The notes under the pieces are model-generated. The model worked only from the letters and a program-made list of their open reading frames with translations. It was not told the origin of the DNA and searched no databases. The position numbers and the translations under genes were made by a program. From Chitinophagaceae bacterium (GTDB lineage Bacteria > Bacteroidota > Bacteroidia > Chitinophagales > Chitinophagaceae): a DNA stretch of 37,132 nucleotides. Every line of letters begins with the position of its first letter. Within the stretch, counting starts at the first letter, position 1. Below, piece after piece: positions 1 to 37,132 of the stretch. The stretch spans positions 1-37,132 of the forward strand of contig CANGOT010000001.1 of assembly GCA_947455425.1 (NCBI GenBank), read 5' to 3'.

Positions 1-1206
1 GATAAACCAATTAAAGGTCATACACTAATGCAAACCATAGCAAGAGCCAACAGGGTGTATGATGATGAGAAAGAAAATGGTTTAATTGTGGACTATGGTA
101 ATGTATATAAACAATTAGAAAAAGCATATTCAGTATATGGTGAAGGTGGTACAAAAGGTGGTGGTTCAACTGGAGAAAGTGCTGGTATAGAAAGACCTTT
201 TGAATTATTGGAAGATGATGTAAAAGGATTGGCTGAATCCATTGAAAATACAAAGAACTATCTAGCTGAACTTGGTTTTATTTTGGATGAATTAACATTG
301 CCAACACTGAAACCAATGGAGAAATTAGGTTGTATAAAAAAGGCGGTTGATTGTGTTTGTTTAAATGAAACTACAAGAACCAAATATGAAGTGATGGCTC
401 GTGAAGTCTTTAGAAAATATATGGCTTTGTATCCTCAAGATGTTATTAAACCACATATCAAAAATTTTAATGCAATTGAAGCAATCTATCAACAATTAAA
501 TCAACAAACAAAAGATGCTGATGTTACTGAAATTATCAAGAGGCTTCAACAGGTTGTTGATGATAATGTAATACTTCAAAATAAATCTCTTAACGATGTT
601 ACACAAGAAGTATATGTTGATTTATCAAGATTGGATTTTGACAAACTGAGAAAAGCATTTGCTTTAACGACTAAAAAGAAGACTGTTCTATTTGATTTAC
701 AAAGAGCGGTTGATAAAAAGATGAAACAAATGTTGAAAGACAACCCAATGAGGATGGAGTTTTACAACAGATACAAAGAGATTATTGAGGAATATAACAG
801 GGGGAAAGATTTAGAAGACACTATGAAATCTTTTGATAAACTTTTCAAATTTGTTCAAGACTTAAATGTAGAAGACACCAGAGCATTGAGAGAAAATTTA
901 GATGAGGAAGCTTTAGCCATATTTGATTTACTAAGAACAGGTAAAACACTTACAACAGAGGAACTAAAAGAAGTAAAAAAAATATCGGTTGACACACTAT
1001 CAAAATTAAAAGAGGAAAAGTTGAAGATTGAACGTTGGAGAGAGAGTAGACAAATAACTGCACAAGTAAACACAATGATATTCGACTCCTTTCAGTGGTT
1101 ACCTCAAAACGCTTACACAGACAACGATGTAAAAGAAAAAGCTACCATTGTTTACCAACATATATATACCAATTATGGTAATTTCAGGATGGGTGCAAGT
1201 GCTTAA
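1..1206 (+). CDS. hsdR: Type I restriction enzyme R subunit (HsdR), C-terminal portion; the 5' end lies outside the window
   Basis: The frame is open from nt 1 (DKPIKGHTLMQTIARANRV...). QTIARANR matches SF2 helicase motif VI as seen in HsdR. A long helical C-terminal region typical of HsdR follows. TAA stop at 1204-1206. Confidence 0.8.
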   Translation, partial: DKPIKGHTLMQTIARANRVYDDEKENGLIVDYGNVYKQLEKAYSVYGEGGTKGGGSTGESAGIERPFELLEDDVKGLAESIENTKNYLAELGFILDELTLPTLKPMEKLGCIKKAVDCVCLNETTRTKYEVMAREVFRKYMALYPQDVIKPHIKNFNAIEAIYQQLNQQTKDADVTEIIKRLQQVVDDNVILQNKSLNDVTQEVYVDLSRLDFDKLRKAFALTTKKKTVLFDLQRAVDKKMKQMLKDNPMRMEFYNRYKEIIEEYNRGKDLEDTMKSFDKLFKFVQDLNVEDTRALRENLDEEALAIFDLLRTGKTLTTEELKEVKKISVDTLSKLKEEKLKIERWRESRQITAQVNTMIFDSFQWLPQNAYTDNDVKEKATIVYQHIYTNYGNFRMGASA

Positions 1207-1468
1207 TTAAAAAAATAGTTTTGTCGTAACAACAGTATATATATAAATACATATTATTAACGTCTGTAATACAATTTCAAATTACACAAACTCAGGATAC
1301 AAACATCTCAATCATCAATTCTTTAACAAGTTAACTGCTATACTTGTATTACAATTTCACTGATAAGATATTATCCCTTTCGTCAAGTGAGACCCCAAAA
1401 TTTGTCGTAACGGAATTGTATGTTTTGTCTGTTAGTTTTTCAACAAGTATTTATTATAAAAGATACCT

Positions 1469-1759
1469 ATGGAAACTGAAGAAATACTAATAAAAACATT
1501 GATTGAAGACGAAGGATTAATCATTTACCCAAAATTCAACGAACCACTTTTAACATCTGAAAAGTTCCCTTTACAATATGAATACATTGATATTTTTATT
1601 GATTTGATTTTACGAGAAGCAGATTATAATTCAGATAAAATTGGTTTCATTTCTAGCGTTGAGGAGATGAAACATTTTCTATGTTTAACGCTGAGTAAAT
1701 ATGATGAGTATAATATAAAAAAAGTGATAGAAGCCGTTGAAGACAATGAAAATAATTAA
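1469..1759 (+). CDS. Small strongly acidic hypothetical protein (96 aa)
   Basis: Clean ATG-to-TAA ORF in AT-rich DNA. 22 Asp/Glu against 9 Lys/Arg. No recognisable domain. Confidence 0.45.
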   Translation: METEEILIKTLIEDEGLIIYPKFNEPLLTSEKFPLQYEYIDIFIDLILREADYNSDKIGFISSVEEMKHFLCLTLSKYDEYNIKKVIEAVEDNENN

Positions 1760-1828
1760 CCAGTAGAAAGTCAAATTGCTGCGAGTTTGCTTAAGTCTTC
1801 ATGTAACCAAGATCTTAAGACTGAATTA

Positions 1829-2078
1829 TTGGTTGGAGCAGTAATTAACAGGGATGTAGTAATCAGGACGAGGAAGAAAAATGATCCGATAGTTTGGTTG
1901 GAGCAGTAATCTGAAAACCCTGAAACCCAAACTGGATCTAAACTGTAGATCTTCTCTCAGTATGTGTATGTTGGTTGGAGCGTTTCCTTCTACCCGGAGA
2001 AAAATGTACTAGGAGTATAATTCCGATCTCACGGGTAATGACATTTTGGTTGCAGCATATAAAGGTGGCTCCAACCAA
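1829..2078. repeat. Five copies (4 direct, 1 inverted) of the 11-nt motif TTGGTTGGAGC in non-coding DNA
   Basis: Direct copies at 1829-1839 and 1894-1904, both extended to the 17-nt TTGGTTGGAGCAGTAAT. Further direct copies at 1971-1981 and 2046-2056 (TTGGTTGcAGC). Inverted copy GCTCCAACCAA at 2068-2078. Copies 4 and 5 form an 11-11-11 inverted-repeat site. Copies 3 and 5 could form an 11-13 bp stem around 86 nt. Confidence 0.85.
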
Positions 2079-2174
2079 TAACCCTGATCTAAAGATTAAA
2101 AAAAATATGGAGAAGAATGAATTGGAGTTCACCACTCACAACAAAACTTCGTTTTAATTTCCGAGAACTACCTC

Positions 2175-2203
2175 AACTTACACTTTGTAACAAAGTATAA
2201 GTT
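2175..2203. repeat. 29-bp near-perfect palindrome AACTTAcACTTTGT-a-ACAAAGTaTAAGTT
   Basis: 13 of 14 arm positions are complementary around the centre at 2189. It lies 130 bp upstream of the recombinase ATG. An 8-bp-stem hairpin follows at 2211-2233. Confidence 0.8.
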
Positions 2204-2332
2204 AAATACAAAACCCTTACTGGTAAAGGGTTTCAGAATATTGATGTTTTTTACCCTTCAGTTAACTTAGACTTAGCATTAAATATTAGGCAAGTATTAG
2301 TTGCAGCCGTACGTTAGCACAAATAAATTTAT

Positions 2333-2923
2333 ATGAGTTTAAAAGGTCAACGTACAACAACTACTTCAATGGACTGGGATGATTTCAAAAGTCTAATCTC
2401 CAAACTTGAAAGAGATAAAGAATTTAAGTTCTGTTTACTAGTCAGTATTGGGGTATTCACTGGTCTTAGAATTAGTGATTTACTGAAATTGAATTTTAGT
2501 CAGTTTGAGGAAACAGAGATATTAAATATTCAAGAACAGAAAACAAAGAAGGTGAGGAAAATCAAAATCAATCCTGATTTAAAAGTGATTGTTGATAGGT
2601 TAAGGTCTAAAATGGGTGTTGTGGATTTAAGTACATTAATATTCGTAAATAAGTATGGTACGAAACCTATTGACAAATCTTATGTGAATGTAAAGTTGAA
2701 AGAATTGCTTAAACAATACAATGTTCAAGTTGATGGTAATGCCAGTAGTCATTTATTTAGAAAGACACTGGGTAATCGTGTATTGCGTTTAAACAACTAT
2801 TCAAATGAGGCTGTTATATTATTAATGGATTTATTTTCACATAGTAGTCCAGCAGTTACAAAGAGGTATCTTGGAATAAGGGAGAAAGAAATATATGATG
2901 TCTATGATAGTGTTAGGTTATAA
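2333..2923 (+). CDS. Short tyrosine site-specific recombinase (catalytic domain only, 196 aa; similar in size to FimB/FimE)
   Basis: Catalytic signature readable in order: GLRISDL (Arg), HLFRKT (His-x-x-Arg), SHSSPAVTKRYL (His, then the nucleophile Tyr). There is no N-terminal core- or arm-binding domain. Confidence 0.8.
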   Translation: MSLKGQRTTTTSMDWDDFKSLISKLERDKEFKFCLLVSIGVFTGLRISDLLKLNFSQFEETEILNIQEQKTKKVRKIKINPDLKVIVDRLRSKMGVVDLSTLIFVNKYGTKPIDKSYVNVKLKELLKQYNVQVDGNASSHLFRKTLGNRVLRLNNYSNEAVILLMDLFSHSSPAVTKRYLGIREKEIYDVYDSVRL

Positions 2924-2967
2924 ACAAGAGGCTGCCTTAAAATTTTGTTTTAAGGCAGCCTCTTGTT
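2923..2967. terminator. Perfect 20-bp-stem hairpin, bidirectional terminator
   Basis: AACAAGAGGCTGCCTTAAAA-ttttg-TTTTAAGGCAGCCTCTTGTT immediately after the recombinase stop, with T-rich flanks. Confidence 0.8.
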
Positions 2968-2996
2968 TTATGGAGCTTTACAAGGAAAGGTGATTT

Positions 2997-3524
2997 TTAC
3001 TTATTACAATAGCAACTATGTGGTTTTATATTTAAAAACCTAAGTTTTTGCAGCTTAAAAGCTGCAATTTTTGATTTTATTGCTGCTTTTTTGCGTAGGT
3101 TTTGACTCAAGGATAATAACCCCACTTCTACAGTAACTTTTTTAATTCCTCGTAGTATAAATCTTTTAAAGTGATGGTTGTTTTTGATGTTGCCAAATAC
3201 AGGTTCTACATCCCAACATCGCTTTTTTCGATGGGCTATTACTTCATCTGATTGGAGATTTTCTTTGGCTTGTTGTTTAAGTTTATTGATGTTGTGATTG
3301 ATGCCGATGATTCTATTGCCTTTTGATTTATGGCAAGTACCATTTAATGGGCAAGTACTGCAATTTTGTGCTTGATAGTTGGTAATGGCTTGCTTAAAAC
3401 CAGTGCTGGTTGTTTGTAGATGTGTACCTGAATTTTCTTGGACAAATCTTATTATTTCGCAAAAACTAAGATTAATTATCTCATTGCTATTTTCTACCAT
3501 TTTGAACCAAATGATCATAGGCAT
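2997..3524 (-). pseudogene. IS1182-family (IS5-like DDE) transposase remnant, C-terminal ~175 aa only
   Basis: The Cys-rich segment (NCSTCPLNGTCHKSKGNRII) and the C-terminal motif EPVFGNIKNNHHFKRFILRGIKKVTVEVGLLSLSQNLRK are characteristic of IS1182-type transposases, which are roughly 450-500 aa. The upstream part is missing or out of frame. Confidence 0.65.
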
Positions 3525-3608
3525 AGCATCTTCAAATTCTTGGTATGTCCAATGGCGAACTTTTTATGTATAAATCCCCATAATTTTTTTAAAGAAACTT
3601 CATTCATA

Positions 3609-3920
3609 TTAATAATCTACTTTTTCTAATTCTGGTGGAATTGTTTCCCCATCTTGTTTAGGTTTACCAGACGTAGGTGCAGACTCTTTATACAATTTTA
3701 TATCATATCCAGCAACACGTAACCCAACATACATAAGTATAATAATAACTAATCCAATAAACAAATACTTGTAATTGATAAAGGTTTTTTTCATAATCTC
3801 GTTACTATCAGACTTTTGTTTTGAAATTTCATTTTTAGGTATTTCTATACTAACACCACAATTAGAACAAAACTTTGAGTTATCCTTTATTTCATTACCA
3901 CAAGAATTACAGTAATTCAT
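3609..3920 (-). CDS. Zinc-ribbon membrane protein (103 aa)
   Basis: N-terminal CxxC-x12-CxxC (MNYCNSCGNEIKDNSKFCSNCG), then one hydrophobic helix (YLFIGLVIIILMYVGL). Confidence 0.55.
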   Translation of the reverse strand: MNYCNSCGNEIKDNSKFCSNCGVSIEIPKNEISKQKSDSNEIMKKTFINYKYLFIGLVIIILMYVGLRVAGYDIKLYKESAPTSGKPKQDGETIPPELEKVDY

Positions 3921-3988
3921 ATTTATTAATTTAATTTACAATATTTTTTTATACCCATCAATGTATTCAAAAATGATTTTTGTTCCTT

Positions 3989-4186
3989 CTATTCTGAAAT
4001 CCATTTTAAGGTTTTTTTCATGGTTAATTCATTCATTGTTTTATAAACACCACAAAAATTATAGCTAATAGTCTGAGATTTCAATTCCTTAAGTGTAAGT
4101 CCTCGACTTAACCTAATAGATTTAAGTCTACCACCAAGTTTTTTTAATTGAATATGTTGATTCTTATTAAACCCCATCGGGTTCAA
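3989..4186 (-). CDS. Small XRE-like helix-turn-helix protein (65 aa)
   Basis: LGGRLKSIRLSRGLTLKEL resembles the first helices of XRE/Cro-type HTH domains. A perfect 18-bp palindrome lies 27 nt upstream of its ATG. Confidence 0.45.
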   Translation of the reverse strand: MNPMGFNKNQHIQLKKLGGRLKSIRLSRGLTLKELKSQTISYNFCGVYKTMNELTMKKTLKWISE

Positions 4187-4212
4187 TAGTATTTCTTACT
4201 AAAACAAATTCA

Positions 4213-4230
4213 ATCAACGTATACGTTGAT
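4213..4230. promoter_or_regulatory. Perfect 18-bp palindrome ATCAACGTATACGTTGAT, putative operator
   Basis: Lies in the divergent intergenic region between the HTH ORF (minus strand) and the membrane-protein ORF at 4396 (plus strand). Confidence 0.5.
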
Positions 4231-4395
4231 ATTAAAAAATTAATTATTCTTGCATTTGATTATTTACAGTTAGTAGATTGAAATCATCTTTTTATTAAAA
4301 TCATTAATTGATGTTTAGGTAATCAATAAATTTAAGTAAGGTGCAAAAAGATAACCAAACTGTCGGCACTTGGAAAAAAATAGGAGAAAAACAAT

Positions 4396-5028
4396 ATGTT
4401 AAACAATAATGTAAAAAGTAATACACAATCAATAATAGAGTGGAGTGTTTTGATCCCCTATTTTTTATCAAGTGTGTTATTTGGAATAAAAGATTTTTTT
4501 AATAGTTCTATTGAGGTTTGGATTAATAATCATTGTGGTATAACATTTATAAGCCTTAGTTTACTTACACTTAGTTCTGTAGTTCTCAATTCATTTACGC
4601 TTAATCATGAAATTAGAAAATTTGATTTAGTACTAATTGCAATTCAAATTTCAATAAGTTTTTTTGTCGGTCAATGGTTTCATCATGTAGATCAATCTAT
4701 TAGAGAAGTAAAAGTTGGATATGAACCCGATATAATAGGAATTGTTGCATATAGCTTCCTTACAGCACTCTTACCAACTATAATTATAATCCTTCGTGCA
4801 CCAAATATTAGAATTGAGAACTTGGAAAAGCAACAAAAACTCATGCAGGAACAATTAGATCAGTTAAAATCAAATTCGCAAAATATTAATGAATTTGAAT
4901 ATACAGAAGGCAGCCCAATAATTCCAGGGAATCGAGTATCTTTTATGGTATTTATGGCTGTTGTTGTGTTGTTTCTTTGGCTAATCGGATACAAGCTATT
5001 AGTGATCATGAAAGTATTATTTGGATAG
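4396..5028 (+). CDS. Hypothetical multi-pass membrane protein with a central coiled-coil segment (210 aa)
   Basis: Several hydrophobic helices, a charged ENLEKQQKLMQEQLDQLK stretch, and a C-terminal helix. No recognisable domain. Confidence 0.5.
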   Translation: MLNNNVKSNTQSIIEWSVLIPYFLSSVLFGIKDFFNSSIEVWINNHCGITFISLSLLTLSSVVLNSFTLNHEIRKFDLVLIAIQISISFFVGQWFHHVDQSIREVKVGYEPDIIGIVAYSFLTALLPTIIIILRAPNIRIENLEKQQKLMQEQLDQLKSNSQNINEFEYTEGSPIIPGNRVSFMVFMAVVVLFLWLIGYKLLVIMKVLFG

Positions 5029-5118
5029 TTTTTATGTTTATTGCAGGCGCACCAGTTGGCGCTTTAGTTGGCTGGTTTTTTACATCTAATGTTGAAGAAA
5101 TTAGAAAAAAGTAACTCT

Positions 5119-5150
5119 TTATAGTTGCATCTTTCGTCATTAAGGGGAGC
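5119..5150 (+). repeat. Copy A of a conserved 32-nt motif TTATAGTTGCAtCTTTCgTCATTAAGGGGAGC
   Basis: 30/32 identical to 11631-11662. Identity stops at the unrelated terminator hairpin that follows. Confidence 0.85.
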
Positions 5151-5160
5151 CATAATGGAC

Positions 5161-5186
5161 AAGAGGTCGTTTTCGACCTCTTTTTT
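5161..5186 (+). terminator. Intrinsic terminator hairpin plus T-tract
   Basis: AAGAGGTCG-tttt-CGACCTCTT followed by TTTTTT. Confidence 0.7.
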
Positions 5187-5431
5187 ATTTTCTGACTTTT
5201 CCAAAACCTTACTGGCATTGAATAGTACATTGATAGGTGTTGTAAAATGAGTAGTTGCAACTCTTCCTTTTTCTAACCTTCATTTTTAAATTACTTTTAC
5301 TATAATCAAGGTTACTTGAACACCTATATTATGTTTTAAGTCTATGAGAAAATGATTTAATATCGATTTAAAAATTAAATTCTAAAGAATTGCATACTTA
5401 GACTATTCTTTGTAAATACAAAAATTAGTAA

Positions 5432-5725
5432 TTAATATAAATCCTCTGAAAATAGCTCTTCATTCGTAAAACCAAAGATTCCGCCAGTTTGCTCAAATAT
5501 CCTTGCACCTTGTTTTCTGTCTACAAATCTTCCAATACTAGTCAAAAAACCGTGAACATATTCACCACATTCCAACAAATGCTTTTTATGTAAAACGGTC
5601 ATTTGGCTACTAATTTGGTTGTGTCTGTATCCACAGAGTACGATTCCTTTATTGATGTTTACAGGTCCGAGAGCAGCTGCTTCAAAATCTTTGAACCAGA
5701 TGGCTGCACAAAGTATTTTCTCCAT
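5432..5725 (-). CDS. Hypothetical 97-aa protein, last gene of the WYL-led cluster
   Basis: Clean ORF with no domain I can name. Notable motifs are CGYRH and a C-terminal LFSEDLY. Confidence 0.55.
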   Translation of the reverse strand: MEKILCAAIWFKDFEAAALGPVNINKGIVLCGYRHNQISSQMTVLHKKHLLECGEYVHGFLTSIGRFVDRKQGARIFEQTGGIFGFTNEELFSEDLY

Positions 5726-5784
5726 ATAATAATTTGTATTTTATTAAGGAATTACCACTTGAATAGAATGGTTTGACAAATACA

Positions 5785-6219
5785 TTAGTTAATAGATGTT
5801 TTTATATAAAAATTCTCTAGTTCTAATTTTAATATTTCTATTTCTCTTTTATATTTCTCCACTAGTTTATCTCTTTCTGTTAGTGTTATTTCCGAAACAT
5901 ATACCCTTATATCCTTATAGTCTATTTCATCTTTCCATATCCCTTCAGCACAGCTTAATTCTTTAAGTGTCCTTACAAGTCGTTTTAGTTTTTTCAACCT
6001 GAATTGAGAATCTAAAACATTCGTACTTGCTTTATAAATAGCTGTTTTCAATGCAACAATTTCATCGGTAAGTTGCAGGAATTTTTCCATACTTTCTTTC
6101 GAAGAATAGTGTCTTGTAGCGTGGTCTTCTGCAGTATTATACCTGAATATTTTCTCAGCTTCTTCTTCTAGGTTAATATCCAACTTCTTTTTTAGCTTTA
6201 AAGCCTCTTTAATCGTCAT
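5785..6219 (-). CDS. 144-aa coiled-coil protein, possibly DIP1984/septicolysin-like
   Basis: The N-terminal KEALKLKKKL, the heptad-rich charged sequence and the length resemble my recollection of DIP1984-family proteins. This is weak and made by eye only. Confidence 0.5.
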   Translation of the reverse strand: MTIKEALKLKKKLDINLEEEAEKIFRYNTAEDHATRHYSSKESMEKFLQLTDEIVALKTAIYKASTNVLDSQFRLKKLKRLVRTLKELSCAEGIWKDEIDYKDIRVYVSEITLTERDKLVEKYKREIEILKLELENFYIKTSIN

Positions 6220-6272
6220 TTCTTAAGTTAAAAACACTATTATATTGTATATTTAATATCACTATAAAGCCT

Positions 6273-7205
6273 TTAGCTAATCTTATTTAAGTCATTCAAC
6301 TTCGATAAATATAAATTTAAATCTTGTGTTCGACCATAACTTTTATCTTGCCTTATCTGCTCCATAGCTATAAATAAATTCTTCCAACTAAAATTACCGT
6401 GCTTCATAATATCTATATGTTTATGATAAGGGTTAGATTGACCTACAAGCAAATTCTCAAACATAAATTTCAGTCTTATGGAATCAGAATCATTCAAAAT
6501 GAAAAAATACGCTATTACTTGTGCTAACCCCTCTAATAATTCATTTGGATTTGGTGTTAACCACCAAAATCTATCATCCCATCTTAACTCTTTAGTATCC
6601 AACATCCAATGCGTTATCCAATGTCCCAATTCATGCCAGAAAACAATTTTATAAAGCATGTCCGAACAGTCATCTTCGCTAATTAATCCTACAAAAGAAT
6701 TGCTTGAGTATTTAGAAAAGAATTCCTTTGCATATTCTTCAATACAAATTTTATAAAGAATAATTTTCCCCTCAGCACTTACACCATCATTTTGGTAAAC
6801 TCCTAATAGGTCAAAAATATTATCATGGTTTTTATACCTGCATGGTTCATTAGAAATATCTATTTTACTCGGAATAATAAAGAAATTAGTTGGCGGATCA
6901 GTCTTATTGCCACCACTTAAATAATCAAAAGAATTAAATAACATGGTAATATCTTCATCAGTTATACCATTTTCTTTAAGAAAGCTTTTTATTTTTCTTT
7001 GCATTTCATCATCAACTTTTTTATATTCGAAACAGTGATGATAAATTTGACATATAATAATAAGGTCAATTTGTATAAATTCAATTAATTTTTTAGGTAT
7101 TCCGATTTCAGGGTCAATTTCATAATCATTTCCCCATCCTGTTAATTTAAATAATTTATCTACAGCCTTTTGTGCTTCTTCTTGTAATGTTGTAATTGTT
7201 GTCAT
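6273..7205 (-). CDS. 310-aa putative zinc metallopeptidase-like protein (HEXXH; ImmA/IrrE M78-like motif)
   Basis: FWHELGHWITHW contains HELGH. A NELLEGLAQVIAYFF segment lies about 27 aa downstream, like the E..AN.FA element of ImmA/IrrE peptidases. The N-terminal ~190 aa is unassigned. Confidence 0.6.
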   Translation of the reverse strand: MTTITTLQEEAQKAVDKLFKLTGWGNDYEIDPEIGIPKKLIEFIQIDLIIICQIYHHCFEYKKVDDEMQRKIKSFLKENGITDEDITMLFNSFDYLSGGNKTDPPTNFFIIPSKIDISNEPCRYKNHDNIFDLLGVYQNDGVSAEGKIILYKICIEEYAKEFFSKYSSNSFVGLISEDDCSDMLYKIVFWHELGHWITHWMLDTKELRWDDRFWWLTPNPNELLEGLAQVIAYFFILNDSDSIRLKFMFENLLVGQSNPYHKHIDIMKHGNFSWKNLFIAMEQIRQDKSYGRTQDLNLYLSKLNDLNKIS

Positions 7206-7402
7206 TGTCTATTGTTTTTATGTTTAAAATGAATTTATAAGAAATTAGTAAACTTTTCTGTATCAAATTTTCAAGAAGTATTACTTAAATTAACCAGTAC
7301 AAATGTTAACCAACCCATCATTTCAAACTCTTCTATTAATTTATCTAAATTATTGTTTAAGTAATGGAAGTCGAAGAATATTTGAGGCATATTGATTTTG
7401 AT

Positions 7403-8125
7403 TTATATAATAGCACAATTAAACAGATTTAATATAGGGCTATTGGTGGCACAAGCTGATGAAAGGGTATAACGAGGCATTGCACCACATATACCTGCTG
7501 GCTTCAAAACTATTTTATTACAAATATTTAAGTTTGCAGTTATCATATCATAAACAACCCTGTCAGCAACTTTAGTACCCATTAATATTGTTCTAACTAT
7601 TGGAGCGTTACATATTAAAGGGCAAATTGGTGTCAATACAAATGGAATAAAATAATTAGAAAATAAGTACTCCATAAGCTTTATATATCTAACACTACTT
7701 CGGTTGATTTTAATCATAAAAGGCAAAGGTGAAATATCGTCTAAATAAAAGCCTGCACCTGCTAAATCATTTATTGCTAATGTTTTGTTTATTGGTGTAC
7801 GCGGACTATTGATTAAAAAAGCATGGGTAGGAAAAAAATGTTGAAGTGGAACATTGAACCATGCAGTGTTATTAATAGCTGTAGTAGAATAGAAATATGT
7901 ACCACTTGTTGTAGGTGGAGGTGCTTCTCCTATTGCAAAATAAGGGATACAACCATATTTAACTAATACTATGTTTCTGTAATTATTTCTTGCATTATAT
8001 CTTATGACGTAGTCATTGTAAATTGCTCCAAATTGATTTGGATTGTTCATTATTTGACCAAATATTCCATTATATATATTATTGGCTTGAATTATAATTT
8101 GCATTAACTGTACTTGTGTTAGCAT
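7403..8125 (-). CDS. 240-aa hypothetical protein: charge-poor, Asn/Tyr/Phe-rich, with a Cys-rich C-terminus
   Basis: A 723-nt open frame in AT-rich DNA with no competing ORF. About 8 acidic residues in total, 8 Cys mostly in the last 70 aa, and no recognisable domain. Confidence 0.6.
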   Translation of the reverse strand: MLTQVQLMQIIIQANNIYNGIFGQIMNNPNQFGAIYNDYVIRYNARNNYRNIVLVKYGCIPYFAIGEAPPPTTSGTYFYSTTAINNTAWFNVPLQHFFPTHAFLINSPRTPINKTLAINDLAGAGFYLDDISPLPFMIKINRSSVRYIKLMEYLFSNYFIPFVLTPICPLICNAPIVRTILMGTKVADRVVYDMITANLNICNKIVLKPAGICGAMPRYTLSSACATNSPILNLFNCAII

Positions 8126-8160
8126 AATTGTTTATTTTAATGTAAATGTATATTTAAAAT

Positions 8161-9081
8161 TTATTTGAGTTTTTTAATGTAATCGTTCAGCACTCTTTTC
8201 TGAATGTACTCTTTTATCAACTTTTTTGCTTCTTGCGATTCTAATACTTCAATCTCGTTTAGGAGTCCTGTAATAAATCTGGCAATTGGTTGTATATCGA
8301 ACACCTGTATAGTAAGAATGTAATGATGTATAGGCTTTGATTCTAGTGTGAGGTACTTTTCCATGATAGGAAACTGACGAGTTAGAAGTGATGTAGCAAA
8401 AATGGTAAGTTTCAATTTTACATCAATAACCTTACCAGTATCATGAAATCCAAACAAATCAAATTTATGGTTTCTTTCTACCCACTTAGGATAAGTCTCT
8501 GCTTTAATTTCAGTAGGATAAACATCAAACATCCTTTCTAAATTAAATGCTTTGGTAATTTTCTTATCCTTTACATAACAAAAGACCTTTAGATTTTTTT
8601 CGTCAAGATGAACTGGAGTAAGATATATGTTTTTAAGTAATGCTTCTCTTGAATGATATTCCCCAATTTGAATTTGGGTTTTTGCTTTCAAAGCTTTCTT
8701 TATATTTATTAATATTATAGAAAGTGCTGTTGTATCCTTAAAGTTGTATATGATTAACTTTAATAGTTTATTAGAAAGATCCTGCGGAATGTTTTTGCTT
8801 TTCAACAACTCACTATTGATAATTTTTACATCATTCTCCGAAAACTCTGGAAGCAATGTAGCATTATCATCCTCTATTTTATACGCAACCTCTTTACTCC
8901 GTTTTTTAAGAACAGGAATGTTATCATTCTTAAGCTCTTTAATCAGTAAATAAATTGTTTTCCTTGTAACATTCATCTTTGTTACTAACTCTTTTATTGG
9001 CACAAATTCCTGACCCCTTAAATATATCTGTAGCTTTCTTTTAATAAGTAATGTTTTGGAATACTCTCCCCTTTTTTTCAT
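8161..9081 (-). CDS. WYL-domain transcriptional regulator (wHTH + WYL + C-terminal extension; BrxR/CapW/PafBC-like)
   Basis: N-terminal wHTH (VPIKELVTKMNVTRKTIYLLIKELK). Central WYL-like pattern (IGEYHSRE..NIYLTPVHL..KVFCYV..ITKAFNLERMFDV). C-terminal IARFITGLLNEIEVLES resembles the WCX-type extension. The likely start is MKKRGEY at 9081; the ORF track extends to 9138. Confidence 0.7.
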   Translation of the reverse strand: MKKRGEYSKTLLIKRKLQIYLRGQEFVPIKELVTKMNVTRKTIYLLIKELKNDNIPVLKKRSKEVAYKIEDDNATLLPEFSENDVKIINSELLKSKNIPQDLSNKLLKLIIYNFKDTTALSIILINIKKALKAKTQIQIGEYHSREALLKNIYLTPVHLDEKNLKVFCYVKDKKITKAFNLERMFDVYPTEIKAETYPKWVERNHKFDLFGFHDTGKVIDVKLKLTIFATSLLTRQFPIMEKYLTLESKPIHHYILTIQVFDIQPIARFITGLLNEIEVLESQEAKKLIKEYIQKRVLNDYIKKLK

Positions 9082-9085
9082 GAAA

Positions 9086-9093
9086 CAAATATA
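9086..9093 (-). promoter_or_regulatory. Bacteroidota -7 box TATATTTG (TAnnTTTG) just upstream of the regulator ATG
   Basis: Plus-strand CAAATATA at 9086-9093. The same geometry is seen upstream of the ABC-F gene. Confidence 0.35.
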
Positions 9094-9219
9094 TTTCGCA
9101 CTTGTTATGTAAAAAAATAGAAATGGATAATGTAACATTTTAGAATAAAATATATTAACATTTAGTTTTCTGCAAAAGCTGTAAAATCGGCACTAAAAGG
9201 AGTTTTTAGTTGATTTAAA

Positions 9220-9238
9220 TATGTTACATTGTAACATA
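9220..9238. promoter_or_regulatory. 19-bp palindrome tATGTTACA-t-TGTAACATa, putative operator
   Basis: 9-bp arms. An extra half-site, TGTAACAT, lies at 9131-9138. Both sit in the divergent region upstream of the WYL regulator. Confidence 0.5.
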
Positions 9239-9312
9239 ATGTTCGAAACTCGGTTATTTAACCAACATACTTTCGCCTAATAAAATTAGAATCAAACAAC
9301 AATCAAGCAAAC

Positions 9313-9519
9313 ATGAAAAAGTTTCTATTTATCAGTTTTCTTAGTATTCTAATAGCAAACCTCCCAAAGAATGGATTTTCGCTTCCTCCTGCTAATAGTA
9401 TTCATCAGGCAAATTACTTAAATGTAAAATGTTATTGGTGTGGGAATGCCATAAGAGCAAAGAAAACAAAGGATACTTATTGGTCTTCGGATAAAGATAT
9501 TTATTATAAGTACGAATAA
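9313..9519 (+). CDS. Small secreted protein (68 aa)
   Basis: N-terminal signal-like MKKFLFISFLSILIANL, plus a CYWC motif. Confidence 0.45.
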   Translation: MKKFLFISFLSILIANLPKNGFSLPPANSIHQANYLNVKCYWCGNAIRAKKTKDTYWSSDKDIYYKYE

Positions 9520-9556
9520 ATATTTGTAAAACAATAGTCATTATAAAAATTAACTA

Positions 9557-10762
9557 ATGCCATACATCATCAACAAACAAGGACGGAAAGTAAGTAACAT
9601 TTACGATGAAATTCTCCCCTTCTCTGAAGGATATGCCGCCTTCAGGGATAAGGATAAATGGGGTATGCTAGGTTTAGATGGAGAGATTGCAATTCCTGCT
9701 ATGTATCAGCAATGCAAATGCTTTACAGCAGGTTTAGCACCTGCTAAAATGAATGATAAATTTGGTTTCATCAATCCAAAAAACGAGGTTGTCATTGCAT
9801 TCGTTTATGATGATGCAAGAAACTTCTATGGGGGTTACGCATCTGTAAAGCAAGGAGAATACTGGACAGCAATCAACATAGAAGGTAAACCTTTAACAGA
9901 CTTCAAATTTAAATTTATAACTTGGTTCTTTGATGGTATTGCTGGGGTGTTTATCAATGGAAGATGGACTTATATAGATACTTTAGGAAAAGAAATAATT
10001 CCTTTAAAATATAAAATGGTAAGCCCTTTTTATAATGGATTTGGCACTATAAAAGACGATAATAATAAATGTGGTATAATAGATATAACAGGTGTCATAA
10101 TAGTACCTTGCCAGTATGATGAAATACTGAATGTGATGGAAGATTTTGTAGCTATACGTAATGGCAAACTATGGGGTTTTTTGAATATGCTGACTGCAAC
10201 AATAGAAATCCCTTTTCAGTTTAAGGATGTAAAATTAGGTTTTAAAAATGACGTTTGTTTTATTAAAAAAGGAGAACATTATGGTGCCATTAATAAGAAA
10301 GGAGAACAAGTACTCCCCTTTGTTTTTCTAGATGTAAAAACACCATCAAAATTCTTTCAAACGCCTTTCAGCGAGGGACTCGCTGTAGTTTCGCTTGATA
10401 AAGACAAAGGAATGATAGATGCAAATAACCAAATAGTTGAGAACTTGGATTATGACCCCAATAATTATCTTGAATTCAATTTAAAATGGAATAGAGGCAA
10501 CAAACCCACCAGTTCATTCAATTTATTTTTATGGGGAATAATTAGTATTCAGGATTCTGATACCGGCAAAGTTATTCTACCTTTTAAATACCGAAAAATA
10601 GAAGACTATAGTAATGGTCTCGCACTGATAAAAGACATAAATCATAGTGGCTATGTAGACACCAGTGGAAATATGGCAATTCCTTTAGCCGACTATGGTA
10701 TTGCTACTTCATTCTCCGAAGACAGAGCTGTTGTTGACACACATAATTATTATGACTATTAA
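9557..10762 (+). CDS. WG-repeat (KWG-type) protein, 401 aa
   Basis: Recurrent units such as DKWGMLGLDGEIAIPAMYQ, DKFGFINPKNEVVIAFVYDD, GKLWGFLN and HYGAINKKGEQVLPFVF. Confidence 0.7.
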   Translation: MPYIINKQGRKVSNIYDEILPFSEGYAAFRDKDKWGMLGLDGEIAIPAMYQQCKCFTAGLAPAKMNDKFGFINPKNEVVIAFVYDDARNFYGGYASVKQGEYWTAINIEGKPLTDFKFKFITWFFDGIAGVFINGRWTYIDTLGKEIIPLKYKMVSPFYNGFGTIKDDNNKCGIIDITGVIIVPCQYDEILNVMEDFVAIRNGKLWGFLNMLTATIEIPFQFKDVKLGFKNDVCFIKKGEHYGAINKKGEQVLPFVFLDVKTPSKFFQTPFSEGLAVVSLDKDKGMIDANNQIVENLDYDPNNYLEFNLKWNRGNKPTSSFNLFLWGIISIQDSDTGKVILPFKYRKIEDYSNGLALIKDINHSGYVDTSGNMAIPLADYGIATSFSEDRAVVDTHNYYDY

Positions 10763-10771
10763 AATTTAAAT

Positions 10772-10930
10772 ATGAAAAAAGATACAAATATTGACACTGG
10801 ACTATTTTTCCTTTTTGGTATTGTGGGATGGATTTTAAAAATCATTTTTCTGATATTGCTATTCCCATTTCGTGTTTTGATTTACAGAAATAATCCACTT
10901 AATGTAAAACGGGTGAAAATTATTAAATAA
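10772..10930 (+). CDS. 52-aa membrane peptide (below the ORF-track cutoff)
   Basis: ATG at 10772 and TAA at 10928-10930. MKKDTNIDTGLFFLFGIVGWILKIIFLILLFPF is hydrophobic. It is packed tightly between flanking genes. Confidence 0.35.
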   Translation: MKKDTNIDTGLFFLFGIVGWILKIIFLILLFPFRVLIYRNNPLNVKRVKIIK

Positions 10931-10958
10931 ATTAATACTCATAACTTAATGCTTATTT

Positions 10959-11492
10959 ATGGAACCATGGACAGGATTTGATAAAGGAAATGAAGAAATT
11001 TTGGCTGAAATCTATTCCTTTAAACAAGAGTTTTTTGACCATCAAGTAATATTAATGAAAGCCAAAGGTGTAACATATTTTCAGGATAGATGGGATATGG
11101 ATCAATGCCAGCAAATTAGCTATGCTTATGAGGCTTTAATTTATTACAAAAATGAAAACCAATTAAAGAAATATGAGTTTGTCAGAGAATTATTAAACCA
11201 ACAAACAGACAGCTACCCAATACCAAAGCCAACTGCTTTTGCCAATGATTATTTTAGCCTTATGGAAAAGTATGGCATTGACTTCTTTTTAAAAAGAGAA
11301 AAAGGCGAAGAAATATTTTATGTAAGTTGTGCGTATGAACTTTTAATCTATTATATGCAGGAAGAACAATATGAAAGGTGTTCTTATATTCAATATTTAA
11401 TTGACAAACTGAAAAGCTATTTTCCAAGAGTCCTATCCCATATTGTTGAAAATAATAAGCTAAAACCAGTGGTAACTTATTCAAAAAGATGA
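10959..11492 (+). CDS. 177-aa hypothetical protein with an internal duplication
   Basis: ISYAYEALIYYKNENQLKKYEFVRELL is repeated as VSCAYELLIYYMQEEQYERCSYIQYLI. It ends in tandem TGA-TAG-TAA. Confidence 0.55.
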   Translation: MEPWTGFDKGNEEILAEIYSFKQEFFDHQVILMKAKGVTYFQDRWDMDQCQQISYAYEALIYYKNENQLKKYEFVRELLNQQTDSYPIPKPTAFANDYFSLMEKYGIDFFLKREKGEEIFYVSCAYELLIYYMQEEQYERCSYIQYLIDKLKSYFPRVLSHIVENNKLKPVVTYSKR

Positions 11493-11630
11493 TAGTAAGA
11501 AAATATTCTTAAATATCACAATCTATTCAAAATAACCCACAAACACCTATATTTTTAATACTAAACTTCCTCTCACTCTACAAGAAGTTTAAACCAAGAA
11601 ACCTACAAGTTTTACTAGTGAATTAAGGTA

Positions 11631-11662
11631 TTATAGTTGCAACTTTCATCATTAAGGGGAGC
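11631..11662 (+). repeat. Copy B of the conserved 32-nt motif TTATAGTTGCAaCTTTCaTCATTAAGGGGAGC
   Basis: 30/32 identical to 5119-5150. Confidence 0.85.
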
Positions 11663-11663
11663 G

Positions 11664-11697
11664 AAAAAAGCATTTCAAATTTTGAAATGCTTTTTTT
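11664..11697. terminator. Bidirectional terminator (A6, palindromic stem GCATTTCAAA/TTTGAAATGC, T7)
   Basis: Read directly from the sequence. Confidence 0.7.
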
Positions 11698-11726
11698 ATT
11701 TTATTGAATTGGTCTATCATAAAAAT

Positions 11727-11757
11727 AAAAAACGGCTCTTTTAAGGAGCCGTTTTTT
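11727..11757. terminator. rpoB terminator (A6-CGGCTCT-tttaa-GGAGCCG-T6), bidirectional
   Basis: Hairpin with flanking A and T tracts, 28 nt downstream of the rpoB stop. Confidence 0.75.
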
Positions 11758-11784
11758 ATTGTATAAAATCTTAGTTTATTAAGC

Positions 11785-14700
11785 TTACTCAAACTTTAAG
11801 TCTAAGCCTAAACCTCTTAATTCGTGAACCAATACATTGAATGATTCAGGAACACCTGGTCTAGGGATATTATCGCCTTTTACAATAGCTTCATAAGTTT
11901 TTGCACGACCAATAATATCATCAGATTTCAGTGTTAATAATTCTTGTAAAATATTGGCTGCACCATATGCTTCTAATGCCCAAACCTCCATCTCACCAAA
12001 TCTTTGACCACCAAACTGAGCCTTACCACCAAGAGGTTGTTGAGTAATCAAACTGTATGGTCCAATGCTACGAGCGTGCATTTTATCATCCACCATATGG
12101 TGTAATTTAATTACGTAGATAACACCTACTGTTGCTTTTTGGTGGAATCTCTCACCTGTTTCGCCATCATAAAGGTGTGTATGACCATTTAAAGGAATTC
12201 CGGCTTCTTTACACAAGTTTTCAATTTCAGTAGTGCTAGCACCATCAAAAATTGGCGTTGCATATTTTCTACCTAGTTTTAAGCCTGTCCAACCTAAAAT
12301 GGTTTCATAAATCTGACCCAAGTTCATACGAGAAGGTACACCCAATGGATTCAACACAATATCAACCGGTGTTCCATCTTCCATAAATGGCATATCCTCG
12401 GCACGAACAATTTTAGCAACGATACCTTTATTTCCGTGACGACCCGCCATTTTATCACCCACTTTCAATTTACGCTTAACGGCAAGATAAACTTTAGCAA
12501 GTTTTAATACACCAGCTGGTAATTCATCACCAATTGAAATATTAAATTTATCTCTTTTAAATCTACCTAACTCTTCATTAAACTTAATCGTATAGTTATG
12601 TAATAAAGTATTAATGGCTTGGTCTACTTTTTCTTCACCAGTCCAACCCAAAGGGTTAATACCGTGAACATCTAAAGAAGCCAGATTTTTTTGGTTGAAC
12701 TTAACTCCTTTACCTATCAAAGTTTCTCCATAACTATTAGTAACACCAGCAGATGTTTTATCTCTTAGCAAGATCGTTAATTTTCCAACTAACTGTTCTT
12801 TTAGATCATCTACTACTAAATTATGGGCTTTCTCTACTTTTTCTAAAGCCGCTTTTTCACGAACTTTAGAGTTTTTATCTTTTTTCGCTCTTTGGAATAA
12901 TTTTTTATCGATAACAGTTCCTTCTGTTCCATTTGGAGCTTTTAAAGAAGCATCTTTTGCATCACCTGCTTTGTCTCCAAAGATCGCACGTAAAAGTTTT
13001 TCTTCCGGAGTTGGATCACTTTCTCCTTTAGGAGTAATTTTTCCAATTAAAATATCACCTTCCTTAATTGTTGCACCAATTCTGATGATACCATTTTCAT
13101 CAAGGTCTTTAGTTGCTTCCTCGCTAATATTGGGAATATCAGAAGTTAATTCTTCTTCGCCTAATTTAGTATCTCTTACCTCTAATTCATATTCATCGAT
13201 GTGTAAAGAAGTAAACAAATCCTCTCGAACAACTTTTTCATTAATTACAATGGCATCCTCGAAGTTATACCCTTTCCAAGGCATAAATGCAACAACTAAA
13301 TTTCTTCCTAAAGCTAACTCACCATTTTGAGTAGCATAACCCTCAGTTAAGAAGTCTCCTTTTTTAACTTTTTGTCCTTTTTTAACAGCAGGACGCAAAT
13401 TGATACAAGTAGATTGGTTGGTTTTAACAAATTTAGTTAGTTTATAAACTATCAAATCATCGTGAAAAGATATTAGTCTATCATCATCATTTCTATCGTA
13501 ACGAATATGAATTTCTCTTGAATCAACAAACTCAACAACCCCATTTCCTTCTGCGTGAATTTGAATACGAGCATCTAATGCTGCTTTTGCTTCTAGTCCA
13601 GTACCTACAATTGGAGCATCCATTCTAATCAATGGCACAGCTTGACGTTGCATATTTGATCCCATCAAAGCACGGTTGGCATCATCATGTTCCAAGAAGG
13701 GAATTAATGAAGCAGAAAGACCTACAATTTGATTTGGAGCAACGTCCATATATTGAACATCTGCTTTATCTAAAATTGGAAAATCTCCAGTATCTCTACT
13801 CACAATTTTTGCTTCTAAGAAATTACCTTTATCATCTATTGGTGTATTACTTTGTGCAATTTTTTTATCTTCTTCCTCTTCAGCACTCATATACTTAAAC
13901 TCTTTCAAATTCACCTTGCCATTATCAACTTTACGATAAGGAGTTTCAATGAATCCCATATCATTAATAGCAGCATGAACGCAAAGTGTTGAAATCAAAC
14001 CAATGTTTGGACCTTCTGGAGTTTCAATTGTACATAAACGACCGTAGTGAGAATAGTGTACGTCACGAACCTCGAAACCAGCTCTTTCTCTACTCAAACC
14101 ACCAGGTCCTAATGCTGAAATACGACGTTTGTGTGTAATTTCAGAAAGAGGATTCGTTTGATCTAAGAATTGAGATAGCTGAGATGTACCAAAGAATGAG
14201 TTAATAACAGAAGAAAGTGTACGAGCATTAATCAAATCAACTGGTGTAAATACCTCGTTGTCACGAACATTCATTCTTTCACGAATAGTACGAGCCATAC
14301 GAGCTAAACCAACACCAAATTGTGCATACAATTGTTCTCCAACAGTTCTAACACGACGATTTGATAAATGATCAATATCATCAATCTCAGCCTTAGCGTT
14401 TGTTAAACGCACTAAGTATTTAATGATTTCGATAATATCTTGTTTCGTCAATACTTTTTTCTCAATAGGAATAGCGTGTTCTAGTTTTCTGTTGATTTTG
14501 TAACGACCAACTTCTCCTAAATCATAACGCTTATCACTAAAGAATAATTTATCGATAATACCACGTGCAGTTTCGTTATCCGGAGCATCTGCACCACGCA
14601 ATTGGCGATAGATATGCTGAACCGCCTCTAACTCACTATTAGAAGTATCTTTATTTAATGTATTGTAGATAATTGCATAGTCTCCACCTAATTCCTCTTT

Positions 14701-15588
14701 TTGAATGAAGATACTTTCTATACCCATTTCAACAATAGTATCAATACCATCTTCATCCAAAACTGTATCACGCTCCATTACAATTTCGTTACGCTCAATA
14801 CTAACAACCTCTCCTGTATCTTCATCTACGAAATCTTCAACCCAAGTTCTTAAAACGCGGGCTGCAAGTTTTCTACCAACATGAGGTTGAAGTGCTTCAG
14901 CATCCACAGTAATTTCATCAGCCATTCCAAAAAGCTCAAGAATGTCTTTATCAGTTTCAAAACCAATTGAACGCAATAAGGTGGTTACAGGGAACTTTTT
15001 CTTTCTATCAATGTAAGCATACATTACATTGTTAATATCTGTAGCAAATTCCATCCAGGCTCCTTTAAAAGGAATTACACGGGCAGAATAAATTTTAGTA
15101 CCATTAGGGTGTGTTGATTGACCAAAGAATACACCTGGAGAACGATGTAATTGAGAAACAATTACACGCTCTGCACCATTCACAACAAAAGTACCACGAG
15201 GTGTCATATAAGGAATATTTCCCAAAAACACATCTTGTACAATTGTTTGGAAATCTACGTGCTCTTCATCATTACAACTCAATCGCAGCTTAGCTTTTAA
15301 AGGCACCGCATACGTTAATCCACGCTCCATACACTCAACAATCGAGTAACGTGGCGGATCAATAAAATAGTCTAGAAACTCTAAAACGAAAATGTTACGA
15401 GTATCAGTAATAGGAAAGTTTTCCTTGAATACTTTAAACAATCCCTCGTTGTTACGCTTATCCGGCGTAGTTTCTAATTGAAAAAACTCTCTGAAAGATT
15501 CTAGTTGAATATCTAGTAAATCAGGAGCTGCTGCTAGGTGTTTTGTTTTACCAAAGTTAATCCTAGTATTTAAGGTTGTTGTAGACAT
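11785..15588 (-). CDS. rpoB: DNA-directed RNA polymerase beta subunit (1267 aa)
   Basis: Full-length, with unmistakable RpoB blocks ([69 protein letters not shown]). Confidence 0.98.
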
Positions 15589-15936
15589 AAATGTAGTAAT
15601 CCAGTTTAGCTAAAAATGTGCGATTAGCAAGTGCTTTAATGGCCATAATTCACTTGCGGTACCCATCGAAATAATAAAGGATTGCAAAAGTAGGGGTTTG
15701 AGGTGATTTGTGGAAAAGTTTTTAACATAATTTCAAAATTTTCCCTTTACAAAAAGTTTTTTAAGCGATCTGGTTGGGAAAATGCTTTTGAATGTCTACT
15801 CATTTTTGCCATCCTTCGCCAAAAATAAAGGTACTTATATATCGTAGACTCAAATTATAAAGATTGCACTCTTGATGAATCGCATCAAACAAAATAAAAA
15901 AATTTACCAATCCCATTCAACATTCATTTTTTTACC

Positions 15937-15944
15937 TACTTTTG
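15937..15944 (+). promoter_or_regulatory. Bacteroidota -7 box TACTTTTG
   Basis: Matches TAnnTTTG, 19 nt upstream of the ATG at 15963. Confidence 0.35.
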
Positions 15945-15962
15945 AAAACGAAAAAGTTTAAT

Positions 15963-16415
15963 ATGAATAAAATAATTGTCGCAGCTATTTGTTTGTTTAC
16001 TGTAGTGATTGCTTGTAAAAAAAATTCGAATTCCACAACAGATAACTTAACGCTTAATACTGTAAATATTGCTGGAAAATATCGTGCAACCGACTTTTAT
16101 GTAACTGCATCTGGAATTGGTTATGACATTTATGATTCTGTATTTAACCCGGCTTGTAAAAAGTTTTCAATTAATACTTTTACCTCTGACGGATACTATA
16201 CATACTATGACTCTTGTAACAAAACAACAAGCGTTCCATCTGTTTATACAGTTGTTTCGCCAAATGTTCTTTATTATAACGGAAAACAATATATAGTACA
16301 AAGCCTAACAAGTACCCAACTTGTTATAGGTTTTGACAGTCTTATTACCTTGCCACAACCATACAATACTACTTTGAATGCTAATTTTAAATTAACACTA
16401 ACAAAACAACCATAG
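15963..16415 (+). CDS. Lipoprotein, hypothetical
   Basis: MNKIIVAAICLFTVVIAC gives a signal peptide with a lipobox Cys. The ORF-track start at 15942 is a TTG, so the ATG at 15963 is preferred. Confidence 0.6.
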   Translation: MNKIIVAAICLFTVVIACKKNSNSTTDNLTLNTVNIAGKYRATDFYVTASGIGYDIYDSVFNPACKKFSINTFTSDGYYTYYDSCNKTTSVPSVYTVVSPNVLYYNGKQYIVQSLTSTQLVIGFDSLITLPQPYNTTLNANFKLTLTKQP

Positions 16416-16476
16416 TTTCTTGCTTTGGGTAAATAAAAGGAAGATGTAAAATTAGATCCTTTTTTAAAACAGCTGT

Positions 16477-17670
16477 TTACTTACTCAGGTGCATACTTCT
16501 CTCTTTGTATAGATTTCTAAAGTAAGGGTCTCTAAGGTCTTTTATGAAGCGAATGGCTTCTCCGGTACTTTTCATTTCTGGTCCTAGTTCCTTATTTACA
16601 CCTGGGAATTTATTAAAACTGAATACAGGCTCTTTTATAGCATAGCCTTCTAGTTTCTTCTCTATGGTAAAGTCTGTTAGTTTATTAACCCCTAACATTA
16701 CTTTTGTTGCAATATTTAAATAAGGAATCCCGTATGCTTTTGCAATAAATGGTGTTGTTCTGCTAGCTCTTGGATTTGCTTCAATTACAAATACTTTACC
16801 CCCCTTGATAGCAAATTGTATATTAATTAGCCCTTTTATATTTAAAGCTCTTGCTATCTTTTCGCTATAATATTCCATTGTTTCAACAATCAACGGAGTG
16901 AGATTAAATGCAGGCAAAACTGCATTACTATCACCACTATGAATACCTGCTGGCTCAATGTGCTCCATTACACCCATTACATGGAAGTTTTCTCCATCAA
17001 AAATAGCATCAACTTCTGCCTCTTGGCAACGATCTAAGAAATGGTCAATCAATATTTTATTTTCTGGAATATGTTTTAAAATGCTTACTACTGCAGATTC
17101 TACTTCATCATCATTTATAACGATACGCATTCTTTGTCCACCTAAAACATAACTTGGGCGAACCAATACTGGATAACCAACACTGTTTGCAACTTCAATA
17201 GCTTCTTCCGCGGTATATGCTGTACCATAATTAGGATATGGGATATCCAATTCTTTCAACAAATCACTAAAACGGCCCCTATCTTCAGCAATATCCATAT
17301 TGTCAAAGGATGTTCCTATGATTTTAATTCCTTTTTGATGTAATCTGCGAGAAAGTTTTAAGGCTGTTTGTCCACCTAATTGAACAATTACACCTTCAGG
17401 CCTTTCAAGTTCTATAATTTCCCAGAGATGTTCCCAGAAAACTGGTTCAAAATATAGCTTATCTGCAATATCGAAATCTGTGCTAACTGTTTCGGGATTA
17501 CAATTAACCATGATTGCTTCGTAACCAGATTCTTTTATAGCTAATAATCCATGAACACAACAATAATCAAATTCAATCCCTTGCCCAATACGATTGGGAC
17601 CACTACCGAGTACAATAATTTTTTTCTTACTTGACGATATTGATTCGTTGCTAGAGAGTGCTTTGCCCAT
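16477..17670 (-). CDS. Stand-alone half-size CarB-like ATP-grasp protein (homologous to the second synthetase half of the carbamoyl-phosphate synthase large subunit)
   Basis: GSGPNRIGQGIEFDYCCVH, NCNPETVSTDFD, RPSYVLGG, HIEPAGIHSGDS, EANPRASRT and GPEMKSTGE align by eye to E. coli CarB residues ~553-930. The N-terminal half and the MGS-like domain are absent. Confidence 0.8.
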   Translation of the reverse strand: MGKALSSNESISSSKKKIIVLGSGPNRIGQGIEFDYCCVHGLLAIKESGYEAIMVNCNPETVSTDFDIADKLYFEPVFWEHLWEIIELERPEGVIVQLGGQTALKLSRRLHQKGIKIIGTSFDNMDIAEDRGRFSDLLKELDIPYPNYGTAYTAEEAIEVANSVGYPVLVRPSYVLGGQRMRIVINDDEVESAVVSILKHIPENKILIDHFLDRCQEAEVDAIFDGENFHVMGVMEHIEPAGIHSGDSNAVLPAFNLTPLIVETMEYYSEKIARALNIKGLINIQFAIKGGKVFVIEANPRASRTTPFIAKAYGIPYLNIATKVMLGVNKLTDFTIEKKLEGYAIKEPVFSFNKFPGVNKELGPEMKSTGEAIRFIKDLRDPYFRNLYKERSMHLSK

Positions 17671-17717
17671 AATTTAGAGGTTGGGCAAAAATAGGGTTCA
17701 AATGAAGATCCTTATAA

Positions 17718-18476
17718 TTAATTTTGAATTTCTGCCTTTATTTGATTTCCAGTTTTTCCAAAACGTCTTTCTCTATTTTGAAAATCAATGATTGCTTCAT
17801 ATAAGTTCTGCTTTCTAAATTCGGGCCAGCGAGTCTGCGTAAAATAAAGCTCTGAATAAGCTAATTGATATAATAAAAAGTTGCTAATTCTATACTCGCC
17901 ACTGGTTCTAATAACCAATTCCGGATCTGGAATATTTTTAGTGCATAGATACTGTTGAAAGGTATTTTGATCGATTTCTTCGGGATTTAATTTTCCAGTT
18001 GAAACATCTTTTGCCACTTGTTTAATAGCATTTAAAATTTCCCAGCGACTACTATAACTAAGTGCCATTACCAAGTTTAATCCTGAATTTTTAGAGGTAA
18101 GTTCTAATGCTTCTTGTAATTCGCCACAAGCAAACTCGGGCAACATGTTCATATCACCAATAACGTGTAACCTAATATTATTTTTGTTAAGAGTTGGTAC
18201 TTCTTTACGAATAGTTTCAACCAATAATGTCATTAAACCATCTACTTCATTTTTAGGGCGATCCCAATTTTCTGTACTAAAGGCATAAAGTGTTAAATAA
18301 CCTATTCCTAATTCCGCACAGCCTTCTACAATATTTCTCACACTTTCCACTCCATGATAATGTCCAAACAGCCTGTCTTCTCCCTGTTCTTCTGCCCAAC
18401 GACCATTACCATCCATAATAATGGCAATATGAGTTGGTAGCCTTTGTTTGTTTATGTTCAGAAGTAAATCTTGCAT
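17718..18476 (-). CDS. uppS: Isoprenyl transferase (undecaprenyl-diphosphate synthase)
   Basis: HIAIIMDGNGRWA, TLYAFSTENW and RTSGEYRISNFLLYQLAYSELYF are canonical UppS motifs. Confidence 0.95.
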   Translation of the reverse strand: MQDLLLNINKQRLPTHIAIIMDGNGRWAEEQGEDRLFGHYHGVESVRNIVEGCAELGIGYLTLYAFSTENWDRPKNEVDGLMTLLVETIRKEVPTLNKNNIRLHVIGDMNMLPEFACGELQEALELTSKNSGLNLVMALSYSSRWEILNAIKQVAKDVSTGKLNPEEIDQNTFQQYLCTKNIPDPELVIRTSGEYRISNFLLYQLAYSELYFTQTRWPEFRKQNLYEAIIDFQNRERRFGKTGNQIKAEIQN

Positions 18477-18539
18477 ACTTTAAAACTCAGTTAGATTTTA
18501 GCAAAAGTAGTGTTTTGAAATCTTGTTTTTCTTTGAACT

Positions 18540-18722
18540 CTATTTAAAAAATATTAAATAAAAGATCGAAGTGCCAACAAAAATATAAATTAATATCAGA
18601 AGAGAATCTTTTTTAATGTTTGTCTTGTTTTTTATATACAAACCTTGATATAATATCCAACCAATAAAAGCTACAGGAACAAGTATATATCGCAAAAGGA
18701 ATACACTAAAAAGTAGATACAT
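18540..18722 (-). CDS. Small two-helix membrane protein (60 aa)
   Basis: Two hydrophobic helices. Lies 16 nt downstream of the TPR gene on the same strand. Confidence 0.35.
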   Translation of the reverse strand: MYLLFSVFLLRYILVPVAFIGWILYQGLYIKNKTNIKKDSLLILIYIFVGTSIFYLIFFK

Positions 18723-18738
18723 TATTATTCTGATAAAA

Positions 18739-19389
18739 TTATCCAGGCATTCTAGAAATATACTTTTCTACTTCTTTTATTTGATCAACTGTTTGCTTAG
18801 ATGTTGGTTTACAAGCTTTTGCTTTTCTGAAATAATCCTTAGCTGCTCTAAATTCGCGTTTATTCATAAATATCTGGCACATACTTAGGTAAGCAATTGC
18901 CTCACTTTCTTTGTCAGAAATTCCCAATCTGATGGCCGCACGAATATAGCTTTCTCCTTGTTTAAAGTCTCCTTTTTGTAAACTCATCATTCCAAGCTGC
19001 AACTTATTAGCACCCTCTGCTTCAGGCATTGGCGAGCCAATTGAACTACTCATTTTTAGGTGTTTTTCAGCCCCTTCAAAATCCTGCTTCATCATAGCCA
19101 AATTTCCCTTTAATGTATAATAAGTAGATCGAACTGGTTTAAATAATAAGTTTGGAAACTTAATCGTAGCTAAAATTCTTTCTACCTCTTCAATATTTCC
19201 CTGCTCCATTGGTTCTTGAACCAATCGCAATGGCCCTATAAAAAAATGACTGAACAAGGCAATAGCTCCTATAAAATATAAAATGAAAGAAGGCCAAAAT
19301 CCAGCTTTTATTGTAACCAAGATAGCTAATGCTATCGATAATATACCCAACCAAAATCTGTAACGAATCAACGTATTATAAAACTTCAT
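18739..19389 (-). CDS. Membrane-anchored TPR-like protein (216 aa)
   Basis: Two N-terminal transmembrane helices, then TPR-like helical repeats (AIAYLSMCQIFMNKREFRAAKDYFRKA). Confidence 0.6.
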   Translation of the reverse strand: MKFYNTLIRYRFWLGILSIALAILVTIKAGFWPSFILYFIGAIALFSHFFIGPLRLVQEPMEQGNIEEVERILATIKFPNLLFKPVRSTYYTLKGNLAMMKQDFEGAEKHLKMSSSIGSPMPEAEGANKLQLGMMSLQKGDFKQGESYIRAAIRLGISDKESEAIAYLSMCQIFMNKREFRAAKDYFRKAKACKPTSKQTVDQIKEVEKYISRMPG

Positions 19390-19492
19390 TTTTAAAATTT
19401 AGGAAGCAAAAATAGGCTTTGAGTAATGAAGATAATGAGAATATTTTGTTGCAATTTCCTATGCCACCTAACTTCGTAATAATTATCACACA

Positions 19493-20677
19493 ATGAAAAA
19501 AATAATTTGCTCTATAATAGTTATACATTTTGTTTTAATAGGATTCTCGCAATCTTTACAAACTTACTTTCTTACAAAAAGTGTTGGCAAACTTCCTTCA
19601 TTACTATATGGCCTGGGAGAAGATAGACTTGGTGGTGCCAAAATGGGTTACATAGACACAAACATTCTTTTTAAGGTAGTTGACACCTCTCATTCGCTCT
19701 GGAAAGTACAACTATCAAAATATCGCAGTGCATTTATAGATAAAGTATACCTACGAAAAGATAGCATATTGAAAGAAAAACCCTACAACCTAACTTCTAA
19801 TTTTAATGTTCTGGGAACAGATAGCTCTTATGATATTGCTACAATAAATCTTGATGAGAAATTGCCATATCGTGCCTGGATGCAAACCGAGCCTGCTGCC
19901 ATACAATTGGAAATATTTGGCGTTCAAAGTAATACCAACTGGATTACCCAATTACCATCAACACTAAAAGAAATAAAAAATGTTTATTATCGGCAAAGTG
20001 AAGATGATGTTATGCTTGTTACAATAGAATTAAAACATCAGGCTCATTGGGGCTATTCTATTAACTACGCTAATAATCAACTAGTAGTTAAAATAAAAAG
20101 ACAGCCTCAAAAACTAGACATCAGAAACATTAAAGTTGCAATTGATGCTGGACATGGTGGGAGTAATTTGGGTGCAGAAGGAAAAACAACTCATATTTTA
20201 GAAAAGAACTACACTTTACTATTCGCTAAACAATTACATAAATTACTGAAATCCAAAGGAGTTAAAACTGTTTTTATGACAAGAGAAACAGATACTACTT
20301 TAGAAATGAAGGATAGGATTCTGTCTTTACAAAAACAAAACCCAGATGTACTGATTAGCATTCACTTAAACTCTAATTCAGATAAAGAAGTGAAAGGCTG
20401 CGGTACTTTTTACCGACATATTGGCTTTAGGCCTGTCAGTCAAGCCATTTTAAGTCGTATGCAAGAAATTGGCCTGGAGGAATATGGAAATGTTGGCAGT
20501 TTCAATTTCGGGTTAAGTGGTCCAACAGATTTTGTGAATTGTTTACTTGAAGTTGGATTTTTAAGCAACATACATGATGAGAAGAAACTAGCAAACCCCA
20601 AATTTCATACACAAACGGCTTCCCAAATTTATAAAGGGCTGGTAGATTGGTTAAAACAAGTACAATTACAGAAATAA
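19493..20677 (+). CDS. N-acetylmuramoyl-L-alanine amidase (Amidase_3 type)
   Basis: Signal peptide. VAIDAGHGGSNLGAEG and LISIHLNS are typical of the AmiA/B/C catalytic domain. Confidence 0.8.
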   Translation: MKKIICSIIVIHFVLIGFSQSLQTYFLTKSVGKLPSLLYGLGEDRLGGAKMGYIDTNILFKVVDTSHSLWKVQLSKYRSAFIDKVYLRKDSILKEKPYNLTSNFNVLGTDSSYDIATINLDEKLPYRAWMQTEPAAIQLEIFGVQSNTNWITQLPSTLKEIKNVYYRQSEDDVMLVTIELKHQAHWGYSINYANNQLVVKIKRQPQKLDIRNIKVAIDAGHGGSNLGAEGKTTHILEKNYTLLFAKQLHKLLKSKGVKTVFMTRETDTTLEMKDRILSLQKQNPDVLISIHLNSNSDKEVKGCGTFYRHIGFRPVSQAILSRMQEIGLEEYGNVGSFNFGLSGPTDFVNCLLEVGFLSNIHDEKKLANPKFHTQTASQIYKGLVDWLKQVQLQK

Positions 20678-20685
20678 AAAAAATT

Positions 20686-20707
20686 GGGTTCGATAGAAAT
20701 CGAACCC
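20686..20707 (-). terminator. Hairpin GGGTTCGAT-agaa-ATCGAACCC with the T-tract on the minus strand
   Basis: 9-bp stem. The A8 run on the plus strand upstream equals a T8 run after the hairpin on the minus strand. Confidence 0.5.
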
Positions 20708-20992
20708 TCAACCAAAACTAACTGCTTATGAGAAAAATAAATATGTAGAATATTTATTTACGTACACTAATTGTCAAAAGCCTTGCCAAACTATTAAAAT
20801 AAAATGTTAAATTTTTTTCGAATCTACTCTTCACCGGCAAATCATTTTTGTAACAACATCTCAAGTATATAGACGAGTACATTATATTTTTTGTTGCGTC
20901 AAACGCTAATATTTAAATGCTATTCTACGACGCATAGTAATGTGCTTGGTTTAAATACGAATTCTAAATGATTTATAAAATCTATTGCTCCC

Positions 20993-21397
20993 TTATTCAA
21001 GAAATCTAGCTTTAATTTCAGCAGATGGTATCATACAAGTTTGTTGTTTACCAAACCATCTATACCTATTTTTTGCAATCATATCATAAACAAAATCTCT
21101 TATAAACCTTGGAATGATAATAAATGCATAAAGCAGGGTCCAAACACCTCCAATATCCTTCATTAAATTCAAGGCCGCCGTGGATTTTAGCAGTATCCCA
21201 TCTTTTTTAACATAAATAAAAGAATCAAACCGACTATTTGATAATTGATGTTCTAGAAGTATTTTCTGTCCAAATGATGATTGTAAAGAAGCAAATTTTA
21301 TCAAGGCATTTTTATCTTGCCTGATAACAAATTTCACGGTACTGTTGCATAAGTTGCAAACACCATCGAAGAGTAATATATTATTGCTTTCCTGCAA
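20993..21397 (-). CDS. DCC1-like thiol-disulfide oxidoreductase (DUF393 family)
   Basis: N-terminal LLFDGVCNLCNSTVKFVIRQD (CxxC) is the family signature. Confidence 0.75.
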   Translation of the reverse strand: MQESNNILLFDGVCNLCNSTVKFVIRQDKNALIKFASLQSSFGQKILLEHQLSNSRFDSFIYVKKDGILLKSTAALNLMKDIGGVWTLLYAFIIIPRFIRDFVYDMIAKNRYRWFGKQQTCMIPSAEIKARFLE

Positions 21398-21501
21398 TTT
21401 ATTATTTAAAGTACAAAGGTAAAATTTGTTGAATCATTTATTCTTTTATTTCTCATATCGCAAGTATAAAAACTTTAACCCTGTAAAACTTAAACCTTAA
21501 A

Positions 21502-21509
21502 TATATTTG
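21502..21509 (+). promoter_or_regulatory. Bacteroidota -7 box TATATTTG
   Basis: Matches TAnnTTTG, 6 nt upstream of the ABC-F ATG. Confidence 0.35.
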
Positions 21510-21514
21510 CTGTT

Positions 21515-23395
21515 ATGCATTATGTTTCAGTAGAAAAATTGACTAAATCTTATGGCATTACGCCATTGTTTTCAAATATTACATTTCATATTTCTCAGGG
21601 CGATAAAATTGCATTGATTGCAAGAAATGGAACAGGAAAATCAACACTTCTAAAAATTCTTTCAGGACAAGAAACTGCCGATGAAGGCAAAGTTTGGATT
21701 AATAAAGAAGTAACTGTGGCTCTATTTGAACAAGATCCTAAACTGGAAGAAACAAAAAATATTTTAGACAATATTCTTCATGCCCATCATCCATCTGTTA
21801 AAGCAATAAAAAGCTACGAATTAGCCATTGAAGAGAATAATACTGAAAGCCTACAAGACGCTATTGTGTTAATGGATGAGATGCAGGCCTGGGACTTTGA
21901 AGCCAAGGTAAAACAAATTCTTGGCAAACTAAATATTCATCACCTGCAACAAAACGTAAACACACTGAGCGGAGGACAACGAAAAAGAGTTGCACTTGCA
22001 AGAACGCTTATAGATATTGGGTTTGAGCAAAATCATACATTATTAATTATGGATGAGCCAACCAATCACTTAGATGTGGAGATGATTGAGTGGCTCGAGA
22101 ACTATCTGCTTTCAGAAAATGTAACATTACTAATGGTTACCCATGATAGATATTTTTTAGATGCGGTATGTAATGAAATCTGGGAATTAGAACGTGAAGA
22201 TTTGTATGTATATAAAGGCGATTATGATAATTACCTAGAAAAGAAAGCCGCCAGAATAGAAAACGAACAAGCCAATATAGATAAATCGAAAAGTGAGTTC
22301 AGAAAAGAATTAGAATGGATGCGTAAACAACCTAAGGCAAGAACTACAAAATCTAAAAGCAGACAAGACAATTTTTATGATATAAAAGAAAAAGCATCTA
22401 AAAAAATTGAAGACAATCAGGTGCAACTGCAAATTAAAATGAGCAGGATTGGCGGCAAGGTGATTGAACTAAAAAAAGTATATAAAAGCTATGGCGAAAA
22501 AGAAATTCTTAAAGGATTTGATTACACTTTTAATAAAGGCGAACGTTTAGGTATCATCGGAAAAAATGGTGTTGGTAAATCAACATTTCTAAATATTATC
22601 CAGGAATTAGAAAAGCCCGATAATGGTAAAATCAATATTGGCGACACCATTGTTTTTGGTAATTTCTCTCAACAGGGTCTCGAAATAAAAGAGAATGTAA
22701 GGGTTATAGAATATGTTAAGAATATCGCAGAAAATTTTCCTTTGGCAAAAGGTGGAAGCATCAGTGCTGCCCAATTTTTAGAGTTGTTTTTATTTACTCC
22801 CGAAAAACAATACACTTATCTACAAAGTTTGAGTGGGGGCGAAAAGAAACGTTTACAATTATTAGCAATCCTTTTCAAAAACCCGAACTTTTTAGTTTTA
22901 GATGAACCCACGAACGACCTCGATTTACCTACCTTAGCGGTACTTGAAAACTTTTTACAAGACTATCCCGGTTGTGTTGTCATTGTAAGTCACGATAGGT
23001 ATTTTATGGATAAATTAGTAGATCATTTATTAGTATTTGAAGGAAACGCTACTATTAGAGATTATCCTGGAAATTACAGTCAGTATAGAATCTGGCAAGA
23101 TGAAGAGGCTGCCAAAACAAAACAAGTTGCCGCAGCAAAAGTTCTAGAAGCTAAAAATATTGAACAGCAAAAGGCAAATAAGAAAATTTCTTTTAAAGAC
23201 AAACACGAATTTGAACAACTTGAAAAAGAAATGCCAAAACTGGAAGCAGAAAAAAAAGAAATTGAGTATAAATTAACAATGGAGCAATTAAACTTCGAGG
23301 ATATTAATAAGCTAAGCTTACGCATTGGAGAGATATCTCAACTACTTGAAGAAAAAGAAATGCGTTGGTTAGAGTTAAGTGAAATATTAAGCTAA
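21515..23395 (+). CDS. ABC-F family ATPase (two ABC domains plus a C-terminal coiled coil)
   Basis: Two Walker A sites (ARNGTGKST, GKNGVGKST) and two signatures (LSGGQRKR, LSGGEKKR). No transmembrane domain. Charged C-terminal tail. Confidence 0.9.
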   Translation: MHYVSVEKLTKSYGITPLFSNITFHISQGDKIALIARNGTGKSTLLKILSGQETADEGKVWINKEVTVALFEQDPKLEETKNILDNILHAHHPSVKAIKSYELAIEENNTESLQDAIVLMDEMQAWDFEAKVKQILGKLNIHHLQQNVNTLSGGQRKRVALARTLIDIGFEQNHTLLIMDEPTNHLDVEMIEWLENYLLSENVTLLMVTHDRYFLDAVCNEIWELEREDLYVYKGDYDNYLEKKAARIENEQANIDKSKSEFRKELEWMRKQPKARTTKSKSRQDNFYDIKEKASKKIEDNQVQLQIKMSRIGGKVIELKKVYKSYGEKEILKGFDYTFNKGERLGIIGKNGVGKSTFLNIIQELEKPDNGKINIGDTIVFGNFSQQGLEIKENVRVIEYVKNIAENFPLAKGGSISAAQFLELFLFTPEKQYTYLQSLSGGEKKRLQLLAILFKNPNFLVLDEPTNDLDLPTLAVLENFLQDYPGCVVIVSHDRYFMDKLVDHLLVFEGNATIRDYPGNYSQYRIWQDEEAAKTKQVAAAKVLEAKNIEQQKANKKISFKDKHEFEQLEKEMPKLEAEKKEIEYKLTMEQLNFEDINKLSLRIGEISQLLEEKEMRWLELSEILS

Positions 23396-23483
23396 CAAAA
23401 TAAAACAACCTATACAATAAAACATTATTCTGTTCGTTGTTAAAAGATTATAGCATTGTTACTAAACGTGCAATCTATCCCAA

Positions 23484-24716
23484 ATGAAATCAAGCAAATT
23501 ATTATTCATTATATTATCTTCTTATCTTTTGTTTGGTTGTACCAAATATGTAGAAAAAAGCAGCACCAACAATACGGGGGGCACCGGAGGAACTAATGGT
23601 GGCTCTAATAATACAGGTTCTAGTGGAACAAGTGAAACCGGCCCCATTGTAATTTCATATACCAGCACCAGTCCTTGTGCTCCTAGCACCGAAAAATTTA
23701 CTTTTACCTGCACTGGTTCCGGCGTTCCAAGTGGAGCAACTTTTGAGTGGTATTTTGGCGATGGTAATTCGGGTTCGGGGGCAACAACTACCAACACCTA
23801 TTTCGATGGGGGCTATAAAACAGTTCTGGTAAAAGTAAAAAAAGACGGACAAGATGTGGGACAACAAACCCTGGCTGTTAGAGCTTTTGGGCAGGACGTT
23901 ACGCCTATCGCTTCTTTTTCTTACACACCAGCTACCCAGGTTGGAACACAGGCTACATACGATTTTCAAAGCAATAGTTATGTTTCTAAAGGCTCACCAG
24001 CTTATAAATGGGATTTTGGAGATGGTGGTACAGCCAGCGACATAAAAGTGTCTCACACATTTCAGCAAAAAACAACAGAACAAAATTTTACGGTAAAGCT
24101 GACTGTTACCAGCGATGCAGGCTGCAGTGATACAAAATCAATTACTATTACTGTACCGCCAGCATATAATATTACTGGAGGTTTCACAGCTACATCAACC
24201 AGCCCTTGTGCTCCAAGTAGTGAAGTATTCACCTTTACAGGCCCCACAACAAATGTTCCAACTGGTGCAATTTATACATGGGATTTTGCCGATGGTAGTG
24301 GTACAGCTCTTGGAAATCCAATAACAAAAGCCTATGCTTACCACAATACTTACAACGTTATTCTCAATATAATTTATAATGGTAAATCTATTTATACTGT
24401 TGCTCAGCCAATCCATCCTTTTGGTATAGATGCAACACCTATTGCTTCTTTTTCGGCACAAAACACCAGCTCTACTGCTACAACTGCCACATATTTCTTC
24501 AACAACTCATCGCAGGCAAATGGCGGTTTTTCTAATGTGCAATGGGATTGGGATTTTGGAGATGGAAAAACATTAAGCACTTCTAACTATACGGCTACAA
24601 AAATTTATGATAGAGACCCTGTAGCAGATAAAACCTATACAGTAACTATGAAGGTTACTGCCAACTCTGGCTGTTCTGCAACAAAAACAACAACTGTTAT
24701 TATACCTAAACAATAA
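23484..24716 (+). CDS. PKD-repeat lipoprotein (410 aa)
   Basis: Lipobox LLFGC. Four W-x-FGDG units (FEWYFGDG, YKWDFGDG, YTWDFADG, WDWDFGDG), each ending in a ...GCS.TK.. strand. Confidence 0.8.
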   Translation: MKSSKLLFIILSSYLLFGCTKYVEKSSTNNTGGTGGTNGGSNNTGSSGTSETGPIVISYTSTSPCAPSTEKFTFTCTGSGVPSGATFEWYFGDGNSGSGATTTNTYFDGGYKTVLVKVKKDGQDVGQQTLAVRAFGQDVTPIASFSYTPATQVGTQATYDFQSNSYVSKGSPAYKWDFGDGGTASDIKVSHTFQQKTTEQNFTVKLTVTSDAGCSDTKSITITVPPAYNITGGFTATSTSPCAPSSEVFTFTGPTTNVPTGAIYTWDFADGSGTALGNPITKAYAYHNTYNVILNIIYNGKSIYTVAQPIHPFGIDATPIASFSAQNTSSTATTATYFFNNSSQANGGFSNVQWDWDFGDGKTLSTSNYTATKIYDRDPVADKTYTVTMKVTANSGCSATKTTTVIIPKQ

Positions 24717-24719
24717 ACT

Positions 24720-24992
24720 ATGGATTTTGCAACATTTATATGGGCAGATTATATAGGTTTATTTGGTGCATTTTTAAGTGCAATTACTTTTATACCACAA
24801 GTAATACAAGCTTACAAAACCAGAAGTGTGAAAGACCTTAGTTGGGGAATGTTGCTCATTGTTTTCTTTAGTGTAATAGTATGGCTAGTGTATGGCTTTG
24901 CAAAAGGATTACCCCCAGTAATTTTTGCGAATAGTGTAATTCTTGTCCTTAGTACTATTTTATTGTATTTCAAAGCTACTTTTAAGAACTAG
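24720..24992 (+). CDS. SemiSWEET / PQ-loop family transporter (90 aa, 3 transmembrane helices)
   Basis: The IPQVIQAYKTRS PQ motif, three helices, and the size. Confidence 0.7.
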   Translation: MDFATFIWADYIGLFGAFLSAITFIPQVIQAYKTRSVKDLSWGMLLIVFFSVIVWLVYGFAKGLPPVIFANSVILVLSTILLYFKATFKN

Positions 24993-25032
24993 CTACCTTA
25001 CTTGCTGACTTTTTAACAAACTAATTACTCTT

Positions 25033-25130
25033 TTAGGGCTTAGGGTCAACCCCGAGACTTAGGGGGTCAATCCCGAGACTTAGGGGATCAATCCCTAGGC
25101 TTAGGGGGTCAATCCCGAGGCTTAGGGTAT
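25033..25130. repeat. About 4.5 tandem copies of a 21-bp G/C-rich unit CTTAGGGGGTCAATCCCGAGA
   Basis: Units at 25039-25057, 25058-25078, 25079-25099 and 25100-25120, with a partial unit at 25121-25127. Lies in a convergent intergenic region. Confidence 0.9.
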
Positions 25131-25239
25131 GACTACCGTGTATTGTTATCAATAGATTAGGCTTGTGAAGTTGAGGATTTGTTTTGTTTGGTAGAGCAAA
25201 ACTTACCAATTGCTAAAATTTTACTACGTTTATATGTAA

Positions 25240-25875
25240 CTATTTAGCTTCGTCAAATTTCATTTTTAACAACTCAATAGCATAAGCAATCAAATCACTT
25301 TTTTGTTGTAAATTATTTAATGAAACTTCTTTTTGCTTAAAAGATTTTGATGGTTCATCGTAGTAGCAAATAATTAAATCCTCAGAATTGCTGTTTCTCC
25401 TACTGGTGGTTTTAATATAGGTATCAACAAGATTGTCCCACGTTATATACAAATTCAACTTTCTAACCTCTAGTCCTTTTTTGTCTATAGTTATTGTTGG
25501 TTTTCTGTCGAGGTTCATTCGTAAAAATTGAACAAATGCTATTAAACAAAATATCAAGGGTAAAGCAAAAAAGGGGGCAACCGATTGAATAATGAATTTC
25601 TTTTCTTTAAATAAGTTAATTAATTCATAACTAAACCAACCAATAAAAGGAATAAACCACAAAAAAGAGTACTTTGTATAATATGTTTTAAACTCTTCGA
25701 ATTGTTCTGTTATGTATGGAGGTGTGTTGGCAATATCTAAAGTAGATTGATAGGTTGTTGTTTTAAGAAAAGTCCAGAAGTTTTTGGGTGGGCATAACTT
25801 TTCTTTTAATATCTCTTTCTCTTGTTGAAACAATATTTTAAAATTATTATTCATTATTGTATAAGAAATCCACAT
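25240..25875 (-). CDS. Hypothetical membrane protein (two transmembrane helices plus a C-terminal soluble domain)
   Basis: Clean ORF. The probable start is MNNNF at 25854. No named domain. Confidence 0.5.
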   Translation of the reverse strand: MWISYTIMNNNFKILFQQEKEILKEKLCPPKNFWTFLKTTTYQSTLDIANTPPYITEQFEEFKTYYTKYSFLWFIPFIGWFSYELINLFKEKKFIIQSVAPFFALPLIFCLIAFVQFLRMNLDRKPTITIDKKGLEVRKLNLYITWDNLVDTYIKTTSRRNSNSEDLIICYYDEPSKSFKQKEVSLNNLQQKSDLIAYAIELLKMKFDEAK

Positions 25876-25915
25876 CCTGAAAATCTAAAACTTTCGGGAT
25901 GTGGAAACTTGAACC

Positions 25916-25953
25916 CTAACTCGCATCCTCTCTTTCCTTCAACTCTTTTATTT
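25916..25953 (-). repeat. Orphan duplicate of the cphA 3' end (encodes IKELKEREDAS-stop)
   Basis: 35/38 identical to 26559-26596. All three differences are C/T transitions, synonymous in the cphA frame. A 12-bp-stem hairpin follows on the minus strand at 25871-25903. Confidence 0.85.
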
Positions 25954-26001
25954 ATAATGGGTTTGTTATAATGTATACTATTTTTTGAAACCAATCCTTT
26001 C

Positions 26002-26514
26002 TCAATGCTCCCATTTTAAACGCTGTTCCATTTCATCTTCATTTTTGTCTAAAAGGTTTTCAAGTGCATCATAAATAGAAGCCAGCTGGACATCCCGTTC
26101 ACCAAATTCTTTTTGCATTTCTATGCGTAGTTCATTTATTTGTTCAGACAGGTTTTTGTGTTTATTTATGTAATTTCTTATTGAAATAAATGTTCTTACA
26201 ATTGTAATATTTACTTCTATTGCTTTGCTCGAATTCAGTACACTTGCCAACATTGTAAGTCCATGTTCTGTAAATGCAAAAGGCATATAACGAATCCCAC
26301 CACGTTTTGAGGTGCTAAAATTGCACCTCAAACCCTCAAACTCAATTTTGGTTAGTTCAAACATAAAATCTGAAGGAAACTTTTTTATATTCTGTTTTAC
26401 GGCTCTCTTCAAATATTTAGTTTCGGTTTCATATAGTTCTGCCAGATCAAAATCTAACATTACTTTTTGCCCTCTTACTTCATAAATCTTATTTTTTATT
26501 ATAGCAGCATCCAT
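26002..26514 (-). CDS. ORF6N-domain (KilA-N-like DNA-binding) protein
   Basis: IYEVRGQKVMLDFDLAELYETETKYLKRAVKQNIKKFPSDFMFELT and GGIRYMPFAFTEHGLTMLASVLNS match the ORF6N pattern. Start taken as MDAAII; the ORF track extends to 26547. Confidence 0.8.
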   Translation of the reverse strand: MDAAIIKNKIYEVRGQKVMLDFDLAELYETETKYLKRAVKQNIKKFPSDFMFELTKIEFEGLRCNFSTSKRGGIRYMPFAFTEHGLTMLASVLNSSKAIEVNITIVRTFISIRNYINKHKNLSEQINELRIEMQKEFGERDVQLASIYDALENLLDKNEDEMEQRLKWEH

Positions 26515-26558
26515 TATCAATAACTTATTTCTGGTATATAAAACCATAAGGTATAGTA

Positions 26559-29177
26559 CTAACTCGCATCTTCTCTTTCTTTCAATTCTTTTATTTTATC
26601 TAAAGCACCTGCTACCACATCGCACATTACGGTGTATAAAGCACCGGGTTTGTAATTGGCATAAATATGTTCTAGTGCTAAGTTTTCGTTGGCAATAACT
26701 GTTTGTGGTATATTAGGGTTCACACTGTTTATACCTTCTTGCAACAAAGTGATGATTTCTTCTGGAGTTCTGCCACGAAGGTTTTTATCACAACGAATAA
26801 TGATTTCATCGAAGTGTTGTACAGAAATAGCACCTAATTCTCTGATATCTTCATCGCGTCTATCGCCCGTTCCACTAATAACACCAACACGATATTTATA
26901 ATCGAGCTTGCTAATGAAATCGCACAGTAATCTTAACCCGTGTGGATTGTGTGCAAAGTCAGCCAAAAAGGTAAAATGTTTAAAATGGAAGAAGTTAAGA
27001 CGACCAGGAGTTGTGCTGCTGCCAGCTACAAATGTTTGCAAGCCAGTTTTAATGTCATCTATTGAAATAGTTTTAAACAAGTAAGAAGCCATAACACTTG
27101 GTAAACAATTGGCTACATTGTGTAATGCTTTACCCTCGAAGGTTAAAGGAATTTCTTTCACATTCATTACACGAATTTTCCAGGTGCCTTTTAATACCGT
27201 TACAAAACCATTTTCGTACACCGTTGCTAAACCTCCTTTGCTGCAATGTGCTTTAATGCGTGGATTATTTTCATCCATACTAAATAAGGCGATATTGCAC
27301 TTCAATCTATCTTTTATTTTATATACCAAATCATCATCGGCATTTAATACAGCATAACCGTGTGGGTAAACCGTTTCGGCAACAACAGCTTTTACATCTG
27401 CCATTTGCTCAATAGTATTAATACCGCCAAGTCCCATATGGTCTGCTGCAACGTTTGTTACAATGGCCACATCGCAATGTTGAAACGCTAAACCATTTTT
27501 TAAGATACCGCCTCTGGCACATTCCAACACAGCAAAATCAACAGTAGGGTCTTTAAGTACAAATGCACTTGAAATAGGCCCGGTGCAATCGCCTCGCATC
27601 ATTAACTGATTTTGAATATACACACCATCGCTAGTGGTGTAGCCGACTTTCTTTCCTGCTGTTTTACATAGATGTGCTGTAAGTCTTGTGGTAGTGGTTT
27701 TACCATTAGTACCCGTAACAGCAATAATTGGAATACGACCATTGCCTCTATCTGGGAACAACATATCCACCACTGGTTCTGCCACATTACGGCCAATACC
27801 TTCGCTTGGATCAATATGCATTCTAAAGCCCGGAGCAGCATTTACTTCGAGGATAGCACCCCCATTTTCAGTTACCGGTGTGCGTAAATCTTTGGCCATA
27901 ATATCAATACCACATATATCTAAGCCAATGATTTTTGCAATACGCTCACACATAAAAATATTAGCAGGGTGTACTTCATCAGTTACATCTGTAGATGTAC
28001 CACCTGTACTCAGATTAGCAGTGGTTTTAAGCAATACCAGTTCATCTTTTGCTGGAATAGTTTCTAAAGTATAGCCTTTATCTTCCAGCATTTTCATAGT
28101 GCTGCCATCCACATTAATTTGTGTTAAAACTTTTTCGTGACCATATCCTCTGCGAGGATCTTTATTGGTTTCATCAATCAACCATTGAATCGTATGTTCT
28201 CCATCACCAGTAACAGCTGCTGGTGTTCGCAATGCAGCACAAATGAATTTAGAATTAATAACTAAAACCCTAAAGTCGAAGCCAGTAATAAAACGCTCAA
28301 CGATTACACTTCTGCCATATACTTTAGCAGCTTCAAATGCAGTAAGGGCTTGCTCCCAGGTAGTAATATTGGTTGTATTTCCTTTTCCGTGATTTCCATC
28401 GATAGGTTTTATTACTAATGGGTAACCATATTTCTCTACCGCTTCCTGAAGCCCAACTTCAGTTCTGATAACAGTACCACGAGGTACAGGAATTTCGGCG
28501 GCACCTAATAGGTTTTTTGTTTCTTCTTTATCGCAGGCGATATCTACAGCAATATTGCTGGTAGTGCTTGCAATAGTTGCTCTGATGCGTTTTTGATGAA
28601 CACCATAACCTAATTGCACCAGACTATGTTTGTTTAAACGAATAAAAGGAATACCACGTTTTGCAGCTTCCTCTACTATGCACCCTGTGCTTGGTCCAAG
28701 ACGAGTGTCTTCACGTATTTCACGAAGCTCCTGAATATCTGCTGGCAAATCATAATCTGTTCCATCCACCAATGCTTGTGCAATTTTTACGGATGCTTTT
28801 GCAGCATACACACCAGCATCTTCTTCCATATAACTAAATACTACATTATACTCTCCTTCTTTACCAGTGCCACGTGTTCTACCAAAGCCGGTATCCATAC
28901 CAGCAAGGGTTTGAATCTCTAAAGCAATATGTTCAATCACGTGTCCCATCCAGGTGCCTTCTTTAACACGAGAGAAAAAACCACCTGGTTTATCTTCACT
29001 ACAACGATGATCATACAAACTAGGAATTAGTTTTTCGAGACGCTCTAAAAAACCATCAATTTCATTTGTTGGCTTTTGCTCTAACTCTTCTAATTGCAAA
29101 CGCATTTGAATGAGTTTACCACGACGAACGCTCCAATAATTAGGACCACGAAGGATTTTGATTTCTTCAATTTTCAT
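26559..29177 (-). CDS. cphA: Cyanophycin synthetase
   Basis: N-terminal ILRGPNYWS..., HRCSE, GTWMGHVIEHIALE, an ATP-grasp core and a Mur-ligase-like C-terminal half (GTNGKTTT); 872 aa. Confidence 0.93.
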   Translation of the reverse strand: MKIEEIKILRGPNYWSVRRGKLIQMRLQLEELEQKPTNEIDGFLERLEKLIPSLYDHRCSEDKPGGFFSRVKEGTWMGHVIEHIALEIQTLAGMDTGFGRTRGTGKEGEYNVVFSYMEEDAGVYAAKASVKIAQALVDGTDYDLPADIQELREIREDTRLGPSTGCIVEEAAKRGIPFIRLNKHSLVQLGYGVHQKRIRATIASTTSNIAVDIACDKEETKNLLGAAEIPVPRGTVIRTEVGLQEAVEKYGYPLVIKPIDGNHGKGNTTNITTWEQALTAFEAAKVYGRSVIVERFITGFDFRVLVINSKFICAALRTPAAVTGDGEHTIQWLIDETNKDPRRGYGHEKVLTQINVDGSTMKMLEDKGYTLETIPAKDELVLLKTTANLSTGGTSTDVTDEVHPANIFMCERIAKIIGLDICGIDIMAKDLRTPVTENGGAILEVNAAPGFRMHIDPSEGIGRNVAEPVVDMLFPDRGNGRIPIIAVTGTNGKTTTTRLTAHLCKTAGKKVGYTTSDGVYIQNQLMMRGDCTGPISSAFVLKDPTVDFAVLECARGGILKNGLAFQHCDVAIVTNVAADHMGLGGINTIEQMADVKAVVAETVYPHGYAVLNADDDLVYKIKDRLKCNIALFSMDENNPRIKAHCSKGGLATVYENGFVTVLKGTWKIRVMNVKEIPLTFEGKALHNVANCLPSVMASYLFKTISIDDIKTGLQTFVAGSSTTPGRLNFFHFKHFTFLADFAHNPHGLRLLCDFISKLDYKYRVGVISGTGDRRDEDIRELGAISVQHFDEIIIRCDKNLRGRTPEEIITLLQEGINSVNPNIPQTVIANENLALEHIYANYKPGALYTVMCDVVAGALDKIKELKEREDAS

Positions 29178-29250
29178 ATTCAGTTGTGTTTAGTTGTTTA
29201 TTTTATTGCTTAGGTTTGAAAGATATGGAATTTTATGAAGTAGCAAAATT

Positions 29251-31350
29251 CTACTTAGAAATTGGCACAATACTTATGGCACAACCACCACTTGCTGCAA
29301 GTGATAATGGCAATACTGTATTACTATCTACCGTTATTGTTGTAATTTGATAAGCCTGTGGATTTGTTTGCCAGTCTGCATCTTTGGCATCTGCGTAAAT
29401 GGTTGCCTTATATTTTTTGTTTTTGTCTAAGAAGTTTAAAGTAATGCTTGTTTGTCTTGCTTTTTCGTTGGTAATAGCACCTACAAACCAAGTATCTTTT
29501 TTCTTTGCTTTACGAGCAGTTGTAATGTATTCTCCAGGTTCTGCTTCCAGGTATTTGCTATCATCCCAGTCAACCGCCACATCTTTAATAAACTGAAAAG
29601 CATCTAAATGTTTCTCGTAGCTTTCTGGCAAGTCGGCAGCCATTTGTAGTGGGCTACAAAACACCACGTATAATGCTAATTGTTTGGCAATAGTGGTGTG
29701 TACTTTCTGTGTTTTGGTTTTATCCCAATAGCTTAAGTCCATTTGAAAAATACCCGGTGTAAAATCCATGGGTCCACCCATCATTCTGGTAAAAGGCATA
29801 ATGGTTTCGTGATTAGGATTATTACCTTTACTAAAAGCATTGAATTCCATACCGCGACCCGCTTCGCAAGCCAGCCAGTTAGGATATGTTCTTTGTAACC
29901 CTGTAGGGCGAACAGGTTCATGAGCATCTAACATAATTTGAAACTGTGCTGTTTTTTGAGCCACATGCACATAGTGGTTTACCATAGTTTGTCCATCGTG
30001 ATGTTCGCCTCTCGGAATAATTTTGCCTACATAGCCTGTTTTTACTGCATCGTAACCAAATTGTTTCATAAAACGATAGGCAGTATCCATCTGTCTTTCA
30101 TAGTTAGATGCCGAGCCCGATGTTTCGTGATGCATTATGATTTTAACATTCTTTGACTTTGCATATTGTTGCAATTCCTTCACATTAAAATCGGGATAGG
30201 GTGTAACAAAATCAAATACTTTTTCTTTCCACTGTCCAAACCAGTCTTCCCAGCCAACATTCCATCCTTCCACCAAAATAGCATCGAATTTGTGCTTACT
30301 GGCAAAGTCTATATATTTTTTAACTTTGGCAGTATTTGCAGCGTGTTTACCACTGGCATAATCCCAGGTTCCTTTGCCAATAAACATTTCCCACCAAACA
30401 CCCATAAACTTAGTAGGCTTTATCCAGGAGGTGTTTTTAATAGCCGAAGGTTCGTTGAGATTCAAAATAATCTTAGACGCTAAAATATCGGTTGCTTTAT
30501 CACTCACAATAATGGTTCTCCAAGGTGTTGTTGCAGGAGCTTGCAAATACGCTTTATTGCCAACAGCATCGGGCACTAAAACAGCAGATAGATTATAGTT
30601 GGATTTATTAATCTCTAGATTCATTGCCGGATAATTTACCAGTGCTGCTTCGTGAATATTGATATAAATACCATCGGTAGTTTTTAGCATTAAAGGGGTT
30701 TGAACAGTGTTGGCATTAACAGGTGTTTTTACAGCAATCTCTGGGTTGGTGCTGGTAATACTTAGAGCGTCTACATCGCTGAGGTTGGTAATACTTGGCT
30801 GATATTCGTTGCTATCAAAATCTCCCGGAATCCAAAAGGCTTTATGATTGCCTGTTAAATGAAACGCTGTGTTTTCTTCATTTACAATAAAATGATTCAG
30901 ATTTTTTTGTTTGGGGAATTCATATCTAAAACCAAATCCGTCATCAAATACTCTAAATACAATATTTAACGCTAACCCTTCCCCCGATTGCTGTTTCAAC
31001 TTAATGAATAAAGTGGTATGGTGATCGGTAATCTCTTTTCTATCACCCCAAACGGGTTGCCAATTTTGGTGGTAGCTGGATGTGTCTGCTCCTATTATTG
31101 CTAAGTTTTTATTTAGTGGCTGATATATTTTTCCATTAAATATTTCTTTTAACTCAAACCCAAGTGTTGATGGCAGTATGAAGGGTTTGTTTTTGTAGAA
31201 AGCCTCGTATTGTGGTTCTCCTGTTTCTGTGAGAATGAAATTAAGTTTTACATTCCCATTGGGTGAAGCAATGGATTTTATTTGTTGTGCAACAAGCAAA
31301 TTAGTTAGTAGTGTTGTTGTAATAATTGCCAGTATTTTTTTTAAAGACAT
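29251..31350 (-). CDS. Glycoside hydrolase family 97 (SusB-like alpha-glucosidase)
   Basis: Signal peptide, SPNGNVKLNF start, ~700 aa, and WWEMF / HHETSG / EAGRGMEF blocks typical of GH97. Confidence 0.8.
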   Translation of the reverse strand: MSLKKILAIITTTLLTNLLVAQQIKSIASPNGNVKLNFILTETGEPQYEAFYKNKPFILPSTLGFELKEIFNGKIYQPLNKNLAIIGADTSSYHQNWQPVWGDRKEITDHHTTLFIKLKQQSGEGLALNIVFRVFDDGFGFRYEFPKQKNLNHFIVNEENTAFHLTGNHKAFWIPGDFDSNEYQPSITNLSDVDALSITSTNPEIAVKTPVNANTVQTPLMLKTTDGIYINIHEAALVNYPAMNLEINKSNYNLSAVLVPDAVGNKAYLQAPATTPWRTIIVSDKATDILASKIILNLNEPSAIKNTSWIKPTKFMGVWWEMFIGKGTWDYASGKHAANTAKVKKYIDFASKHKFDAILVEGWNVGWEDWFGQWKEKVFDFVTPYPDFNVKELQQYAKSKNVKIIMHHETSGSASNYERQMDTAYRFMKQFGYDAVKTGYVGKIIPRGEHHDGQTMVNHYVHVAQKTAQFQIMLDAHEPVRPTGLQRTYPNWLACEAGRGMEFNAFSKGNNPNHETIMPFTRMMGGPMDFTPGIFQMDLSYWDKTKTQKVHTTIAKQLALYVVFCSPLQMAADLPESYEKHLDAFQFIKDVAVDWDDSKYLEAEPGEYITTARKAKKKDTWFVGAITNEKARQTSITLNFLDKNKKYKATIYADAKDADWQTNPQAYQITTITVDSNTVLPLSLAASGGCAISIVPISK

Positions 31351-31462
31351 AAGAATTTTTAATTAGAGGTGAAAGATAAGTAATGCGTGCATTTGATAAA
31401 ACTTATTCATATTTTTTCTTTGTAATAGAGAGTTAAAAAAATTGTTTTATATCTTCGTTTTA

Positions 31463-32377
31463 GTGAGAGCCACAATTTATAAATCTACAGGAAGCTGGTA
31501 CATTGCCGAAACAGAAAACGGCTTGCGATTGAATGCAAGAATAAAAGGTATTTTTAAAATAGATAATATCACCAGCACCAATCCTATTGCGGTAGGTGAT
31601 GAAGTTGAAATGGTGATGGAGAACGAACTTGAAGGTACGGCTACCATTACAAAAATATTCGACCGAAGAAATTATGTGGCTCGTGTATCGCCCCACAATA
31701 AACACCAGCACCATATTGTTGCAAGCAATCTTGATCAAAGTGTTTTGTTTGCAACACTTAAAAGCCCAAAAACATCTCAAGGCTTTATTGATAGATTTTT
31801 AGTGGCTTGCGAAATGCATCATATACCAGCCATTGTTGTGTTTAACAAAGCAGATATTTATGAAGAAAAAGAGATTGACCGGTTTTTAAACTTGCAAGAC
31901 ATGTATCAAAAAATTGGATACAGAATTGTTTTAGCTAGTATGCAAACTCAGGATGGACTTGATGTTTTGAAAGAAATATTAAAAGATAAAACTACCTTGT
32001 TGAGTGGCCATAGTGGTACAGGAAAATCAACTTTTATTAATCATCTTTTTCCAGAGCTTGATTTAAAAACTACGGAAGTGAGTGATTGGAGTGGTAAGGG
32101 TATGCATACCACCACATTTGCTCAGATGTATCATTTGCCTTTTGGTGGAAAAATAATTGACACTCCTGGTATTAAAGAACTGGGTTTAGTAGATGTAACA
32201 AAACAAGAATTAAGTGGTTATTTCCCAGAAATGAAAAAGCATTTACCAAACTGTAAGTTCAATAACTGTTTGCATATAAACGAACTTACCTGTGGCATTA
32301 AACAGGCTATTGGCAACAACGAAATAAGTTTTGATAGATACCAGAGTTATTATAATATTTTAGAGAGTCTTGGTTAA
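31463..32377 (+). CDS. rsgA: Ribosome small-subunit-dependent GTPase A
   Basis: OB-fold N-terminus (VGDEVEM), a circularly permuted GTPase (VFNKADI ... GHSGTGKST ... DTPG) and a C-terminal Zn motif (CKFNNCLH). The start is uncertain: GTG at 31463 or TTG at 31442. Confidence 0.88.
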   Translation: MRATIYKSTGSWYIAETENGLRLNARIKGIFKIDNITSTNPIAVGDEVEMVMENELEGTATITKIFDRRNYVARVSPHNKHQHHIVASNLDQSVLFATLKSPKTSQGFIDRFLVACEMHHIPAIVVFNKADIYEEKEIDRFLNLQDMYQKIGYRIVLASMQTQDGLDVLKEILKDKTTLLSGHSGTGKSTFINHLFPELDLKTTEVSDWSGKGMHTTTFAQMYHLPFGGKIIDTPGIKELGLVDVTKQELSGYFPEMKKHLPNCKFNNCLHINELTCGIKQAIGNNEISFDRYQSYYNILESLG

Positions 32378-32462
32378 TGAGTTAATTAGCAAATGTGCTA
32401 ATGTGAAAATGAACCTATAATTATTTTTTACGTTTTAAAAGCCTCTTTGGGGGTTGGGTAAT

Positions 32463-33185
32463 ATGAAAACACTTTGTTTAGATTTTGGAAACACGCGTCA
32501 AAAATGTGCTGTATTTATTAATGATGAGTTGATTGATGTTACTGTGTTAGACAGCTCATCAAACAACGATTTATTGAAACTTATTGAAGAACATCATCCC
32601 ACATATTCTATTCTTTCTTCTGTTATTAATCATAACATTGAAGTAGAAGAAATTCTTGCTGCAAACTCGCATTTTCATAAGCTAAATTATCAAAGCAAAT
32701 TACCCATTAGCACACCTGTTGGAAAGCCTGAAACTATTGGTGCAGACAGGTTGGCCATATGCAGTGCTGCTGCAAATATGTTTCCACAACAACATAATTT
32801 AGCCATTGGTTTAGGCACTTGCATAACCTATAATTTCATCAATAAATTTGGTGAGTTTTTTGGGGGCAGCATTTCACCAGGCATGCTGATGCGTTTTAAA
32901 GCCATGAACGACTATACTGCATTATTGCCAATAGTAAAAGCCGAGCATCAATTTCCATTGGTGGGTTACGACACTAAAACAAATTTATTGAGTGGTGTGT
33001 TGTATGGTTTAGCAAAAGAAGTAGATGGTATTATAGATTTATATGAAGCAAAGTATGACAACCTAAATATTGTATTAACAGGAGGTGATGCTGAATTTTT
33101 CTCGCAACATCTTACAAACAAAATAAACTATGAGCCCAATTTATTGTTTAAGGGTTTATTAGCAATCAGTAAATCCAATAAATAA
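32463..33185 (+). CDS. coaX: Type III pantothenate kinase
   Basis: MKTLCLDFGNTR, GADRL and the size. The ATG at 32463 is preferred over the TTG at 32454. Confidence 0.8.
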   Translation: MKTLCLDFGNTRQKCAVFINDELIDVTVLDSSSNNDLLKLIEEHHPTYSILSSVINHNIEVEEILAANSHFHKLNYQSKLPISTPVGKPETIGADRLAICSAAANMFPQQHNLAIGLGTCITYNFINKFGEFFGGSISPGMLMRFKAMNDYTALLPIVKAEHQFPLVGYDTKTNLLSGVLYGLAKEVDGIIDLYEAKYDNLNIVLTGGDAEFFSQHLTNKINYEPNLLFKGLLAISKSNK

Positions 33186-33263
33186 AGTTTAACAAAAAAT
33201 TATTCACATTAGCTACATCTATAAAATTTTTTTAAGTAGATTGCGTTAGTTTATTTTAGCGTT

Positions 33264-33785
33264 ATGAAAACAATCAGAATATTATCCCTACTTATAGTTG
33301 TATTTTTTTCCAACACATCTTTCAAAAAACTAATTGGGAAAGATGATTTTTATATTGTTGTAAGCAAACACAATTATTCAATTAGTATTTATGATGCTGA
33401 TAACAATTTTATAGTTAGCTATCCTGCAACATTTGGTAGCAATGATTTAGGCGATAAAATGTATGAAGGCGATAGACGTACCCCCGAAGGAACTTTTCAT
33501 ATTGTAAGCAAAAGAGTGCATCCAAAATGGGATAGATTTATGGCTCTAGATTATCCAACAGCAGAGAGCTATCAAAAATTTAATGAAAGAAAAGCTGCTG
33601 GCGAAATTCCTCAAAACGCCAGAATTGGTGGTAGCATTGGCATTCATGGTACCTGGCCCAAAGAAGATTGGGCTGTTGATTTGCACCAAAGCTGGACACA
33701 GGGCTGTGTGAGCACAAAGAATATTTATGTAGATGAAATATACAGTCAATTACCTGTAGGTACTAGGGTTGAGATTGTCCCTTAG
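33264..33785 (+). CDS. L,D-transpeptidase (YkuD) domain protein
   Basis: Signal peptide. GIHGT...GCVS is the catalytic His/Cys motif. Confidence 0.75.
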   Translation: MKTIRILSLLIVVFFSNTSFKKLIGKDDFYIVVSKHNYSISIYDADNNFIVSYPATFGSNDLGDKMYEGDRRTPEGTFHIVSKRVHPKWDRFMALDYPTAESYQKFNERKAAGEIPQNARIGGSIGIHGTWPKEDWAVDLHQSWTQGCVSTKNIYVDEIYSQLPVGTRVEIVP

Positions 33786-33874
33786 ATTTTTCTTAAAGTG
33801 TATTAACCACTATTATAGTCTAATCATTTCTTGCGAATAGAAATGTTATTTTAAAATTTACCTTTTCAGATTTT

Positions 33875-34552
33875 TTAGTATATAAGCTTATACCCAACGC
33901 CCCTTATGGTGATTATTTGTATGGATGCATCCTCATGTAAATAGGTTCTTAACTTAGAAAGGTACACATCCAAAATTCGACTATTAAAAAAAGTATTACT
34001 ACCCCAAACTGTTTTTAATAATTCATCTCTTTTAACAATACTGTTTTTATTACTTGCCAGCAATCGTAACACTTCAGCTTCTTTAAATGAAAGTTCATAT
34101 TCTTTAGTAGGGGAAACTAATAATTGGCGGGAAAAATTAAATATGAATTGACCCAAACCAAATTCTGTGTTAACAGCAACATTTGATTTGTTAAACCTTA
34201 ATAAATTTTCTATCCGCACAATCAACTCTTCGAGGCTAAATGGTTTTTTTACATAATCGTTAGCTCCTGCTTTAAAGGCATCCAAAACATCCTGCGTTTG
34301 TGTTTTTGCAGTAAGAAAAATAATAGGTATGCTATCAGATAACTGCCTAATATTTGAGGCTATTTCAATTCCCGATGCAGATGGTAACATCATATCTAAA
34401 ATACAAATATCTGGCTGCTGTTTATTGAACATTATCATTGCCTTGGGGCTGTCTTTTAGCCATTCAACCTGATACCCAATTCGGTTAAGTGTTTCTTGTA
34501 CAATACTGCCAAGTGTTTCATCATCTTCCACAAAAAGAATTTTGGTGCTCAT
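33875..34552 (-). CDS. OmpR/PhoB-type response regulator
   Basis: Receiver domain (ILFVEDD, ICILDMMLP, LTAK) plus a winged-helix C-terminus (IRGVGYKL). The start overlaps the kinase stop (TAATG). Confidence 0.9.
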   Translation of the reverse strand: MSTKILFVEDDETLGSIVQETLNRIGYQVEWLKDSPKAMIMFNKQQPDICILDMMLPSASGIEIASNIRQLSDSIPIIFLTAKTQTQDVLDAFKAGANDYVKKPFSLEELIVRIENLLRFNKSNVAVNTEFGLGQFIFNFSRQLLVSPTKEYELSFKEAEVLRLLASNKNSIVKRDELLKTVWGSNTFFNSRILDVYLSKLRTYLHEDASIQIITIRGVGYKLIY

Positions 34553-35844
34553 TAAATCGATTGGTTTAATATTATAGTAAATGTGCTGCCTTGATTAATG
34601 TTGCTTTGCACTGTTATGGCACCATTGTGCAAGTTCATTATATGTGTAACATAGCTTAGACCAAGTCCATAACCCGCAACATTATTTTTAGGAACCCTAT
34701 AAAATTTTTCAAATATGCTACTTTGGTATTTTTCATCTATTCCTATACCATTGTCTTGTATAGCAATTTTAAACTGGTGATTCAAACCAGATAATTCAAT
34801 ATTAATAACAGGATGTTCTTTGCAATATTTTATGGCATTATCGATTAGATTAAAAAGTACGGTTTTAATATGTGTTTTGTCTGCAAGAATATTAGTATTA
34901 TCTGTTGTGCAATTAAAAGTAACATTGGCTTTAAATTTTTCAAACTGAGGCTGCATGGTACTTATTACTTCCTCTATCAAATTTTTTAAAAAGAACCGCT
35001 CTTTTTGCAACTCAATTTTATTATGCTCAAATGCAGATAACTTTAAAACCCTGTCTACTAAAAAACTTAATCTATTTAACTCTTTTGACGAAGCATTGAG
35101 ATACTTAAAGGTTAAGTTTTTATCATCATAAGCTCCAAACTTGGTAATGGCTTCAATGGCAACAGATACTCATGCTATAGGTGTTTTAAGTTCGTGAGTA
35201 ATGGTGGTTACAAAATCATTTTTAAAAGCAATCAACTCCTTTTGTGCTACAATCATTTTATACGTATATATACTTCCTAAAATAATAGTTAGTAGTTCGA
35301 GTAACGCTATAACAATCTGATTTTTCACTTTTTTTAAAACCAACATATCTAAGTTCTGTACTTGAACAAAATACACAATTGACCTACTTTGGATAGTAGC
35401 AATTTTATCTGTTAAAAAATAATTTGTAGGTATGATATGATTTTTTGAATCTGAAATGGTTTCTTCAGAAACCATACACTCAATTGGTAATGCTGGTAGT
35501 GCTTGCTGAATCTTTTTCCTAAAAATAGAGTCAATGGTTTTAATATTTATATATTCCTTTTTTGATTTAACCTCACTAATGTCAAGAGTGTCTGTATCAT
35601 ATCTTAATTTATATTGAGGAATAAAATTGTTAAGTAAACTAGCGGTAAAAGCAATATCTTTTTTTACAACAAATATTTCAATTTCCTGTATTGATTCTTT
35701 AAAAGCAATATTAATTTTTCTCTCAATCAGTTCTTTTTGGTTTTTATAACTATTGGTCAGCCAATATATCTGAAACATAGCAATCGCTGCACAAACAACA
35801 ATAAACACAACACTTATTTTTTTATATTGCTTCATTGTAAACAA
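34552..35844 (-). pseudogene. Sensor histidine kinase interrupted by a single in-frame TGA (at 35170-35172)
   Basis: The minus strand reads ...TITHELKTPIA-TGA-VSVAIEAITKF...KELNRLSFLVDRVLKLS...HATPase_c in one frame. ORFs 35170-35844 and 34552-35010 are two halves of one gene. Confidence 0.8.
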
Positions 35845-35953
35845 AAATATAGTTTATAGTTGTTGTTAATTTATTTTAACATTAATTAACAAACAGGTTA
35901 GATTGTTTAAGATAAGTTCTACTTCTTTTGTGGCATCATTTAGAGTAAATTTT

Positions 35954-36664
35954 ATGAGTAAATTTTGTTTGTCATTTTTTTTTCTTTTAACCAGTCTACA
36001 CATTCGTGCACAGATGAGCGAGGGTGTAATTGAATATGAAAAAAAAATAACAACCAAAAAAATAATCGCATTCAATGGAGAAATTAAAACCTTAAATGCA
36101 CCTATTAATTTAAAAACCAAATCGGTTTTAAAGTTTAATTCAAAAGTATATAGTTATAAACCTTCTGTAGAGCAAAATGAAGATACTCTTTTAGAATCGG
36201 ATGGTATAAAGCGTTTCATTTTAGAAAAAATGGGAGAATATGACCAGTATTATTTTGTACTAAATAAAAGAGAAGGCTACAAAGTAGTAGGCACATTCTA
36301 CGACATATATACAATTAACAATTTTTTTATTCCCTACACATATACGGTTACCAACGACACAAAAAAAATTTTAGGATACAGTTGTAAAAAAGCAACACTA
36401 AATATTACAACAAAAAATGCCTTGGAAAAAATCATAATATGGTTTACTACTCAATTACCTAAAAATATGGGACCAGAAGGGTTTAGAGGTTTGGAAGGAA
36501 CTATTTTGGAAGTAAATATTGATAATAATATTTCCTTAACTGCTACAAGTGTTAAAGCTTCAAAAAACCAGAGAATAATTAAACCAAATTATGGCACATT
36601 AATGACTTATAGTGCCTATAAAAAACGAAAACAAAAAACGAAAACAATAAAAACAAAAAAATGA
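35954..36664 (+). CDS. GLPGLI-family protein
   Basis: Signal peptide MSKFCLSFFFLLTSLHIRAQ. GPEGFRGLEGTILEV corresponds to the GP..f.GLPGLI motif. The start at M18 of the track ORF is preferred. Confidence 0.65.
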   Translation: MSKFCLSFFFLLTSLHIRAQMSEGVIEYEKKITTKKIIAFNGEIKTLNAPINLKTKSVLKFNSKVYSYKPSVEQNEDTLLESDGIKRFILEKMGEYDQYYFVLNKREGYKVVGTFYDIYTINNFFIPYTYTVTNDTKKILGYSCKKATLNITTKNALEKIIIWFTTQLPKNMGPEGFRGLEGTILEVNIDNNISLTATSVKASKNQRIIKPNYGTLMTYSAYKKRKQKTKTIKTKK

Positions 36665-37132
36665 AACAAAGATTGAAACTTAATTTAATTACAGCTTTAC
36701 TGTTAATTACAGCAACCTTATTTGGACAGAACAAAATCACCTTAGTGATTACTGGTAATCCTAATGAAAAAATTACTTTGAATGGTTACGACAATTTTCA
36801 TAGTAATGACATTTTTAATTTAAAGCAATACTATGCTCCTCCTTTTAACAATGGAAGCTTAAATAGTAAAGGTGAATTTAAAATTACTACTGAATCTGAA
36901 AATCCAATATGGTTGCGTTTGCAAATTAATAGAACAGAAAAGCTTATTTATGGCGTATTGCAAAAAAACAGAACGTACTATATTAATATTTCGCGAGACT
37001 CTTGTATTGCAAGTTGTAATATTGAAAGTAAATATTTTGCCAATGAAGTTGCTTTGATGGAAAAGTTTAACAAAATATACTTTTTTGCAATGTATGTAAA
37101 TTTTAATAAGAAGAATAAATCAGTTAGTCCAC
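36662..37132 (+). CDS. Secreted hypothetical protein, 3'-truncated by the window edge (absent from the ORF track)
   Basis: An ATGA overlap with the preceding stop. MKQRLKLNLITALLLITATLFGQ is a signal peptide. The frame stays open for 157 codons to the window end. Confidence 0.55.

Follow-up and report, generated by a model that had tools for sequence, protein, structure and literature searches.

Classical iterons are repeats of 17-22 bp at a spacing of ~22 bp, about two helical turns. In Cre/loxP, XerS/difSL and XerH/difH, a simple site adjoins a single recombinase gene. The Rsd/crs system of the Salmonella virulence plasmid reportedly carries imperfect direct and then inverted repeats 5' of a small tyrosine recombinase gene, and these are said to lie close to origin-like sequence. 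In TnpI/IRS of Tn4430, a ~120-bp site directly 5' of the recombinase gene holds four recombinase-binding motifs, two inverted copies forming the core and two further copies being accessory (PMC2847244).

We analysed positions 1760-2332 of a 37,132-nucleotide stretch of Chitinophagaceae DNA (the window), in which a short repeated motif precedes the gene for a 196-aa tyrosine recombinase. An earlier note on this DNA had taken the repeats for possible sites of that recombinase. We correct this plausible but wrong reading: the eye-catching repeats do not behave as recombinase sites, and the real 29-bp site (11-7-11) was hidden within the same interval. Tentatively, and with reserve, we favour the view that the repeats are a cis-acting array of protein-binding DNA sites of the origin or iteron type, carried on an integrated plasmid-like island.

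A five-copy repeat array

Within a 330-base non-coding stretch lie five copies of TTGGTTGGAGC, three of them perfect and direct, one direct with one mismatch and one inverted. The features of this stretch are as follows.

1760-2088, no strand: repeat array, the non-coding part of the ORF96 unit, defined by five-locus alignments
1826-1845, plus strand: copy 1, with TTGGTTGGAGC at 1829-1839, invariant in all five aligned loci
1894-1910, plus strand: copy 2, TTGGTTGGAGCAGTAAT, from repeat search and five-locus conservation
1971-1981, plus strand: copy 3, a perfect TTGGTTGGAGC, from repeat search
2046-2078, no strand: palindromic unit of copy 4 (TTGGTTGCAGC, 2046-2056), an 11-nt spacer and the inverted copy (GCTCCAACCAA, 2068-2078)
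1811-2089, no strand: six GATC sites (1811, 1883, 1935, 1948, 2025 and 2086), about one or two per repeat unit

The copies start at 1829, 1894, 1971, 2046 and 2068, exactly where the earlier note had placed them, with spacings of 65, 77, 75 and 22 nt. That note counted four direct copies; four positions do hold one, but the copy at 2046 is not identical, differing from TTGGTTGGAGC at one base (TTGGTTGCAGC). The inverted copy at 2068 is perfect, on the minus strand. Copies 1 and 2 have an identical 17-mer in common (TTGGTTGGAGCAGTAAT), and copy 1 pairs with the inverted copy as a 14-bp inverted repeat without mismatch (1826-1839 / 2068-2081). An 11/11/11 palindrome, flawed by a single C.C mismatch, is formed by copy 4 and the inverted copy. 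Inverted pairs enclose 11, 86, 163 or 228 nt, the 86-nt segment being that between copy 3 and the inverted copy, as had been described. Allowing at most one mismatch, the 37-kb window contains five matches to the motif, all within 1829-2078; shuffled sequences gave a mean of 0.49, and 0 of 100 shuffles reached five. Beyond the motif, the window's intervening segments have nothing in common. Helical phasing of the copies was considered and rejected, the 62-85-bp spacings corresponding to a non-integral 5.9-8.1 turns.

GATC is likewise concentrated here: 415 nt contain six sites, where shuffles average 1.45 (P ~0.0015). This is a density of 14.5 per kb in the array versus 1.1 per kb window-wide, or 13-fold. 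The enrichment recurs in homologous loci L028, L029, L034, L027 and L033, and the site at 2025 is invariant in the five-locus alignment. The six sites, the mismatch in copy 4 and the four recombinase half-sites described below were overlooked in the earlier note. Two overlapping open reading frames (1938-2135 minus, 1975-2157 plus) are spurious, as already suspected, because they match no family and homologous loci carry indels there that are not multiples of three. A 40-aa open reading frame also lacked a family match, and no frame across the array region matched a protein family.

The array adjoins an acidic open reading frame

Immediately upstream of the array lies a small gene with its own conserved leader.

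1210-1468, plus strand: conserved leader/promoter region of the ORF96 unit, by homology with L027, L028, L029 and L047
1216-1223, plus strand: Bacteroidetes-type -7 box, TAGTTTTG, at the exact left border of homology
1469-1759, plus strand: ORF96, encoding a 96-aa acidic protein of pI 4.25, directly upstream of the array in every case

Homology with L027, L028, L029 and L047 begins at ~1210 whatever sits on the left, and the only perfect TAnnTTTG within 1150-3000 is that at 1216. The leader holds two repeats, each present twice: TTTGTCGTAAC at 1220-1230 and 1401-1411, and TGTAWTACAATTTCA at 1265-1279 and 1345-1359. The array is probably transcribed, because it stands between two plus-strand genes and downstream of a -7-type box.

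ORF96 is the sole gene always linked to the array. Its family has a pI of 4.3-4.8, and all nine homologues are annotated 'hypothetical'. Searches of Pfam, NCBIfam, PADLOC and PHROG gave no match for ORF96, nor did its AF2 model (pLDDT 73) find a Foldseek match at E<=0.001. The acidity and the missing structural match weaken ORF96 as a candidate for the DNA-binding factor, and we set it aside in that role.

The recombinase has sites of its own

Downstream of the array, the interval is organised around a different sequence.

2175-2203, no strand: site 1, 11-7-11, AACTTACACTT-TGTAACA-AAGTATAAGTT, presumed crossover (core) site
2210-2233, no strand: hairpin AAAACCCTTACTGGTAAAGGGTTT between site 1 and site 2, kept in close relatives and L010
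2264-2302, no strand: site 2, 11-17-11, AACTTAGACTT-N17-AAGTATTAGTT, overlapping the putative recombinase promoter
2310-2317, plus strand: -7-like promoter box, TACGTTAG, family consensus GTAnnTTAG, a conserved alignment block
2333-2923, plus strand: 196-aa tyrosine recombinase, catalytic domain only (PF00589)
2922-2968, no strand: perfect 21-bp hairpin, likely terminator of the recombinase gene, from repeat search

Alignment of recombinase loci shows the identity of the half-site to be AAGTATAAGTT, which differs from TTGGTTGGAGC, with two palindromic sites per locus. The window's four half-sites (2175-2185, 2193-2203, 2264-2274 and 2292-2302) lie 100-230 bases 3' of the array. Site 1 occurs in 27 of the 34 sequences scanned, 157-175 nt 5' of the start codon; across the family its arms are conserved and its spacer is variable. 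In flavobacterial relatives of 50% identity the two arms have changed symmetrically (AACTATCACTT / AAGTGATAGTT). Site 1 has the inverted arms and 6-8-bp spacer of a simple core site, whereas the TTGGTTGGAGC copies do not, and it is presumably the crossover site of the 196-aa recombinase. Site 2 was found in 26 of the 34 sequences, 68-80 nt 5' of the start codon; its presumed role is accessory or autoregulatory. We infer that the box at 2310-2317 is the promoter of the recombinase gene. All 27 site 1-site 2 regions are collinear in the assemblies. The hairpin between the sites is terminator-like on the minus strand only, in a pattern scan.

A recombinase site region within 1760-2332, as the earlier note supposed, is thus present as site 1 and site 2, but it is not built from TTGGTTGGAGC. 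Copy 4 and the inverted copy, proposed there as a core site, do form the 11/11/11 palindrome but are unlike half-site AAGTATAAGTT. At 2297-2307, across the right arm of site 2, TTAGTTGCAGC resembles copy 4 (P ~0.03); the likeness was discarded, being absent from L029 and L034.

The recombinase belongs to the tyrosine recombinase superfamily (PF00589, E=8.2e-13, residues 14-182) and retains R46, H140, R143, H170 and Y179 of the catalytic signature R-K-H-R-H/W-Y. Its family has more than 2000 homologues or protein clusters, almost all of 196 aa, and represents a very abundant, undescribed Bacteroidota family of catalytic-domain-only tyrosine recombinases with a presumed target beside the gene. 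One genome has at least two copies (L004 and L007), and L011 has a second, tandem copy. Plasmid (PLSDB) and phage collections yielded only recombinases of at most 38% identity. The best PDB match is XerA (5hxy, E=9e-6). Among NCBIfam models only Xer types (XerA/XerC/XerS/XerD) matched, all under cut-off; the XerA / 'integron integrase' model scored 42.6 bits against a cut-off of 220. The FimB/FimE-like size noted earlier holds, as does the restriction to a catalytic domain, but the affinity to FimB/FimE goes no further than the superfamily: by BLASTP, E. coli FimB gave no significant alignment (E=1.3) and FimE 25% identity over 83 residues.

The conserved unit reaches no further right than the stop codon, where sister-locus homology ends; the likely terminator hairpin comes immediately after this border. 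Rfam miRNA-like matches at 2909-2984 fall on this hairpin and were dismissed as spurious.

The motif is conserved and travels with ORF96

We compared the array in the window, L028, L047, L029 and L034, which make up only four independent lineages. Motif columns are 82-100% identical across the five loci, versus 40-67% for the sequence between copies. Between the window and L047 the motif copies are 98% identical and the interveners 67%; interveners of the window, L028 and L047 are 40-54% identical to those of L029 or L034. The copies keep their order and roughly their spacing (65/77/75/22, 62/85/75/21 and 63/79/71/21). As far as alignments can tell, this pattern shows that the motif copies are under selection. 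Copy 3 varies (TTGGCTGGAGC in L047, TTGGTTAGAGC in L034, TTGCTTGGAGC in L029), and the inverted copy has no compensating change. In these assemblies all five arrays run collinearly, and none shows an inversion or deletion between copies.

The array travels with ORF96, because the motif is absent from 26 of 26 genome loci first collected by recombinase, a result contrary to the earlier idea that the repeat architecture is tied to the recombinase, and because it is kept in the recombinase-less L047 and L048. Both of these have hsdM-hsdS-hsdR-ORF96 and the full array, without site 1, site 2 or the recombinase; the window's homology to them stops at ~2088. Nearly all genomes in the comparison are MAGs; that of Maribellus sp. 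CM-23 (L018) carries the recombinase and lacks the array. Array and recombinase stand side by side in the window, L028, L029 and L034. In L027 the recombinase is 95% identical, yet most of the array has been replaced, and unrelated genes lie within 90-290 nt of the recombinase start in L037, L039 and L043. Locus comparison thereby shows the array (~1760-2088) to be linked to ORF96 and independent of the recombinase.

We also considered, and rejected, arrays as a general trait of recombinase loci: in an unbiased k-mer scan most loci had no excess over shuffles. Clear arrays emerged only in the window, L028, L034 and L033, and weak three-copy cases in L029, L035, L010 and L012. The L033 array is built on another motif, ATGCACCAC, whose four copies exceed every shuffle, and this analogous region clearly arose from tandem duplication of ~70-nt units.

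Metagenome scans with an ORF96 profile and a 31-nt pattern from the recombinase 5' region gave no match; that collection evidently lacks these contigs. Scanning viral contigs for two motif copies 40-70 nt apart returned three matches, none similar to window 1-4500. Two of them (L031, L032) proved to be tandem repeats within coding sequence, of no relation to this locus, and were rejected, and the third (L030) is from a giant-virus MAG. ORF96 and the recombinase were not found in viral contigs.

Replication genes adjoin the unit in sister elements

The first 11.7 kb of the window is low in GC and carries hsdR, an IS1182 fragment and a WYL regulator. In L046 the order is a tRNA 3' end, a 433-aa integrase, cargo, an ORF98 array and the 196-aa recombinase; a tRNA scan of the window found none. 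Arm sites of the island's large integrase were rejected as an identity for the array: the L046 integrase is 8 kb away, and its adjoining repeats (GTGCACAG, twice) differ.

Gene-by-gene comparison shows replication genes beside the unit in sister elements. In L028, L029 and L034, a 534-539-aa protein sits beside the ORF96-type unit; the best 50 Foldseek matches of its AF2 model (pLDDT 83.5) are all family-A DNA polymerases. These elements thus carry a previously unannotated protein family that is structurally family-A DNA polymerase-like. A PrimPol lies beside the unit in L027, L035 and L036, with a homologue also in L005, and the L033 neighbour is a replication-initiator / DnaD-like (O/DnaD-like) protein. 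Neither the polymerase-like protein nor the PrimPol had a match in PLSDB or the phage collection.

In the window, L047 and L048, hsdR adjoins the unit in place of a replication gene, and a search for such a gene elsewhere in the window's island found none. The array would nevertheless work without an adjacent replicase, because between the window and L047 the motifs are 98% and the interveners 67% identical. From the comparisons emerges a small unit of two parts, an acidic protein and a conserved array of repeats and GATC sites. Selection has kept it next to replication genes of three unrelated kinds, or next to a type I restriction operon.

A proposed arrangement

We propose that 1760-2088 and 2175-2302 are two independent things, neighbours by happenstance. 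The promoter region, acidic ORF96 and the array would form one unit on a mobile plasmid-like island in a Bacteroidota-type genome. The motif copies would most likely be double-stranded recognition sites for a sequence-specific factor, which three or four direct copies could load along ~250 bp and which the palindrome of copy 4 and the inverted copy could bind as a dimer. Conserved GATC sites between copies might add a second, possibly methylation-sensitive layer. As a whole, the array would serve the maintenance or transfer of the island, in the manner of an iteron-like origin. The real recombinase region would lie at 2175-2302, with crossover at site 1 and accessory or autoregulatory binding at site 2 over the promoter. 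Together with the recombinase, these sites may form a Cre/lox-, Xer/dif- or TnpI/IRS-like module.

We infer from these comparisons that the copies act as DNA, not RNA, and that their function is origin-like. Iterons come as at least three direct copies with an inverted copy or operator, and the array has four direct and one inverted copy at five loci; the close, regular spacing of iterons is missing, copies being 62-85 bp apart. Also counting against an origin is the hsdR neighbour in the window, L047 and L048; replication genes, of unrelated classes, do flank the unit in L027, L028, L029, L033, L034 and L035.

Weighing other explanations

The array may instead act as RNA, either as a long structured 3' UTR of the ORF96 mRNA or as a separate non-coding RNA, in which the repeated UUGGUUGGAGC would bind a protein or complementary RNA, or pair in turn with the single GCUCCAACCAA. 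We regard this as unlikely, if far from fanciful. It draws on the co-directionality of the array with both flanking genes, the -7-type box at 1216 and the lack of a convincing plus-strand terminator before 2210. Folding is also somewhat stronger than in shuffles (z = -1.9 for 1760-2332 and -2.1 for 1790-2100), and the hairpin of copy 4 and the inverted copy occurs in all five loci with 8-10 of 11 pairs, including one compensatory G-C to A-U change in L029. Furthermore, the linked ORF96 is acidic, an improbable DNA binder, and the unit is conserved without an adjacent replicase. The fold excess, however, is mostly the built-in inverted repeat. No Rfam 15 model matched the window at gathering score, and 1760-2200 was empty at E<=10. 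RNAalifold on the five sequences gave a covariation term of +3.4, with a double change in 7 of 57 predicted pairs (four independent lineages, low power) and many pairs breaking in diverged members. The helix 1771-1782 / 1903-1914 seemed to covary with four sequences but gains three mismatches and breaks in L047, and we dropped it. Changes in copies 1-3 are uncompensated, including those of copy 3 in L047, L034 and L029, and the diverged inverted copy of L029 is unmirrored in its copies 1-3. Conserved GATC palindromes suit DNA better. The structured non-coding RNA suggested in the earlier note is weakened by the Rfam search, the covariation term and the uncompensated copy 3, but retains some probability because the region is probably transcribed. 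Neither L029 nor L034 has its local hairpins at 1935-1952 and 1993-2034.

Three further readings would keep the array in the service of the recombinase. That the copies are accessory sites (arm-type, or like cer, psi or IRS), building a recombination complex with site 1 so that the whole of 1760-2302 is a single large att/res region, strikes us as improbable. Lambda arm-type sites are indeed resembled by four direct and one inverted 11-bp copies over 250 bp, and the array lies ~100-350 bp from the core, directly 5' of the recombinase gene, as in known resolution systems; four loci, the window, L028, L029 and L034, have it there. TnpI/IRS motifs beside the core confer resolution selectivity (PMC2847244). 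Yet the array persists without recombinase or core site in L047 and L048, is missing at most recombinase loci and has mostly been replaced in L027 beside a 95% identical recombinase; in L037, L039 and L043 only 90-290 nt separate the recombinase start from unrelated genes. The motif is unlike the half-site, and the 196-aa protein has no extra domain for a second motif. It is a long shot that the array, as RNA or DNA, specifies the target of this small recombinase by templating or licensing the choice of crossover spacer. A third site (site 3, 11-9-11) occurs in two lineages, L029 and L033, 2.6-3.2 kb upstream, where 8 nt separate it from the start codon of a 176-186-aa gene adjoining a methyltransferase, and its spacer contains the local array motif exactly. 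The L029 spacer is C-TGGAGCA-A, with TTGGAGCA in the array; that of L033 is C-TGGTGCA-A, with an array motif ATGCACCACTAA whose reverse complement contains TGGTGCA. The window starts too late to contain any site 3. Against templating, the spacer is CTGATGCA in L028 and L034 (5 of 7 positions) although their array motif is the same, the orientation is not shared by L029 and L033, and the match holds at only two of four loci. If true, a tyrosine recombinase reduced to its catalytic domain would have a guide-like mode of action, which is not known from such enzymes. An invertible or deletable switch, a miniature fimS or shufflon with TTGGTTGGAGC as crossover sites, is barely credible, despite inverted copies enclosing 11, 86, 163 and 228 nt beside a small tyrosine recombinase. 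For synapsis by a tyrosine recombinase, invertible segments of 11 or 86 nt are very short. The conserved half-site of the family is a different sequence, the five arrays are collinear without an inversion or deletion variant, the recombinase is no FimB/FimE relative, and TTGGTTGGAGC persists in two loci without a recombinase; the miniature fimS imagined in the earlier note is unsupported by these results. Equally faint is the case for a functionless feature, whether a decayed gene, a degenerate tandem duplication or chance. The window's interveners share only the motif, and the L033 region did arise by tandem duplication; but the motif is 82-100% conserved beside interveners at 40-54%, its count is far above chance, and no frame matches a protein family. 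On alignment evidence, this reading is already contradicted by the conservation pattern. The protein-binding, origin-type array thus remains our tentative preference.

Comparison with known systems

Several described systems were considered and rejected. Lambda-type attP does not suit a 196-aa, catalytic-only protein without the N-terminal arm-binding domain. For integrons, the recombinase is 196 aa versus ~320 aa for IntI with its specific insertion and has a sub-threshold model match only, and the motif order GTTGGAG...CTCCAAC is the reverse of the attC order R''...R'. Type III toxin-antitoxin loci have tandem repeats of ~36 nt, versus shared units of only 11-17 nt here and no tandem structure; the downstream gene is a recombinase, not an endoribonuclease, and PADLOC gave no match. 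CRISPR repeats are 23-50 nt versus 11-17 nt here, and the 'spacers' of this array are homologous between loci, diverged rather than replaced.

Iteron origins (P1 oriR, pSC101, F) are like the array in combining a short motif, repeated directly several times, with an inverted pair, and in being non-coding, beside replication genes (in sister elements) and a site-specific resolution system; P1 oriR also has a GATC cluster. The array differs in its 11-17-nt core, in copies 62-85 bp apart rather than ~22 bp, in the absence of an adjacent initiator in the window and in the occurrence of the same array type beside three unrelated replication-gene classes in sister elements. Rsd/crs differs in that the repeats here segregate independently of the recombinase. 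FimB/FimE-fimS is similar in protein size (196 aa here, 200 and 198 aa there) and in non-coding inverted repeats beside the gene, but there is no specific sequence relationship and there are no orientation variants, and the TTGGTTGGAGC inverted repeats lack the recombinase half-site AAGTATAAGTT.

It is site 1 and site 2 together (2175-2302) that resemble TnpI/IRS; the TTGGTTGGAGC array does not. The second pair here is inverted with a 17-bp spacer rather than tandem, the recombinase has 196 aa rather than 284 aa, and a Tn3-type transposase is absent. Like Cre/loxP, XerS/difSL and XerH/difH, the module has 11-bp inverted arms and a 7-8-bp spacer beside a single recombinase gene; unlike theirs, its recombinase has no N-terminal core-binding domain (196 aa versus 300-350). 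It is not a chromosomal dif system, because the genomic contexts of the recombinase vary. The recombinase and its presumed site would offer a directly testable Cre/lox-like pair, one that may mark the ends of mobile, defence-carrying islands.

Repeat array and its linkage

The + strand carries perfect copies of the 11-nt motif TTGGTTGGAGC at 1829, 1894 and 1971, and the − strand has one at 2068. The earlier note's four direct copies and one inverted copy hold in number and position, except that copy 4, at 2046, reads TTGGTTGCAGC and carries a single mismatch. Allowing up to one mismatch, the 37-kb window contains these five matches and none besides; shuffles gave a mean of 0.49, with 0 of 100 trials reaching five. 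A 17-mer is common to copies 1 and 2, and copy 1 forms a perfect 14-bp inverted repeat with the inverted copy. The geometry proposed earlier was also found in the sequence: copy 3 and the inverted copy enclose 86 nt, and copy 4 pairs with the inverted copy as an 11/11/11 palindrome in which one position is mismatched. The two ORFs that overlap each other here had been thought spurious, and neither has family support.

Features of the array and recombinase region
28-1206: HsdR C-terminus, type I restriction subunit
1220-1230 and 1401-1411: TTTGTCGTAAC, twice in the ORF96 leader
1265-1279 and 1345-1359: TGTAWTACAATTTCA, twice in the ORF96 leader
1469-1759 (+): ORF96, acidic 96-aa protein, pI 4.25
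2175-2185 and 2193-2203: recombinase half-sites AACTTACACTT and AAGTATAAGTT (site 1)
2264-2274 and 2292-2302: recombinase half-sites AACTTAGACTT and AAGTATTAGTT (site 2)
2333-2923 (+): 196-aa tyrosine recombinase, catalytic domain alone (PF00589, E=8e-13; R46, H140, R143, H170 and Y179 present)
2922-2968: perfect 21-bp hairpin 3' of the recombinase gene
2997-3524 (−): 175-aa ORF, IS1182-family transposase C-terminal fragment (DDE_Tnp_1_6)

We compared this region with fetched loci (handles L0nn). In the close relatives L027, L028 and L029 (recombinase identity 89-96%), a module corresponding to window positions 1210-2931 is common irrespective of flanks. L028 has the identical 4+1 arrangement; in L027, the array beyond copy 1 is replaced by other sequence with its own TTGGT-type inverted repeat. 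The ORF96 proteins of L029 and L034 are just 46-48% identical to that of the window, yet both loci retain the four direct copies and the inverted one, in the same order, at spacings of 62/85/75/21 and 63/79/71/21. Identity over five loci is 82-100% in the 55 motif columns and 40-67% in the others; the motif copies are therefore themselves under selection. Non-motif columns are 86% identical between the near-identical window and L028.

Two loci, L047 and L048, are decisive on where the array belongs. Both read hsdM-hsdS-hsdR-ORF96-array, with all five copies and the hsdR/ORF96 junction of the window, and both lack site 1, site 2 and the recombinase; their homology with the window stops at ~2088, ten bases past the inverted copy. 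Conversely, among 26 recombinase loci fetched from Bacteroidota genomes and MAGs (49-88% identity), TTGGTTGGAGC occurs in 0 of 26, and ~170 nt directly 5' of the start codon are common to all. In most recombinase loci, repeats 5' of site 1 were not in excess by an unbiased k-mer scan. Clear arrays were confined to the window, L028, L034 and L033, the last with another motif, ATGCACCAC, in four copies; L029, L035, L010 and L012 were weak three-copy cases. Unrelated genes reach 90-290 nt from the recombinase start in L037, L039 and L043. The L047/L048 loci and the array-less recombinase loci therefore divide the interval 1760-2332 into two units. The array unit (1760 to ~2088) goes with ORF96 and the conserved leader of that gene (1210-1468), and the recombinase unit runs from ~50 nt before site 1 through the stop codon.

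Island and sister elements

Low GC (28-32%) marks the first 11.7 kb of the window, on the 3' side of rpoB, with core genes (rpoB and others) from 11.8 kb onward. This island (1-11700) holds hsdR, the ORF96 unit, the recombinase, the IS1182 fragment, a Zn-ribbon protein, unknown ORFs, an HTH-WYL regulator and a WG-repeat protein. The IS1182 fragment, which directly follows the terminator of the recombinase gene, shows that the right flank has been rearranged. Full-length rpoB occupies 11785-15588 (−), with no rpoC after it on the same strand.

A replication protein is encoded beside the ORF96-type unit in every sister element that could be read. A PrimPol (BT4734-like_N / PrimPol_Db) takes this place in L027, L035 and L036, with a homologue in L005, and a replication-initiator or DnaD-like protein does so in L033. 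L028 (1025-2644), L029 (1052-2668) and L034 (81-1685) encode, each on the − strand, a 534-539-aa protein with no sequence matches in Pfam, NCBIfam, PHROG or PDB. Its AF2 model (pLDDT 83.5) matches family-A DNA polymerases, the only proteins in the top 50 Foldseek matches (best E=5e-4, probability ~1, TM 0.3-0.36), which suggests a structural resemblance to them. Its 149 homologues are all unnamed or 'hypothetical' and mostly on 2-10 kb contigs. PLSDB and a phage collection contained neither the polymerase-like nor the PrimPol proteins, and no recombinase match above 38% identity. In the window, L047 and L048, hsdR holds the replication-gene position, and a search of the rest of the window's island found no replicase. 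Family searches with ORF96 gave no matches; the small acidic ORFs of sister loci are distantly related to one another.

The whole contig of L034 (L046) carries, in order, a tRNA 3' end, a 433-aa integrase, two small genes, an N6/N4 methyltransferase, a 176-aa gene, a 534-aa gene, ORF98, the array, site 1, site 2 and the 196-aa recombinase. L046 is thus an island integrated at a tRNA, and its far end bears the mini-recombinase. Its first 1438 nt comprise the tRNA 3' part (anticodon loop CTGAAAA; probably tRNA-Phe) and then the integrase, with two GTGCACAG repeats between them.

Array as DNA or RNA

The sole perfect match to the Bacteroidetes-type −7 box TAnnTTTG in 1150-3000 lies at 1216, exactly at the left unit border, and the conserved 260-nt ORF96 leader begins exactly at this TAGTTTTG box (1216-1223). 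The array region is probably transcribed, which lends some weight to a role as RNA, the structured-RNA alternative of the earlier note; on balance we consider that role unlikely. Rfam has no matching family, and RNAalifold on five sequences returned a covariation term of +3.4, with many pairs broken in diverged members. A helix (1771-1782 / 1903-1914) that was promising with four sequences gained three mismatches in L047. Changes in copy 3 of L047, L034 and L029 are uncompensated; in L029, where the inverted copy has diverged to GATCTAACCTA, copy 4 alone mirrors it, via one G-C to A-U change, and copies 1-3 do not. Against shuffles, the + strand folded as RNA at z-scores of −1.9 and −2.1; the − strand scored −3.5, and single-stranded DNA −2.8. 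The excess is modest and owes much to the built-in inverted repeat. The TGTAWTACAATTTCA element also lies 5' of the ORF88 gene in L035.

The conserved content, sequence motifs and one local palindrome, fits recognition by a trans-acting factor. GATC is also enriched: 415 nt of array contain six, all within 1811-2089, where shuffles average 1.45 (P ~0.0015). This is 14.5 per kb against 1.1 per kb window-wide, ~13-fold. The enrichment recurs in L028, L029, L034, L027 and L033, with one GATC column invariant. The window-wide density is itself below the ~3.5 per kb predicted by array shuffles.

The reading with most support, though tentative, is that the array is a set of cis-acting DNA recognition sites, of origin/iteron type, on an integrated plasmid-like island. 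The array has direct copies together with one palindromic pair and a cluster of GATC sites, in a setting beside replication genes and a site-specific recombination module. We put it at somewhat under an even chance because of three weak points: copy spacing is wide, irregular and out of helical phase; ORF96, considered as a candidate binding factor, is acidic and without a DNA-binding fold; and selection on the motif persists in loci without an adjacent replicase.

Recombinase and its candidate sites

The recombinase family is very large, with >2000 proteins at E≤0.001, almost all exactly 196 aa. Kinship with FimB/FimE, suggested earlier from size, was not borne out: FimB gave no significant alignment, FimE gave 25% identity over 83 residues, and the best matches are Xer-type. 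A scan of 34 sequences for paired half-sites revealed a fixed architecture upstream of the gene. In 27 of 34, site 1, AACTTAYACTT-N7(8)-AAGTATAAGTT, is 157-175 nt upstream of the ATG; in 26 of 34, site 2, two further half-sites 17-18 bp apart, is 68-80 nt upstream. Site 2 has a conserved GTAnnTTAG box on its 3' side. In a 27-locus alignment, half-site columns are invariant and spacers variable, and in flavobacterial relatives (50% identity) both site 1 arms have changed symmetrically, to AACTATCACTT / AAGTGATAGTT. In the window, the half-sites form 11-7-11 (2175-2203) and 11-17-11 (2264-2302) palindromes at fixed distances from the ATG. Matches with ≤1 mismatch in 37 kb are these four plus 608 and 4706, which we take to be chance. 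At 2297-2307, over the right arm of site 2, TTAGTTGCAGC is one base from copy 4, probably by chance (P ~0.03; not kept in L029 or L034).

A third full site, with recombinase arms and a 9-bp spacer (CTGRWGCAA), occurs in L028 (762-792), L029 (820-850), L033 (410-440) and L034/L046 (L046 4777-4807), 8 nt before the start codon of a 176-186-aa gene, with the N6/N4 methyltransferase next. In L029 this spacer includes an exact 7-mer of the local array motif, as does the L033 spacer in opposite orientation (reverse complement); L028 and L034 agree at 5/7 positions. This agreement may be coincidence; if not, it would tie the array to choice of site. That the array is a recombination-accessory element seems improbable to us. 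An invertible switch, as first envisaged, is very improbable: neither orientation variants nor recombination junctions were seen among the loci compared.

In its layout site 1 matches a simple tyrosine-recombinase core site, and it is a candidate 29-bp lox-like site for the 196-aa recombinase. Site 2 overlaps the presumed recombinase promoter. We infer Cre/lox- or Xer/dif-like resolution or rearrangement at site 1 and an accessory or autoregulatory role for site 2. In L011 (1490-1560 and 4001-4588) a second 196-aa recombinase copy, which has a site-2-like promoter to itself, lies ~2.4 kb 5' of the first, and OW818688.1, a metagenome-assembled chromosome (L004 and L007), has two copies 1.2 Mb apart. 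Neither this recombinase family and its site nor the ORF96 array was described in the literature we searched. The arrangement resembles TnpI/IRS of Tn4430, in which two recombinase motifs make up the core and the other two serve as accessory elements; here too, four binding motifs lie directly upstream of the recombinase gene (PMC2847244).

Follow-up and report, generated by a model that had tools for sequence, protein, structure and literature searches.

The window analysed here is a stretch of 37,132 nucleotides from a Chitinophagaceae bacterium (GCA_947455425.1 CANGOT010000001.1:1-37132). Five minus-strand open reading frames, coding for a WYL regulator and the proteins p240, p310, p144 and p97, follow one another with intergenic gaps of 35, 197, 53 and 59 nt, in agreement with the coordinates of the original prediction, and face a divergent operon of three genes (Table 1). 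These five genes, as well as WG401 and p177 of the divergent operon, are under purifying selection by comparison to their orthologues (dN/dS 0.05-0.45) and are therefore real genes.

The locus is an AT-rich block beside hsdR, an integrase and IS fragments. The accessory-island setting proposed for it is borne out, with hsdR present as a C-terminal fragment only, at the window edge, where an open reading frame has at its start the final part of a type I R-subunit domain (T1R_D3-like, E 3.8e-6). Along the block dS is mosaic, and exchange is therefore indicated.

Table 1. Features of the locus and its flank, in window coordinates
Feature	Position	Strand	Description
ORF with hsdR fragment	1..1206		C-terminal piece of type I restriction R subunit
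Tyrosine recombinase	2333..2923		truncated
DDE transposase	2997..3524		fragment
p97	5432..5725	-	97 aa, phage-borne family
p144	5785..6219	-	144 aa, highly charged, helical; lineage-specific accessory gene
p310 (HELGH protein)	6273..7205	-	310 aa, HExxH zinc-metallopeptidase-like
197-nt gap	7206..7402		junction of ~633-bp indel
p240	7403..8125	-	240 aa, charge-poor, rare alpha/beta family
wHTH-WYL(-WCX) transcription regulator	8161..9138	-	325 aa as listed
ATGTTACA half-site, additional	9131..9138	-	overlaps first ATG of the mechanical ORF; kept in L001 and L009
19-bp perfect palindrome	9220..9238		candidate WYL operator in divergent intergenic region
p68	9313..9519	+	signal-peptide-like small protein; gene 1 of divergent operon
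WG401	9557..10762	+	cytoplasmic WG_beta_rep protein, 8 repeats
p177	10959..11492	+	tandem duplication of ~85-aa module

The regulator and the intergenic palindrome

The assignment of the first gene to the WYL regulators is supported by an N-terminal winged helix-turn-helix domain (Pfam HTH_11, E 7.6e-7, 29.4 bits with a cut-off of 25) and by matches to two PADLOC WYL models, PDLC01652 (E 3e-8) and PDLC01457 (E 2e-7). The Pfam WYL model did not match the window regulator; it does match homologous regulators at two related loci (L016 and L036). The match to WCX is weak (PF25583, E 0.015, 16.1 bits, cut-off 23.9). The regulator is 95% identical in the closely related loci L001 and L009, with dN/dS values of 0.15-0.27. 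Translation probably begins at the ATG at position 9081, giving a protein of 306 amino acids, because the 19 codons upstream of 9081 overlap conserved non-coding sequence.

Between the divergent operons we found the operator-like site that had been noted upstream of the cassette, a perfect palindrome of the form TATGTTACA-A-TGTAACATA. L001 has the identical sequence and L009 differs from it at one position; the palindrome is a candidate WYL operator. ATGTTACA occurs eight times in the window versus 2.5 expected, with four of the eight occurrences within 8965-9237, and other WYL genes of the related loci have palindromes of their own (L015, L036).

In its wHTH and WYL domains (with a WCX domain possible), its position as the first gene of the cassette, its palindrome-bearing promoter region and its island context, the regulator resembles BrxR and CapW. 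However, no sequence similarity to WYL regulators of solved structure was detected, and the genes downstream are not those of BREX, CBASS or any PADLOC system. As expected for a cassette outside the named defence systems, PADLOC-DB v2 recognised only the WYL gene among the five minus-strand proteins, apart from a marginal match to RmrA. Scans with Pfam, PADLOC and NCBIfam agreed with the reading that none of the four downstream proteins has a classical effector domain.

The HELGH and p240 families

The active-site helix of p310, HELGHWITH, is similar to that of the M78 peptidases ImmA, IrrE and CapP (MEROPS M78, COG2856), and a Glu follows further downstream in EGLAQ. Residues H191, E192, H195, H199 and E225 are invariant among 23 homologues. 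E225 aligns to the CapP segment EAQADLFA and fits the spacing of ~25-30 residues for the third-ligand Glu of M78, so that the likeness comprises an HELGHxhxH helix and a Glu ~30 residues on, in an E-x-x-A-x-x-F context. CapP (7t5t) was the only PDB profile match of the HELGH family, over HELGH...E with an E of 0.13, and an hhalign comparison with seven annotated ImmA/IrrE proteins gave a P of 3.3e-4 over 16 columns only. The family also has conserved Cys residues upstream of the motif, which invites comparison with CapP, where a cysteine-switch loop is used (PMC13228613).

The likeness to M78 ends at this 16-residue helix. There was no match of p310 to Pfam Peptidase_M78 at E<=1 and no GAF domain. 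The AF2 model of p310, although confident (pLDDT 85.7), matched no peptidase and no solved fold in a Foldseek search of the PDB (best E 2.3), CapP and IrrE structures included; in BFVD the highest-probability match was an IrrE-N-like protein, with an E of 1.1 only. Only the closest relatives have the N-terminal ~100 amino acids of p310, and the HELGH gene is split in L009 and L011. On alignment, p310 shares with ImmA/IrrE/CapP only the HELGHxxxH helix and the downstream Glu; its description as ImmA/IrrE-like thus stands for the active-site helix, but not for a Pfam M78 or fold match.

As described previously, p240 is charge-poor and rich in Asn and Cys (10% charged residues, 10.8% Asn, 7 Cys). 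It has the motifs hhIGEAP and hhhDhxPhP. GEAP follows a predicted beta-strand (60-66), as motif A of uracil-DNA glycosylases (UDG), of the type G-x-x-P-G (for example GEAPG), directly follows strand beta-1. E67 and A68 show almost no variation in 12-sequence family alignments, nor does E67 in a 52-sequence alignment, and the invariant Asp130 lies at the end of the strand after the GEAP strand. Four strands, each followed by helices, are predicted; the AF2 model is poor (pLDDT 51), and a Foldseek search with it placed SMUG1 third (E 0.8).

A distant family member, P0084, which matches p240 in phmmer (E 1e-7), has a match to Pfam UDG (PF03167) with E 3.9e-4 and 21 bits, under the cut-off of 24.3, spanning profile positions 5-120 (116 of 141). 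An hhalign comparison of the p240 family with family-4 UDG gave a P of 0.012, a score reached by 2 of 40 block-shuffles. The window copy had no match of its own to the UDG profile. Searches of PDB sequences with p240-family profiles at E<=10 gave neither UDG nor Brig chains, and a conserved His-Pro-Ser, the HPS-type motif B that follows strand beta-4 in the four-stranded alpha/beta/alpha fold of UDG proteins, was not recognised in the family. A UDG-superfamily, DNA-glycosylase-like fold is plausible for the p240 family, and we consider the case for and against it evenly balanced.

Constraint on the window copy is relaxed (dN/dS 0.45). Where the window has the 197-nt gap, L001 carries a 221-aa p240 paralogue, which is the usual direct partner of HELGH and is deleted in the window (~633-bp indel). 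Because it is charge-poor, has a dN/dS of 0.45 and has lost this paralogue from its side, the window p240 copy may be decaying.

The view that all four downstream proteins are unassignable holds for the lack of an effector domain, but needs revision for p240, now tentatively placed in the UDG superfamily, and for p97, which belongs to a phage family (phrog_839, E 5.1e-14). The p97 orthologue in L001, 91% identical, carries a precomputed match to PF26092 T4_Y16D, and tblastn found p97 homologues in phages PAU and pT24 and in one crAss-like phage; p97 has a dN/dS of 0.05.

Conservation of the neighbourhood

We counted neighbours in 24 non-redundant HELGH loci. The full five-gene set is found in only 3-4 close metagenomic relatives, with 63-95% identity (L001, L007, L009). 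p144 is present in 6 of the 24 loci and p97 in 4-5; judged by this distribution, both are lineage-specific add-ons, and the five-gene operon proposed as the unit does not hold. By contrast, a p240-family gene abuts HELGH in half of the loci (12/24), in either order, at 7-335 nt and at HELGH identities of 27-69%, and a reverse search from p240 homologues (P0040, P0044) again found HELGH adjacent. At least 10 loci have a WYL regulator within 3.2 kb of HELGH, and in L005, L008 and L016 it lies directly upstream. The co-occurrence of WYL and ImmA/IrrE-like proteins, singled out earlier as unusual, is thus a recurrent pairing and no accident of this window; in CBASS, WYL and M78 peptidase are alternative regulatory solutions, whereas here a WYL and an M78-like protein are companions.

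p177-type proteins (~85 aa) are encoded near HELGH in 13 of the 24 loci and WG-repeat proteins, such as WG401 (Pfam WG_beta_rep, E 2.4e-64), in 8. In the window both lie on the opposite strand (9313-11492), beyond 5432-9238, next to a p68 that is truncated relative to its 114-aa orthologues. In L016-L019 and L021 a single-module p177 homologue comes directly after HELGH, and the half of HELGH loci that has no p240 has a p177-type gene in its place. Distant p240-like genes occur beside WYL genes too (L036, L037), and also without HELGH. The wider conserved association centres on HELGH and comprises the p240 family, WYL, p177-type and WG-repeat proteins. The gene-neighbourhood conservation anticipated for the cassette therefore applies to HELGH, p240 and WYL, but not to p144 and p97, which accompany them only in the closest relatives.

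Occurrence is extremely patchy, with 33-49 family members among billions of proteins and 2 of 185,579 species genomes; the hosts are freshwater Bacteroidota. Flanking genes vary between close relatives, and neighbours elsewhere include IetA-like AAA ATPases, PDC-S01, HipA, SoFic, methyltransferases and integrases.

A possible conflict or stress module

It could be argued that there is no functional unit, and that the synteny of unrelated hypothetical genes reflects the kinship of a few freshwater Bacteroidota. The restriction of the complete set to relatives 63-95% identical and the absence of a wider link of p144 and p97 to HELGH fit this explanation. The links of HELGH with p240, WYL, p177 and WG genes nevertheless hold down to 27-38% HELGH identity, in varied orders and flanks, so that for the core it is largely refuted, and we regard it as highly improbable overall. 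A mobile-element switch like ImmA/ImmR, in which HELGH cleaves the WYL repressor on damage and releases excision, transfer or cargo expression, is very unlikely. ImmA/ImmR, IrrE/DdrO and CapP/CapH each pair an M78 peptidase with a repressor that it cleaves (PMC13228613), WYL adjoins HELGH in L005 and L016, and integrase and transposase remnants are close by. Yet all seven real CapP-type loci examined have an HTH gene immediately upstream, whereas no XRE/HTH repressor gene was found adjacent to HELGH genes; WYL or p240-family genes precede instead, with p177-type genes as further neighbours. Moreover, the conserved block contains no integrase, relaxase, replication or conjugation genes and had no homologues in phage, plasmid or viral-contig collections.

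Two other explanations are a DNA-damage or stress module and a toxin-antitoxin pair. In a DNA-damage or stress module, as opposed to phage defence, a PafBC/DriD-like WYL protein would sense ssDNA and induce the glycosylase p240, the peptidase and UVR-motif proteins for maintenance of the host genome. ssDNA is a signal for WYL regulators like PafBC, DriD and CapW (PMC13228613). L001 and L002 adjoin dnaN and recX, and L024 adjoins RecC and UvrD-like genes. Besides the UDG-like motif of p240, the p177 module ends in an EEYEKCAxhR motif, which we take to resemble the UVR domain; a Pfam scan gave no UVR match for p177-type proteins. A WYL sensor beside possible DNA-repair genes recalls PafBC and DriD, WYL activators of DNA-damage regulons, but these are conserved chromosomal regulators with large regulons. 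A housekeeping response would be expected to be widespread, and the very rare, mobile-looking 6-kb block, with its differing flanks, signs of exchange and AT-rich, MGE-scarred setting, makes this explanation unlikely.

We consider it decidedly unlikely that p240 and HELGH form a toxin-antitoxin or addiction-like selfish pair, with p240 as a toxic DNA-modifying enzyme, the HExxH protein as its antidote or controller and WYL as transcriptional control. Peptidase-containing antitoxins exist in RosmerTA-type systems (RmrT/RmrA), where a protein with a zinc-peptidase motif is likewise closely linked to another gene within defence islands. Here HELGH and p240 are closely coupled (gaps of 7-61 nt, order variable), the distribution is patchy and the setting that of an island, and the 221-type partner missing from the window and the split HELGH genes resemble toxin-antitoxin decay. 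However, the weak RmrA match covers only 60 residues of the HExxH region of p310 (148-207, E 0.013), p310 has no HTH domain, and no RmrT-like toxin was found. Distant p240-like genes without HELGH, and HELGH loci without p240, would also be unexpected for an obligate pair.

Our tentative preference, held with well short of even confidence, is a WYL-controlled conflict-type module, the core of which is p310, a divergent HExxH metallopeptidase-like protein, and a p240 that may have a UDG-like fold. Brig1, Brig2 and Brig3 are UDG-fold defence glycosylases, the last with the operon partner BapA (PMC11078745; 10.1101/2025.10.29.685425; 10.64898/2026.02.25.707755). If p240 has a UDG fold, it would be like them in being small, glycosylase-like and located in an AT-rich accessory island, and like Brig3-BapA also in having an operon partner. 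The p240 family nevertheless lacks sequence similarity to solved UDG or Brig chains, its window copy is charge-poor, and the partner of Brig3 is an ASCH-type hydrolase rather than an HExxH protein.

For such a module we infer the following mechanism, biochemical activities and defence role. The WYL repressor would occupy the palindrome and silence both divergent operons until it is freed by a nucleic acid that signals infection or DNA damage, which by analogy with CapW/BrxR would be ssDNA. The p240-type protein might then act on bases in DNA, perhaps the modified ones of phages that Brig1-3 target. The peptidase-like protein, whose gene usually abuts one of the p240 family and would share its transcript, could activate, restrain or clean up after p240, or cleave a regulator. 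p144 and p97 are lineage-specific additions, and the p68-WG401-p177 operon is part of the same conserved neighbourhood.

In conclusion, we report here a real, very rare and undescribed module of conflict or stress type in freshwater Bacteroidota, which looks like a phage-defence or DNA-stress module.

The cassette and its setting in the window

ORF calling recovered the five co-directional minus-strand genes of the original prediction, separated in order by 35, 197, 53 and 59 nt. The type I restriction hsdR, recombinase and IS remnant named in the original prediction were also found, in the left flank, as an end piece, a truncated gene and a fragment, respectively. At a GC content of 0.28-0.31, the stretch 3001-12000 is richer in A and T than the housekeeping genes on its right (0.33-0.40). 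Three further genes, p68, WG401 (a WG_beta_rep protein) and p177, share a strand with one another and are transcribed divergently from a palindrome upstream of the WYL gene. Based on a comparison with orthologues in related metagenomic contigs (Nei-Gojobori), dN/dS was 0.05-0.45 for all five cassette genes, WG401 and p177, and these are therefore real genes under purifying selection, with p97 the most constrained of the set (0.05). No tRNA or Rfam elements were detected in the window.

Features of the cassette, its divergent neighbors and the left flank
Feature	Position	Strand	Description
Type I R subunit, C-terminal end	1-1206		ORF; T1R_D3-like, E 3.8e-6
Truncated tyrosine recombinase	2333-2923		left flank
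DDE transposase fragment	2997-3524		left flank
p97	5432-5725	minus	ORF, 97 aa
p144	5785-6219	minus	ORF, 144 aa
p310 (HELGH)	6273-7205	minus	ORF, 310 aa
p240	7403-8125	minus	ORF, 240 aa
WYL gene	8161-9138	minus	ORF, 325 aa
Half-site ATGTTACA	9131-9138		conserved
Palindrome TATGTTACA-A-TGTAACATA	9220-9238		perfect, 19 bp
p68	9313-9519	plus	signal-peptide-like N terminus
WG401	9557-10762	plus (opposite to cassette)	outside 5432-9238
p177	10959-11492	plus (opposite to cassette)	tandem duplication of an 85-aa module; outside 5432-9238

The first gene was correctly read as a WYL regulator: it matches HTH_11 (E 7.6e-7) and two PADLOC WYL models (E 3e-8 and 2e-7), with WCX below threshold, and is typical of its class. 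An alignment of upstream regions suggests that its true start is the ATG at 9081. The operator-like site anticipated upstream exists as a perfect palindrome, which is unchanged in L001, a related locus, and is accompanied by the extra half-site. The palindrome does not stand out in this respect, because the entire intergenic region is 82% identical. Other WYL genes of the related loci have their own palindromes of different sequences (perfect 9+9 in L015; 13+13 in L036). Both CapW/BrxR and CapP are ssDNA sensors (PMC13228613).

Several features elsewhere in the window deserve mention. The minus-strand rpoB (1267 aa, 11785-15588) is not followed by rpoC and lacks the usual ribosomal-protein genes upstream, and the expected position of rpoC is occupied exactly by the accessory block 1-11492; either rpoB and rpoC are split by an island of 11 kb or more, or the genome arrangement is unusual. 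A stand-alone 397-aa ATP-grasp protein (16477-17670) corresponds to domains one and two alone of the large chain of carbamoyl-phosphate synthase, and an ORF6N (KilA-N-like) protein is encoded directly 3' of a cyanophycin synthetase gene (26002-29177). A histidine kinase is seemingly split between ORF 34552-35010, which carries HATPase_c, and ORF 35170-35844, at whose extreme end HisKA starts; this may be a frameshifted pseudogene adjoining its response regulator (33875-34552).

Recurrence and distribution of the gene combination

We called ORFs in every fetched locus and built iterative family HMMs. Among 24 non-redundant loci encoding the HELGH (p310) family, many of them short contigs so that neighbor counts are lower bounds, a p240-family gene lies beside HELGH in at least 12, upstream in eight and downstream in four, with gaps of 7-335 nt. 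A p177-type gene is near HELGH in at least 13 loci, a WYL regulator within 3.2 kb in at least 10 and a WG_beta_rep gene in at least eight; the corresponding minimum numbers are six for p144 and four to five for p97. Reciprocally, loci retrieved with the p240 homologues P0040 and P0044 as starting points again contained an adjacent HELGH gene. Of the five-gene unit originally proposed, the association of HELGH with p240 and WYL is thus recurrent, and p144 and p97 are lineage-specific additions. Two architectures can be distinguished: type A, (WYL)-p240-HELGH, as in the window, and type B, in which (WYL)-HELGH precedes a p177-type gene of 86 aa and a downstream WG-repeat gene (L016-L019, L021).

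Synteny with the nine-gene block 5432-11492 is seen in L001 and L009 and partially in L007; the flanks of the block are unrelated across the syntenic loci (dnaN and recX in L001; rpoB and IS remnants in the window). Between the window and L001, dS was 0.07 for WYL, 0.11 for p240, 0.47 for p144, 0.67 for HELGH, 0.78 for WG, 1.26 for p97 and 1.6 for p177, a mosaic from which we conclude that recombinational exchange took place inside the block; it indicates that the WYL-p240 segment was recently replaced. The 197-nt gap (7206-7402) is the junction of a clean indel of about 633 bp (L001 7283-7915), where L001 encodes a 221-aa p240 paralogue between p240 and HELGH that is missing from the window. 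This type of paralogue is the usual direct neighbor of HELGH. Window p68 (68 aa) is probably truncated, judging from the 114-aa orthologues in L001 and L009.

Two loci carry HELGH as a pair of ORFs rather than one (L009 6446-7333, 79+199 aa; L011 685-1579, 84+200 aa), so that either the N-terminal extension of about 100 aa is separable or these copies are decaying. L015 (5939-8549) encodes two HELGH paralogues (270 and 285 aa) flanking a 291-aa gene of no known identity, as well as a divergent 453-aa WYL protein, with the palindrome in between at 5844-5864.

We scanned 124 flanking ORFs from other loci. Pfam identified WYL (3), AAA (3), AAA_14/DUF4143, HipA_C, integrases, DUF3987, DUF5618 and housekeeping genes, and PADLOC identified WYL (5), IetA-like ATPases (3), PDC-S01 (2), PDC-S26, SoFic and type II methyltransferases. 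This tally, which carries no enrichment statistic, fits accessory or defence islands. A reading of the small-gene arrays as polymorphic-toxin/immunity islands was dropped, as no toxin or immunity domain was found in the 124 ORFs. L036 (1-12639; ENA contig_21313) has two WYL regulators, and behind each comes a series of small genes without annotation; a distant p240-like gene and an IetA-like AAA ATPase also belong to this locus, and ARPP-1 and AAA_14 genes are adjacent. The locus resembles an array of uncharacterized mini-proteins headed by WYL genes.

The HELGH family is rare: a search of 5.8 billion protein clusters yielded 33 members, JGI metagenomes contributed 17 loci, and a GTDB set of one genome per species (185,579 species) contained two, one of which is from a Chitinophagaceae MAG. 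Aquirufa ecclesiirivi (Cytophagales) is a carrier available in culture. When 1.84 billion representatives were scanned exhaustively with HMMER, 49 proteins fell into the p240 family.

Assignment of the cassette proteins

As predicted, the four downstream genes have no readable effector domain: Pfam, NCBIfam, PHROGs and PADLOC returned only phrog_839 for p97 and marginal matches to RmrA and DIP1984. Among PDB sequences, neither phmmer nor profiles found a meaningful match for p240, p144, p97 or the WYL protein, for which solved WYL regulators were also not retrieved.

The predicted HELGH motif is present in p310. Across 23 HELGH sequences, H191, E192, H195, H199 and E225 do not vary, and C122 and C154 hardly do. 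The single match of the family profile among PDB sequences was CapP (7t5t, E 0.13), aligning HELGHWITH to HELGHYILH and EGLAQLF to EAQADLF, and PADLOC RmrA marginally matches the same segment (E 0.013). By hhalign against seven annotated ImmA/IrrE (CapP-type) plasmid proteins, only 16 columns aligned (P 3.3e-4), a score reproduced by block-shuffling that kept this block intact; the likeness is limited to the active-site helix. The AlphaFold model is confident (pLDDT 85.7, pTM 0.83), and Foldseek found no significant match to it in PDB (best E 2.3) or BFVD, where the highest-probability match was an IrrE-N-like protein of phage PBS1 (E 1.1). Unlike CapP, p310 has no GAF domain, and whereas every real CapP locus fetched has an adjacent HTH substrate gene, HELGH has none. 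The proposed ImmA/IrrE likeness thus holds for the motifs of M78 (ImmA/IrrE/CapP) metallopeptidases and not for profile, fold or partner. By sequence and model, p310 is best described as a predicted metallopeptidase-like protein of the HExxH+E kind, whose active-site helix is of M78 type and whose scaffold is otherwise unrecognised. An NCBIfam match to "RNA polymerase subunit F" (residues 49-91; E 6.8e-4) was discarded at 19.5 bits against a cut-off of 182.

The p240 protein is charge-poor and Asn/Cys-rich, as described originally (10% charged residues, 10.8% Asn, 7 Cys). In the family alignments, a predicted strand leads into hhIGEAP, after which come a YFY motif, an L..L...G(I/F) helix and hhhD-h-x-P-h-P with its invariant Asp; we take this pattern to resemble motif A of the uracil-DNA-glycosylase (UDG) superfamily (GEAPG in family 4) and its strand-2 base-recognition position. 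A distant member, P0084 (IIGEAPP ... GFYLMDLYPFP), matches window p240 directly (phmmer E 1e-7, 52-sequence set) and aligns to positions 5-120 of the 141 in Pfam UDG (E 3.9e-4; 21 bits, cut-off 24.3), the sole nucleic-acid-enzyme family among the Pfam matches of 52 family members. Aligned by hhalign to seven real phage family-4 UDG domains, the 52-sequence alignment was co-linear over 100 columns (P 0.012). This alignment is suggestive, but 2 of 40 block-shuffles reached its score, showing that the GEAP block by itself can yield it. Family profiles retrieved no UDG or Brig chain from PDB sequences. The AF2 model is too poor for use (pLDDT 51), with four strands each followed by helices; SMUG1 ranks only third in Foldseek (E 0.8). 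In the Foldseek searches of the HELGH and p240 models, top matches to PPAR, RabGGTase and pantothenate-synthetase were dismissed as noise (E>0.4). We consider a UDG-like fold of p240 an evenly balanced call; at best, the family would be a very remote branch of the superfamily. As a lead only, its invariant Asp would sit at the position of the uracil-recognising Asn of UNG, where replacement of Asn by Asp confers cytosine specificity.

The p144 protein is helical, has 39% charged residues and has no relatives beyond the cluster; a DIP1984 identity was rejected (E 0.39; family profile without matches in PDB sequences). The p97 protein matches phrog_839 (E 5e-14), its L001 orthologue is tagged PF26092 T4_Y16D, and homologues occur in a crAss-like phage and in the jumbo phages PAU and pT24, where the gene adjoins Pnk near an RNA ligase gene. 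In Tenacibaculum phage pT24 (3989-4321), it directly follows polynucleotide kinase in a nucleic-acid repair/counter-defence region. The p177 family consists of mini-proteins ending in EEYEKCAxhR, which resembles the UVR motif, a likeness that Pfam did not confirm.

Possible roles of the module

We tentatively favor a WYL-repressed, signal-induced conflict module combining a UDG-like, DNA-acting protein with an M78-like peptidase partner, and we infer a role in defence. The WYL protein would bind the operator and repress the module until an inducing signal appears; p240 would act on DNA as a putative glycosylase, and p310, as a putative peptidase with a substrate of its own, would control or complement p240. 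The lineage-specific p144 and p97 are additions to this module, and the divergent WG/p177 operon would belong to the same regulon. The UDG-fold defence glycosylases Brig1, Brig2 and Brig3-BapA (PMC11078745; 10.1101/2025.10.29.685425; 10.64898/2026.02.25.707755) include a precedent for such coupling, as Brig3 has an operon partner, a place that HELGH would take here.

That the locus is a DNA-damage response module seems unlikely to us, and a TA-like selfish pair is more doubtful. An MGE switch in which HELGH cleaves the WYL protein is improbable; a mobile-element origin as such was dropped, since HELGH had no match in IMG/VR, nor did tblastn find p310 or p240 in a phage collection or p310 in a plasmid collection. 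Less probable again is that these constrained, recurrently associated genes form no functional unit. The remaining probability belongs to explanations not yet imagined. A more specific version of the conflict module, as doubtful as the selfish pair, is a two-component effector of new architecture, with an M78-like zinc peptidase obligately coupled to a UDG-fold enzyme that targets DNA bases; a WYL sensor would control the pair, and UVR-motif mini-proteins and WG-repeat proteins would assist it. One possibility is then that HELGH is the first ImmA-type protease with a WYL repressor as substrate; another is that the peptidase acts on the glycosylase, by processing or activating it, or clears adducts between glycosylase and DNA.

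As anticipated, PADLOC-DB v2, searched with the five cassette proteins, matched the WYL gene and assigned the locus to no listed system, and the recurrent combination of WYL, M78-like, p240 and p177/WG genes was not described in the literature searched. We rate the locus as a WYL-led island cassette of a known kind with a new gene combination. Since the window has lost the 221-aa paralogue and carries the truncated p68, experiments are better done on L001-type loci; partial decay of the window copy may have occurred. General importance is limited by the extreme rarity of the module, whose carriers are essentially uncultured freshwater Bacteroidota.

WYL-led operons have been a fruitful source of new anti-phage systems, and only recently were glycosylases with a UDG fold recognized as antiviral effectors. 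The cassette unites a WYL sensor with an ImmA/CapP-like peptidase motif, and two of its protein families lack a Pfam model, one having a confident predicted fold without a structural relative. If the two-component reading is true, CapW-like and CapP-like logics, otherwise alternatives, would be joined in a new defence architecture. If active, the module would pair effector and partner in a new way and might extend M78 peptidases to a new class of substrate.
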